Origin: Podarcis tiliguerta
Lineage: Eukaryota
Assembly (NCBI GenBank): GCA_965153285.1
Contig: OZ229110.1
Strand: one strand, 5' to 3'
Length of the DNA: 64,000 nucleotides
The translations under genes were made by a program, and so were the position numbers. The notes below the pieces were generated by a model. That model ran no database searches, was not told the origin of the DNA, and saw only the letters and a list, made by a program, of their open reading frames with translations. Shown in pieces: positions 1-64,000 of the stretch. Numbering within the stretch: position 1 is the first letter of the stretch; each line of letters starts with the position of its first letter.

Positions 1-1114
1 GAGGTTTAGGAGTACAGTGTGATTTCAGTTTCCTTTAAAACAAATGGTTATAGCTGAGATTTAGATTCAACAACATGCATAAAAGTTGTTATTTAGACCA
101 AATAGAGCATAGCAAGTTACCCAAGGCCACTAGAGCCAAAACATACAGTACGGGTTGTATGAATAATTCACGTGTGTTTATCCTATTCTTTCCACTTTTG
201 TATGTGATGAGCACCTTACGCTCTATAACATGGAGGAGGTTATGCTTTTTTTTTGTTTTGCTGAGTATTTGCCATGTATGCATGGATGGGAAGTCTCAAT
301 TGGATCCATGGAGGCGGAAAAGGTACATATGTAGTGTGCAAGGTAATAGGATATAGCAGAAATATCATGGGTACCTGCTAAATTAGTAGTGTAAGATGGT
401 CCTGAGATAGCTGGTGGAAGTTCTGGTGTCAACCTGCAACAAAAATCTTGCAAAACGTTTTAGGGTCCGTGTGTGTGTATAGAGGGAATGCTTTCTGCAG
501 GAGCTCTCGCAAAGTTGTCTACTGTTTCCTCAGTCCCTTCTCCCAAGCCAAGTTGTAGTTTTGGTTCCTCTTAGTATCCCACTCTTCCTTTGTTTCTGCT
601 TTGTCTCAGTCCCTTTTACTTATTAAAATCCACTGATGATATCTTCAGCAAATACAAAAAGGGGGGAATTAATTGAGAGAAACTTAGTAATACCCATTTT
701 AGAGGTTCTTGAGTCACAGTCAGATTGCTAGACTCAATGACCTCTCTTTTAAAGAAGTAAATCCATGTAATTTGTTCTGTATCAAAGAATATGTGCTATG
801 TATATTTTTTCTTTTGGAAGAATGATTGAACAGGGCCTCCAAATACCTGTTTTAAGTGGAAAGATTACATTAAAAAAAAAGAACATGGTACTTGTGTATG
901 AATTCCTCCCCCCGCCCAAAAAAGCCCCCACTTTCTGTCACCTTCTACATTTAGTGGTGGGAAATGGAAAGCTTTAAGTGAATAGAGGAGAGGAACCTCA
1001 GCAAGCTGGGATTGAATGTGCAATTGGTCGTGTATCTTGTTGTAACGGTTTGGGTGCTTCACATTGATTTCCTTTTACCCATTTGTGCTTTGTGGGATAT
1101 TGAACTCAAGGAAC

Positions 1115-1523
1115 ATGACAGAACGAAAGAGGAAGCCCAAGTTCTCCAGGGAGGAGCTGGACATTCTGGTCACGGAAGTGACTCGGAACGAAGCCAGGCT
1201 GTTTGGAAGGGAGACGATACGTCTATCCCACGCAGACAGGGACAAGATCTGGGAAAGTATAGCCAGGAAAATCACATCGGTGAGCCAGGTCCCCAGGTCT
1301 GTGAAAGATATTAAGCACAGGTGGGACGACATGAAGAGAAGGACCAAAGACAAACTGGCATACATGCAGAGGTCCCTCTCCAGTCCCAGCAGCCCGGGGA
1401 GGCCCTCGGCCATTGTCCTGACCGCCCACGAGAGAGCCATCGAGTCGACGCTGCATTCGTCACGCCAGATGCACGGCTTCCGGAGAGCGGATCTGGACGT
1501 GGTTGACAGCCCATCAACCAGCT
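1115..1523 (+). CDS. Myb/SANT-like (Myb_DNA-bind_5; MYPOP/NAIF1/TSNARE1-like, Harbinger-derived) protein, coding exon 1
   Basis: ATG at 1115. Translation KRKPKFSREELDILVTEV...LFG...RDKIWESIARKI...PRSVKDIKHRWDDMKRRTKDKLA follows the MYPOP/NAIF1 pattern (RKxxFSxxE..W..IA..R...KxRWxDxKRRTKxK). Donor T|GTAAGT at 1523/1524 (phase 1). Candidate acceptor AG at 1109-1110. Confidence 0.88.
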
Positions 1524-3595
1524 GTAAGTATTACCTCCCCCCGGTCCCCTGCTGAACAGATCAGTTCTGACCAAAGAACTGTATGTATTGCACGAAAGGT
1601 CAGCCCTGCCCTGCTAGCGAAACTGTTATCTCTGGTTGGCGTTTCCTGTTGCGCTTTGGTTCTCTCCACCCTATTTCCTCCCTCAGCCTTGGGTTAGGAA
1701 TAGATTGTAGGGACCTGCACCTTGAATGAACTGGCATGAGCTGTGCTACTTCGGTCAAGTTAGCAAAAAAGGGATAGGTATTGTCAGTGCCCATGGTCTG
1801 TGGAATGGCAAATGTGAAGATGCTTGGAAGGTTGTGTGCACACATTGACGGAGGGAAAGGGAAGACCAAACGTTTGAACCAAATCTTCATCCTTAATAAA
1901 TCCAATATATGGGTCACTAGATGAGTTCACAAGCTCATAAATGTGGATATTTCTACATTGCGCAAAGGTGGTAGTATGTGGAGTTGGCGTATCCATGGGC
2001 AATTTGAATGGGCAATGCCATTGATCTTTCCACCAATGTACCATGATCAAGGGATTGCCAAAACCAATCTTACAGCGTGCAAATGTGTGTACTTGAATCA
2101 TACAGTACTTCATCTCCTATCAAGAATTTCCACATTTGTGATTATGTGATCTAGCCCTGGCACTTGTATATACAAAATGGTGCTTGGGTTTTGTCCATTT
2201 TAACATCTTACCAGGTATTCGTGATATTCAGGACAGCCTTTACAAATGAGGGGTAACAACTATTTTTCATTGCTCTTGTGGAAACAAGAGATAGGCAGTA
2301 TGCTTCTGGCTTGCAGCTTTTGATCTAGTAGACTAAACCTGAAGAAAGTTCCGTAAGTGCATAGGCTGCACTTATCATCAAGGTCTTCTCTAGTTTTCCC
2401 TGTTCAACAGGCAGCACTACGGTTTAGGCTTATAAGGCTCAGCTAGCCATACCGCAAATATAATTAAGCAGTGGGAGAGGTCTATGACCCATTGCCTCAT
2501 GCTTAGTCTTAGACTGGACCACTAGCAGTTCTAAATGCTAGCCACTGCAACAGAAATTCTTGCCATAAAACATCCAATGAGATATGGCCAAACTCCTATT
2601 TGTTGGCTTTATTATTCTGTACTAGTGTTAAACTTCCTCTTCTGGATTATATTTGATAAAAAGGAAAAGCATGCAAAAACTGCACTAAATCACTTTTTAC
2701 AGTGGTGAAGCCTCTTGTCCCTGATAAGGAAGAGCTTTGGTGTGTGCAGAAACTGGAAATGTGGTGTTACCACTTGAGAGCTGCTTCCTGTAAACCAAGG
2801 GAATGGGTAGATGATATCAGTGTGGTGCCCTTCCAGATATTGCCCAAGCCAACATGGCCAATCCTAAGGGATGCTGGGAGTTGGAGTCTAGCAACATCTA
2901 GAAGGCATCACACTGATCTTTCCAGTATTGTCTTCTTCAGCTGCCATTGGCTTTCCAAGATTCTGACAGGGGTCTCCCCTTTCCTTGCCACTGAGATCCT
3001 TTATTGGATGGTAGCTGGGACCTTTTTGCAAGCTAGAACCCCCCCACTGAACTATGGACTGCTTTGGGTTTACTAGTCCCTTACAAATTGACAAAGATTA
3101 CTTAATGGTGGATGACTCCTCACAGGAAATGATTCTCTGCAATTGCTGCTGCTGAATGAAATGACTTTGGAAGCTCTTAATATAAAATCAGTATGTGATT
3201 AGATTGATAAAGCAACAGTCATGGTGGTGGTTGTGTACACTTGAAAGTCTACCATTAACTCTCCTCTTATCTCAGGATGTGCATAATTTCAGGTTTTTTG
3301 TTGGCATTTTGTGCCCCAAAGAAAAATCTATAGTTGGCCTTGCATCTAGTGACTTCAAAGCAGTCATCTTAGAGGGATGCTAAGCAAAATGCGTTTTGTA
3401 AATGGACATTTGCATTACACAAGAAATTCTTTTTAAAGGAATCAACGCCATAGTCTATTCCTTAAAAAAAATCTCTTTCTGCATTTTAGCAAAATTTCAA
3501 GTTGAGTGCTTGCTTCTCCTGAACTTATTGAAATAGAGATTTTCAGAAGAAAACATTCATGTAAATAATCTGGTGTTTTCTGTTTCTGTTTCAAG

Positions 3596-4167
3596 CTGAC
3601 GAAGATGTGGAGGTGCCTGGCCCCTCGCAGCAACACCACTTTTCATCACTGCAGAGGCACGCAGAAGAAGCTGACCTTCTCTCCATACCATCATACCTTC
3701 ATTCTTCTTCTCTGTCAGATCACTCGGATGTTATTAACCAAAGGCAGGAAATGAGGCAACCAAACCCATGTTCCCAGTCCTCTTTTAGGCCCCCTCGGCC
3801 CTATGCCCAAAGCCCACCCATCTCTGGTTTTGATCGCCAGCTCTTTGACACCCACATTGAACAGACGGAGCTCTTCAGGCAGTTCTGTCAAGAGCTGGTA
3901 ACAATCCACAGAGACATGGCAAATAACATGCTTGTGATCAGCCAGAGGATGTCTGACCTGACTGGGCAGGTCAGCCAGATGTGCCAGACCTTGACCAAAA
4001 TCAAGGACGAGCTTCAGACTTTGAACAAGGGTCAGGTTCCCAGCACTAGCCAGGTGGCAGCACCAGTGAACCCTTCTGAACCCAAGGCAGGGAATAGCCA
4101 AAGCCATCCCAAGCAGACGCCTCTTCCTCGGACGACTAGGTCACGGAAGAGAAAGCACCACTTCTAG
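3596..4167 (+). CDS. Myb/SANT-like protein, coding exon 2 (S/P/Q-rich linker, coiled coil, C-terminal basic RSRKRK)
   Basis: Acceptor tgttttctgtttctgtttcaag| ends at 3595. The phase-1 join T+CT gives S-DEDVEVPGPS, in frame with ORF 3607-4167. 409+572=981 nt, i.e. 326 aa plus stop. Heptad-like segment LFRQFCQELVTIHRDMANNM...LTKIKDELQTL. Confidence 0.82.
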
Positions 4168-5228
4168 CTCCCTTCGTATTAAACAGGAAAGAGTAGCTGA
4201 TGTTGGGTTAGGAAAAAAATTCATTAGCATGACTATTGGGGAAGATCAGTGAGAGTTCCCTATAAAGATGAATATAAATTATGACAGTTTAGCAGTAGGC
4301 TTTGCTCTGTGCACTTGGAAGCGCAGCACCTTGCTTGCCCGCCCTGTATTAGAAGCTGTGAACACCTTAAATACGCACAGGAGAAATTTAATGGCTGTCT
4401 TGCTCTATGGAGTCAAGGTGCACATAGATTTGTTTCCTTAACCTTTTATGCTCAGGAAACGTTACTTAGGCTTTGCATTTAAATAATTGCACTTAAGGTA
4501 AAACAATCCACAAATATATGCTCCCCCCGCCCCTTCTACTTCTGCAAATGCACTATGTGGATCTAAGAGCCGTAAACGGACTACATTCTTTGCCATAGTT
4601 AGCTATTGTGGTTTGGGTTTGAGTACTAAAGCTGGGTAGATACTGACAAAAGGAGGGATGTGGAAAAATAGGAAAAAACAATGCCTGCTTCTGAAGCGCG
4701 CAAAGCACCACCCAGCACACTGGACTTACTCATCAGCTTTTTCTGTCAGGTAGCAAAAGCAGTTATGGCAGGTGTCAGCCACTTCAGGCCTTTAAGAGGC
4801 GTTATCTAGCAGAAATTGGTAACATTGCAGTCCATAAAAACAAGTGCATTCTTTTGAAAGTAACTTGCACTGAAATCAGTTTGCTAAACCTGCTAGAAAC
4901 AAGTTTAGAATAAGGTAAACCATGGCCAGCCTGCTAATTTTTCTACCTGGTCATGCCAGACTACATCTTCAGTTCTTTAGGATATTAATAAGAGTAGTTC
5001 AGTAATCCCTCAGCTTAAATGGGGGTTACGTTCTGGAGATCGCACCTAAAGCCAAAATTGCATATAGGCAAAACACATTGGGTACAATGGCGTGTGGAAT
5101 TGCCAAAGCTTCTTTTCTTCTGGATGCCCATCCCCCTTTCCACCCATATATATGTCAAAGCTGAACGCACACAAGTTAAATGTGCGCAAGTTGTGGGCTT
5201 ACTGTACACCAAGCTGTACCTTTTTTTA

Positions 5229-5234
5229 AATAAA
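5229..5234 (+). terminator. Poly(A) signal of the nested Myb/SANT-like transcript
   Basis: AATAAA preceded by two TGTA motifs (about 5203-5218) and followed by a T-rich tract (ccttttttgttg, about 5250-5262), roughly 1.06 kb after the stop codon. Confidence 0.55.
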
Positions 5235-8200
5235 GAGCTCACAAATTTAACCTTTTTTGTTGAGGGATGGCATTTTCAGAAGCAACTAACTGGAGCATGC
5301 TCAAGTGCTGGCTTTGACACCAATGTAATTCTCCTGACATCTTCAGAATTGCTCTTTTGTTTGCAAACGCGACGCCGTCTTTTTAAGCCCCTTGTCTTAT
5401 CACAGGCTTGCTGGTGCGTGTTCTCCTTATACCAGCTTCCTGCTTAACAGGAGTGCTGTGCATGCATTCAAATGAACATGTAAGGGCTTAAACTGGTGCA
5501 GCAGGTGTTACCCACTCTCACCCGTCCCCCAGACTTCCCACATTGAATGGTTTCTGATCTTAGGGAGGTATGCAAGTGTGTCCAGCCAAATGCTCCCAAG
5601 TCTTCCTACCATACACAGGAAAGATGCGGAAGGAGATGCGCCTGGTACGCACAGGGTGGGTGCGGATGGCGTGTGCATGGTTGCTTGCCCAGTTTAAGCT
5701 CTCATACAATTCTTTTGAATCCAGGAATAGGGCAAACAGGAGATGCAAGCTACTGCCTATGTGAATCAAGATTACTGTCTACTTAGTTCTAAATGTAGTC
5801 TAGCCTGGCCTGTTAGGACTCCACTATGGTTCTGGAACTGGATGTTTGATCATATTCTCACACCTGCTATAGTACATAAGCTAAAATTGCATGTGCACTG
5901 TACACTTTTCATACCTGCACCTGCTCTTCTGCACCCTACGGATGAGATGTCAAGAGTTGAGACACAATCCCCTTATAAAGTCATAGCTGCAGTAGTCTAC
6001 ATTCCACAAGGCCCTTATGGCAGTGAGGATAAATTTAGGGTGCACACTTATCGGGGAAGGGAACCCTAATGAACTCAAGGAGACTTCCTTCTGTGTAAAC
6101 ACACATAAGATTGTGCTGTGAAGGTTAAAGCGTGTTGGGGCAGCTCCACCTCCACTTTCCCTGGGGCTACTTAAGGCCAGAGTTCCCTGAGAGGAGAAGG
6201 CCAGGCCAGGGTGTTGGTGCCACCAGCTCCTGAAGTAGACCTGAGATTAATTTGACCATTTGTTTTGTATTAATATTTTAACCCGCAAACCTCCTTGGAT
6301 GCCTTGATAGAAAGGCTTCATATAAATGCGATAAATAAATGATGAAAATATAATCAGACTGGTTTTTGAAAGCCTATTTCAGAGGAAACTTCACTTTTCT
6401 GCAGTGTTGCCACCTATTTGCAGGGAATTTAAAATCCATATGGCATTAAATGTGGATCACTTTTTTCGTGAATTAACAAAGTTCAGTATTTGTATACTTC
6501 TGAGGCAGGCATAGCACCAGTTCGTTGCAAATTAATGTGAAGGAAATAATGGCGCAGGGTCTGGAAGTGCCTGGTCCTCAGAGTTTCCACCACCGAAGTG
6601 GATGGGTTTAGCTCCCCCCCAAAGCAAGTCTAGATTGTAAGCTCCTTGGAGTAGAGACCTCTTTCTTTTGCTCTTCTTAACCCTATAAAGGACCATGTCC
6701 ATTGATGGCACTCTATAAATTAAATAATAGGAATGTCGTCTGTTACAAAACTCCTGGTGTCTCATATGTGCTTGTCTCCAAGCCATTAGGATGAATAAGG
6801 TTGCTTTGCTTTCCTGTTTCAAACTTTTGTGATGTGTTGTTGATTCAGCTATCAGTTCTTGGAGAACTGAGACAAAAAACAAGTTGGCATTCTCAGCCAC
6901 CGCTGACCTTTTCTGAGAAGCTCAGGTGCTTGTGGCCTCTGGATTTCTGGCACTTGGGAGAAATGTACACGCTGCGTGCTTTCTTTTAGAACAGGATAAG
7001 AAGCTGTTAAAGCTAAGCTTGAGGAATCTGGGATGTTAATATATAGAGAAACATATCTGGGCAAATGAAGGTATGCCCCATGATTTATTTATTTTCCATG
7101 GGGAATTAGCAACAAGGGATGAGTTCTTTGCTCTCTGAAATGCTTTCTTTGTGATCATCCCCACAAGGGGATGTTGTATGTGATTGTGTATACATGGCAT
7201 GTTTTAAAGTGCCCCTTGTTTGACTGAAATGCTGTGCTTGCCCTAATATTTCTTATATATGATGGAAATTTATGAGTATTTTTGTTAACAATAAATATAT
7301 AATACTTAAAACTCAAACTCTTTGTTGGGTAACGTCTTTCCTTCTCTACATGGGTGCTTTCAAGTTGTGTTCTGGAGCCTGTCTTCCATTTCAAGGACAT
7401 TTCAAGGATAGTTTACAGCTTACATATCTCTGTATGGTGCACAAATAGCACTTTCCTATCAGGACACATTTGTCAGATTGGGGTGGGTTTTATGTTTTTT
7501 GTTTTGCTATATTTTACGGTCAATTTGAGGACAAAAAGCATTTGCTCATCAAGAAGGAGCAAAAGATAGGTGAATGGTTTGGAAATGTTCCCAGTGTGAA
7601 AGTTTGTTCATGTGCCTAAAGATCTACAGAAAAAGCTACAAATCTGCCCATTTGCATTGTTATACAAAAAGCGACCTCAAAAATAGTGATGTTCCAGATT
7701 TCATCTGCCTCGTTTATTATTTTATTTATTTCATAAAAATTTATATACTGCTTGAGTTGTAGAAAACCTCAAAGTGGTTTACAAAACTGATGAGATTACT
7801 ACAACTTCTAGCACCATACAGCTTACCTGAAACAGCAATAAGGATTTCATGAGGATCTTGCAAAGATAGTTTGGAGATCTCAGCTGTCCATTTAGGTATA
7901 TCCAAGAGTTGAGCATCCATGCATGAAAATTTCTTACAGCTTTTTCAGAGACATCTTCTGAATCTCTAATTAGGTTCTGGGATTGCTTGTCACAGCTTGT
8001 CACAGCCTGTATAAAAGCACATATGCATACATAAAATGGTGACTCGTTCTTTCAAACAGATTACTACAACAGTTGCTTTGGGACAGGGAGACCCTTGGCC
8101 AGTGCTTTTTAGCTTTTCCAGTGCATCTGGAAAAGAAGTAGATGTTCATTTAACTGAATGGAATTGTTTAATTTAGGACTGATTCTGAGCTTTTCTTCCT

Positions 8201-10043
8201 TTAAAAAGAAAATACAGCAATCACCACCAGGAAAGAATAAACCCCTGGTCAGAGCAACTCCTGTGTCCAAATGTATGAGGAGTGCATCTGATTTCAGCAA
8301 ACCCATGAAAACTTAGTGCAACTGGGGGAAGGAGTGAATCTTGAGAGTCGCTGCTTAGCCGGAATGGCACCATCTTTCCCATCTCTGCCTTCCTCTTGGC
8401 TTAGCAAATCTAGGCAATGAGGCTGGGGTGGGGGGAGCTTAGTTACAAAGTCAAGCTGCTCTGTTCTTCTTGACTTAACCCACAGCAGTGATGGGGAATT
8501 TGCGGCTCTTCAGGTGACATTGGGCTCCCCATCATCCCCCTCCACCTTGGCTGATGGTCAGAGGTGATGGGGATTTGTAGTCCAAGAAGAGTTGGAGGGC
8601 CACAGCTTCCCCATCTCAGCCCTGCGGTGTCCAGATCCCTTGGCTTTGTGCATGTGTCTTCTCCCCAGTCACTCAACAATATCGATGGAAGCAGCCCCCT
8701 CTGTATATTGGATTGTGAAAGAAGTTGCCTGCACACTCATAGCATGTGTGTAATACATTGAGTTGTCAGTCGGTCAGCAGTAAACTAAAACCGAGGCAGA
8801 GAGGCGAAGGGCAGCTCACTCGTATCCGAGGGGTCTGGATCAGTGCTAAATACGCCAAGTTCTAAACAGCTTTTGTCCTGTCACTTATCTGCTACGCAGT
8901 AAACGAAGGTTTGGAGTCTAGTGTTCACCTGTCTCTTTTCTGACACTATGATTAATTATTTTGCAAAAGTGTAGTGCAGTGCAGTATGAGCATGACAGCC
9001 AAGTATGGTCATCGGACACATATTAGAAGGATATTAATGGAAGTGGCTGGTGTGGTATGCGGGGAAGAGCAGAAGCTGTTTCTGCTGTTAAAAGGGAGTA
9101 TTCCCAGGAGTAACTCTTATGCTAGCAGAAGTAATGCGGCATGACCTCTGCCCTCTCTCTTATTCAAACAGTGCCAGCTCCGCAATATAGATGCAATCCA
9201 CTAAGCACAGTTTGTGCACAATCATCAGTAACTCTCAATTAAATTTGAAACATGGCTCCCATGCAATTACTGGAAAAATACTCTTGCTCCAGCAACCTCT
9301 CTCTCTCACTCAGTACCAAGCCTAGGTTTTAGTAACGTACGTTTTTCATACTGTCTCTGCCCCTCACCTGATAACTTGCTTACTTTTATGCATGCAGATT
9401 ATCGAAATGTGCACACCAAGGATTAGTGTGACTAACTAGGTAAAGCTAATGTCTCAAGATGGCTAAGAGATGCAAGCAAGTTTGTTCTTGATTCAGATCC
9501 TCTCCCCCATGGACTCTTAAGGTTTCTTTAGGCAAGCCACTGTCTCTCAGCTGCTTCATCTGTAACATGGCAGCCAGTGGTTAAAGTGGTGGGCTTGGAT
9601 GGAGGACACTTGAGTTAAAATCCCTACTCTCCCATGTAGCTCACTGAGTGAAACTGGGCCTGTCGCTATCTTTCAGCCTAAACAACCTCAGTGTAGTTGT
9701 GAGCATAAATAGGAAGGAACTGTGTATGCCTTCTTGAGCTCCTTGTAGAATAGACAAGCAATAAATTCATTAAAACAAGGGAAAGCAAGACTGATAAACT
9801 TTACAGCGTTAATAAGAACTACCCCTTTGCCTGCCTCCAGAAAGAAATTGGCTTTGGGGGGGTCTGGAGAAATCCTGGAACAGCATATAGGGAAAGGAGA
9901 GGATAAATTGTTCCATCAGGCCAAGCAGAGATGCTTGCACTGATGGCATGATCCTCCTTGGCACTGCTTTGAATTCCACCCAATAACTTTGGAACACAAG
10001 TGCTATATAATAAGAACTTTCTGCATTTGCCAGATAAAGAGTA

Positions 10044-10269
10044 CAGTGGTACCTCAGGTTAAGTACTTAATTCGTTCCGGAGGTCTGTTCTTAACCTGAA
10101 ACTGTTCTTAACCCGAAGCACCACTTTAGCTAATGGGGCCTCCCGCTGCCGCTGCGCCACCAGAGCATGATTTCTGTTCTCATCCTGAAGCAAAGTTCTT
10201 AACCTGAAGCACTATTTCTGGGTTAGCGGAGTCTGTAACCTGAAGCGTATGTAACCTGAAGTACCACTG
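10044..10269 (+). mobile_element. Tc1/mariner (Tigger/pogo-like) MITE
   Basis: TA|CAGTGGTACCTC...GTACCACTG|TA terminal inverted repeats; homologous to the copies at 24077, 49797, 53479 and 62884. Confidence 0.88.
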
Positions 10270-11340
10270 TACTGCCTGCATGCTGTTTTGTAATATTTTC
10301 ACTGACAAATAAAATCCCTGCCATGGATTTTGGTGTTACCCTTGCGCTGTAACTTAGTGGCTTGGTGATGGTAGACAAATGGTTTTCTCATGAGGTTGCC
10401 AGAATGACACCCAACTTTGTGAGAGCCAGTTTTTGGTGTTTGCCTATTTTTTTGCGCTCATGACAGTGGCGATTGTGTGGTTGCCTGACAGCAGCCTTAT
10501 CCCTTGCAAGTCTTGACAGTAAGAAATCCGACCACCACCTTTGTCCCTTTCCACTTGGAAATCCTTCATTTCCAAACAGATAGAGATATGAAATTAGATC
10601 TGACATTGTTTTTATATCTTTTTTACTGTTGCTGTTTCTTATTGTTGTAGTGCTTTGGAATGATTTGTGGGAAGCGATTTGTCAATGATATCAATCAATC
10701 ACTGAGAAAAACTGACAGGGGGAGCTGAGGCTGGTGCAAAGTTTTCAGATGCTGAAATGCTTCTCGCTGAGCAGCTGCTATGTGGAGGGTGCTCAAAATG
10801 GCTTCTTTGCAGCAGCTTGTTCTGTATAGGCCCTTTACAAGAATTGGCTGCTGGCTACCAGAGTGGGAGTGAAGCTTGAGAAGCAGTGAGGTCCAAGGGC
10901 CCAGCATCTAAGGCCATTGTAAACACTTTACAAGCAGGCATGTGCTTTTTGGCTATTGAAGAGGAACCTGTGGCTCCCCAGGTGTGGGAATTCAACTCCC
11001 ATTATCCCTGACCATTGACCATGTTGGCCAAGGCTGCAGGGAGTTGCAGTGCAGCCACGTCAGGTGGGCTTCAGGTTCCTCGTCCCCGTTTTAAATGTGC
11101 TGACAACATTGGTGTTACTAGACAGAGGCAACAGCTATATACCAGATTCAAGAAGCTGTTTGATATTCCTTCGGTGTGCATGTTATTTCCTTGTAGCTTG
11201 TTGCATATCATTATTCATGCCATCCAATACTCCTCTGCCGGTGTCTCCCTTTTGAAGGTCACTCATGCTGCACTGTGGCTTCTGTATGTTTCCTTTCTGT
11301 CTAAGCCTCCTTGTAAGTCAAAAACTGTCCTTGTTCTCAG

Positions 11341-11528
11341 GTATGTGGCCATATCCCGGGAGGAGAGAGAACAGAACCTCATGGCGTTCCAGCACAGCGA
11401 GAGGATTTACTTCCGGACCTGCCGAGACATCCGGCCAGGGGAGAGGCTAAGGGTCTGGTACAGCGAGGATTATATGAAGCGATTGCACAGCATGTCTCAG
11501 GAGACCATCAACAGAAACCTCACAAGAG
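11341..11528 (+). CDS. PRDM11: PRDM11 internal exon: C-terminal part of the PR/SET domain
   Basis: Acceptor ttgttctcag| and donor G|GTGGGT; 188 nt. Encodes (R)[62 protein letters not shown], which closely matches recalled PRDM11. Confidence 0.95.
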
Positions 11529-11735
11529 GTGGGTGTCTTTCCCTTCCCCTTTTCTGTCTCTGAGTTTGTTCTAGCATTCTTCTCTGACAAAGATGGCTTC
11601 TGAAGCAGCTACAAACATCTCTTTTTGGGTGACAGGGGGGTTAAAACCAGCAAACAAAACATTCCATATCACAAAATGACTGAAATGAGCAGAATGCCTG
11701 GTTGAAATGAAATCCATCAAATAGCACTGTTGGGG

Positions 11736-11738
<3 letters not shown>

Positions 11739-11768
<30 letters not shown>
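11739..11768. repeat. (TG)15 microsatellite
   Basis: Read directly from the sequence. Confidence 0.95.
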
Positions 11769-11769
<1 letters not shown>

Positions 11770-14700
11770 CAGCTGATTTTATGCCTGCCTGTGAGTCAGA
11801 AGCATTAGGTCGAAAGAAATGCCCTTTGCTGGACTGGATTTTCTGGCTTGTGGTTCATTTTGTAGGGTCCTCTTCCTGTTGCAAAATAAATACCTAGAGG
11901 GACTTCACAATATTATACTGGTGACAAAGAGCAGCAGGCATTTATACACATCAGAGATATATCTTTTTATATAATAAAAATGTAAGGATGTCATCATGAG
12001 AGCCCTCGTCGGAGGATTTGTTGAGCCACATCACAATCCTGGAAGTCTGGGTGGGGTGGGGGAGCAAAAGTGAAGGCAGGTTGCACAACAGCAGTGGCCA
12101 TGGATTGGGAGTGAGAAGAGAGAGACACTGAGAGGGGAAGAGTGGTGATTTAAAACAATGGCAGAAGTTTGAGTAAATCGGAGATGAAGAGATAGCAATG
12201 GCAGCAGGGGGTTGGCAAGTGAAGTGAGACACAGCCCCAGGTGTAGAGATAGATTGGTGGCAGTGCCCATTAACTGTTAAGGTAATTTGAGGACAGGTTA
12301 TTTGCGGCTGGAATTTCTGCCAATAGTAGAGGAATCTCCCCCTTTTCTTACATGCGTTCTGTCCATAGGCCATCAGTCTAAGACTGACAGGTATTTGCTG
12401 TATGGGAACTGTGGGTTCCTTCCTAGAGTGAGAGCCAGCTTCCATGAGTCAACCTGAAGGTGCTCCTCAACAGTCTCCAGCACTGATGAAAGCGGTTGGG
12501 AGAGAAGAATGGGGAGGAGGGACAAAGTTAAGTTGTGGTGGTCGCTTTTTCCTCCTGCTGCCTCCGCAACCCTTCGTGGGGTTCATCGGTGCAAAATGTA
12601 ACAGGTGTCATGGCCCCGCAGTATGAGACGACGTTTGAAAGTGTGTGTGAGGGCATCATTCAGTTGGAAGTCTCTTGAACGGGACTCCACAGAGTAGAAG
12701 GGCCCACACACTTCCACCCTGGTCTTGCGCAGCTGCAGTCCTGTCTTCTTTGGTTTCACTAAAAGAACTTTCCCAAGTTCCTAGCCATGCCCAGTTCTGG
12801 GGGTTGGAAGTAAACACAGCAAAGGTAAAGGAAAGTCCTTTCTGACCATTCCAATAAAAGGATCTCAGGTGTGTGTGGTGGTGGTGGTGGTGGTGGTGGG
12901 GAATTGCCTGAAATCTCAGAGAGCAAGTCATTATTGAACTAGGCAGGCCAATGGTATATCTCAGAATCAGGCAGTTCTGTATATCCTATGGGCCATGTCT
13001 GCATGAGAACGTACTCTGCTGCTAAATCACAAGTGCAGGGCGCAGAGGCTGAATGAAAAGGTACAGTCTGGCACAAGGGTGTCTGTGGCACAGAGCTCTG
13101 TCTACAACTCGAGTTGGGCTTTATGTGCAAAGACAAGCTAGAAATATTGTGTGTGTGTGTTTTTAAAAAAGTACAGAAATACCTTGTCAGTGTCCGTTTC
13201 ATCACCACAAACCGCAACAGGAAATCCTATGCAGTCACCTCTTGAGTATTCTTTCATTGAAACACCCGTGTTCCCGAAACGGTTGACATTCATTTGGTTT
13301 ATGACAGCGCAATATATTATGTAATTCTACACATAGAAAGAGTAGCTGGAAGCCAAATTCAGCATTTGGCTTTTAAAAAATTCAACACTAGAACAACGTG
13401 CAGAATTCATGCATCTCCGTTTAATGAGTATTTTTCTTAAAAGTTCCTCGGCATTTTGATTTAAGAAAGTGGCTTCAAATCTTGATAAGGTCCAACTGGT
13501 GGATACCCAAGAGTTCTTAAATTTGGATCTGAACTTGCTGCCTTCCTGACAAAAATAGGCAATCTTCCCCTGACTGGAGATTAATCCCAATATGGGGTTT
13601 AATTGCTCGTAATGGTGCAATTCACATATTGGGGCGGTTGGCAGTCCTTCACCATGGAAGAGTTCTTGCAGTTGTGGTGCATTTTATTGGTTGCCTTTTA
13701 TCTAGTACATACTCTTCATTGGTTAATTGTCCCCGATTAATTGGGCAGCACTTTTTAAAAAAAGTAAAAAAGTTAAGTAATTTTGATTCAAGAATCTATG
13801 GGTGCAGACATTGCTGTATAAAAGGCATTCCCTCTTCTCTATTCCAAAGACCGTGATGATGGTTGCTGCAGAAGGTGCTTCCCTAACCTAAAAACAGAGA
13901 GGGGATGCTTTTCTTCAGAAGCACTGCTTTATTCATATGCAAATGTATACAGAGTCAATTACTTAATTGACTAAAACCACCAAATGACTAAAATAGCAAC
14001 CTTTCTATAAGGCGTGTAAATTAAGTGCATTTGCACATATTTAGTCATTTCCCTTAATTTGTTTGTCTCGTGTAGTTAGTCATGGGGTTGAAATTCAGAG
14101 TTGTGCAGAGCAGAATTCCACAAAGTGGATGCCGCTCTAGGCAGAAGAGGAGGCATGTGAATTTTGCTGATTTTCTCTTCCCCTTGTAGTGTTACGTGCC
14201 TTACCCACCCACCCACCCCCATCTGCTCTGGACGGTCCAAAACATCGTAGGAGGGGGATGCAGGAGAAGAGGAAACAAGTGAAAATTACCTCTCTCTGCC
14301 CGCCCACCCACCCACTCCGGTCCATTGGAGTATCCAGTTTGCGCACAACTGCAGCATGCACTGGATCCAACTTACTTTTGTAAACAAAAAGGAGCTCTTC
14401 TATTTACAGAATAGCCCATCTGGACCCAAACCATAGCCCCCAATACCTCCTACGCCTGGCACCAAAGCTTTGCCTGCCACCACCTTCTGAGATTCCATCA
14501 AGTAGTCCCCAAACACATTTTTAATTTAATTTTTCCTCCCATGTGTGTTAGTAACGCGTTTTGTGTTTACAATGAAGATGGGTCCCCCAGGTTGATTGAT
14601 TTTGTACTTAATACCAAATTACATACTATCATCAGATTACATGCACTGCTGTCCATATTTAGAATGGAAATAGAAGCCCAGTTGTGATCTACTCTTGTCC

Positions 14701-15801
14701 AAGAATACAGTGTAATTTGAAAGGAAAAAAATCTGCCATGTCAAATCTGGACCTCCAGCCAGTTGTCATACCCTTAAAAACTAATTAGGCTGTGACATGG
14801 GCTCAGTCTTGCCTGGCTTCTTCATCTCTATAGCCAGACCCTAAGACTCGCGGCGTCAACAGATAAATGCTGATAATGAGGTGCCCATGCACCATCACAC
14901 TATCTGGAATTGTACTCACCTTCGTAGCAGCTTTAGACTTGCAGTTGTTCAGGACTTTGTTGCCAGCGTTCGAAATTTCTATATAGCTCTTACAAAAGCA
15001 CACACGTGTTTCAAAATGAAATATATATACATAGCAGCATAAAACAGCACCTTGTTTGGGAAGCAACCATGTGTCTTGATGCTTGGAGTTATTTGCAAGA
15101 TAAGAAGAAAGATGGAAATTGAACCAAACCCATCATCTTCTGAATTTCCAGGTAAGGATATATGGCTACTCCCTTTGTTTTAAGTAACTGCTAATATGCA
15201 CAATCTCTCCACTTTATTTTGGTGAACTTTGGCTAGGGGCCATACATTTAGCAATCTTGTCGGGACCAACCTTGGAGGTCACGCAGAAGTCCTACCTCAT
15301 TTTGCTAGTAAGTGATATGGGAAATGAGAGAGTGATTTCCTTGTGTTCTCACGCTTCCTGTCACTCTGGAATAGAAAAATGGTCCTTCAAGCCTACAGGT
15401 TTCACATGGAAATCTCTGCATCACACCCTTCATGTATTATTTGCCGGATACGTTTTACCAAGTAAAAGTTATCTTTTCAACAAACCAACACATTGAACAT
15501 TATTGTCTCATTCCAGCACAGGTTAGCTGCCTGTTATTTTAGACCACCTTCCTATAGTTTGTCTTCTCTTAAAACCATCTGAGGCCTACTTCTGTATGGC
15601 TGTCTCCTAGAGACTGTTTCCCCTTTTAAACAAATCTCCAGTCTTAGGTTTCCTGAGACCCTCATTCCAATAAGTTTCCTTATTGGTAATGCAAACATGT
15701 GAAAAATGAAGATTTGTGTGCTCCCAGTTTGCTTTTGCTTTGGGGTGAGGAATGTTGTGGAATTCTCACTGATAATTCCAACTCCGATTTTTTCTTTCTA
15801 G

Positions 15802-16437
15802 GAGATAAAAAATTACTAAGGGAAAGGTCAGAAAGAAATGTAGAAAACCAAGACGATATGAGCTACCCCCTCGAGCTCACCACGTCAAAGCAAGGGAAGA
15901 GTTCCTACAAGCGCAGCTTTGAAGAAGGTGTGTCTCAACCCCAAACGAAGAAGAAGAAAATAGACCTCATCTTCAAAGATGTTCTAGAGGCTTCTCTAGA
16001 GCCAACAAAGATGGAAGAGCACAAGGTGATAAAGAATTCTGCTCCTTCCACTAGAAAGTCCTCCAGATTTCAAGCGCGAGATGCCTCGGAAGGTTGTGGG
16101 CCTGGTATTCATCACAGCTCTCCAAATCACAGTAGAGGCAGGAATGAGGGTGAGTGGAAAGTCCCCCGCAGCTCTAAAGACATTGGCCTGCTGGAAGACG
16201 AAGGGGAAGAGGCCTTGTCATTTAAAGTGAACAGCCCCACCGATCTGTCTCTGGCATCGACTCAGGATGATGCCCTTGAGATCCCGACAACTTCATTGTG
16301 TCCCAACTGTGTACGGTTGAAGAAGAAGATTCGCGAGTTGCAGGCTGAACTAAACATGCTAAGATCTGGCAAGTTAGCCGAGGCACCTCTACTACCTCCT
16401 CAGGTACCTGAGTACCAAGCATTTTCATACCCCTCAG
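15802..16437 (+). CDS. PRDM11: PRDM11 penultimate exon (KKKKID basic motif; CPNC plus coiled coil)
   Basis: Acceptor tttctttctag| and donor G|GTAAGT, phase 1 at both ends. Contains KKKKIDLIFKDVLEASLE and PTTSLCPNCVRLKKKIRELQAEL, as in PRDM11. Confidence 0.93.
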
Positions 16438-17205
16438 GTAAGTTACACACAAGAAAAGTGTTCCTCAAACACTGTATAAGGAGTGCCATTTTGTTTGACA
16501 TTCGTGACTAAATATGTTCCAGCATTGAGTGTTCTGAGAAGCACCTGAGGTCTCGTTGGTGGGTTTCATGAAGCAGGAACGTAGTCCTCTGAGCAAGTGG
16601 TCTTGGGATTGTGACTGTAATGATGAAACATGATGTTTCTTTTCACTGTAATCAGGCACCTTCAATAAAAAAATTCCATTGCAGCGAATTTGTTTGCTGT
16701 ATTCTTGATGCATTCCCTTGCAGGAGAAAGAACAGCATATTGTTGTTTTTGAATCTTACCTAGAAATTGCAATTGACTCTCTTATGTTGAATATGAAATA
16801 TACTGGCTTGTGGCATGTGTGTGAAGTATGTCATTAATATTTTCCCTTTTTCTCTTATCTAAAGGATTTTGTTGGTTGAATGCAAGTGTGAAGCTCTTTT
16901 GATTTCATTTCGGGACATGCTCTGTCATTAATGCCCTTTTGTGAATATGAAAGTAGTCAGAATATCAGAGTGGCGTTTGCTACCCAGGCTTGCATGGACT
17001 CTTGGAAATTATGATTTTAGATAATGAGGGGGGCTCAGAATGTTTATAAACCAAAATTTACTCTAGTAACATGTTCATTTTTTGCTGCAAATGGCATGAG
17101 TAGCCAAGGGGGGCATGTGGGATAGTTGTCTAACAGTTTTGTGTTGTTTCTTGCAACCCTACCTTAAACCTTCTCCATTTCCCCCTCATTTCTTTTCTTT
17201 CGCAG

Positions 17206-19367
17206 CTTCGGAAAGCATCATGTCTGTTCCCACCATCATGGAGGACGACGACCAAGAGGTGGATTCAGCAGACGAATCTGTCTCCAATGACATGATAACA
17301 GCCACAGACGAGCCTTCCAAATTGTCCGCCGTCACCAGGAGGATTCGGCGCTTCAAGCAAGAGTGGCTCAAGAAGTTTTGGTTTCTGAGGTACTCCCCGA
17401 CGCTCAACGAAATGTGGTGCCACGTCTGCCGCCAGTATACAGTGCAATCCTCTCGGACTTCGGCTTTCATCATCGGCTCCAAGCAGTTCAAGATACACAC
17501 CATCAAACTTCACAGCCAGAGCAACCTCCACAAGAAGTGCCTGCAACTTTACAGGCTCAGGATGCACCCAGAGAAGACGGAAGAGATGTGCCGAAATATG
17601 ACTCTGCTCTTCAACACAGCCTACCATTTAGCGATGGAAGGCCGGCCCTATTGTGACTTCAGGCCGCTTGCGGAACTACTGAGAAAGTGCGAGCTCAAAG
17701 TGGTGGATCAGTATATGAACGAGGGAGACTGTCAAATCTTGATCCACCACATTGCGCGAGCTCTTAGAGAAGATCTCGTCGAACGGGTCAGGCAATCTCC
17801 CTTCCTCAGCATCATTTTGGACGGGCAGAGCGACGATTTGCTTGCTGACACGGTTGCGGTTTACGTGCAGTATATCAGCAGCGATGGGCCTCCGGCCACT
17901 GAATTCCTCTCTCTCCAGGAGCTGGGCTTTTCTGCAACCGACAGTTACATCCAAGCGTTAGATAGGGCTTTCTCTGCCCTGGGAATCCGCCTGCAGGATG
18001 AAAAGCCGAGTGTTGGTTTGGGAGTCGATGGTGCTAACATCACTGCCAGCCTTAGAGCTAACATGTACATGACAATCAGAAAGACTCTGCCTTGGCTGCT
18101 CTGTCTGCCCCTTATGGTACACAAGCCGCACTTGGAGATATTGGATGCGATTAGTGGGAAAGAGCTTCCTTGCCTGGAGGAGCTAGAGAACAATCTGAAG
18201 CAGTTACTCAGCTTTTACCGTTACTCTCCCAGGCTGATGTGCGAGCTGAGGGTCACTGCTGCTACTCTCTGTGAAGAAACTGAGTTTTTGGGAGACATCA
18301 GAGCAGTGAAGTGGATCATCGGGGAGCAGAATGTCCTCAACGCTCTGATCAAGGATTACTTGGAAGTGGTGGCCCATCTCAAAGATGTCAGCGGCCAAAC
18401 ACAAAGAGCAGATGCGTCTGCCATTGCCTTGGCTCTCCTGCAGTTCCTCATGGACTACCAGTCAATCAAGCTGATCTACTTCCTGCTGGACGTCATTGCT
18501 GTGCTTTCGCGCCTTGCCTTCGTCTTCCAAGGCGAATACCTCCTTGTGTCGCAGGTGGATGACAAAATCGAGGAAGCCATCCAAGAGATCAGCAGGCTCT
18601 CCGATTCTCCCGGCGAGTATCTCCAGGAGTTTGAGGAGAGCTTTCGAGAAAGCTTCAATGGCGTCGCTGTGAAAAACCTGCGGGTGGCGGAAGCCAAATT
18701 CCAGTCCATTCGAGAAAAGATATGCCAGAAGACCCAGGTGATTCTAGCTCAAAGGTTTGAACCTCGCAGCCGGGCATTTGTGAAAGCCTGCCAAGTGTTT
18801 GACCTCGCAGCTTGGCCGAGGAGCGCAGAGGAGCTGATGAGCTATGGCAGGGAAGACATGGTGCAGATTTTTGAGCACCTCGAAGCCGTGCCAACCTTTT
18901 CCACCGAAGTGAGCAGAGAAGGCATGGACCCCAGGGGGAGCTTGCTCATGGAATGGCGGGAACTCAAGGTGGATTATTATACCAAAAATGGTTTCAAAGA
19001 TTTAATCGGCCACATTTGTAAATACAGGCAGAGGTTTCCTCTTTTAAACAAAATCATCCAGATCCTCAAAGTTCTTCCCACCTCCACAGCCTGCTGCGAA
19101 AAGGGGCGCAATGCCCTGCAGAGAGTGCGCAAGAACAATCGTTCTCGGCTCACCCTGGAGCAGCTCAGTGACCTTTTGACAATTGCTGTTAATGGACCAC
19201 CTATTGCCAACTTCGAAGCCAAGAGGGCACTAGATAGTTGGTTTGAGGAGAAATCTAGCAATAGTTACGCACTGTCTGCAGAAATGCTGAGCAGGATGTC
19301 CTCCCTGGATCAGAAGCCAGTGCTGCAGAGCATGGACCACGGGTCAGAGTTTTACCCTGATATTTAG
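17206..19367 (+). CDS. PRDM11: PRDM11 last coding exon: TTF-type zinc finger plus domesticated hAT-family (ZNF862-like) transposase
   Basis: Acceptor tcttttctttcgcag|. Encodes ASES...RRFKQEWLKKFWFLRY...WCHVC...HSQSNLH (zinc finger), then IILDGQSD, GVDGAN and LPTSTACCEKG (hAT core and dimerisation region), ending EFYPDI* like the long PRDM11 isoform. Confidence 0.95.
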
Positions 19368-21456
19368 CAAGGAATGCCTCTCGTTTAGAAAGCTGTTGAA
19401 TCCCTTTTTTAAAGAAAAAAAAATCAATACTCTAAGCTTTGATATAGTATATGAAATATATATATATATTATATATGTATGTAAAGCCCAACACTGAAAA
19501 TTTAAAACTTATCTGATGGAAGCTAAGAGGAATTTTTATGAATGAGACAAGACTTAACATTTACTGACATCTTCAACCGTGGCAGCTGCAATGTAGGTGG
19601 CAACATTTCATTCTTCAGAATCATGTGCTGGGGCCATAGTCTATATTTTCAAACTGAATCGATGTTATAAGCTAGACGTGGCAGGGCAATGTCACCCTAC
19701 TTCTCATTATGCTTCTGTGTGTATGTCTTCTCTCTTTCTGTCTCTCCTTCTCTCTCTTTTTCTTTGTTAGTTAGCAATTGAGCCATTTCAGCCCTCTACT
19801 AATGATGCTTGGGATTTTTGAGCCCAGTGCCTACATTTTGGTATTTCTTTTCCAGCTTCCCAATTTTCACGTAGGCTAGAGTGGATTCTTGCAGCTTCTT
19901 CTGATGATCTGGTTCATTTTCTGTTGTTTCTGTCAATTGGCCCATGATGCCCCTTCCTTGGTCTTAACCACCGGTGGGCATTTTCAGTGTAAGGCAAAAC
20001 CTTTTTTCTGCTACTCCTGTGAAAATTCTACTAACGATTCATGTATCTTACAATATTGATAGCATGTTCAGATGAAAATAGCATAATGCAGAAGATGGGG
20101 AACTATTGGGGTGGGGTGGGGTGTTTTTGCATTTATATTTTTATATAGTAGACAATGAGAAAAATTAAATAAAACTCTTTACTGAAAACCCGGGCTGCTG
20201 TGGAAGCTAGAGAGCCAACGAGTCAAAGCCCCGTAACCGGGCAGAGACTCCAGGGCTTAAAATATGTATGCTAATTTTATGTTATTTATACTCGGTCTTT
20301 ATCATCATAAATGGGTTGTGTCTTTGTTTGGGTTTTTATAACAAGTGAAAGAAATGCCTGCCACATTTCTGTGGCAGGGGATATCAATGCAAGATCCGTC
20401 GTTGATTGTCGTCACATGACAAGGTCCTCTTAGGGGTTCACATATCCTCCGTTGAGTAAGGTTTGAAGTTCAGTCATCTGGCAAAAGAAAAAACGGAATG
20501 CTGTGTTTATTCCTGTGAACTGCTTCTTTCAAAGGGGTGCATGGTATGGCAACATATTTGCAGCTCAAATAAACACATCTGTGGAGATTTTTAATTTTTT
20601 TTACTACCCCAACGCTTCAGGTTAAATAAGCCAAAATGAGCACAAAACCTCCACTGTTGACTGTGCCTTGCCCTGCTAATATTGCAGAGGGCAGCACCAC
20701 AACAATAATGGACAATCACAGGAATAAAATGATTTTTTTTGCCCGGAACTACTAGGATGGCATGTTTCCAGAGGGACTAACCTTATGCCAGTCGGCATTG
20801 TTTTGGAAATACAGCAATGACGTCAGTTACACTGAACTTTTCCATATCCCCTCTCTCCACACACACCCTGCCATTTTCCTCCTGACCCTTCCTATTGGTC
20901 TTGGTGCTAAAGTATCTCTGGAACTGATGCTGCTAGCTGCTAGCTTTTCATTTATATAAATATATGATTTTATTTTTTAAACCGTATGTTTTCAGTGGTA
21001 ATGTAGCATGTTGTTAAAGCAGTCTCTCTTAGGGTATATCTGCACCAGCTTCTTTCACTGTGTCTTTTCCCCCTCCTCTTTTTCGCTCAGTGGAAATGTC
21101 CCGGGAATAATCTTGTAGCATTGTTCCCATACATGCGCGATTCTTATATCCAGGACTCAAAGCTCATTCCCTCCACCCCGCAACTGCTCAGTGAAAAACA
21201 AAGAAAACCCCAGATACCTTGATGTGTTGTCATACAAAAGAACTAGGGATAGAGGCTCCGTGCTTTGTGGCATCTCCAAGGGATTGTAAAGCAGTTGGAG
21301 CTGTTAAGAGAACTCAGCCCGGCTGCCTCCAGACAAAAGGAAAGCGGGGTGGGAGGGAAGATAGCTGGAGGATTTAGTGAGTCGTCTTATGACAAATGCA
21401 CAACAATAGCATAAGAAGCGGCACATAGGCAAAAATAGAAAGATGATGGGTTGGAG

Positions 21457-21931
21457 CAGTGGTTTTCAACCAGTGTGCCATGGCACCCTGGGGTGTCTTG
21501 AATGATGGCCGGGGTGTCACGGGCAATACTGGCCTCTGTCCCTCTTTCCTTCCCTCCCTCCTTTGATGCCCTATCACGTCTCTGCCTCCCAAAGGCTTGC
21601 ACAACTGTTTGTTGCAGCAGCCCTGGCTGACCAAGGTGTGCTTCCCAGGCCCCTGTGGGGCAGTGTGAGGAGGCATCTCTCTTTGGGGCAGGGGGGGCAT
21701 CTCAGAAACCGGGGGAGGCAGCTCTAACTGCCTGGCGGACTCTCAAGGAGAGGGGAGTGGTGAGGAGGCTGAGGAACACTGCACAAGGGAGGGTGTTTGA
21801 AAAGCGCTGAGGGGCTCCTGCCTCTGCAGGCAAGGGCTGACACAACTGGGCTCCTGAGCCGCACAGGGGTGCCGCAGAAAGAATGCAGTTGGACAAGGGA
21901 GCCGTGGACCCAAACAGGTTGAAAACCTCTG
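21457..21931. mobile_element. Non-autonomous hAT element
   Basis: TIRs CAGTGGTTTTCAACC / GGTTGAAAACCTCTG; 8-bp TSD ggttggag / ggttgaag. Confidence 0.85.
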
Positions 21932-23072
21932 GGTTGAAGAATGAGCCAGAGGGAGAAGCTCTGGGGTAGGACAGTTGTAATTGTATGGGAGTTAGTGCTT
22001 TTTTAAAAATGTGGCACTGACTTCCATATGAAAGCAGGGGGTGGGAGCAGGAATTGAATCCTAGGCAATCAGGGACAGCAAACAGAATCAGGTGCAGATT
22101 GCAGCAGCTCTTTGTGCAGAAAAACAACAACTGGTGCAGATATACCTTTGGTCCAGCCCTCGCTGACTCGGTGCCCTCCTTCAGCTTTGGACCACAACTT
22201 GTATCAGCCCTGGCCGAAGGTGGAGAGCACAAGGTTGGCGAAGGCTGCTTTAGTCACTTCCACTGCCGGGGTTCATGCGCTGCCTTCTCACTCCGCACAC
22301 AGATACGCACATACACACACACACTTGACAAGTAGCATTTTATGTTGGGCTTTAGAAATTCCTTGTCTGCAATATTACCTGCTTTGGGCTGATGGTAGGG
22401 AGTGAGACTGATGAGCACAGAAGGAAGATTTGTTAGGAAATGTTAAAAGAGTTGTGTAGTTTTGATAATTTTTGACAGCGGTTAGGGCATCGTTGGTATT
22501 AACGCTACAATGGTAACTTAATGTAGAATGTTTTTACATGATGCTATTCTAAGCATAGAAACAACTGCTGGGATTTGGAGAGCCTTGGTGTGACCCAAGG
22601 CCAACTACATACCATGGGTGATGAGAGATTAGTATTGTCAGCATTAGTTTGCACAACTAAGAGGCCTCCATTCACCCTTGTGTTGGTTTACTGGTGATAT
22701 TAACTCCAAGAGAGTGGTTACCACTCACTGAAGTGGGGGGTGGGGAGTATAAATGCTTTGCTTCTATATTCTTACTGTCAGTGGTTTTTGGCCATTTTAT
22801 AGGCCCTGTAGATTATGACCCAGCTGTCCCCATACTCATAATCTGGTTGTTTTAATTGGTTCATTTCAGATAAATAACAGAGGCTCTGGTGGAAACGATG
22901 ATAAGGCTGGATAAAGACAATTTCAGAATTTAGAAGACGGTTTGTTATTTGAAGCATTCCCGATATGTGCTAATGTTAGAGTGCGTACACTAGACAGTGC
23001 CTAAGGTGAATCCAACCACAATTTACATTAAGAAGCCATTTCGGTATATGGTTTCTGAAACATTGTTCCTCA

Positions 23073-23193
23073 GACTGATAGCTCAGTCGGTAGAGCGTGA
23101 GACTCTCAGGGTCGTGAGTTTGAGCTCCACGTTGGAGAGGGTTGGGCCAGATGACCATCATGGTTCATTCCAACACTATGATTCTATGATTCT
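23073..23193 (+). mobile_element. tRNA-Lys-derived SINE with CR1-type tail
   Basis: tagctcagtcggtagagcgtgagactctcagggtcgtgagtttgagctccacgttgg matches tRNA-Lys(CTT) with an anticodon-arm deletion, followed by a CR1-like (ATTCTATG)n tail. Related - strand pieces at about 25590-25650 and 46550-46675. Confidence 0.75.
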
Positions 23194-23593
23194 TAAACAA
23201 TTGGCCGAGGGCTAGGTAATCTGCATTTTGCTTTGCCTGTTATCCCTCTTCATTATTGGTCTGAAGAAGAAATAATTTGCTAGGACACTGGTTGTTTTTA
23301 GCCTCTTTGGGGAGAGAGTAAGATGCAACTCATTAAATGTTCATGAGCTCACCTGGATAATTCCTCTTCTGTAGTTGCTTATATTCAGGAGATATGTTCT
23401 TGTGCTCTGATGCTCAAGCATCAATGGGTTGCAGGAGGCATAATATTAAATCACCTGTAGGGTATGCCTAGAATGTTGTGTAAATGGGCAAGAAAATGAA
23501 ATATTTGCAATGACCAGCATGCAGAGAACAGAACATGGCACAGGCTTCTGTGAAAGCTTCCTCTTCTCTCCCATTTTGGGGTTTTCAGAGCAG

Positions 23594-23596
<3 letters not shown>

Positions 23597-23632
<36 letters not shown>
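23597..23632. repeat. (GT)18 microsatellite
   Basis: Read directly from the sequence. Confidence 0.95.
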
Positions 23633-23635
<3 letters not shown>

Positions 23636-24076
23636 CATTTGGCCATCTGTAATACATGCAGAACACAATCCAGTTTAAATTAAGCAATTTTAAATCTTTG
23701 TTTCAGTGAAAGAGGCAATCAGGTGCTTAATTCACTCGCATTAAAATCAGTGGTGCTTAACTGTAGCTGGGCCATATTTTACATCATCTGCCACTATTTT
23801 TCCCCATAGTGTTAGTAGTTTAACTATAAATAGATAATCCAGGTTGGTTAAAATGAGACTGAAATCCTCCATGGCTTGGTTTACATTCACAGTCTTACCT
23901 GTGATGTTATACATGTGATAGGTTTCCACATATGAGCTCCAAAATTACAAAACCGCTTATTGCTTTTTAATTTCATCTACAATCTGCCATTCAGAGTCAA
24001 AGTTCTCTCCATTCAATGAAAATGTATGAAAATGTTCCCTATCTGAAATTATTTTACTACCAAAATACATCAATTA

Positions 24077-24315
24077 CAGTGGTACCTCAGGTTAAGAACT
24101 TAATTCATTCCGGAGGTCCGTTCTTAACCTGAAACTGTTCTTAACCTGAAACACCACTTTAGCTAATGGGGTCTCCCGCTGCCACCGCACCGCTGCACAA
24201 TTTCTGTTCTCATCCTGAAGCAAAGTTCTTAACCCGAGGTACTATTTCTGGGTTAGCGTAGTCTGTAACGTGAAGCATCTGTAACCTGAAGCGTATGTAA
24301 CCTGAGGTACCACTG
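24077..24315 (+). mobile_element. Tc1/mariner MITE, same family as 10044
   Basis: TA|CAGTGGTACCTCAGG...CCTGAGGTACCACTG|TA. Confidence 0.9.
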
Positions 24316-25120
24316 TAAACATGCCTGCATCTTTAAGCCCATGAAAACCTTGTAATGGACTGTTTAGTTAAATCAAAAGATGAAAAGTATTACTAAAATA
24401 AAACCCTAGCTCTGTCGAAATCACGTCCACTTCAATGAAGACATAATTTTCTTATCGTAAGATTTGGTTGCACACTTAGTAATTTGACCAGTCGTCAAGA
24501 ATCCAACCTGTTAATGCTATGCAAAATGGTATTTGTTGGTATCCTATTATGAAGAAAAAAATTGCTAAATATTCTAAAGTACAGGGACAACATAAGGACT
24601 TGAGGAGTGTGTGATCATACACATGTGTCTTAGTTAGGGTATGCATATCAGCAGCCAGGTAAATAAGAATGCTGGCTGAAGATTGCATTGTGAATGTTGT
24701 ACTCCCAGGTAAAACAATGTTGTATTACTGTTGTGTTTCACTTTTGCGAGGAGGGGTGCTGCCTCCAGCAGTTGTGTTGAATAGAATATTTGTCTATGCT
24801 CAGTTGCTATGACTTAGCTATCTGTTTGGTCACAGTCAAACTAAATAGAGGCTGGGAAAAGAGGACACTAGAGGGCGTCTGGTGTTAAGACGTTTGTGGA
24901 TGTGTAGCACAGCCAAATAGCACAAGAGAAGGAAGCTATTGCCTGCGTTTGATGGTACTTCAAAATGCCTTGTATAGGTTTCTCCTGCAGCGAGGAGATA
25001 AAAAGGAGCCCAGCTCAAAAGTATCCAATTCTAGGAGATCCAACTGGGATCGGGAATCCGGTCACATTCAGGCAATGGATGATGACGATTATGGATGTGT
25101 GATCTCTTAAATCTCTAAAC

Positions 25121-25256
25121 CAGAGCTTCCCAAACTTGGGTCTCCAGCTGTTTTTGGACTACAATTCCCATCACCCCTGGCCACTAGTCTTGCTAGCTAG
25201 GGATGATGGGAGTTGTAGTCCAAAAGCAACTGGAGACCCAAGTTTGGGAAGCACTG
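25121..25256. mobile_element. Palindromic hAT MITE (136 bp)
   Basis: Almost fully self-complementary (cagagcttcccaaacttggg...cccaagtttgggaagcactg); 8-bp TSD ctctaaac / ctctaaat. Degraded relatives near 2810-2930, 8485-8615, 10965-11085, 25810-25935, 26990-27090, 44660-44750 and 59615-59745. Confidence 0.85.
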
Positions 25257-28200
25257 CTCTAAATGATAAAAAGATACAGCTTGTAATGAAATGCTTCCTT
25301 CTTGTTGAGCACCTGATTGATTCATCTGTTCATATCTATATCTGTACTTTAACTTGTGGAGTTCCAACTGTAAGGAGGTCTCATTGCAGATCTCCCCGCT
25401 ATCTTTTATAACTCAGGCTCTTCTACAGATGTAATTGTCTGTTTGTCAGAAACACACTAAGCTCGCACTGATGCTACCTTGCATGCAGACTGCCAAGGGT
25501 GCACAAAAGTCAAATTGCCATGGGATTGTGGTAAGGAAACAGAAAGCCAAAGCTTCCTACATTAGCAAAGCACAGTGAGGACACAAGCATAGAATCATAG
25601 AGCTGTAGAGTTGAAAGGGACCCCGAAGGTCCTCTAGTCCAACCCCGCTGCAATACACAAACAGTGCAGACATGTATAGTTCTGGCACACTTTTGGGCTA
25701 TCAGTTGGCCTTTCTGTTAGCCAGTTGTCTGCAGTTCTGCTGGTCTGGACTCTCAGTGGCCATTCAGAGATACTGATCCCACAGCATAAACACAGCCACT
25801 AAGACAGAGCTTGCAGAGCCTATGACCCTCCAGATCTCAACAGTCTACAACTCCCGTGGATGCCTGATCATTGTCTATTTGGGCTGGGGCTATGGGAGTT
25901 TTAACAATGTCTGCAGGGCTGCAAGCTAGCTACCTCTGCAGTGAGAGGTCTTTCAGGTTATGTTTCAGCTAATGCTATGTTTCAGCTCATAAGATGGGCC
26001 TGTTATTTATATAGCTAAGACATGCATTGGGTTAGCAGCACCCCTTGATGGCAAAAGTCTATCTCAGAAACAGTAGAATACCAGTACTATGCAATTCCTG
26101 TGTCCGTCTGGAGGCAAGTGAAATATGTATGCATGAAACCTGATTTAAGTCTACAATGCATCCTCTTGAAAGGGGCGGACTAAGGGGCAGATGTGAGCCT
26201 TGAAAGTCCTGTTGCTTCCATTGGTATTTCATCGCACCTGACTTCCTCTGGATTGCCCTCATTTGGCATTGACCCAGCTAAATTCAAGCACTTTTAACAT
26301 TTCACTGTTTTTCAAGGGGAAATTCCAATTAAAACCAGTGGGGCAAAGGACTTTGGCTAGACATAATCTATACACAGCCTGTCCCTATATAGCAACCCAT
26401 GTACAACACACGATGTAAGAAATGAATCCACATGCCTATATATCACTATATAAGACTGTATATTTAGATATGTATCTGTTTTCAATAGATATAAATATGA
26501 AATTTAGGGAGAAAATAGGCTGTCCTATTGCAAATGAAGGCCCTGCATTTTGGGGAGAGGCATAAAGTACTTAAGGCTAAAATTTGGCTGGTAAGCATGG
26601 CAGCTTGCCAAATGAAGCCTATGATAGCAATAGTGGGACCATCTTGCAATGGATGCGGGTGAACATTTCATCTGTTTTGTGTGTTGACACGGACAGTAAA
26701 TGCCTTTAGCTAAGACGTATCTGACCCAGTTGCACACTTTCCCCCCTCTGCTTGTTTTGACTTTCTGAGTGCAGGCTGAAATGTAGCCTGTGCTCTCCCC
26801 ACCGTTCCAGTTTGTATTGTTCAATGGCCAGCAAAGCAGAATTGTCCGATGAATTTGGAGTGCAGTCCCTGGAGGCGGAAGGCCGAGTCCCATTGCCGTC
26901 AGTGAGCGGTACTTGATGCTCTGTTTAGGGTAGGGATGCAGCGTTCATTTGCACAAGGAACAGAGTGCAGTCGAAGAAGAAGAGAGATGGGTGGCATCCC
27001 AGCGGTTGTTGGACTCCATCTCCCATGGCCATCTGTGATCATGAGAGCTGTAGTCCTGCAGTAGGTGGAGAGCCACAGATTCTCCAGCCTCGGTACATGG
27101 CGAGGAGGTTTAGCACAGGAAGAAAAGCTCTGAGTGCAGTGATTAAAATAGGTAAATTGATTTAGCTGGTGAATCTATGCAGCTGCATTGTTGCTCCTCG
27201 GCTACTACCATCTTGTCTGGCTGCTTTTCAAAGAGCTGCTGCTTTTTTCATTGTTAAATGAGCAAATCAGATAGCTTTCAGGGTGGGTGGTGGAGTTGTG
27301 TCATTAGAGAATACTGCAGCCTGAATGCTCATTTTTATTTTTATTTTATTGGTGTTGGCAATGAGGCATTATGACTAGACCACTCCAACAAAACAATGTT
27401 AATGTGATGATATCCTTTTTAATATGAATGGCAGATCCAAGCCACCGTTTCCGGCGACCGTCCTTTGTGAAATACGTGTTGAGAGGTCTTCTAGCTGGAC
27501 GGCCTCTTGCTCTGCTCTGGGCAAAGCCATTAGGATGAAGTTAGCACAGCTACTTCATACCAGGAAGAGGCGGGAGGATAAAATGGTTTTGGACTTCCCT
27601 CCATACAGACACTATGTAACGACTTGCGCAAGTTTTTTTGAGAAAGACAAATATTACTGCTATTGGGGGCTCGGGGTGGGGGGTGAATGTGGGAACAGTT
27701 TTTCCTCAACCGACTACTTGCACTGACTGGTGTTGCACAGCTACACATTTAGAGAGCTTGTGCCACACACACACACACACACACACTCTTATGGTGATGA
27801 TGCAGGCAATGTGCGTCAGGCCTCTGTCGCCACCACACAACTCTGGAAACCCACCTCAGTTACAAACCTGGCCTACCTGAACCTCTGCCCCCTGCCCCCC
27901 AACCAAGCTTCAGGACTGTAGAGTGTAATCCCATAGAATAACAGCTACCTAGAAAACATGATCCTCAGGACTGAACCTCATGGATAAGTTACCTTCTCAT
28001 GGCTACTGGACTCTTTACCAGCCTGCAAGCTGCCAGCAAGGCACCCTCGCTCTGTAAAATAATTTTTTTTATAAAATATGTCAGGCACTTCACCTCATGT
28101 ATAGAAAAAGCCTTCCCAGCCACTGCTGGGGAGACACATCACTCAAACTGTAATTTTAGAAATGCAACAGGAGGGCTGTCGGACTTCTCCTTTTCAGGCG

Positions 28201-28581
28201 TCCCCACAAACTCACTTTACGAAGAATCGAGGAGGTGTGTGAAGATAACCTCCTCGCATTTTGCCTTTCCCCCCTTTCCCTTCACAACCCCGTCCCCAAC
28301 TGTTAGCTTGAACCATGCACACGTGTAAATGAGGGGAGGGGAGAAACAATCTAGAAATCTTATTATTACATATGTATTAAAATGTTAATATCACACTTTT
28401 TCTGACAATGTTTTAAAGAAAAGAAAAAAAAAGTTATTACTTTGCGGACTGTGCTTTATAGTACCTGTGTGAAAGAGGCTAGGACACTGGATACGAATAG
28501 AGCTATGTTGATATATCCCTAGTATGTACACGAGAACTTTCTTTTTGTCATACATTATACTTGTAATGTAAGATGATTATT

Positions 28582-28587
28582 AATAAA
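28582..28587 (+). terminator. Candidate distal poly(A) signal of PRDM11 (about 9.2-kb 3'UTR)
   Basis: AATAAA ends an AT-rich, TGTA-rich, repeat-free block (about 28330-28600) that looks like a 3'UTR end. A proximal AATAAA lies near 20168. Confidence 0.45.
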
Positions 28588-30097
28588 AAAAGAAACACTT
28601 CAGTTTATCAAGGCGGGTGGTGCGTGTCTTTATTAATGACTCAAATGAAAACAACTGAGCCTGCAGAAGAAGAAGAAGAAGAAGAAAGACTTTGCAGGCA
28701 ACTGTAACCAAGTCACTTATGGGAAGATCATTCATAATTTGCTCTGCCCCAGGCGCCTGCAGCAGCCAAGAAAACCAAAGAGGCAAAGGGAGAGAAAGCC
28801 AAGGCTGACCAGGGGTCCAAGCCCCCCAGAGCCAAAGGGGGGAGGAAGGGGGAGAATCCAGCCAGCCGGGGCCCCAAGGAGGCCTGAGGGGCCAGATTCC
28901 GCAGGGAGGGCAGGATGGGGGCACATGGCTGTCCAACGCGGCACCCTCCATCTGCCTTGTCCAAGGGAGAGGAGACCCCTTTTATGGTGGGGGCTGCCCC
29001 TCCACCTCTGGCACAATGTTCCCATTTATGAATGGACTATTTATGAAGCAAAGACCCTGTTTTTAAACACCGTGTCATTTTCGAATAAAGTTCAGAATGC
29101 CCCCCCCCCCAAAAAATTGCCCTCAAGAGTAGTTTGCCACACCTTGTTCATGGCCCCCTCCCATGCAGTCCTACATAACAGGGTGGATGCTCTTCAAAGT
29201 CCTGTCCCTGATCCTCCATGTGTTCTGGTTGCTAGTGCCACTAAGGGCCAAACTGTGTGCCAGGCTTAATGTGTGACCTACAGCTACATTTCCAGTTTTT
29301 CTATAATTGCAGGTGTGCTGGAGGGAAAGTAGAGGTTTATCCCTTCGCTCCCTAGCCACAATCAAGAGGAAAACCTCCCCTTACATGCTGCAATTCTGAT
29401 AACGATCATAAAGCTCCATGCACCAGTACTGTGCCTAAAGGAAAACTTGAGCTGTACACAGTGTGTTGAGCATAGTTCATTTGGCCCTCAAAACAGGCAT
29501 TTCCCCCTGCACCTCTGTTCAGGGTACTGTGAGTGAACACCTCTTCCCCCTGGCTTTTGACCCTTGAGATATATCTATTTTAGAACCTCCTCTATTATTG
29601 TGGATGTGAATTTGTTCTAAGCTTTAAAAACAAAGACTGGCAGTAAGAAGTTGAAATGATAAAAGTAACTAAATAATGCTGACATATAAAGACCTCTTTG
29701 CTACCTTGACCGTGTTGGCTATTTGCAGATTAGTTGTGCTGCAGAAGGCGTGCTGGGGAGACCGCACATTACAAGGAACGCAAAAATAACTTTTGCTAGG
29801 TTTTAATAACAAAAACCCCTTTTACAATCTATCAATAAGTATGACCCACCCACCAGGGTACTGAGAGAGCTAGGTGCTGCTCTTTATATACTATACCCAA
29901 CAGCTTAATTAACATAACAGCACCTGCTTTACTGCTTCACAGCTGTAAAACTAGGTCACGTTATTTGCCCTGGACCTTAAAGAGATACACATCTTGTGGA
30001 ACAATAATGAACCTTCAGATTTAAAGAGACCATTCAACAGACCGGTCTGCAGCAGTGCCCACCAGAAATTGCTTCTTCTCACCCTGCTTAGTAGTTA

Positions 30098-30240
30098 GGA
30101 CTGTGGCTCAGTTGTAGAGCACAGGCTTTGCATGCACGTTCAGTCCCTGGCATTTCCAGGTACAGGCAGAGCAAAGACTTCTGCCTGAAATTTTGGAGAG
30201 GTGCTGTCAGGCAGTGACAACATCAGGCTGATGGACCAAT
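30098..30240 (+). mobile_element. tRNA-derived SINE (degraded)
   Basis: ggactgtggctcagttgtagagcac...gttcagtccctggcat (A/B boxes), then ...gatggaccaat. A related - strand copy lies at about 56790-56944. Confidence 0.65.
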
Positions 30241-32372
30241 GAATAATAATAGTAATTGTAATAATTTATTATTTATTCCCCGCCCACCTGGCTGGATTTC
30301 CCCAGCCACTCTGGGTGGCTCCCAACAGAATATTGAAAGCACCTTCCTATGTTCTTACGGTGGATATTTTTTTAGTCTCTCTGCTGATGGATGTTGTCAT
30401 GTAGGCTGCCTTCCAGCTGCAGTGACTCCTTGTTCCAGATCTATAGAGATGGGCTCTCCAAAATTCACCTCCAAAGATATCCCCTCAGTGCCACAAGTGG
30501 CTCCAGGGACGCTTTCAGCAGAGCCTGTCCAATTAAGGGGTGTATAAGTCTTCTTATATGGGTTCGCCCCCTGAAATCTTTTCTAAAGCTCCCCAAACTA
30601 AAACAGCATCAAAGGCTTAAGCACCTTCTGATATCAACTACCCCAACACGATGTGCTCAGGTGTACAGCAAGCAGATTCTGGGGATGGCTAAGCTCTTGG
30701 TCAAGCAGGTGTTAACATGCCCTGCTGGAGATAACAAGTCCATTTGGTGAGTGACATTAGTTTATTCCTCTGGGCCCAATTCTAGTAGCACAGGATCTCC
30801 TGGAAACTTGTGAAAGACATGTGGACAAAACCCATATCATACGTCATTGCTAGAAAGCTGGAAACAATGTCCTGTTTACAGTGGTAGACTTGCACTGTTG
30901 TCTTGTATGTACCTGCAACTACTGCTCTTCAAGTGGCTGTCAGTGCAGTGACACAGACTACCCATCTTCCCCACGTAGAGGCTTTGGGGGGGGCTATAAA
31001 TTGTGGCAAGGGTGGGGAGCATTTTTCACCCCCAAGGGCTGCGTTCCTGGGCAAAGCTTGGAGGGCCACATGCCACTGGTGGGTGAAGTTAAAGACCAAA
31101 GTGAACATGACCAGAAATGTGGTTTTTGCCATAGGCTAGTTTCTGGACGGACACACACACACACACACACACTTCCTCAAGGACTCATTCCAGCAAAGCA
31201 GAGCCATTCAGGGGGTGTCTTGGGGAAACGTTCTCAGGGCAGGATAGCCTGGGGGGTGGGATTTAAATGCAATAAATATTTTTTTCAGTTTTGGATTGGT
31301 GAATGTAGTTGTAGACAGGAAGCGCACACCTATGTGTGCATCTGTCTCTTAGTAGCAAATGCTTTTTTGTCATAGTGGGAGTTTTGAACCATCACTCAAC
31401 CATTTAGAAAGGGGCAGGAGTACACAACATGGTGCCCTCCAGACGTTGCTGTACTACAACTCCCACAATCCCTTGCCTCAGCAGCTTCTCACCACTAGGG
31501 GGCTTGTTTTCTCATAATAGCCTTTACCCTCTTGACTGGATCCTCCTGGAGATGGAACACAATGAAACCTCATTTACTAGCTCTCTTCCTATCACGACCT
31601 TTTATTCCATCAATGCATTGTCTCCCCGCCCCCGGCCTTGAAAGTGTGAGGCTGTCTGTTATACAGAAACAGCTTTTTGATATCTTCCAGCACCCTCTAA
31701 TCATGAACAAACTGATTGGTGTTAAAACTGCCTTGAAAGGCCATATTCTATTGAAGACAGGAAGAACCCATCCCTTTCGTTCAACCCTGCATTGTCTCTT
31801 ATCTGAGGTGGAAAAGCACAGCAGAAAATAATCTTGTACAGCATTAAACCAGGCACCAGCTGTGAAGAGAATACACATGCAAAAATGAAGGTATGGCTCC
31901 TCATTAACTGATGGAGTTTTTTCATCTACTCTTTTTAATAATGTCTCTGTTTACATGGCTTTGCTTCTATATTTATAGATATTGATCCAAGAAACAATAC
32001 AAAGAAATAACAAGACAACTGCTTGGGTAAGGAGTTTTCAATTGGCATTTCCAAGGGAGACGGAGTGCTGTGAATTTTCTGTTAAGGAAGCTAACTTGTT
32101 TCTATGGAGATAGTCACTGCCCTCTCCATCTCCATTTCTCCATCTCCCCTTCCACATTTCCTTGAATCCCAAGAGGTTCCATGAGGCAATAGCTAAAGGG
32201 CAGTGGATACACTGAGCAAACTACACATTCCTGCATATACACAAAGCCATGGGTGGAGAACCTTTTTTGGTTCCATGGGCCAGTTCCTTATCAGGATCTG
32301 CCTTGCAGGCGAAATTTGGCAGGTGGGTGGGATTGCCCTCCTGTCACAATCCCTTTTGCTCTGCTCTTAAAA

Positions 32373-32726
32373 GGGACGCGAATGGTGCTGTGGGTGAAAC
32401 CACAGAGCCTAGAACTTGCCGATCAGAAGGTTGGCAGTTCGAATCCCGGCGATAGGGTGAGCTCCTGTTGCTCGGTCCCTGCTCCTGCCAACCTAGCAGT
32501 TCGAAAGCACGTCAAAGTGCAAGTAAATAAATAGGTACCGCTCCAGCGGGAAGGTAAACGGCGTTTTCGTGCGCTGCTCTGGTTTGCCAGAAGCGGCTTA
32601 GTCATGCTGGCCACATGACCCGGAAGCTGTACACTGGCTCCCTCGGCCAATAAAGCGAGATGAGCGCTGCAACCCCAGAGTCGGCCACGACTGGACCTAA
32701 TGGCCAGGGGTCCCTTTACCTTTACC
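32373..32726 (+). mobile_element. Sauria SINE, full length (lacertid type)
   Basis: tRNA-like head (gggacgcg...ggttggcagttcgaatcc), body ccaacctagcagttcgaaagc...taggtaccgc, and a (CCTTTA)n tail. taaaa(ggga) occurs at both ends. Confidence 0.9.
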
Positions 32727-33469
32727 TAAAAGGGAAGTGGGGTGGGGCTTGCAAAAGCCTTTGTGAGTCTCCAGTCCCTCCTTTTAAGATTGGAGCGAGG
32801 AAGGACTCAAAAGGGAAGGAGAGCAACTCACAAAAGCTTTTGCAAATCTTTTCCCTCTTGCCTTTTAAATCCTTGAGACTTGGAAAGGAACCTTCCCCCT
32901 CCCTTTGCTTTTCAAGTCCCCGGTGTGGCCAATCTTAAGGGGCAGGGAGACTCGGAAAAGATAAAGACAAATATATGCTGTCTGAATTCAAATGAGGAAA
33001 ATATAAAGTCAGGAGTAAGCAAAGAACAAAATTGAATTAAATACCACTAATCCCAGTTCAAGATCCAGTAAGCAGGCAAAGCAGGTCTTTAAAAGGCAAA
33101 CCGGTAAAGCAGATAGTACCCTGGATAATTCCATGAGGAGTCTGAGGCTACCTGGGCCTCCAGTGATAGAGCTGAATCCAAAAATAGCCCCAAACTGCAT
33201 TACAGCAGGCAGTTGACCAATTTCTCAGACATGGGAACCACTTGCTTCTGTCTTGCTAGAATACAAACTCAGCTTATTTTCCCTCATCCATTCCACTGCT
33301 GCATCCAGGCACAGTCTTGCTTCATTCAGATGTTATGGAAAAATAGGGCTGAGTGCCCCAGCATTCTGATGGCACCTTGCCCCCAAACTCCTAATGACTA
33401 CTCCCAATGGCTTCATGTAGATATGAATAGCACTGGGGATAGACTAGTGTCCTACTGTTACGTGGTTAC

Positions 33470-33745
33470 ATAACAGCACCCCATAGTTCAACCATGAGGG
33501 AAATGAGAAACACTCTCCTACTGTTACATCCTGAACTAGGTCCCATTGGGAGAACCAGAACCACTGAAATACAGTGCCCCCAGTTCCACAGGGTAGGTTC
33601 AGGAGGATGTTGTGGTCCATAGTATCAGAAGCTGCAGAGAGATTGGGAAGCAGGAGCAAGGTCGCGCTCCCCTTGTCCCGCTCTCTGCAAAGATGACCCA
33701 TCAGGGTGAACTAGGGCGACTCACTGAACCCAGGCTGGAACAGAT
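33470..33745 (-). mobile_element. L2-clade LINE RT fragment
   Basis: Translation DKGSATLLLLPNLSAASDTMDHNILL...GGTVFQWF resembles the L2 motif LLDLSAAFDTVDH..LL...L.WF. Confidence 0.7.
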
Positions 33746-33882
33746 ATACAACACCTAAATTGTCTGTCATGCCTACCTTGAAAAAATGAAATTACTGTCT
33801 ATAATTACCAGGCTCTACAATTATTTCTCTGAAGTCCAAGTTACCACTTGAATATTTAACTATGTAGAGAATATAAAGCACT

Positions 33883-35026
33883 AGGTAAAAAGTTAAAGGT
33901 AAAGGACCCCTGGAAGGTCAAGTCCAGTCAAAGGCGACTATGGGGTTGCAGCGCTCATCTCGCTTTCAAGCCAAGGGACAGACAGCTTTCTGGGTCATGT
34001 GGCCAGCATAACTAAACCGCTTCTGGTGCAATGGAACACTGTGATGGAAGCCAGAGCACACAGAAGCACCGTTTACCTTCCCGCCTGGAGCGGTACTGTC
34101 AGAGCTGGCTCCTGGTCCCAGCTCACAGAGGACCAACGCTAGCCGGTAGTAATGTAACAAAGTCTTTATTGAAGTATAGTTTCCATTTCCAAGCCTCAGC
34201 GCCCCAGCTCTACGTCTAGTGTCTAGACCGGCGAAGCTCCATCTGAATCCCCGCCCCCTGTACACCAGTTTAAGACTCTAGCCTTACTCCACCTCTTCCG
34301 TCTCTCCTTTCTCCTCTGGGTCCTGCTACCCCCCGGGGTCCCTTCCTTCCTGGATTCCTCCGACGCAGACGTGGACCCCCCTGACTCCTCCCTCTCTCTT
34401 CGGCGGGCTTTAGGACCTGGCTCCCTATCCGGGCTGCCAACTGCTGCCCCCTCCTGTACATTTGAACTTGGCGCGCGCGCGCAGCCTTCCACCTTCCTCT
34501 CGGCCGTTTCCTCGCTCTCCGATGGAGGCGTGGCCACTCCTGCCTCATGTCCTCCCGCTGTCAGCGCGCTGCCTGATCCCGATGCCTGGGACTCCTCCCC
34601 TCTACTCCACTCTGGTGTGGACGCTGGTCCAGATTTCCAACTGCTGCTCTCTGAGTCCCCCCTGGCCCCTTCTTCCTGGGGTGTCCCCCTCGGCACCCCC
34701 CTTGCCCTGACCATGGGGGCCTCTTTCTGTGAATCTTCCGATTCACTGGAAAGACTCAGAGACCTCGGATTGCTGTCATCGCTGACATTTCCTTCGGACT
34801 CCTCCCCCTCGCTCTCTATTTCCTCCCTCTCCTGTGCCTCTGCTCCTGAACCCCTGACAGGTACCTATTTATCTACTTGCACTGGTGTGCTTCTGAACTG
34901 CTAGGTTGGCAGGAGCTGGGACACAGCAATAGGAGCTCACCCCGTTGCATGGATTTGAACCACTGACCTTCCGATCGGCAAGCCCAAGAGTCTCAGTGGT
35001 TTAGACCACAGCACCACCTGCATCCC
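33883..35026 (-). mobile_element. Sauria SINE interrupted by a solo LTR
   Basis: Reverse-complement homolog of 32373-32726. The two halves (33883-34096 and 34860-35026) rejoin at ggtac. Confidence 0.88.
34097..34859 (-). mobile_element. Solo LTR (763 bp; Gypsy- or ERV-like)
   Basis: TGTCAG...CTGACA termini, perfect 5-bp TSD GGTAC (34092-34096 and 34860-34864), AATAAA on the - strand at 34165-34170, CpG-rich. Confidence 0.88.
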
Positions 35027-37614
35027 TACCATGTCTGGTAGATACATTGGTAAGGCCATCTCCCCAAGAGAGTGTTGTCTGTCAGTGATAGTATCTGGAC
35101 TTAGTGCCGATTCAGAATTGTTGTGGAAGGCCTGTCTGCTATGTCTACATTGGTGTTTAGCTACTTATAGTGTCTACAGGCATAAGCAATGTGGTGCTCT
35201 CCAAATATTGTTGGGCTAACCATCTCTAACCATTGGCCTTTCTGGCTGGGACTGATGGGGTCCAATAATGGGGTCTGAAGGGCACCATGTTGGTTGACCG
35301 TGGTCTACAGAGTGCCTATATCCCCAGAGCCAGGTACAGTTCTGAAGCATGCATCTATGATCGTTTATCTTTAGATCTGCTTCTCACTCTTTGGCAGGTT
35401 CATCAGGAGACATCAGTATATAACATGACAAATAGCTTACAATGAGGCAGCTCCATCTGGTCCGAAAATACAGAAGAGAACTACAGTAATTGCCAGATTC
35501 CAACATCAACTTCTCTGCTGTTTATAGATGTGAAGGGGGTGGGGGAAGCCTGCCAGGAATATTGTTCTTTGTGGTTTGGCAACCTTCTTACGTGGGTGTC
35601 ACTAGTTATGTGCCTGTGGGTACATGTTTGGTCCAATTTCTTCCCCCTTCCCCACCACTGAAATTAATTTTGAAAGAAGCATTCTGCTGTAGCCAATAAA
35701 ATAAGTTGTGTTGTGTGTGTATGTGTGATGCTCATGGCAGTCTTATTGGTTTTCAAATGCTCCCATGGGCCCAAACAGGTTGGCAACCCACACTCTTAGA
35801 TGCCTTGACACCTACAATGTTTTAGGCTCAGAATGCCTTGATCAGGATTACAGTAATTCCAATCTTCAAATGTGGGTAAATGCGAGGGGCTTCATTTTTT
35901 CAATGTGTTGCATTATCACTGCAGTGATCTTGGATCATATAACTGGCTGATGCAGATAACTGTTCAGCCACTCACGGAAACAGTCTTTCTAAAGTATGAC
36001 TGATGCACTGTGGGCAGAGCTGGGAGGGCATCCAAATAAAAAGAACAACTCATTGATCCAACTTTTGTATTATTTATTTGTGGTTGAATGTTGTTGTTTG
36101 TGCAGTAAAATTAGACACCAAATCTCATGCTTTTATTTTGTACTTTGAACAGTGAATACGACAACAGCAAATATTTGTTTTTGTACAATAAAGATATTAA
36201 TCCACAGAGTTGGTCCACATGATCTTTCCTCTGAGCCTGGCTATGGCATTTTAATTTATTTGTCGTCGTCCCCTTCCTTTGAGATTTTATTACACAAGTG
36301 CTAAGGATTATGTGCTATTTACATCTAATTCTTCACACTGTGATGGAACAAGCTTTTGAATCTGACAGTGTGTGCCCCCAGAATTCTGAAAGTAGGTGTA
36401 TCCTGACACATCCCAGACAGATCTTCAAAAGTGCAGATCCAACAAGGCAAAGACATAGCACCTTGTTGCCCTTATAAAGGTGAGTTGGCTGGACTTGGTA
36501 AATCTGACTAAAGTGGCCTTTTTGGCATTGAATCTGCACAATGCACTTTTACAGATGGTAAATGAACTTCATGTACAGGACACTGAACAGCAAGGCATTA
36601 CATTACAAAGCAGAAATAAATACAAGTGAAACCAGCATTTTGAGGTGACCTGGCTAACAGAAAGTCACACCACAATGTTAATTACAATTCTCATTGCCAT
36701 CAATAATGGACAAGGCAGCTGGTTAATGTGGAAAGAAGTGCTCAGTCTGGCCAGTACCAGGGTACTGCAGATGCTGTGCTTGTCCAACAGGGTGAAATGA
36801 AGCATCCATTCGTTGACAGTCTTCCTGTAGCAGACTCAAGTGCTCTGGCAATCTTCAAACCAACTTGCAGTTAATGTTGTTAAAGACACCATACCTGTTC
36901 TCCTATGTGCTCACATCATTTGGCATAAGGGCCACAACTGGGTGAACCTTGTGCCTTTGTGCTTGAATTTGCACCCAATCTCAGCACTGTGCTCTCCCTG
37001 GCAATTGCCTGCATCCTCTCTGTGGCCCAGCTCTGTGGTTGTTGGACCCTTGCAAATAATACACGTGTGCTTTAGCTGCACCACCAGAAATCTCCAGTTG
37101 GGTCGTAGTGTTTCAAGTAGACTGGCAGTAAACCTCTCCGTGTACTTTTCAAATACTGGATGTGCTTACCCCTCAGCTGATATAATTCTATGCTGTTGGG
37201 TTCTAAAAAGTATTACAAAACTCACAAGGAAGCTACATCACAAGTAAAGATACTAGACTGGGTTCCTTGTCCTTGAATTGTGAGCCCTACAGACAGGAAA
37301 TAGCTCTCCACTGTTTTTCATTATCTTCATCTGACAATGTTCCACTTGTTGCCCCATACAGTGAATATGTACACCAAAATAAAGTTAAGTGGTGAAGCCA
37401 AGGTAGTTCAGGAATATTTGCTGATGTCCTTACTGGATCAGGCCTCCCTGCATGTCTCCTAAAAGGTAGTCTTTCTGTGAAGCTATGTCAACTCCCTGAT
37501 TGAGGGAGCTGCATGGGTTGACTTCAGGCCCCATCATTTCCTTCCTTGACCTCCTTTCCTCAAGAAATGATTTGCACCTTCAGAAGCAAACATGCCAATA
37601 ATCCGTCTGTCACA

Positions 37615-38215
37615 TTTTCTCCCTGTCTCATAAAACTAGAACACGGGGTCATGTAAGGAAGGTGAAGGGAGGGAGGACCAGGAGAGACGAAAGGAACTAG
37701 CACCTGGTTCCTCTCACAGCACATGGTTTAGTTATGGGATTGGCTACCTCATAAAACTAGAACACAGGGTCATGAAAGGAAGGTGAAGGGAGGGAGGACC
37801 AGGAGAGACGAAAGGAACTAGCACCTGGTTCCTCTCACAGCACATGGTTTAGTTATGGGATTGGCTACCTCATAAAACTAGAACACGGGGTCATGAAAGG
37901 AAGGTGAAGGGAGGGAGGACCAGGAGAGACGAAAGGAACTAGCACCTGGTTCCTCTCACAGCACATGGTTTAGTTATGGGATTGGCTACCACAAGATGTA
38001 GCTATTTACACCCACTTGGATGAATTTAGAAGAGAATTAATCACATTCATGGAGAGTAAGGCTATCAACAGTCATGATAGCTGTATCTTACCTCCAGTAT
38101 CAGAGGCAGTATGCTGCTGGGGACCAAGCATCAGGAGAGGGCTATTGCACTCATGTTCTGCTTTGCATTTCTCATAGGTATCTGGGGCTCCTATAGGAAC
38201 AGGATGCTGAGCTTC
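37615..38215 (+). mobile_element. CR1 LINE 3' fragment containing a tandem triplication
   Basis: Homologous to the CR1 3' region at 42650-43060 (cacagcacat.gtt...ccacaag...aaggcta). Confidence 0.75.
37627..37989. repeat. Tandem repeat, 3 x 121 bp, nearly identical units
   Basis: Units starting ctcataaaactagaacac begin at 37627, 37748 and 37869. Confidence 0.95.
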
Positions 38216-41200
38216 CTACATTTGTAAGCGCACGTATTGGGATTTGGGCCCCCGTCTCTTAACCAAAGGCTTATGCAAATATATTCTATGTGCCATGACT
38301 CACCTAACTGATGCATCTGTTGACAAGTTCTTCAAGGCAATTAAAAATGCAAAACAAAAACAAAAAAAGCCCCAACTTAATTATGCACCTATCTTTTCCA
38401 GGGACAGACGGTAGCGACTGGAGTTCTATAGCAGCTTTGGAAATTTCATTTTGAAGCTAGCATAATGACGCCGATCAGTCTCTCGTTTTAATGTTCCCAG
38501 TTAGAGCAAAAGAGAGAACGGGGGTTGGAGCCTTGCTATGCAAATGTTGAGAATTAATGCAGTACCCAAGGTCTCACAGGAGCAGCTCACACAGACAAGA
38601 TAGTATGTAAAACAGCAGCTCATATCCAATAGCCAAATTAAGCTGCTTTTTAAAAAAAGTCTTATCAAAATATAGAGCTTCGCAGTCCAATCGTTTTAAT
38701 TAAAAGCTCAGTAATGTCTTCATTTGTCTCTTGCCACTCCTAGAATCCCATAGCCCTACAATGGCACATGGAGTTGGTTATTGCATTTGCAGAAAGCATA
38801 CATTTAATGTTCGTCTTCTTAAAAACCTCAAGAGTTGAGATCCCACAACCGCAACACAAAGAGACTCCACTCTTTAATACTGCCTTAAGAATCAGGAGGA
38901 GGTCAAATGGGCTGGTGTGGGTGTGGGTGTGGGTGTGCAGGTGCACATTGGGGTTTGGAAGCTTTTTGTTCAGGGGGGGGAAATGCATATTTCTATAATA
39001 CACTGCAGGGAAATTCTAGCTACTGTGCAGAATATCACGTTCCAGATCCTTTCCCCAGAGGCCACCTAATGGTTACATCAATAACAAATAAAGATGAAAT
39101 AATAGTTCATGCAAGTGGCATGAACATAGTACTGGTGATATGAGCTGTCCCACATGTGTATTTTCAAGGGCTTTAATGAATACTTAGGAATCCTACTGCT
39201 TCTTCAGTTCATGCACATGGCTACAATTCATAAGTTGTACTTTTCCATGGGTTGGACTTAGAATAGGGCAGCTCTGTCTGCCCATAAAGTATTGCAGCTG
39301 CAGCCCTGACTGCCAGACTCAAACACAATCCCATCGTGATGTGGTTTCTCCCCACCCCACCCCCTAAAGCACGATGGATAGTGCTATGGCTTCAGTCTGA
39401 ACTGGATATTTCTACTGTTCAGCTACCTGCTGGCTGGTAGTGTATTTGTTAAATCATTCAAATGTTAGCCACTGGGTTATGGAGAGACCACATATAAATA
39501 CACCAAACGAACAAAACTGTTCAGGAATGATCACCAATAGGGGACCTCCTACCCACTCTTCTGCCACTGTTAGTTACGATTCTGCACTATTGTCAAAGTT
39601 AAGAAGGGGCGGACTGCTAGAAACCCTGCTCTGTTTCTGGCACTCTGCAAGCCAAACTGGAGATAAGGGCAGTAAAGAAAAAAACAGACTGCTTAAGGGA
39701 GGACTGTGCCACAGATGCTGCGCTGTGCCCCTCCTAGCCCCCAAGCTAGACAGGATACTCTGCAAGTACATCTTGCATAGCACTATCCCCCAATAAAGAG
39801 GGCAGTGGAAGGAGGCCATAGAATGGGCTTTCTTGATATTCTTTCCAGCCTGGAGCAGCCAATGTCTAAACACTGGGAGACAATGCCTCTGTTTTCTGTT
39901 ATATTCCTCTTCAGCTGTAGTGAGTGGCATCAAAAGCCCTCTTCAGGCATTCGTAATCTGTGTACCGTATTCCTGTGAGGGGAGGCCAAAGGGACAAGTG
40001 TCCTTCTCACCCTCCATAAGTTGTGTGAAGTGGCAAGACTCCTGGATTCATGGAGGCTCTTCCCACACAGAGGTTCTCCACAAGGATGCTTATCATGGTG
40101 TACAGATTATGAATGCCTGAAGAAGACTAAAGAAGACTCTGATTTTGACCCAGAATGCACAATGTAAAATGTTCATGTATCTGAAAACTGACAGGGCAAC
40201 TAAAAACTAAAACTAATAGAATGGCTTTTCCACCTTTATTATTTGTTTTATAAGCAAAATATTTCTGCTTGAATGATTATATTAGACATTTCTGCAGGGC
40301 GAAGCCAGCTCTTTGTTTTGAGGAGATCCGCTGAGGAAAAATACAAGCAGAGACCTTTGTCTAACCTGAAATGTTTGATGACATTCATGCTTGAGCAAAA
40401 ATACTTTCCTTCCAACTGTTTTTCCAGGTGTTCCAGTCTGAAATGTGTTCATAAGCACTTAAACAATGACTAAGGCCCTCATCAACATCTTCCCTCGGGC
40501 TTATTATTTATAGTTCCTCCAGTCAGCCCTAGAATCTTCCAGGGGAAGCTGACAGCTGAGAATATAAAGAACTGCAGGAAAGATTTAAGCTTCTAAATTA
40601 ATAATAGCAACAATAAAAAAATACTACAGTGGTTACCTGACCACCCTGGATCCTACACAAGCTTCTCTTCCTTACCTCCAAAACTTTCCCATAACTTTGC
40701 ACCTCAGAGCCAGTCCTCCCATTAGGCAGTGTGAGGCAGCTATCTTTGGAGGGTGAAGGGAAGCAATGGCAGCCCTCTCTAGACGTTTTTTGGAGTCTCC
40801 TCACTCCCCTCTAGCAGCTTCACCTGCTGGAAAACGGAGCTGTCCATGTAATGTAACTTGTGCCGTACTCCCTAAAGCTAGCTAACCTTCTGTCCCCAGG
40901 TATGCTGAAGGACTCTGTCCCATCACCAGATTAAACTGGTGCTCTGGTCAGCTTCTGTATATGGAGGGGAGGGAGCATGTCTCGGGTACCAGGCCAGCCC
41001 TAATTATTTCTTATATGTTGCAACATTCCTACCTGTGGCCTTTGTACATCTGGCTCCACTATCCTCAGTTGTCCAAAGGTCTTCTGCTTCCTGACATGAT
41101 TTTGCCTTTTCATTCTTTCTTGTTTCCCCTTATGCCTGGAACTGAATCCTACAGCACCTCTGTGGGTACACCTCACTTACTTACTTTAAATCTTTCCTCA

Positions 41201-41563
41201 AAACCCACCCTTTCCATGGAATGTCCCCTGAGACCCGATGCCCTACATAAGGCATTCAAACAAGATAAGATTCAAACAAGACATGCTGTGGGTTTCACAC
41301 TGTCTGCCACATGTATGATTAATATCTGCCTGCTGGACAGAAGTTGTGGGTATGTCATCAGTGCAATGAGTTCCTGGCATTCTGGGAACAAGTTTGTTCC
41401 CTTGAGCCCAAGGTAGCTGAACTGGAAAAGCTGAGAGAGGTAGCAAAGTTAGTGGGTGAGGGCTGAGGTCTGCAGGGACATTATAGCTACACCCCATTCT
41501 CATGATAATAGCTGCCTTGCAGTTATGGAGAGGGTGGGTCTTGGAGAAGGAGGGTATCACTAT

Positions 41564-43066
41564 GAGGACTGGAAAACAGCCAATGTAATACCATTTTTAA
41601 AAGGGATCTGGTGGTGGTGGGGAGCCAGGAAATTACAGGCTGGTTAGCTTAAAGTCTGTCCCAGGAAAACTGGTGGAAAGTATAGTTAAAGATAAAATAT
41701 GCAAGCATATAGAAGAACAAGCCTTGCTTAAAGAGAACCAGCATGGCTTCTGCAAGGATAAGTCCTGTCTCATTAATCCGTTACAGTTGTTTGGGAGTGT
41801 CCAGAAGCGTATATAGAACTGATCCAGCTGACATAGTATACTTGGACTTTTCATAAGCTTTTGACAAAGTACCGCACCAAAGACTACTGAGTAAGGTTAG
41901 AAGTCATGGAATAAGAGGAGAGGTTCTCTTGTGCACCAGGAACTGGTTGTGTAACAGGAAGCAGAGAGTAGGAATAAAGGGACAATTCTCCCAATGGAGG
42001 GATGTAGAAAATGGACTCTCCCAAGGATCAGTAGACGGACCTGTGCTTTTTAACTAGTTCATCAATGATCTAGAGTTGGGGGTGAGCAGTGGGGTGGCCA
42101 GATTTGCTGATGATCCTAAATTGTTCAGGGTCATGTGTTTTTTCTTTAGCATTTTGAAGTGATCTGACATGACATCTTCAAACTAAGTGAATGGGCAATA
42201 AATACCAAATGCCATTCAATGTAAACAAATGTAAAGTGATGCATGTCAGGGCAAAACAAATGCCAGTCACATATACACTGGCAGAGTGTGATCAGAAACG
42301 AGACCTTCAGGTAGTGGTGGATGGCTCAATGAAGACATTGAGCCAACTATGAAAGGGGCAAATTTTGTGCTAGGGATCATTAGGAAAGGAATTGAAAATA
42401 AAATGCCATTAAAAATCTATGGTGCAAATACACTTGGAATACTGTGTGCCGTTCTGATTGCCTCACTACAGACAGGATATTGTAGAGTTGGAAAAAAATC
42501 AGAAAAGGGAAACCAAAATGATCAAAGGGACAGAGTGACTCCTCTACGAGGAAAGGCTGCTGCATTCGTGTATTTTAAGTTTACAAGAAAGGCGAGTGAG
42601 AGGGGACATGATTGATATGTATACAATTATTCATTCCATTGAGATAAAAGTTTTTCTCCCTCAAAACACTGGAACTTGTGGGCATTGAACGAAGCTGAAT
42701 TTTGGAAGATTCAGGACAGGCAAAAGTCCTTCTTCCCACAGCACATAGTTAAACTGTGGAATTTGCTCCCACAAGAGGCTGTGATGGCCACCAAATTGGA
42801 TGGCTGTAAAAGAGGATTAGACAAATTCACAGAGGTAAAGGCTACCAGTTGCTACTCTCTGCCCCCATGGTCGGAAGCAAAATGCTTCTGAACACCTGTT
42901 GCTGGAAACCACAGGAGAGGAGAGTGCTGTTGTGCTCTGGTCCTGCTAGTGGGCTTTCCATGGGTCAGGGCAAAACAAATGTCAGTCACTGTTGGCCACT
43001 GTGACAACAGAATGCTGGGCTAGATGGGCCATTGGAGTGATCTAGCAGGCTCTTCTTATGTTTTTA
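41564..43066 (+). mobile_element. CR1 LINE, 5'-truncated, decayed RT ORF
   Basis: Disrupted frames carry CR1 RT-like motifs (DWKTANVIPF, NQHGFCKDKSC, YLDF..AFDKVPH, FINDL, FADD), followed by a CR1-like 3' end. Confidence 0.9.
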
Positions 43067-43796
43067 AGGGCACTTCCAGAACATTCTATTTTCAATTTGG
43101 ATCCAATCTCACAGCAGCAAATTCATGTTGAGTAATTATAGTTGATTGGGAACTCTCGCACAACAAACCCGCTTCCCCAAAAGATAAGATTTTTTTGCAA
43201 TAACAAAAGTGACAGGAAAATGCACTCGGAAGTGTGGCATAACCCTTGCTTTGATGCAATGTTATCTAACCTCCTGCAATCAAATCAGAAGGAATGCTCA
43301 TTAAGTAGCCAATGTCAACTACACTTTTTGTAAACCACTTTCTTGTTTTTTCTTTTACAGTCAAGTGGTATATAAATTTTATGACATAAATCAGTAAATA
43401 AATACTCCTCCTGTAAACAGATCAATGAATGATGGATGCTCCATAAATAGACCATCCATTAGCGCTCTAAATGTCTTGAATCAGATCACTTTTCATCTCA
43501 CTTTCCGCAAGTAAATATTACTTGCTACTTGGTGCAGAAGACCCATATGTAGAAAGCAAGAAGATGGTCCTGCAAAGAGAAATGAACTGCTGGCTACTTT
43601 TCTCAGCCCATTTCCAGAATGTTCTTACAGCAGAAACAATGAAAGACAACACCAATAAAACAAGACTTGTGCTTGTGAATGTGTCCATTTCATGGTTTTC
43701 TGGATGTTGAAATAGATCTCATTCCCCACCCCACCCCTCCCAGCCCTGAGACCAGGTCTACTGGACTTGGGCTGGTTGGCCTGTCTACCTCCATAG

Positions 43797-44104
43797 CTAC
43801 ATGTGTAGCTGGTGCCACATAGCAATCTGCCTTCTGGGGTTCCTCAGCATCTCTTCCCAGTGGTTCCTTTCTGTGCCGGTGGCATGCAGGCCAAGGCTGC
43901 ACTTCCCCAGTAAGCGGTTCTGCCCATCATCTCCATCCTGGCTTAGCATCTCCAGCTCCACACTGGAAGCACACAGCAGGTCGTGGGGCACCTCAAACAT
44001 GATCATTTCATTCCAGACAGGGTTGATCTTGTGCTTTGCACGCTTCGTCTGCTTCTTTTTCAGTTTCAGGGACTGGTGCTTCAGGGTCACCTTAACAGAT
44101 ATAT
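43797..44104 (-). CDS. SYT13: Synaptotagmin-13 last coding exon (C2B)
   Basis: Acceptor ctgcag|; encodes DISVKVTLKHQSLKLKKKQTKRAKHKINPVWNEMIMFE...HWEEMLRNPRRQIAMWHQLHM*. Confidence 0.96.
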
Positions 44105-44464
44105 CTGCAGGGACAGGGATATAGATATATATAAAAAAAGCGGTCATTTGATACCATTTCCTCCTAGCCTTCTAAAATATTATTGGTAAACTGCAGCAGT
44201 CATTGAGGGCCAAACTAGATGTGGCTGTGGTGGATGCTGGTTCTTTTCATGTGTCAACCCAATCCTTATATAAGGCAGGAGATGGGGGTCTTGCTTTAAC
44301 AGTAAAAGGAGACCAAGGAAATGCACTGCTGAGGTCCATCTCCATCCCATTCCTAGAAGGAGAGCCGGGAGCAGAGAAACCCTACTGAAACAACCAACTG
44401 TGGAAAGTTAACGGGTAGGAGAAGTTTCAGTGAGTGACTTTTATGTGTTCCTTTTTGTGTTAAG

Positions 44465-44466
44465 GT

Positions 44467-44534
<68 letters not shown>
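44465..44534. repeat. Compound (GT)n(GA)n microsatellite
   Basis: Read directly from the sequence. Confidence 0.95.
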
Positions 44535-44536
<2 letters not shown>

Positions 44537-45313
44537 ACTGTATAGGAACAGGGTGGAAATTTGAAGGACAGTCCCATCACAACTAGTTTGGCTCTAAGTT
44601 TCTGACATCTACCATAACATAATATACAATCCATACAGCAGGCCCTGTGGCCCTCCAGGTATTCTTGGAGTCCAGCCCCTATCAGCCTTAGCCAGCGATG
44701 ATGGAAGTTGGAGTCCAGCAACACCTGGAGGACCAAAGGTTCCCTCATCTCTGCTATATGCAAATTCATTCATGAAGCTTATTGTAACACTGCCTGCCAC
44801 GTGTCATAGCATGCGTAAAATTTCTGCTTGTCAACTTTTTTATCCCTTCTTTCAGTGCTACAGGGCTGCACTGCTGGGCACGATTGATTCACTTGTGTTA
44901 ATAAAAGGCCATGTTGCCCAAAGCTGAATGGACAAGCAAGCAGACATTAGGCATTGCTGGCTGGAAAGGTTAATGAAAGGCATTATAATGAACAATAAAG
45001 AGCATTTAGTCAGGACTTTAGAGTGTTCCAAGTACTCCATATCTCAGCAAATGTTACAGCTACACTGTGAGGTAGGTCAGTATTGTTATCTTCAAATTAA
45101 CAGCGGGCAGTGGGGAGCTGAGACTCAGAGGCACTAGCTTGCCTAAGACCCATCTAATGAGATGATAACAACAACAACAGGAGAAGCAACAATAATATGC
45201 CACCCATCTGACTGGGTTGCCCCAGCCACTCTGGGCGACTTCCAGCAAAATATAAAAACACAATAAAACATCTAACATTAAAAACTTTCCTCTACAGGGA
45301 ATCCCTGGTGGTG

Positions 45314-45314
<1 letters not shown>

Positions 45315-45361
<47 letters not shown>

Positions 45362-45383
45362 TCCTTCCTTCCTTCCTTCTTTC
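45315..45383. repeat. (CTTT)n(CCTT)n microsatellite
   Basis: Read directly from the sequence. Confidence 0.9.
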
Positions 45384-45576
45384 CTCCCCCCCCTTTTTTT
45401 CTATCTTGTTTAAAAAAGCTTAAATTAAAAAAAAATGCAGAAAGGGAAATTGTGACTCACTCAAAGCCTGCACACTTCATTATGCCAGCTAATTAAATAT
45501 ATTTTCTCTACCTGGCTTAATAGAAAGGCAAAGTCTGTGGTTGCATCCCATCAACATGTTCCTCTTTCACACTCAC

Positions 45577-45706
45577 CCTTCCCGAGAAGCTCTTTCAGCT
45601 GTTTGGAGTGGAGATTCTTGGCTTTTATGAGCACCACAAGCAGACGGTTTGCTGCAGGCAGATAGCTGATGGAAAGGAGAACTTCTCCATAGCCTGCATC
45701 TGGCTC
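45577..45706 (-). CDS. SYT13: Synaptotagmin-13 exon 5 (start of C2B)
   Basis: 130 nt, not listed in the ORF track. Encodes EPDAGYGEVLLSISYLPAANRLLVVLIKAKNLHSKQLKELLGK; donor G|GTGAGT. Confidence 0.95.
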
Positions 45707-46219
45707 CTGCAGTTCAGTGAGATAAATGGGGAAAGAATGTACTCTGCACCTTCTACATTAGTCCATGCAAAGGACTGAGCAACTGCACAATGAAGGGTGG
45801 TGGCGGCAAAGAAGACTCAGAAGAGTATGTGGTTCAGTAGGCCACCAGGAGTTCCTCACGCTCCTGTTTTGAGGCAGAAGCTTAATTCACCTGTCTCACA
45901 TCACACTACATTGTTTGTTTGTCTTATATTGGCATGCTGCGGTCCATGGGGGATGGTTGCAAAGCCAAAACAAAATAATGCAGAAATCCACACTTTAGCA
46001 AAGTTCAGAATTAATAATTTTAGATCTGGGAGATGAGAACAAGCAGACTGAATTTTGAGCAACAATTTTAAAAAATAATAATTAAATATTTAAATCCTGC
46101 TTAAGAGTTTTAAAGCAATACAGTTTGATATCAGCTTGCCGAATTCGGTGGCCAACTATTCAGTGGCCCTGGATGGACATCCCTGTTCACACCAGTAGTT
46201 TCATTTTGCTACTTCTTTA

Positions 46220-46527
46220 GGGCTTGAATGACCATTACACTGTAGATCAAGGTCTCCCCCACACTTCTGCTTCTCCTGCCACTTTCCCCTGGGAAAACCT
46301 GCCGCTTACCACTGAATTGGAAGAAATGTTTTTTGGAATATCAGTTTTTCAACGGATTGTCATTTGCTCCAATTCAGCAGTAAATAGTGGGTTTTCCCAG
46401 GGAAAGTGGCAGGACAAACAAACAAAAAAACCCAGTCAGACCCATGCCTAGAAAGCACAAGACAAGTGGAAAACCTCTTGGATTCATGCTTTCTAGGCAC
46501 AGGACAAGCAGAAGTGTGAACGAGCCC
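46220..46527. mobile_element. Putative PIF/Harbinger-type MITE
   Basis: tta|GGGCT...AGCCC|taa ends; sub-terminal inverted cacacttctgctt / aagcagaagtgtg; internal inverted repeats. Confidence 0.5.
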
Positions 46528-49500
46528 TAAGATAGATGTGCATCAAGATGTACATAGAAACACAGAACCACAGAATTGTAGAGTTGGAAGGGATTCTGGG
46601 GGCCATGTAGTCCAACCTCCTATAATGCAGGAATATGCAGCTGTCCTATATGGGGATCGAACCTGCAACATTGGCTATTGGTGAAGGCTGCTTACCTATA
46701 TAGGTCTCCCTTTCTACACTGGAGTGGAGCAGATATTTCACATCTTATTTATCTTCAGTTCATCAGCATCTGGGATTGTTGGGCAGGGGGTTCAGACTAA
46801 GAGGCAAACATCTGAAAGTTTGCATGCAAGTTTGAGCTTGCTCACAAGCTCCCCACAATGCTGTCGTTAGACATTTTTAGAGAGTTTCAAAAAATGCAAA
46901 AGGAGGTGAAATAGATATACTGTTCTGGGAGGCATCAAGAAGATTTAAAACGCTCCCATTATCTTTCTGCGAAACATTGCCCTCTGCTCTCCCGCTAGCT
47001 GTTGATTGTGTTATGTGAGCTGCTACAGTGACAGTTCTAGCACACAGCACTAAAGCATAACTCATATCCTTGCTGCGATGACAGCAATTAAAGGCAGCAT
47101 TTGCACAGGAGCTTTAATGTGTTGATGAGCACTGACAACAAGAGAGGGGAGGAAGAGGCTTCTTGGCAAGTAAACCAAACATAGGGGTGTGTTTGTGTTG
47201 CAGAAGCTTAAGATTGATTCATAGGATCGGGCAGTTAGTAGCTTCTAGGGATGTGACACATTTCACTATGAATGGGGGGGGGAGGGGAAACATCTGAACT
47301 GAATGGGGCCAACTTGGTTCAAATTTCATTTGCTATTATACAAAGGATGCGAGTAATTAATGGATACAAAAGGGTTTGTTTTCATTACCCCATTCATACC
47401 ATTCACCACTCATTCAGGGATGCAAGGACCTTGATCTTCTCCAGCAGCAGCAACTAAGTTTAGTGGGTACCCTCTAGGAGCGGCCATTTAATTTCCCCAG
47501 AATGCCTCAGATATTGTATCTATCAGTGGGGGAAATGGCAGCTGCTGTGGTGCGGAGGGTGGGGTGGGGGGGTGCCATGATGTCTGGGAAATAAAGGGAA
47601 GATAAAAAATGGTGCTTGCAGAAGGTGCCCACTAAAATAAGTTCTGGGATCATCATTGTCTCTAGTGGCAGCAGAACAGAAAAAAAGGATACAGCAGAAA
47701 GGAAAGAGAGAGACAGAAACCAATGTAATTTTTCTTAGTGAATAAGGAAATCAAGGTAACTTTAATAAATTAAAAATAAATGAATTCAGCAAATTAGTAA
47801 TGGAGTCGGTTTAAATAACAAAATTACTGCAGGAACCTCCCTTCTTACGTGCACCTTTTATTAGGAAATTCAATCTAAATTGAATCATTTGCATATGTTA
47901 GTAGAAGAGAGACTGGATATTATCTGGCGAGTTGGCTTGACACTACACTGAAATGCATACCTAGGCTGCAATCCTATAGTCCCCGGGAGAATGTGTCAGT
48001 CCCCACAAGATGAATAGGATCTATCCCCTGATGCTGGAATAGAGCTCCAACATTAGAGAGGAAAGCTGCCTTTGCTACTAGCTCCTCTGAAGCCCTGGAT
48101 GTTGGAGTTTTGATGTCCAAAGGGCCCAACAGAGCGTGTGCCAGAGGCATGCTGAGACGTGGTTGGGACATGAAGGATTCTAAGCCCTCCTGGCTCCCTG
48201 TCATACCTCCAAACTTGGGGAAAATTTAAAGATGCTTTTTAAGTGTGTCTAAATCTTTCCGTGAGCCCTCTCATTGTTTCCAATAGGAGGGAATGTGTTT
48301 TTTTAAAAAAATGTAATTTAAAACAAACAGGCCATGGAACACATGAAGGAATACAAGATTGTTCCGCTGTCTTCACTCTGCCTGTCCTGCTGCTGCAAGG
48401 CCTGCAGAAGGTGGTTAAACCACCTTTATGTCCTTTCCCACCTCCCTTAGGATTATAGCCTTTATGAACTATAAGCTTAGCTGTAGCATCTTTTTAAATG
48501 AACTGTCAGCTGTGCTCATCACTTCCTCCTTGGCAATTGGTGAGAGAGCAATTTCGCTAGCATCTCTGAGCAAACCTTCTTAAGGATCACATAGTGTTAC
48601 TGGGTGTTTTTTTAAAAACTCTCCTTTGTCCCTTAGTTATTGACCTTGTAGACTTCTGACCTCTCTTTCTCTCAATCTCATTTGTCCGACTCTCTACATA
48701 TATCCCCAAACACAGAACAATTGCAGTGGCAATTTATCTCTCTCCCAATCCTTTTAAGTGAAAGCCATATGTTACTCCAATAGGGAATCAGTTGATAGAA
48801 AAAGAAGGGGCATAGAAGCAGGAAGAATGAACATGTGTGCTTTTAAAAGATGCAACAATGAATAGAAAAGGCAAAGGAATAAGGGGACGACATTTTCTTC
48901 AATAATCCTATATACTAAAAGCAACTCATTTTCAATGTGTCAATATTTATGAAGTCAACATGACACCATTCATGTACAAGAAGAAGGTATTAGAGACTGG
49001 GAGAAATGCAAAGTTTGCAGGAGTACAAAAAATGGGAAACCCTTTATTTAAAAAAAAAACAATGGGGGAGGGAACTGAAAACAGTTCAATGAAGGCTGGG
49101 CATATTCAGGGGTCATAACATGCAAAGTATATATTGGGGCTAAATAGAAAACTGGGGAAATGTGGGGGGAGATGGAATGGAGTATCCTGGGAAAGGTGGC
49201 TGGCTAGAATCATGAACAGGAGAATATACGGCAACATTTTATTGCACATCCCACTTGTTTAATTTCTTTGAAGAAATTATTTTGTATGTTTAATAAATTC
49301 ATCTACTGTCCTCATCAGAACTGTTTCTACGGCGACTGTGTTTCTAACTGAAAAAGAATAATCTCTGATAGCTAATGTTCAACAGAGGGAGGATTATTTG
49401 AAAAGACCTGTTACTCAGAGGACAAGGGAACAAAACCCGTCCACGTAATCTCACCTCTTAAGAATAAGAGGGATTTCCATTAAAAAAAATCTTAAGGGCA

Positions 49501-49796
49501 GAACTGAATATTATGAAAGACACAAAGCTGATGGTTTGGTGTCTTTTGAGTGACAAGAATAGCTTCATAACACACAGTGCTGCCCCCTATGCACTGGTTG
49601 ACCCCCCCCCCCAAAAAAAAAACTCAGGAAAAAGGACTTTAGATAAAATCTCTATAAATGGTCGTGGTGATTTGGAGGTTTAATCTGAAACCAAGCTGGA
49701 TTTGAGTTTGTTGTTATCTCTGTTATCTCTCCCTCTTTCATTATAGATGTTGACTTACTTTCTGGATATAAGTTCTGTATTATTTTATTAATACTA

Positions 49797-50020
49797 CAGT
49801 GGTACCTTGGGTCACAGACGCTTCAGGTTACAGACTCTGCTAACCCAGAAATAGTACCTCTGGTTAAGAACTTTGCTTCAGGATTAGAACAGAAATCACG
49901 CAGCGATGGCGTGGCAGCAGTGGGAGGCTCCATTAGCTAAAGTGGTACCTCAGGTTAAGAACAGTTTCATCTTAAGAACGGACCTCCGGAATGAATTAAG
50001 TTCTTAACCCAAGGTACCAT
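49797..50020 (-). mobile_element. Tc1/mariner MITE, same family, inverted
   Basis: TA|CAGTGGTACCTTGG...CCAAGGTACCAT; the interior is the reverse complement of the 24077 copy. Confidence 0.85.
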
Positions 50021-52154
50021 TTTTTGTTCACTTGGCTAGATGGTACAGATCGGGACAGTCATGTTCTGTCTTCTGAGATATGATACATTTTCTATGAAAA
50101 GCTAGCTGCCAACTTTATCTGCCTGGAATAACTCATGCCTCACACTTAGTTTAGAAAGCCTAGCCTCTCCAGGGAAACTCAAAATGGAAGGATCAGCATT
50201 GATGCTGGAGATCTGAATGCCATTGACACATTCATCTCAATCCTCTCATCTGAGCCTCTGTTTAGAGCATCACTTTCTAGGCTACTTTTGTAACAAGAGA
50301 TAGAAGAGGTTTCTCTTAAATGATTGATCATAGGGATGGATGAACTTATTTTATATTCAGTTCCAGGAAGCAACTCCATACCATAACAGGCATAATACTT
50401 CTTGGAGAATACTTCTTGGAGAATTCTTCTTGGAGAATTATATGGAGAAAAAGATGGGTGCCCCATGCACCTATAGGAGCTGCCATCTTTCCCCCCCCCC
50501 ATACAATGTCCTTTGAAGGTTACTGTGAAGATCAGCTGGGTTGCGTATTTCTCTCTCTGCTCATCAAATCACATGACTGGCCATTAGCATCTCTATTGAA
50601 CGGTATAAAATATTTTGATCAAAATAAACAAACTGAAAGTTAATTTTCTGGATCATATTTCCTGTTAACTTAAAACAAGCAAAGGGTTAGATACTGGGAC
50701 TTCAAAATGATAGCAACTAAGTAGGTCATACTGCTCAGGCCATCACTGAATTCCATCCCTTTGCTAGCTTACATAAATACTGAAATAGGATGAACTTAGC
50801 CCATCAGGTTTTAAGAACCGAATAAAAATCTTTTGGGGTGCAAGGTGAAAAATCCAGCACCTTTTCTTCCCAGGAACAGGCCCCATCAGTACAGCCCTCC
50901 TGCATGCATCTTACTGAAGGAAGGTGCTCTCTTGCAGTTCCCATTCATTCAAGTGGGGCAGAATTTTTCTCTAATGGATGTTGTGCTACAGTTTGGATCT
51001 GCTTCCCACTCAGCTGTCTTGAAGACACTCCGAATCTGTCTGCCATGGCAGCTGCTTGTCTCATGGTGGAGTTGCCTTGGTGTTGTTTCAGTGAAACTAA
51101 TGAGCCAAGAACCTTATATAAACCCAGTGAGCCATCCTTACGATGAGGGATAGATGAGGCGATGGCACAATACAATCATTTTATTTTATGTAAGCCAGCA
51201 GGAAGGAATGCAAGAGGAGCCTTACAACTTAGTCATGCCTGTGGTTTTTATGATCTGGCGAGTGTTGTCCTGATACTGAGCCAGTCCTAGCAGGAATCAG
51301 TGTGGCCTTTCTGAGCTAGTTAGGAGCTCACCTCTGGGCTTTCATTGGAGAATAGCAAAGAGGACAGAGCCAGCATTATTATTTTTCAGCCATGCTGTTG
51401 CGAGGGCACGCGAAGCTTTAAAACAAATCCTAACGAGCTCGTTCCCGGAAGCGCGCTGACAAAAATAGTGCCTGCTTCTCTCTGATCATCTTGCTTGCTC
51501 CTAGCCTAGCTCTCAATTAATGATTCAGGACTTATGTTTAAAGCTCGCTGTGTAATGGCTGCCGCTCTGAAGTCCCCGATGACGCAAACCTGGCTTTCTC
51601 TGCATATCTTCCGCATCGGAAACTGGGGCACACAACTCGAAGACAGTTAACCTGCTCTTTACAGGTTTGAAGCAGAATCTCTGACTCGTCGCAGTTGTGT
51701 GGGTGGCTGTGAGGAAGGCCGAGTGCAGGAGAAACAATATTGCTGTCAGCCTTGAGATATAATTGGACACGATCGCCTGCGCTAACTACGCACGGGCAGT
51801 TTCTTGGCGTTCTTGGTATTATTATCCGATCCTGGAGGCCATCTGCTAAGTTGACAGAGACCATCTGTTTCAGGGGTGCAATTAACCACCTGCTAGCTCT
51901 TGCTCCGGAGGAGGAGTAATTGGCCTAGGCAAGGGGCAGCACCTCATCTTGACAACCACAGATTTCCAGGCTGGAAAGAGCTCCCTGGTACCCAGGGAGT
52001 CCATGAGGAAGAGCGGCTAGCCAAGTAGGGAGGTTGGCAGGTTGGACCAGACACTATCTCTCAATCTGACCTAGTTCACAGGGGTATAAAAGGAGGAGGG
52101 GAACTATTTATGGATGTATTTTATTCTAAGTTTTATTATGGCCTTTATATCCCA

Positions 52155-52500
52155 GGACCATATAACACCGGTCCTAACATATCTACATTAGCTCCCAGCA
52201 TAATTCAAAATGTTGGTGCTGACCTTTAAAGGCCTAAATGGCCTTGGCCCTGTATACCTGAAGGGGCGTCTCCATTCCCAGACTCTGAGGTCCAGCACTG
52301 AGGGCCTTCTGGCAGTTCCCTCACTGAGAGAAGTGAGGTTACTGGGAACCAGGCTGAAGGCCTTCTCGGTAGTTGTGCCTGCCCTGTGGAACGCCCTCCC
52401 ATCAAATGTCAAGGAAATAAATAACTATCTGACTTTTAGAAGACATTTGAAGGCAGTCCTGCATTGGGTTTTTAATTTGTTGGGCGGCATATAAATTATA
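52155..52500 (+). mobile_element. L2-clade LINE 3' fragment
   Basis: gaccatataacaccggt...ttcaaaatgttggtgctgacctttaaa (HITPVL-type L2 C-terminus); paralogous to 61425-61830. Confidence 0.75.
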
Positions 52501-52544
52501 TTACTACTACCAGTGCTGCTACTATTACTACGACTACTATTAAA

Positions 52545-52816
52545 GTTATGCATGGCATGGAGAAAGCATATTTCCTCCTCCTCCTCAGACCTCTAGAACC
52601 CAATGAAATGGAATGGTGGCAGAACCAGGACAGACAAAAGGAAGCATTTTTTTCACACAGCACATAGTCAAATTATGGAATTTGCTCCCACAGGATGTGG
52701 TGATGACCACCAACCTGGGCAGCTCTACAGCATATTAGACTCATGAAATATAAGGCTATCAATGCCTACAAGTCATGGTGGCTATATATTTCCTCCAGTA
52801 TCAGAGGCAGTATACT
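52545..52816 (+). mobile_element. CR1 LINE 3' fragment
   Basis: Similar to 42620-42870 (caggacagacaaaag...cacagcacatagt...ggaatttgctcccaca). Confidence 0.75.
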
Positions 52817-53478
52817 GTCTCATGTGATTCTATTCGGCCATTGTCTATCCTTTATCATTAATTTCTTAGTAAATGTGTGTAAGCCAAACCAGCCTGTCAC
52901 ATTATTGTTGTTATTACCAAATTCTCCTTAGTGCACGTGTTTCTGTTTATTTCCATTTCACACACTGCTTGTTACTGGGTTACGGTGCTCTCACATGCAC
53001 AAGAACTCACATTTTGTCATTTATCATCATCATCATCATCACCATACAATCATGCCCTGTTGTTAAGAATCAATTATTGTGTCTGGCATGTGATGCTTGC
53101 AGCAAACCACATAGTGACCTTGAGGCAAAGTTGGGGGCAATTGTAGAGGTGGAGCAGTTTCCTCTCTCAAGCTTACTCCATCCTCCCTGCCCCCCAAGCA
53201 GAAGCAGCTTAGGCAAGTGGAGTGGGTGAAAATTGGCTTTGGATTGGGTAAAAATTGACCCACAATATGGAAGTTTCCCATGCCCAAGCCAGCCTACTCT
53301 GCAAAACAAAGTTTGCTGCTCTGTAGGCAGTATAACCTACAGGCACTGAATCTGTGCCCACAAATGAACCACAGAGTAAATCCCTTTTAGTATTTAGCAA
53401 AAACAAAACAAAAACACACTCTGGATCTCTTTGTCTGAAATTTGACAGGCATCTTACTCAGGAAACCTCTCTCTGCTA

Positions 53479-53720
53479 CAGTGGTACCTCCAGTTACGAA
53501 CTTAAATCGTTCCGGAGGTCCATTCTTAAGCCGAAACCATTCTTAACATGAGGCGTACTTTCACTAATGGGGCCTCCCGCTGCTGCCACACCACCCGTGA
53601 GCGACTTCCACTTGCATCCTGGTGCAAAGTTTGCAACTAAGGGCATCTACTTTCGGGTTAGCGGAGCTTGTTACGTGAAGCATTTGTAAAGAGGAGGGTA
53701 CGTAACCCGAGGTTCCACTG
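53479..53720 (+). mobile_element. Tc1/mariner MITE, related subfamily
   Basis: TA|CAGTGGTACCTC...GAGGTTCCACTG|TA. Confidence 0.85.
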
Positions 53721-54381
53721 TATTTGCAGACCAATTGCCCACAAAACTCTAGGGATGATAAAGTGGTTCCTTCTTCACCCACCCTAAAACTCTACATGCT
53801 GTCCTTGCAGGAAAACCATTGCAGATAACCTTCTGAACTTTTGCAGGATCCATATACTCAGAAGGGCCTCCCATGTCTGTAAATTTATCCAAAGTTATGT
53901 CAAAAAAATAAAGACATAGTAAATGTTTCCATTTAAGGAACAAACAAATCAAAATTAAAAGTGTCCAGCAACACACACACAAAAGACCCCTAGATGTATT
54001 TGCCTATCATTTGCAGCATTTATCCTCTTTGGAGAAACTATAGTGCCTACAAATTTTATCCACTTCTGTCAAAAGGGTTGGGGTAAATTAAATCTTGTTT
54101 TTCCTAACAAAAACTCAGACCCAAAGTCTAATTGGCAAGGTCCTGAATCACTTCAGAATGAGGCAGTTACTTTTCCAAAGCATGACATCAACTCCAGACT
54201 TGTGGCCAAAGGTTTCAAGAACAACCTTGCAATTATTACTATGTAGTAAAATGCATTCAGGACTCTAAAGTCCTTGAACAGTGTCCACATTTGGGTTCAG
54301 CATCATCGGCACACAGCATATTCACTCCCTCCCAGAGAATACAATTTGTTTGAATAATAGCTTATATAATTCATAGGATAC

Positions 54382-54695
54382 CTTGTCAAATGTTTTCATC
54401 TTCTCACACTGTACTGTTCCATATGGCTCCCCCACATTTGCCAGACTCGGTTTAATTTCCCCCACGATGCTGTGCCTAGAGAATTTATCACAGTTTCTCA
54501 AGGTGAGAGTCAGCATTGCCTCAGGTAGCTCCTCCTCCTTTACTGGAAACAGTAGAGCTTCCTCCCAGACAATCTGGGGCTTCTTCTTCTTCAACACAGT
54601 TTGAGCTTCAGAGGTGCTGGACTTGGTCACCAAAGTGCCTAGGATATAGCAATCACAGCCATTGTTCTGGTCTCCTGCTGCACTTCCATATGTAG
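54382..54695 (-). CDS. SYT13: Synaptotagmin-13 exon 4 (C2A)
   Basis: Acceptor ctgcag| and donor AAG|GTATCC. Encodes GCDCYI...EAQTVLKKK...WEEALLFP...LTLTLRNCDKFSRHSIVGE. Confidence 0.93.
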
Positions 54696-55546
54696 CTGCA
54701 GAACCAGGGAAAGAAAGATAAACTGTACTTAAAATGAATACCAAAGTACTTTCAGGAGAAAAATTGCCGTTTTTCTCTTTCAGCATTTTGATTTAATAAA
54801 AACGATTCAAACCCATCCTTGTGCAAGGATAAAGGTTCTCTCCCCCCGCCCACCCTTATTGCCAGTAATTGGTGGTATTTGCATCTCTGAGATCTTATGA
54901 TGGTTTGGAAACTTCAATGGCAGTGAAAAAAGGAGTAAGAAAAAAGCAGTCCAGCGAACTGTTCGATTTGAAATCTGAATTTAAATCCCAGGTTTGCTTT
55001 CAGCTCATTGGCCCATTCAGATGTAATAATCCTGCTAGAATGAACCATGGTTTAGTGAGCTGCAAATTACCTATGTGTCTGCCTGTGCACTCCCTCCAGT
55101 TTCCCAGGACACCTGAACCAGGAAATTGTGGCTGAAGGGCTTTAAGATCCTGGTTTGTAGGGAGCCCTTAATCTCAGTTCAAATACCAGAGAGAAAACTG
55201 TGATTTAAGAAACCTTTTGCTCAAGCAGCATGTGTAAGGGGAAGAAGGGAGAGACAAGGAGAGAGCGCAGGGGCACATACACATATTACTGGTCCACCAA
55301 ACTGCAGTTTCTTTGCACAAGGCTCAAAATGTCTTGGCTTCGGTTTGCCATCTGTAAAACAAGATGTTCAGTTACGTGCTTTGCGGGGGTTTTGTATATG
55401 AAATGAGATGGTAACAAAATGTGGGATCCTAAATTTGTTATGGATCTGTTTACTACTCATATCTGTAAGGAGAGCTTGTTGTATGATTTTGCTTTCAAAT
55501 GAAAAGTTGCCACAACTGATAAAATGCAAAGATATGGGCTCCTTAC

Positions 55547-55681
55547 CTTCAAGAAAAGCAACACACAGTGCATCTTTCTGTTGGTTGTAGCCAAGAGAAT
55601 AGCGAAGTTCTGGGACTTGGTTGCAGCCACCAGCTTTCTCGGGGTTCAGACACTCAGTGACACATACATCTTTCACTCCAC
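55547..55681 (-). CDS. SYT13: Synaptotagmin-13 exon 3 (start of C2A)
   Basis: 135 nt, AG/GT bounded; encodes GVKDVCVTECLNPEKAGGCNQVPELRYSLGYNQQKDALCVAFLE. Confidence 0.92.
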
Positions 55682-58187
55682 CTGGAACACACACGGGTCT
55701 TTTAATAAGAGGATGCCTCTTGTTGCAGTCAAATTTGGCTACATTTGTTTTTCCTCTTTGATTACATCATATCAAATTACCTTGGCATTCCACCATCGTT
55801 TTGTGTTTCTAGTCATACCATTGGAACTATCTTTTATTGATAGCAAGATCTTTATCTTGGCTCTATTCAAGATTTTTAGGCTGGATGGAAATTTAAAATA
55901 TGTGATTCAGGTAAAAATATGCTATTTCAAGAACAGCAAAGCCAAGCACATACAAGAAGCCTACTATAAGAGGGAGGAAGAGTGGGAGACCCAGGGACAA
56001 ACTGCGTGAGGCCCAGTTGGCCTTGATTTATCCTTCAGGAGCGGATCCACAGGTGCAGTTGGCCCCACCCTTAGGGAGGGCCTGTATCCCAGCCTGCCTG
56101 TGATTGGTCAGTGCACAAAGCAACAGGCCACACACACTGGCCAGGCCTCCCACCCCAGCATGCTGCCAGATTGCGATGGAAGCCGAGGCCGGTCTGCAAT
56201 GTTGCCTGACCATCAAAGGTAAGCTGACTTGGCCTGAATCGATGGCCCTTTTATAGAAAGCAACATTTCAACAGATTTTTAATATATTTTTGCAAGGTTA
56301 GATTTATCATTTTCAATAGACATTAGTTAAAATGTCTAGATCTTGGTCCTCCTCCATTCTAGATATATTTTATACCACTCACTTTGGAACCTTGGCCACA
56401 GATTTTAGATGGAAAAACCCCCTTCAAAGGACTTGCAATAACTCGATTCAAGATTTTAACCTTCTTTCCCTCTTTGGACACCTGACCTGCATGCCATTTT
56501 ACAAACTGCTCTTTCAAGAAATGGACAAAAGCCTCTCTTGCTCACTGTACTACTAAACTTAGGGTTGGCACTTTGTTTGCTGCCTGGGGATGATAGGAGC
56601 TGCTGTTAAAAACATCTGGGTGGTACAAGGTTTGGGGAAGACTCTTTTGGACTTTTGTGACTAGAGCCCACTTCATCAGATGCCTCACGTGAGATCAAAC
56701 TATGTACAGCCTCGAAGGAACAGACAAAACTGGTGAAATCCGTATGAACGTTGGTTGAAAGCTTTGAAACCCAAGGAGAAGCTGCTCAAGAATGTTGACT
56801 CAGACTCTTTGGTCCATTGAGCTCAGTAGCTCTCCAAAGTTTCAGATGGCAGACGTTTCCATCTGTAAGTGGAGATGTTGTAGACAGGACCTGGGACCTT
56901 CTCCATGCAAAAGAGGTGCTCAGTGAAAGAGCCATGGCTCTTCCGCTCCTCAAAATGTGGTGGATTTAATCCCCCTGTTTTAACATAAAATGGAATATTG
57001 AATTGTATGGACTACAGCTCCATAGCTTGATGGTTTGATTCATCAAAGCAATGCTTATGCTCTAAATTGTTTGAAATGCTTTTAACCAGGCTCTCCTGGG
57101 ATCCAGGATGCAGGACTTCAACATCCTCCCCTCTTCCATAGTCTATTCTCAAAGCAACTGTTCCTGTTGAGCATCAGACCATGATGCTCTGGAGAGCGTT
57201 TGTGTCTCCTCTTTCCCTCTCTGCTATCACAGTCCTTGCACACACACATTAAAAAATTTATATTCATTAAAAACCCAAATCCTTGTAGTGGAATAAATTG
57301 TTAAAGGAAATCACATTAAATACATGTATTTATTTTACATATGCAAATCATTGGGCTCAGTGGAGAACCATTTCGAATCTGATTTCTTGTTTTTAACATT
57401 AATTGGGCGAGGAATATTCAGAGATTCACTACAGTTCTTACTACATACTGAGCTGTCAACAACTGTTACACATTTAAAGCTCTGGTCCTAGAGTTCTCCC
57501 AAGGCAGATATGTTCAATTCATCCTATCCTATCCCTTCCCTTCCCTAAAACACTTCTCGTTATTATTTCATCACTGGGTCAGTAGTAGCTGAAGCAGTGG
57601 CATTATGCCCTGAAGAAGCTGGGGAAACCAAGTGCCAAATGATTTCTGAGGTTAAAAATAAATTTCTCTATAAACCATGTACATGCCTGCTGGAAAATCC
57701 CCAGGAAAACAGAATGATTGGAGCTGTCACAAGAAAAAGATGTGCTCTTAAAAGGATGGTTGTGGACAGGGAAAAATCAATAGGGCTGCTGAACATTGCT
57801 AGAGGTGAATACAGAGAATTTGCTCCAAGTTACAATAATCTAAATTGTAGGATTGATTTGTACACTTTTTGCACTGGAGCTCTAAACTTATATTGAACTT
57901 GCACTAAAAAACCCCTCCAACCCTCCCGCTTAATCTTAAAGACTTCACTAACTTGCCAATTAGTCATTTATACCGGGAACTGAAATCAGAAAGAGGAAAT
58001 AGTGTGGTCACTAATCTGTTTTGTTTTTGGGTTTTTTTTATTAAAGATTTTCTTGTTTTACAGAAGTAAGTGTAATGCCTCGTATTTTTTCCATGTAACA
58101 TTTTTACAAATCCGTTTCATTTGTTGAGACATTAGGGTCACTAATCTGAATTGGAAGCAACCACATGTAGTTTGGCAAGGTGCTCAC

Positions 58188-58410
58188 CATTTTGAGGGAG
58201 AATGAATAACTCTTCATTGACACGAATGTTCATTCTTTTCTCATCCAGAGCTGTAGGCTTCCCCTTGCTTGGCTCTTTCATCCTCTTTAAGGTATAATCT
58301 GCACAGTTAACAATTTCCGATGTGGTCACTACTGGCTTTGGATCATAGATATGTGGAAACTTGAGGATTGTCCTGGGCTGTACAGCTTCTGCCGTCTTCT
58401 CAACATTGAA
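58188..58410 (-). CDS. SYT13: Synaptotagmin-13 exon 2
   Basis: Acceptor ttctttcatttcag|; encodes FNVEKTAEAVQPRTILKFPHIYDPKP...EELFILPQNG; donor G|GTGAGC. Exon 1 was not found and is presumably beyond 64000. Confidence 0.93.
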
Positions 58411-59123
58411 CTGAAATGAAAGAACCCCATCAATTATGCTGATTGCATTAATTCAGAATTTCTAACATGGTGTTTCTTCAACAGAAGTCATGCTTATGAA
58501 GGCTGACACTGTACTGACAGAATTCACAATGGTTCATAAATCAAAGGCAGTTTGTTTTTAAATAAATTCACCCATGGCTATTGCTTCCATAATCCTATTT
58601 TTTCCTGGTTTTCTTATTCTTTTTAGATGCTTTCCTCCCACTCTTCATCCTTCTCTCTGTTATGGATCGAATGGTCCTTTTTCTGTTATGGATTGTTCTG
58701 TTATGGATTCTGTTATGGATTGTTATGGTCCTTTTGTTAACATTTTTATGTGAATCTACCTAATTCACACTCCCTGAACCAAAACAGAAACAGAAACACA
58801 GCTATCCTTTGAAATTCACACTTTTACAGATTTCACAATCGTTTTCCAACCAGAAATGTTTATGTTAAGCGCATACAAAAATGCACACCTTAGCAAAAAT
58901 AATATATAAAAATGCATTATGCTTGTTCAACTTGCCTAAACAAATGTGTATATTAGGAAAAATGAACATGCATACTTTTTTATGCCCTGTTTCCAGGAGA
59001 AAGTAATCCCTGGAGCTGGAGTATTTGATTGCCAAGCTGAATGTCGAATGGGGGTACTCTAGCTCCCTATGGCACTGCACTGGGTCATGCCAGAAGAACA
59101 TAGTATTACCATTTGTTGCCATG

Positions 59124-59490
59124 CAGTGGTGTAGTGTGGGTTGCTGGTGCCCAGGGCGAACAAGCCACCATGCTGCTGTAGTGTCTCCCCCCCCCCAAAT
59201 AACCCGGGGCCACATTGTACTGCCTGCCTGCCCACGCAGAGAGGAGCCCTGTCAGCTGTCACAACCCTTGGCAGGCGAATCTTCCCGATGTCCACAGAGA
59301 GGAAAGCTGGGCCAGGCTGCGCTGGGGTTGCCCCTTGCCCGCCTCACTCTGTCCGTGCCTGCGCACCGTGGGCCTGTGCTACTCTGCCGCCAGAACAGGG
59401 ATACCTGCGGAAGCCTGCGCCTGCATGGGGGCATCTGGTGGTGCCCTCTCATAATTTTGTGCCATGGCCCCCTCCCACACTACACCACTG
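59124..59490. mobile_element. Non-autonomous hAT element (367 bp)
   Basis: Perfect 17-bp TIRs CAGTGGTGTAGTGTGGG / CCCACACTACACCACTG and perfect 8-bp TSD TTGCCATG. Confidence 0.92.
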
Positions 59491-59889
59491 TTGCCATGCA
59501 GCCTCCCTTGCATGGCTCACAGCTTGAGAGCACCTCAGAGTTAGACAATGACTCCATTTCCCCTGGACACCTAACACTGGATTGCATAATGACATTTTCT
59601 GTATGCTGTACAGAAGAGGTGAGGGATCTGTGGCTCTCCAGATGTGGGATACTATCTCCCATCAGCCCATGACAGCAGAGCCAATGGACAGGAATGATGG
59701 GAGTTTTAGTCCAGCCACATCTGGCAGGCTGCAGGTTCTCCATCCCTGTTGTACGCTTTTGTTTTTTCTATTATCCCATTACTCAATCCCATGAACCATA
59801 ATTTGAGAAGTGGGCCACCTAGTCTAAGGCAGATTGCTCTGTTCCTGTAATCCCTTGCCCCTTTTGATTAGCTTCAAAGTGGACCAATG

Positions 59890-60126
59890 TCTGGTTTGGA
59901 TTTGATATCCCGCCTTTCACTCCCCTTCAGGAGTCTCAAAGCGGCTAACATTCTCCTTTCCCTTCCTCCCCCACAACAAACACTCTGTGAGGTGAGTGGG
60001 GCTGAGAGACTTCAAAGAAGTGTGACTGGCCCAAGGTCACCCAGCAGCTGCATGTGGAGGAGCGGGGACGCGAACCCGGTTCCCCAGATTACGAGACTAC
60101 CGCTCTTAACCACTACACCACACTGG
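59890..60126 (-). mobile_element. tRNA-derived squamate SINE (MIR/CORE-like)
   Basis: The - strand reads ccagtgtggtgtagtggttaagagcgg...ggttcgcgtcccc...gggtgaccttgggccagtcac...ctcagccccactcacctcacag. An older relative lies at about 9570-9770 (+). Confidence 0.75.
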
Positions 60127-60729
60127 TTGCTATAGTTAAAAACATCTAACATTTAAGGAAATGTGGTTTGGGATTTTTTCTTTTTCAAGTGCCTTCCTCC
60201 TTGCTTTAAGCTACGGGAAGTAGGGGGCTGATAGATGTACAAGTTTTATCCCTTGTATATGCATGGTTGTGTCCACACAAATAACAATTCCAATGTTCAG
60301 ACAGATGCTTTTGGCTACAGCACAAGTCAGGGTGTGTGATTGTGTTGTTGTATATTTTATATCAGGCATGTAGCGGTGGGCTCGCCTTGCAGTGGAGAGC
60401 ACGAGACATGAGCTATTGTTGCTGCCATCATTTCGTGCCAAAAGCCAGACACTCCACCAGGCAATCCATCATTGCATAACAACCGACAGCCCCCAGGGGA
60501 GCCATACACAAGTGCTGTGGGGACCAATCCGCCTCTTCTCCAGCTGCATCTGCTTTTGTTTATTGTGAATACTACAAGTTCTGCTTCTCAAATTGTGACA
60601 GCTGATGATTTAAGAGACTCCCATCCCCTTTGCAAATGGAAATGCAACCACCACATCTTAAATAAGATGACATGCACAGGTTTGAAATATGAGAAGCCCT
60701 GAAAGCACAACCTTTCTGCTTTCTTTTCT

Positions 60730-60734
<5 letters not shown>

Positions 60735-60779
<45 letters not shown>
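60735..60779. repeat. (GA)n microsatellite
   Basis: Read directly from the sequence. Confidence 0.95.
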
Positions 60780-60783
<4 letters not shown>

Positions 60784-61424
60784 CACTGGATTGGTTGCTA
60801 GGGTTGAACAAACACCAGCTAACTCAGAATAGTAGATTCCCATTGTAAGCCAGCCCATCTCAAAACACCAAACCATATGCAAAATATATTTTTGTTAGGT
60901 AGATTTCTCAGAACTGGAGAACCTGAATTTATTATTTTGGATTTCTTTTGCAATGCATGATATTTCTTGCAGTGTAGAAAGGCAAGAATACAATTATGTG
61001 TAAAAAACATACTCTAGCTTCCCCTCCGTGACCGTGTCACAATCCCCGATATTGACAAGATTCAGCATCTGTGTTCCAAACATTGTTCTCTTCCCACTGA
61101 TGGAAAACTATAACAGTGTATATGTGCTAAGGAACCGATATAAATGGATACAGATAGAATACACTTCCCACACAAACAAATCCATCTGAGGCTTAGGTTT
61201 GAAACACATATGCACTTGTTCTGAAGCAGACGCTTGGAAAAGGAAGGCTTGTTCCTGGCAAGAGAAGCCTGGTTATTTTTGAAAACAGAAGGGGGGGGGG
61301 AATCAGAATTACGCAGGCAAGTTATCTAAGGATATCTTCCACCTTCAAAGACAGACTGCCTCTTTAATCATGTAATTACAGTGCCAATTCACACATTCAT
61401 GTTCCTCACTTGTCGATGGCAGAA

Positions 61425-61830
61425 TTCAGTATTGACTGCGGCAGCTAGACTAGTGACTGGGAGTGGCCGCTGGGACCATATAACACCGGTGCTAAAGGAT
61501 CTTCACTGGCTCCCAGTACGTTTCTGAGCACAATTCAAAGTGTTGGTGCTGACCTTTAAAGCCCTAAACAGCCTCAGCCCAGTATACCTGAAGGAGCATC
61601 TCCACCCTCATTGTTCAGCCCGGACACTGAGGTCCTCCTCTGAGAGTCTTCTGCTGGTTCCCTCACTGTGAGAATGAAGTTACAGGGAACCAGGCAGAAG
61701 GCCTTCTTGGTAGTGGCACCCTCCCTGTGGAACACGCTCCCTTCAGATATCAAGGAAATAAACAAGACATCTGAAAGCAGCCCTGTTTAGGGAAGTTTTT
61801 AAGGATTGATGCTTTTATTATGTTTTTTGA
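61425..61830 (+). mobile_element. L2-clade LINE 3' fragment
   Basis: Encodes a DHITPVLKDLHWLPV-like sequence; paralogous to 52155-52500. Confidence 0.78.
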
Positions 61831-62567
61831 TGATGATGATGATTAACTTGAACGGGTGAAACAGCCACTGTAGACCTACCATTACAGAGAGACATTTCAC
61901 AAGACAAAGGAGGAAAAGTGAGAGTCAATATGGGATTTGTGAGTGTATCATTTAGGACTAGATGTATGTGTGCCAGATTGTGTGAAGTAACGATTTGATC
62001 TGGCTGGGAATAAGCTTTAATGAAGTTGGTGCACAGGCTTCTGAGTAAACCCTTAAAAGATTTCCAGAGAGATGTTAGTCTGCTGCAGCAAAAACAACAA
62101 AGACTATTTAATTTTGTTATGGCATAAGCTTTTGCAGACTAGACCATAGTTAATCAGAGACATGATCCTCAGTAATCAGGTATTTTCAATGCAAGGGTGC
62201 AGAGAGGAAAAGAAAGGTTTGTGACAACACAACTAGAGCTTAAATCCTTTGGACATCTATCATTTTTGCTCATGCTGGCAAGGGCTTTGGATACTTTAAT
62301 TTAATAATATCTGGCTTCCCTAATTTAAAACCCAGTTTTATTGTCACTGGCTGTACTTCTTGGATTCCATTGCCATTTAACTGCAGACTTTATCTTCTTT
62401 TTCTTTACACCTATGTGCAGAATGTGCATGGCAACTGTGGCTCCCACTTCATGCATCTCATGAAGTGGGCTCTAGTTTATGAGATGCAACAATAAGATTT
62501 GCTCATCTCTGAAATGCAAAAGATCATTAACTTCAAGCACAACAGAAGGATTAGGAGTCCTTATGAT

Positions 62568-62774
62568 TAGGGTTGCCATATTTCAAACAGTGAAAATCTG
62601 GACAGAAAGGTTTGTTTCATTTTTAGTTTTGCCCAAAGTTGTTTTTTGACCATTTTGAGCTATTTTTATGGAAAATTGGCACTCCCAGACACTTTTGACA
62701 ATTTCCACCCAAACACTGCTGCCGAATGCAGTGTTCTATATATGTCTGGGCAATCTGGATGTATGGCAACCCGA
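62568..62774. mobile_element. Degraded hAT-like MITE
   Basis: TAGGGTTGCCATA...TATGGCAACCC inverted ends. Confidence 0.6.
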
Positions 62775-62883
62775 AAATAAGTGCTGGCTTTGGTATTTGT
62801 CTGGTTCCATTTAAAAGTGGTATTCGCTTATGGACTTTAAAAAATGAAAACTGGATCAAAGTTTGCCATGAGGATGAGTGATA

Positions 62884-63124
62884 CAGTGGTACCTCGGTTT
62901 AAAAACAGCCCTGTTTACGAACTATTCATTTTATGAACTCCGAAAAACCGGAAGTAGTGCCACAGTTTGCGAACTTTACCTCAATCTAAGAACAGAAGCT
63001 GAACGGTGGAAGGGCACCGGCGGCGGGAGGCCCCATTAGGGAAAGCATGCCTCAGTTTAAGAACAGTTTCGGTTTAAGAACGGACTTCCGGAACGGATTA
63101 AGTTTGTAAACCAAGGTACCACTG
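62884..63124 (-). mobile_element. Tc1/mariner MITE, related subfamily
   Basis: TA|CAGTGGTACCTCGG...AGGTACCACTG|TA. Confidence 0.85.
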
Positions 63125-63137
63125 TAGTAGGGTTATA

Positions 63138-63388
63138 CAGTCATACCTTGGTTGCTGAACTTAAACCATTCTGGGAGTCCTTTCGACTCCGAAAACGGTT
63201 CAACAACCAAGGCACGGTTTCCAATTGGCTGCAGGAGCTTCCTGCACTCAAGCGGAAGCTGTGGAAACCACGTCGGACATTCGGCTTCTGAAAAACGTTT
63301 GCAAACCGGAACAGTCACTTCTGGGTTTGCAGTGTTCAGGAGCTAAAACATCCAAGTACCAAGGCGTTTGATAACTAAGGCATGACTA
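63138..63388. mobile_element. Second Tc1/mariner-type MITE family
   Basis: TA|CAGTCATACCTTGG...AAGGCATGACTA|TA imperfect inverted repeats. Confidence 0.75.
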
Positions 63389-64000
63389 TAATGTGCTGTA
63401 TATATAACAGCTACAATCTGGTATAAATTCAAGCAAGGAGGAATATATGAAGTTAACAGACTGAGGCCATTGGCCCATTGTACTAGTACTGTCTACTCTC
63501 CAGCAACTCTCCAGGGGACCGGGCCATGTGACATACACATGGCTGTGTGCGCACACTGCAGGTAGCAGTGGAGGAAATCGCTCGGGCGCCTGGGGCGAGC
63601 TGCCCATAGGGGCAGGGCACACCGCGGGGCCTTCAGAGTCTACCTGCCTCCTTCCACTCACCTGCCCTACAGCTGGGGGGGGGGAGGCAGTGGGTGGACC
63701 GTTTGGGCAGTGCAGAGACTGCACGTGCCCAAGCCATGCATGGCTCAGGCACACTGCAGGCCCTGCAGTGAGTGCTGCCAGGCATTTTGTCACCCCTCTC
63801 AGTGGTGACACCCGGGGCAGTCCATACACCCCCACCCTTCCAGTGCCCCTGACCGCAGGGCATGCTGACGTCACGGGCGCATATCGGGAGGTGTGCTGGT
63901 GTGCCGTGTGCACACAGCTGCTGCAGGATTTTGTGGGGGCCTGGACCCCTCCTTGAAAATTTGGCTTCCCCTAGATGGTACCCCTGCTCCAAGAGTTCTG

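Follow-up and report, generated by a model that had tools for sequence, protein, structure and literature searches.

Among the closest described parallels to the locus considered here are host-transposase fusions that arose through alternative splicing, such as SETMAR, PGBD3-CSB and KRABINER (Cosby et al., bioRxiv 10.1101/2020.05.07.082677). In these, an intron of the host gene contains a DNA-binding module of transposon origin, the host exons are captured by an acceptor at the module's 5' edge, and parental and fusion transcripts coexist. PRDM11 appears to follow the same plan. Unlike those fusions, however, its module is putatively derived from a Harbinger accessory Myb gene rather than from a transposase, and it has a second, hAT-like alternative C-terminus. 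PRDM11 is absent from that preprint and from the supplements searched.

The literature treats PRDM11 as the sole member of the PRDM family that lacks an array of DNA-binding fingers (PMC4760075). A single sentence in Etchegaray 2022 (PMC9392472), marked "data not shown", places it among putative Harbinger-Myb genes. The host genes derived from Harbinger Myb (NAIF1, the MSANTD2 family, TSNARE1 and MYPOP) carry a Myb_DNA-bind_5 domain, as does the Myb unit of PRDM11, the comparison being with these host genes. Domesticated hAT transposases of the ZNF862, ZBED5, FAM200 and ZMYM1 type have an N-terminal finger (PF25431) and a C-terminal segment resembling the hAT dimerisation domain. PRDM11 has such a finger and, at the expected place, a candidate for such a segment with a sub-threshold hAT Pfam match; some PRDM11 orthologues are named "ZNF862-like" by NCBI. 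The nearest counterparts are the Myb isoforms of PRDM11 already annotated in Podarcis muralis (XP_077785033.1), Pogona vitticeps (XP_072842083.2, X5, 509 aa) and mouse (A0A0A0MQD9), which have the same junction (NWMR/N, then M or V; slashes mark exon boundaries), exons and stop. There is no substantive difference between these and the DNA analyzed here, which is from a closely related lacertid and is not identical in sequence.

Results

Exon mapping and domain content identify the analyzed stretch of 64,000 nucleotides from Podarcis tiliguerta (hereafter the window) as the 3' part of a lacertid PRDM11 gene. Its exons were searched singly, with Myb exon A queried as 1169-1522 and local BLAST run with 1127-1167 masked. 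They are collinear with, and 98-100% identical to, Lacerta and Podarcis PRDM11 X1/X2. All features described below are on the plus strand. The exon at 11341-11528 encodes the end of the PR/SET domain (YVAISREE...RVWYSEDY...NLTR; PF21549 positions 73-121 of 123, E 9.8e-20), starts with G/TAT GTG at 11341 after ttctcag, and is skipped in the Myb isoform. A middle exon at 15802-16437 distinguishes isoform X1 (1171 aa), which includes it, from X2 (959 aa), which does not. The last coding exon, at 17206-19367 with its stop at 19365-19367, encodes 719 aa that include a zf-C17orf113 finger and, towards the C-terminus, a hAT-like region; this exon is at least 94% identical between lizards and birds. 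The long protein, with full PR domain, zinc finger and hAT-like C-terminus, is an annotated isoform in lacertids (X1/X2). The preceding PRDM11 exon, ending in ...NWM-R, lies outside the window: TGGATGAG was not found in the window letters, and PRDM11 N-terminal residues 1-176 had no match within it. Its phase was set by the protein models NWMR/YVAIS (P0021) and NWMR/NMTERK (P0469).

Within the PRDM11 intron that splits the PR/SET domain sits a two-exon Myb/SANT unit of Harbinger type; the host PR domain and the transposon-derived Myb domain are encoded by separate exons. Myb exon A (1111-1523) starts G/AAC ATG ACA GAA CG, where the G ends the R codon, AAC encodes N and the ATG is at 1115. It encodes a Myb_DNA-bind_5 domain (PF13873, E 4.5e-20; 71.8 bits, cutoff 21.7), and its donor, GCT/gtaagt at 1523, joins in frame to 3596 after tttcaag. 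Myb exon B (3596-4167), 97.9% identical to residues 315-504 of P0469, encodes in order a disordered linker, a conserved helical segment (FDRQL..QTELFRQFCQELVTIHRDMANNM) and a basic tail (TTRSRKRKHHF), and ends with a TAG at 4165-4167. The predicted 3'UTR spans 4168-5250, the 3' limit being a presumed one, with poly(A) signals ATTAAA at 4178 and AATAAA at 5229; read from the viewpoint of PRDM11, these candidate signals are signals for intronic polyadenylation. TSNARE1 and MYPOP-like proteins are among the closest paralogues of the Myb unit, and searches that followed MSANTD5/6/7 as leads were unproductive. Public runs presumed to be RNA cover a fraction of 0.29-0.37 of 900-4300, where the exons plus the 3'UTR predict 0.33; this was given no weight.

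The putative acceptor of Myb exon A is the AG at 1109-1110, where orthologous models join the upstream PRDM11 exon and from which P0469 maps to the window. The splice-site signature that the sequence-only reading had described here stands up to direct reading. AG occurs at 1004 and at 1109 and nowhere in between, leaving a 103-nt AG-free zone (1006-1108); only 4 of the 4,497 AG-to-AG gaps in the window reach at least 100 nt, the mean gap being 14. The branch-point-like ttgat is present at 1064-1068, with its A 43 nt 5' of the AG. The pyrimidine tract is there as claimed, but it is moderate, with 64% pyrimidines at -50 to -4 and 55% at -25 to -4, and a purine-rich stretch, gtgggatattgaactca, lies directly 5' of the AG. 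With its last 20 nt purine-rich, the site is a weak one. The exon starts at 1111 (G/AAC ATG) and 11341 (G/TAT GTG) do share one phase, so both give the third base of the split codon.

As gauged from ORF translations of other species' contigs, the segment from ~1046 to 1110 is conserved across amniotes, over ~45-63 nt 5' of the AG. The in-frame translation there, GCFTLISFYPFVLCGILNSRN, matches genomic ORFs of birds (ISFYPIVLCGMFN[SP]RN) and mammals (VIYPIVLCGIFNPRN). An in-frame TAA is found at 1043-1045, upstream of Myb exon A, and no CpG island was detected in the window upstream of the Myb unit.

In 95 database proteins, PRDM11 ...NWMR runs straight into N(M/V)..RKRKPKF. They come from squamates, tuatara, turtles, birds, a monotreme, a marsupial, placentals and one frog, and the junction is common to all 95 compared, although gene-prediction pipelines can spread a model by homology, so these proteins are not independent of one another. 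N follows R in 84 of the 95. Most placentals, Anolis and one bird have V in place of the M, with the reading frame kept. Isoform X3 of Podarcis muralis PRDM11 (XP_077785033.1, 504 aa) is a fusion with the identical junction and maps to 1109-1522 and 3595-4164 of the window, that is, to both Myb exons. An owl fusion (P0140, Ensembl, 516 aa) surfaced in an unbiased HMMER scan, and RefSeq PRDM11 isoforms of gull, ducks, goose and storks cluster with it. Further fusions were seen in Varanus, Pogona, Salvator, tuatara, turtles, echidna, koala, many placentals and the frog Ascaphus, and mouse UniProt A0A0A0MQD9 is another. The domain order in the fusions is PF21549 positions 5-73 of 123 followed by PF13873. 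The predicted product, in which the PRDM11 N-terminus is followed by a PR domain that breaks off at profile position 73 and then by the Myb domain with its own stop and poly(A), is annotated with the identical junction in many tetrapods. Whole fusions of 461-513 aa are also encoded on Logan contigs (assembled public sequencing runs) of 1.6-3.7 kb; since complete fusion proteins fit on contigs of ~2 kb, these contigs must be mRNA. Myb and long isoforms are annotated within one species, for example in Podarcis muralis and Pogona.

For the other C-terminus, which had been proposed to consist of full PR domain, finger and hAT transposase, the PR domain and finger are clear (PF25431 zf-C17orf113, E 1e-8; 35 bits, cutoff 29.5), but the hAT part yields only a sub-threshold Pfam match and a language-model similarity. 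The match is to the hAT dimerisation domain (PF05699, E 0.003) and lies near the C-terminus, where it would be expected; its 17.6 bits fall short of the 21.4-bit cutoff. With regard to an RNase-H-like catalytic core with an insertion domain, the language-model (Atlas) features are 0.97 similar to DUF4371 / FAM200-ZBED5 RNase-like clusters, which we take as a lead only. A PDB sequence search with the hAT part gave no match, and one with the PR profile returned PR-domain structures only, such as 3RAY. When the 719 aa of the C-terminal exon were modelled in AlphaFold2 together with 17 orthologues, all at least 94% identical, the mean pLDDT was 31 and the model was unusable. A hAT origin of the long C-terminus is likely on this evidence.

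Discussion

Public gene models from frog to mammals have exactly this junction, and the splice into the transposon-derived Myb exon is for that reason very probably real in Podarcis tiliguerta PRDM11. Use of the junction in this species itself, and regulation of the choice, we infer. It is likely that the PRDM11 donor takes either the acceptor at 1109-1110 or that at 11340, giving the fusion or the long protein. The upstream exon would end in ...NWM and the first two bases of an Arg codon, presenting one donor to two acceptors. If the AG at 1109-1110 is chosen, the product would be a protein of ~504 aa comprising the PRDM11 N-terminus, which includes its zinc knuckle, and the initial ~60% of the PR domain, continuing with the Myb DNA-binding domain and a helical C-terminus and using the stop and poly(A) of the Myb unit. 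Choice of the acceptor at 11340 would complete the PR domain and lead on to the exon with the zinc finger and hAT-like C-terminus. With two acceptors for one donor, the upstream acceptor, coupled to intronic polyadenylation, would compete with the downstream constitutive one. The Myb unit might also be transcribed alone, with translation from the ATG at 1115.

An alternative is that in this lizard the Myb unit is nothing more than a separate gene nested in the intron and driven by a promoter of its own there, the fusion models of other species being artefacts or functionless read-through. Stand-alone models of 321-366 aa, named "myb-related transcription factor, partner of profilin-like", do exist in many species, and an mRNA-like squamate contig (P0006) encodes a 328-aa Myb protein alone. 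The ATG at 1115 has an A at -3, and stand-alone translation would start cleanly, since no other ATG lies between the in-frame stop at 1043-1045 and 1115. Yet fusion ORFs are found on short mRNA-like contigs, at least three annotation sources give the identical junction, and no CpG island lies upstream of the Myb unit. The older lacertid RefSeq stand-alone models (P0333, P0470 and P0472) run unspliced through the AG and carry a LOW QUALITY flag, and the Podarcis muralis X3 model now spans these exons. In most placentals, moreover, the Myb exon has no starting ATG, and stand-alone models there start either within the pyrimidine tract, read as coding sequence, or from an internal M, which costs them part of the Myb domain, so the fusion is the conserved route to a whole Myb domain in those species. 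We therefore regard an exclusively independent gene as unlikely.

A less probable arrangement still is an in-frame cassette, in which the Myb exons would be entered at 1111 and left at 4139/4140 for 11341 within a full-length PRDM11. Isoform C of alligator (P0124, 1273 aa) reads NWMR/NMAERK...ARTTR/YVIIS and so inserts the two Myb exons into the PR domain without breaking the frame. The window has a phase-compatible counterpart of the site used there (ACTAG/gtcacg, 4135-4145), and the model of swallow isoform X4 (P0136) is likewise of the cassette type. However, the GTCACG donor is weak, exon B contains six phase-compatible GTs by chance, the insertion would split the PR fold, and these two models, whose internal sites differ, stand against 95 terminal fusions. 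The most improbable reading is that chance accounts for the AG, the AG-free zone and the shared phase, the conserved upstream block being 5'UTR or promoter of a Myb gene, for although phases match by chance in one case of three and the pyrimidine tract is moderate, all 95 fusion models from frog to mammals use exactly the equivalent of the AG at 1109-1110, and the AG-free run is among the top 4 of the 4,497 gaps.

Returning to the choice between two acceptors, we advance more tentatively a stronger form of it, which we hold at somewhat below even chances: the "nested Myb gene" may in fact consist of two alternative 3'-terminal PRDM11 exons whose main selected product is the fusion. If so, this would be clearest in the lineages that have lost the exon ATG, namely most placentals, Anolis and one bird. 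The protein, which the literature describes as the PRDM lacking zinc fingers, might then bind DNA through a Harbinger Myb domain or through a hAT-derived finger, depending on the isoform.

The PRDM11-Myb junction is already in RefSeq, Ensembl and UniProt, and no new sequence knowledge is claimed; the value lies in drawing attention to an under-discussed annotation, of two mutually exclusive PRDM11 C-termini that both appear to be transposon-derived. The two-transposon framing seems undiscussed in the literature searched, where functional work on PRDM11 is described regardless of isoform. A Myb isoform without the last ~40% of the PR fold would affect how PRDM11 knock-outs, antibodies and expression data are read. 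PRDM11 would also be a very old case, at least of tetrapod age, of splicing-based capture of transposon-derived modules. Other host genes may have captured the Myb module as well; it is annotated as a LIN37 isoform in coelacanth and as a VRK3 isoform in bichirs.

A Myb unit inside the PRDM11 gene

The window carries the 3' part of the lizard PRDM11 gene on the plus strand, where a 750-aa ORF (17115-19367) shares 98-100% identity with the PRDM11 proteins of Lacerta agilis, Podarcis and Zootoca. With local tblastn, residues 177-239 of Lacerta isoform X1 were placed at 11341-11528, residues 240-452 at 15802-16437 (the middle exon) and the remainder at 17206-19367 (the last coding part), all on the plus strand. 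Residues 1-176 had no match in the window, and the N-terminal PRDM11 exons therefore lie upstream of it. The PR-domain profile PF21549 has 123 positions, of which the exon at 11341-11528 matches 73-121. The middle exon, for which no Pfam match was found, is optional in the annotated isoforms, being included in X1 (1171 aa) and omitted from X2 (959 aa).

Between the window start and the PR exon at 11341 sits a two-exon Myb unit, also on the plus strand. Exon A (1111-1523), with an ATG at 1115 and GCT followed by the donor gtaagt at its end, encodes a Myb_DNA-bind_5 domain (PF13873, E 4.5e-20). Exon B starts at 3596 after the acceptor tttcaag, is in-frame with exon A and ends with a TAG at 4165-4167; poly(A) signals can be read from the sequence at 4178 (ATTAAA) and 5229 (AATAAA). 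In the fusion of the PRDM11 N-terminus to the Myb unit, the PR profile (123 positions) breaks off at position 73, and six residues later the Myb domain begins. What is replaced is the final third of the PR fold with its RVWY segment, in agreement with the truncated PR domain proposed in the sequence-only reading. The splice choice would lie between two acceptors, a weak upstream one tied to intronic polyadenylation and the one downstream at 11340. Nonsense-mediated decay of the fusion is not expected, because its stop is in the terminal exon.

The fusion junction in other species

The proposed splice from the upstream PRDM11 exon to 1111 is supported by orthologous models with the same junction, and the evidence for its use is comparative. 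A HMMER scan of 1.84 billion representatives, using the residues encoded by 1169-1522 as query, matched a 516-aa database protein (P0140; Myb match at 204-321) that contains ...DGTDETKANWMR/NMAERKRKPKF... (slash, junction) and ends in ...TTRSRKRKHHF. By sequence, this is exactly the fusion predicted for the window. Its 90% cluster holds RefSeq models named "PRDM11 isoform X4/X5" (gull, ducks, goose, storks) and an Ensembl owl model. A word-indexed search with a gecko orthologue (region 25-330) returned proteins of ~500-530 aa with both PF13873 and PF21549 from the squamates Varanus, Pogona and Salvator, and elsewhere from tuatara, turtles, many birds, echidna, koala, many placentals and the frog Ascaphus. 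A further case came from cluster look-up: Podarcis muralis XP_077785033.1, "PRDM11 isoform X3", has the junction TSNWMR/NMTERKRKPKFSREELDILV and aligns to the window at 1109-1522 and 3595-4164 (97.9% identity in exon B), and its 504 aa match the predicted length (177 + 1 + 326). Several fusion ORFs (461-513 aa), one of them identical to mouse UniProt A0A0A0MQD9, were found on Logan contigs, assembled from public sequencing runs, of only 1.6-3.7 kb; these are presumably mRNA, since they are too short to be genomic.

The NWMR-to-Myb junction is common to all 95 fusion proteins collected, and 84 of them have N directly after the split Arg. The next residue is M in sauropsids, the monotreme, the marsupial and the frog, and V in most placentals (NVAPLAE), Anolis and one bird. 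RefSeq, Ensembl and UniProt already list the PRDM11-Myb isoform in dozens of species, among them mouse and a close relative of the source; the sequence-only reading was right, yet what it described is known from annotation.

We give little weight to the alternative that the Myb sequence is an in-frame insert within full-length PRDM11. Two models have this structure, alligator "isoform C" (P0124), which exits the Myb sequence at the ...TTR codon, and barn swallow X4 (P0136), which enters it at ...ADR/DKIW. The alligator-type donor (ACTAG/gtcacg) is present in the window at 4139/4140 but is weak. Both models use internal splice sites; they may reflect errors of gene prediction or isoforms that are rarely made.

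The acceptor and the stand-alone Myb models

Judged by composition, the AG at 1109-1110 that would join the fusion is a weak acceptor whose branch point lies far upstream. No AG occurs in the 103 nt before it, in line with the ~100 nt noted earlier, and only four of the window's 4,497 AG-to-AG gaps are as long as 100 nt or longer. The branch-like ttgat lies at 1064-1068 and the phase match holds (G/AAC ATG at 1111, G/TAT GTG at 11341). The pyrimidine tract is present but moderate, the final ~20 nt being purine-rich. In ORFs called on genomic contigs of other species, the 45-63 nt preceding the AG are kept from lizard to mammal (GCFTLISFYPFVLCGILNSRN in the window, ISFYPIVLCGMFN[SP]RN in birds, VIYPIVLCGIFNPRN in mammals), and conservation is lost further upstream. 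These residues are the translation of the T/C-rich tract, and we read this as a probable branch-point-to-AG constraint, not a protein constraint.

Stand-alone models of 321-366 aa named "myb-related transcription factor, partner of profilin-like" are common. In species lacking the ATG, some begin at a non-conserved M in the translated pyrimidine tract (MLCGIFNPRNV.., MTVIYPIV..), and others at the internal MRLSHADRDK, losing part of the Myb domain. Three lacertid models (P0333, P0470, P0472), flagged LOW QUALITY, run unspliced from ~1016 across the AG at 1109-1110. Their N-terminal extensions look artificial, because this frame of the window contains a TAA at 1043-1045, and between that stop and 1115 there is no ATG. 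No CpG island was found in window 1-1000. A 1,443-nt squamate contig codes for a 328-aa Myb protein alone (P0006); together with the common stand-alone models, it makes a separate Myb transcript likely as well, and the locus probably gives rise to both products.

Proposed transposon origins of the two ends

The nearest paralogues of the Myb part include TSNARE1 and MYPOP-like proteins. PRDM11, MYPOP, ZSCAN20 and TSNARE1 were named as putative Harbinger-Myb-derived genes, data not shown, by Etchegaray et al. 2022, in the single sentence of the literature that links PRDM11 to Harbinger (PMC9392472). In the searchable literature, PRDM11 is still called the PRDM without fingers (PMC4760075) and is not among the host-transposase fusions catalogued by Cosby et al.; discussion of two alternative transposon-derived PRDM11 ends was not found there.

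The C-terminus of long PRDM11 is likely of hAT origin, given a zf-C17orf113 finger (PF25431, E 1e-8) and an Atlas feature similarity of 0.97 to DUF4371 / FAM200-ZBED5 / hAT clusters, but the Dimer_Tnp_hAT match (PF05699), placed as expected, is sub-threshold (17.6 bits vs 21.4). Some PRDM11 orthologues carry the NCBI name "ZNF862-like". The AlphaFold model of this part has a pLDDT of only 31, and PDB sequence searches with it gave no match. The hAT-like exon (17206-19367) shows at least 94% amino-acid identity among lizards, turtles, crocodilians and birds (719 residues); Myb exon B is far less conserved (45-74%).

Related modules and neighbouring features

The closest non-tetrapod homologue of the Myb unit is found in Latimeria (P0330 / P0147, "protein lin-37 homolog isoform X1/X3"), with 64% identity in exon A and an exon B match (E 2e-30) that keeps the FDRQLL..FCQELV..HRDMA segment. 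In the coelacanth model the Myb module comes after a LIN37-like N-terminus, so that here it is modelled as part of another host gene. In Polypterus and Erpetoichthys (P0154 cluster), a related Myb_DNA-bind_5 module is named "inactive serine/threonine-protein kinase VRK3" isoforms. In these models an N-terminal zinc ribbon precedes the Myb domain, and Pfam detects no kinase domain; they may represent another capture of the Myb module as an alternative 3' end.

On the minus strand, an ORF at 54322-54786 has a C2 domain (PF00168, E 1.3e-7; ...TLTLRNCDKFSRHSIVGEI...). It probably represents one exon of a synaptotagmin-type gene whose 3' end faces that of PRDM11. In mammals, the neighbour of PRDM11 is presumably SYT13. 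A tandem repeat at 37627-37990 has a 121-bp unit in 3.0 copies with 98% matches.

What the first reader, a model, noticed from the sequence alone, without database searches (positions are those of the whole stretch)
1111..5260. Intact Harbinger-type Myb/SANT gene nested, same strand, in the PRDM11 intron that splits the PR domain
Seen: two exons (1115-1523, 3596-4167) joined by a canonical phase-1 GT-AG intron give an uninterrupted 326-aa protein with a Myb/SANT-like domain, an S/P/Q linker, a coiled coil and RSRKRK, followed by a well-formed poly(A) site near 5229. I see no TIRs, TSD or partner transposase ORF around it. Known: this Myb domain type (MYPOP, NAIF1, TSNARE1) is related to the DNA-binding protein of PIF/Harbinger transposons. 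Inference: the next PRDM11 exon (11341) starts mid-PR-domain and no earlier PRDM11 exon is visible in 1-11340, so this is a domesticated gene inside a PRDM11 intron. I do not recognise it as any named gene.
Basis: partly seen in the sequence, partly recalled or inferred. Interest (0 to 1): 0.85.

Follow-up and report, generated by a model that had tools for sequence, protein, structure and literature searches.

The report
PRDM11's alternative Myb/coiled-coil exons
The two exons are real and intact, but they are already annotated: they encode the conserved transposon-derived Myb DNA-binding module filed either as an alternative end of PRDM11 (human "isoform 4", wall-lizard "isoform X3") or as a separate "MYPOP-like" gene.

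Summary
Exon 1115-1523, a GT-AG phase-1 intron and exon 3596-4167 give 326 codons containing Pfam Myb_DNA-bind_5 (E 4.5e-20), a long helix and RSRKRK.

The window's product is 100% (exon 1 piece) and 98% (exon 2) identical to RefSeq "PR domain-containing protein 11 isoform X3" of Podarcis muralis. The same module is curated as human PRDM11 isoform 4 and modelled in dozens of tetrapods, from frog to mammals.

- **Splice choice.** An acceptor at 1110|1111, four bases before the ATG, has the same phase as the PRDM11 acceptor at 11340|11341. The upstream PRDM11 exon can therefore join either the Myb exons or the rest of the PR domain.
- **Fusion product.** It keeps only positions 5-73 of the 123-position PR profile.
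- **Stand-alone form.** Transcript-like contigs and older "MYPOP-like" models in relatives begin inside the intron, so a stand-alone 326-aa protein is also plausible.
- **Transposon status.** No TIRs or transposase were found.
- **Earlier work.** Etchegaray et al. 2022 listed PRDM11 as putatively Harbinger-derived. This scan's note s1-827613, on the same stretch, proposed the splice switch.

The parts
1043..1110 (+). Sequence just upstream of the Myb exon. It holds an in-frame stop at 1043-1045, a pyrimidine-rich stretch and the AG acceptor at 1109-1110. Its translation (..GCFTLISFYPFVLCGILNSRN) is conserved in birds and mammals.
   Evidence: The junction R-N-M in P0438/P0237/P0046 fits (AG)|G AAC ATG.
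1111..1523 (+). Myb exon. As a PRDM11 exon it starts at 1111 in phase 2. A stand-alone ORF would start at ATG 1115. It encodes the Myb_DNA-bind_5 domain and an S/P-rich linker. The donor GTAAGT lies at 1524.
   Evidence: Region 1169-1522 is 100% identical to P0438 residues 197-314.
1524..3595 (+). Phase-1 GT-AG intron between the two module exons.
   Evidence: The junction STS|S|DEDVEV is present in all orthologous models and in short transcript-like contigs.
3596..4167 (+). Second module exon, coding part. It encodes an acidic/S-P-Q linker, a long conserved helix (FDRQLF..QQTELFRQFCQELVTIHRDMA..), a variable tail and the basic end TRSRKRKHHF. The stop is at 4165-4167.
   Evidence: It is 98% identical to P0438 residues 316-504. 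In the model, helix 392-458 has pLDDT about 80-91.
4168..5260 (+). Putative 3' UTR with two poly(A) signals, ATTAAA at 4178 and AATAAA at 5229. These are motifs only.
   Evidence: No read evidence was obtained.
4138..4145 (+). Candidate internal donor AG|GTCACG (cut 4139|4140, phase 2). It would join the module in frame to 11341. It is used in ab initio or homology models of other species only.
   Evidence: (..ARTTR|YV(I/V)ISREEREQ in alligator, cattle, turtle, pigeon and thrush models).
11341..11528 (+). PRDM11 exon encoding the C-terminal part of the PR domain ((R)[13 protein letters not shown]..). Its acceptor has the same phase as 1111.
   Evidence: Pfam PRDM2_PR profile positions 73-121 of 123, E 9.4e-20.
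15792..16439 (+). Downstream PRDM11 coding exon. Boundaries are approximate and come from tblastn.
17157..19367 (+). Large last PRDM11 coding exon, which is hAT-transposase-derived. The start is approximate.
   Evidence: Pfam zf-C17orf113 E 1.1e-8; Dimer_Tnp_hAT is weak at E 0.0034, below its cut-off.

Best explanation
Window 1111-5250 holds a two-exon, transposon-derived Myb/SANT-like module: a trihelix DNA-binding domain, a linker, a long helix and a basic nuclear-localisation-like end. It was fixed in the PRDM11 intron that splits the PR domain by the tetrapod ancestor at the latest.

It serves as an alternative 3'-terminal exon pair of PRDM11. The donor of the upstream PRDM11 exon (..NWM + AG) can join either of two acceptors.
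- Acceptor 1110|1111 gives R-NMTERKRK.., the stop at 4165 and polyadenylation at about 4200 or 5250. This is the Myb isoform, about 504 aa in the closest lizard.
- Acceptor 11340|11341 gives [12 protein letters not shown].., which completes the PR domain and continues into the hAT-derived C-terminus.

The Myb isoform keeps the Zn knuckle and about 60% of the PR domain. It gains a sequence-specific DNA-binding domain that the otherwise zinc-finger-less PRDM11 lacks.

The same exons are probably also transcribed from within the intron as a stand-alone 326-aa protein starting at ATG 1115.

Shown here: the exon structure, the phases, the domain content, identity to annotated isoforms, conservation, and the absence of transposon hallmarks. 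Inferred: use of either splice route in this species, DNA binding, oligomerisation through the helix, and nuclear import.
For: **Identity.** Window 1169-1522 and 3598-4164 are 100% and 98% identical to Podarcis muralis 'PRDM11 isoform X3' (P0438).

**Annotation elsewhere.** The same architecture (PF21549 + PF13873) is annotated as a PRDM11 isoform in lizards, tuatara, turtle, birds, echidna, koala, many placentals and a frog. It is curated as human isoform 4, NP_001371578.1.

**Phase.** (AG)|G AAC ATG at 1111 reproduces the R-N-M junction of these models. The acceptor at 11341 has the same phase.

**PR domain split.** PR profile positions 5-73 are in the Myb isoform, and positions 73-121 are in the exon at 11341.

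**Fusion transcripts.** Short Logan contigs carry uninterrupted PR+Myb ORFs, so they must be spliced RNA: P0274 (513 aa on 3488 nt), P0277 (513 aa on 1943 nt) and P0278.

**Stand-alone-type transcripts.** These are spliced between the module exons but retain the sequence upstream of the acceptor, or start at MTERK:
- P0006, 328 aa on 1443 nt.
- P0252, bird.
- P0275 and P0311, mammals.

**Conservation across 26 tetrapods**:

| Region | Mean pairwise identity |
|---|---|
| Myb | 0.93 |
| Helix | 0.65 |
| Basic end | 0.84 |
| Linker (exon 2 start) | 0.51 |
| Tail | 0.38 |

**Phylogeny.** The tree of modules follows the species tree, with the tetrapod clade at 95/98.

**Literature.** Etchegaray et al. 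2022 (PMC9392472) list PRDM11 among putative Harbinger Myb-derived human genes.
Against: - So neither the PRDM11-to-1111 junction, nor 1523-to-3596, nor the transcript ends are shown for this species.
- The upstream PRDM11 exons are outside the window and could not be seen.
- RefSeq 'X' isoforms are computed models.
- The three earlier lacertid models treated the locus as a separate 'LOW QUALITY PROTEIN: MYPOP-like' gene.
- The ATG at 1115 has an in-frame stop 24 codons upstream (1043-1045), which would suit an independent mRNA.
- The structure model is poor outside the helix, with mean pLDDT 46.9.
Confidence: 0.78

Rival explanations
1. A purely independent nested gene. Under it, its own promoter in the PRDM11 intron gives a 326-aa protein from ATG 1115 with its own poly(A) site, and the PRDM11 fusion models are annotation artefacts.
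For: - In-frame stop upstream at 1043-1045, with ATG 1115 the first in-frame ATG after it.
- Stand-alone-type transcript contigs in relatives: P0006, P0252, P0275.
- RefSeq and GenBank stand-alone models in gecko, Anolis, python, lacertids, many birds and wombat.
Against: - The acceptor at 1110|1111 is in phase with PRDM11.
- Spliced PR+Myb ORFs sit on short contigs in mammals.
- Human isoform 4 is curated.
- The ATG is not conserved: it is Val or Ile in Anolis and Val in placentals.
- There is no CpG-rich promoter signature in the 1.1 kb upstream, where CpG o/e is 0.0-0.35.
Confidence: 0.15
2. An in-frame cassette or alternative N-terminus of long PRDM11. Exons 1111-1523 and 3596-4139 (957 nt, 319 codons) would be spliced through the internal donor 4139|4140 to 11341. 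That would place the Myb domain and helix inside or in front of the PR domain of the long hAT-containing protein.
For: - The phases fit on both sides.
- Models with ..ARTTR|YV(I/V)ISREEREQ exist in alligator, cattle (Ensembl), green turtle, pigeon, thrush and starling.
- Songbird RefSeq X1/X2 models use another internal donor.
Against: - The AG|GT arises from the conserved codons Arg-Ser of TRSRKRK, so it may be a coincidence that gene predictors exploit.
- Most of these models are ab initio or homology based.
- No lacertid model uses this donor.
- No read evidence is available.
Confidence: 0.06
3. A recent or decaying PIF/Harbinger transposon copy whose Myb-like ORF happens to be intact.
For: Only the domain type. 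PF13873-type Myb domains are related to Harbinger Myb-like proteins (from literature).
Against: - No TIR candidates and no transposase ORF.
- Orthologs are at the same locus from frog to mammals, and their tree follows the species tree.
- The Myb domain is 85-93% identical between lizard and frog, echidna, owl or whale.
Confidence: 0.01

Closest known systems
PRDM11 Myb-containing isoform (human RefSeq isoform 4, NP_001371578.1 / UniProt H3BSZ2; Podarcis muralis isoform X3, XP_077785033.1)
   Same: - Same module sequence, 98-100% identical to the Podarcis model.
- Same exon junctions (R-NM.. and STS-S-DED..).
- Same position before the exon that completes the PR domain.
   Different: Nothing in the sequence differs. 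The upstream exons and the splice from them could not be seen in this window or in reads of this genome.
'Myb-related transcription factor, partner of profilin-like' LOC genes (e.g. Lacerta agilis XP_033005295.1, Vombatus XP_027693705.1, Anolis LOC134295447)
   Same: They are the same exons, annotated as a separate gene. The lacertid models are near-identical to the window.
   Different: The lacertid models are flagged LOW QUALITY. They extend the ORF upstream by hopping across three reading frames of the region 1017-1114, which in the window holds stops. The likely stand-alone start is ATG 1115.
MYPOP (p42POP)
   Same: Same architecture: N-terminal Myb_DNA-bind_5, a linker and a C-terminal helix opening with FDRQLL..QQT. 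It is 30% identical to elephant-shark MYPOP over about 290 residues, E 1e-25.
   Different: It is a paralog, not an ortholog. It falls outside the tetrapod PRDM11-linked clade, sits at a different locus and is not fused to a PR domain.
Harbinger-derived Myb-like genes (NAIF1, MSANTD1-4, TSNARE1; Etchegaray et al. 2022, PMC9392472)
   Same: A domesticated, conserved Myb/SANT trihelix protein at a fixed locus. PRDM11 is named in that paper as a further putative case.
   Different: Here the module is used as alternative exons of a host gene, as in TSNARE1. Similarity to actual Harbinger transposon proteins was not tested here.

Membership tests
Pfam PF13873 Myb_DNA-bind_5 | HMM match above the gathering score | tested here: met
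   71.8 bits against a cut-off of 21.7, E 4.5e-20, covering profile positions 1-77 of 78.
PRDM11 Myb isoform (human isoform 4 / lizard isoform X3) | Sequence of the C-terminal roughly 328 residues | tested here: met
   100% over 118 aa and 98% over 189 aa to P0438.
PRDM11 Myb isoform (human isoform 4 / lizard isoform X3) | Acceptor before the Myb exon in phase with the upstream PRDM11 donor | tested here: met
   ..tcaag|G AAC ATG at 1110|1111 gives R-N-M, as in P0438, P0237 and P0046. The phase is the same as at 11340|11341.
PRDM11 Myb isoform (human isoform 4 / lizard isoform X3) | PRDM11 N-terminal exons 5' on the same strand | not testable with these tools
   They are not in the window (tblastn). 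Their position is inferred from orthologous models only.
PRDM11 Myb isoform (human isoform 4 / lizard isoform X3) | Spliced RNA joining the PRDM11 exon to the Myb exon in this species | not tested
Such RNA was seen only as contigs from other species.
Active PIF/Harbinger transposon | Terminal inverted repeats and TSD flanking the unit | tested here: not met
   Only 3 chance 12-mer inverted matches between 1-1110 and 4168-11300, none flanking the unit.
Active PIF/Harbinger transposon | Partner DDE transposase ORF | tested here: not met
   No such ORF or Pfam hit in 1-11340.
Active PIF/Harbinger transposon | Multiple dispersed copies in the genome | not testable with these tools
   The genome of this species is not searchable here.
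Harbinger-derived domesticated Myb-like genes | [quoted passage not shown] | not tested
   No transposon protein library was at hand. This rests on Etchegaray et al. 2022, who give it as 'putative'.
Harbinger-derived domesticated Myb-like genes | Orthologs at a conserved locus under purifying selection | tested here: inconclusive
   The locus link to PRDM11 holds in dozens of species, and protein conservation is domain-specific. dN/dS was not computed because no orthologous DNA was available.
MYPOP orthologs | Groups with MYPOP in a tree | tested here: not met
   The tetrapod PRDM11-linked modules form their own clade at 95/98, and elephant-shark MYPOP lies outside it.

The most novel reading that the evidence does not exclude
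The same two exons work in two modes in this lizard. One mode is an autonomous 326-aa Myb protein made from a promoter inside the intron. The other is the alternative end of PRDM11, which replaces the last third of the PR domain and the hAT-derived tail with a DNA-binding domain.

One upstream exon would then choose between two different transposon-derived C-termini. The stand-alone protein could compete with, or pair through the helix with, the fusion isoform. Neither the function nor the DNA target of this isoform appears to have been studied in the papers I could search.
Probability: 0.45. Interest if true: 0.45.

Novelty: already known. Interest (0 to 1): 0.27.

Why it matters
PRDM11 is described as the only human PRDM protein without zinc fingers (PMC4009873). 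The Myb isoform gives it a candidate DNA-binding domain, captured from a transposon by alternative splicing, and that isoform is conserved from frog to mammals.

For this scan the value is mainly corrective. The 'unnamed nested gene' is an annotated PRDM11 isoform, also filed as a MYPOP-like LOC gene, and not a discovery. The biology of the isoform itself remains open: its DNA target, the role of a truncated PR domain, and the relation between the stand-alone and fused forms.

Tried and rejected

No read evidence was obtained. Afterwards I sent no window letters of 1127-1167 to any search tool and worked beside them (1169-1522; pieces 1-1126 and 1168-64000 in scripts).
- The runs found (organism A, guessed RNA) hold 0.30-0.37 of the sampled words. 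They were never laid, so they are not used as evidence.
So there was no DNA context of orthologs and no dN/dS.
- Complex prediction on two copies of the helix (P0438 residues 380-465) returned no verdict, score 0.12 against a mark of 0.32. This is evidence neither for nor against oligomerisation.
- The AlphaFold model of P0438 is poor (mean pLDDT 46.9). Only helix 392-458 is confident, so no fold search was run.
- The PDB sequence search found no relative; the best E was 0.59.

**Readings rejected**
- MSANTD5 was considered and dropped. That family is described as specific to certain placental mammals.
- An active Harbinger element was rejected.

- The joined 326-aa product of the window was never assembled or searched. 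Exons were searched apart by reference, and natural full-length orthologs (P0002, P0006, P0016, P0438) were used instead.
- Clusters that may stem from human material (P0011/P0023, P0374) were only listed by name. No human contig was fetched, saved or compared.
Full report
**1. Observation**

The sequence shows ATG at 1115, an exon ending at 1523 followed by GTAAGT, AG at 3594-3595, and a second exon from 3596 to the TAG at 4165-4167. That is 409 + 572 nt, or 326 codons plus the stop, with a phase-1 intron. The two pieces translate without stops.

The exon 1 product matches Pfam Myb_DNA-bind_5 at 71.8 bits (cut-off 21.7, E 4.5e-20). Exon 2 has no Pfam family, only weak coiled-coil-type hits. 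RSRKRK and AATAAA at 5229 are present. A second signal, ATTAAA, sits at 4178.

**2. What it is**

Searching exon 2 by reference found a gecko protein of 330 aa, a wombat 'MYPOP-like' protein of 321 aa, and many unnamed contig ORFs. Cluster look-ups and a search with the gecko protein then showed the same module in dozens of tetrapods under two names.
- **'PR domain-containing protein 11 isoform X3/X4/X5'**, about 504-530 aa, with Pfam PF21549 + PF13873. It is found in Varanus, Pogona, Salvator, tuatara, Pelodiscus, many birds, echidna, koala, many placentals and the frog Ascaphus. It includes the curated human 'isoform 4' (NP_001371578.1, UniProt H3BSZ2).
- **'Myb-related transcription factor, partner of profilin-like'** or 'uncharacterized LOC', about 321-363 aa.

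The Podarcis muralis model XP_077785033.1 (P0438, 'PRDM11 isoform X3', 504 aa) is 100% identical to window 1169-1522 and 98% identical to window 3598-4164. The window is therefore from a lacertid close to Podarcis. Its module is the one RefSeq now files under PRDM11. Earlier lacertid models were 'LOW QUALITY PROTEIN: MYPOP-like'.

**3. The splice architecture**

In all fusion models the junction reads ..(K/S)(A/S)NWM-R-N-M-(T/A)-ERKRK.
- In the window, ..tcaag|G AAC ATG ACA GAA CGA puts an AG acceptor at 1109-1110, four bases before the ATG. An upstream exon ending in two bases AG gives AGG (R), then N, M, T, E, R, exactly as modelled.
- The PRDM11 exon at 11341 has the same phase: cag|G TAT GTG GCC gives [12 protein letters not shown].
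- So one upstream donor can choose between two acceptors.
- Pfam places PR-domain profile positions 5-73 of 123 in the shared N-terminal part (P0438) and positions 73-121 in the exon at 11341-11528. The Myb isoform therefore carries a truncated PR domain.
- tblastn finds no trace of PRDM11 residues 1-185 in the window. It maps the downstream exons at 11341-11528, about 15792-16439 and about 17157-19367.
- That the N-terminal exons lie 5' of the window is inferred from orthologous models. The bat model P0032 joins ..KANWM to module exon 2, and the 504-516-aa isoforms join it to module exon 1. It could not be seen here.

**4. One transcript type or two**

Contig ORFs from public run assemblies fall into two classes.
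- **Fusion type.** Uninterrupted PR+Myb ORFs sit on contigs of 1.6-3.7 kb (P0274, P0277, P0278, P0307, P0308). These can only be spliced RNA, and they group with mammalian sequences.
- **Stand-alone type.** These ORFs are spliced between the two module exons but retain the genomic sequence upstream of the acceptor.
  - Placentals: MTVIYPIVLCGIFNPRNVAPLAERKRK (P0275, P0311).
  - Birds: MLISFYPIVLCGMFNSRNMAERKRK (P0252).
  - P0006 starts at MTERKRK: 328 aa on a 1443-nt contig, closest to squamate sequences.

Both classes therefore exist in relatives.

In the window the frame upstream of 1111 is closed by a stop at 1043-1045 and has no ATG before 1115. That ATG is not conserved: it is Val or Ile in Anolis and Val in placentals. 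This argues that the fusion route, or other upstream starts, matter elsewhere. The 1.1 kb upstream has no CpG-island character.

**5. A third route?**

The codons ACT AGG TCA of ..TTRS.. create AG|GT at 4139|4140 in phase 2. Exons 1111-1523 plus 3596-4139 (957 nt) could then be an in-frame cassette joined to 11341. Models with ..ARTTR|YV(I/V)ISREEREQ exist in alligator, cattle, green turtle, pigeon, thrush and starling. Songbird RefSeq models use another internal donor. Most of these are ab initio or homology models, and the GT follows from conserved coding sequence. I give this low weight.

**6. Not a live transposon**

- No flanking inverted repeats.
- No transposase ORF or domain in 1-11340.
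- Orthologs are tied to PRDM11 from frog to mammals.
- A maximum-likelihood tree puts the tetrapod modules in one clade (95/98) that follows the species tree. The nearest outside sequence is a coelacanth protein annotated as a LIN37 isoform. MYPOP, TSNARE1 and a bichir VRK3 isoform lie further out.

Mean pairwise identity across 26 tetrapod proteins is domain-specific:

| Region | Mean pairwise identity |
|---|---|
| Myb | 0.93 |
| Helix | 0.65 |
| Basic end | 0.84 |
| Linker (exon 2 start) | 0.51 |
| Tail | 0.38 |

This is the pattern of a protein under constraint. dN/dS itself could not be computed, because no orthologous DNA was available.

**7. How it probably works (inferred)**

- The trihelix Myb/SANT-like domain binds DNA.
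- The 67-residue helix (392-458 in P0438) is the only confidently modelled part (pLDDT about 80-91). It is homologous to the C-terminal helix of MYPOP: 30% identity over about 290 residues of elephant-shark MYPOP, E 1e-25. It probably mediates self-association or partner binding.
- TRSRKRKH is a likely nuclear localisation signal.
- A homodimer test gave no verdict and counts neither way.
- No solved structure is related by sequence.

**8. Comparison with the literature**

- Etchegaray et al. 2022 (PMC9392472) name PRDM11, with MYPOP, ZSCAN20 and TSNARE1, as further putative Harbinger Myb-derived human genes 'requiring further analysis'.
- A PRDM review states that PRDM11 is the only human PRDM protein without zinc fingers and lists no Myb isoform (PMC4009873).
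- I found no paper in the searchable library that studies the Myb isoform.
- MSANTD5 is a different, placental-specific family.
- This scan's note s1-827613, on the same stretch, proposed a splice switch between a Harbinger Myb and a hAT C-terminus. My evidence agrees, but only through orthologous models and splice phases, not through reads.

**9. Procedure notes**

- Exons were searched apart by reference, and natural orthologs were used for full-length work.
- Clusters that may be of human origin were only listed by name. No human contig was fetched or compared.
- There are no Ns in the window.

**10. Verdict**

The feature is real, intact and conserved, and it is already annotated. It is best described as the alternative Myb/coiled-coil terminal exons of PRDM11, which probably double as a stand-alone transcription unit. 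Novelty: already known. Interest is modest. It lies in the unstudied biology of the isoform, not in its existence.

Noticed in passing
window 1046-1110: The roughly 65 nt upstream of the acceptor translate, in the module's frame, to ..GCFTLISFYPFVLCGILNSRN. Nearly the same peptide is read from bird contigs (GCFVLISFYPIVLCGMFNSRN) and mammal contigs (VIYPIVLCGIFNPRN). Either the splice signals are strongly conserved, or this is an N-terminal extension of a stand-alone protein, which starts at an upstream ATG in birds and mammals but not here.
   Followed up: partly
window 17115-19367 (+): A 750-codon open exon forms the C-terminus of long PRDM11. It matches Pfam zf-C17orf113 (E 1.1e-8) and weakly Dimer_Tnp_hAT (E 0.0034, below cut-off). 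It is 92-94% identical to alligator and thrush PRDM11. PRDM11 therefore carries two different transposon-derived parts.
   Followed up: partly
window 43797-44147 and 54322-54786 (- strand): Two ORFs with C2 domains (E 9.8e-12 and 1.3e-7) lie on the opposite strand downstream of PRDM11. They fit a synaptotagmin-type gene. SYT13 is the human neighbour, from my own knowledge and not tested here.
   Followed up: partly
proteins P0047/P0207 (coelacanth), P0066 (bichir), P0064 (frog TSNARE1): The nearest relatives of the module outside tetrapods are annotated as alternative isoforms of unrelated host genes: LIN37, VRK3 and TSNARE1. This suggests repeated capture of the same Myb-plus-helix module by splicing, or repeated model fusions.
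   Followed up: no
window 1017-1046: A short upstream ORF, ATG TGC AAT TGG TCG TGT ATC TTG TTG TAA (MCNWSCILL*), matches the N-terminus of the 'LOW QUALITY' lacertid MYPOP-like models. Those models reach the Myb frame only by frame corrections, so their N-terminal 33 residues are probably artefacts.
   Followed up: partly
window about 44400-44500 and 34000-36000: There is a CT/CA dinucleotide repeat run, seen as SLSLSL..THTHTH in a minus-strand ORF. A locally GC-richer stretch (GC 0.51) at 34-36 kb has long overlapping ORFs on both strands and no Pfam match for the one ORF tested.
   Followed up: no
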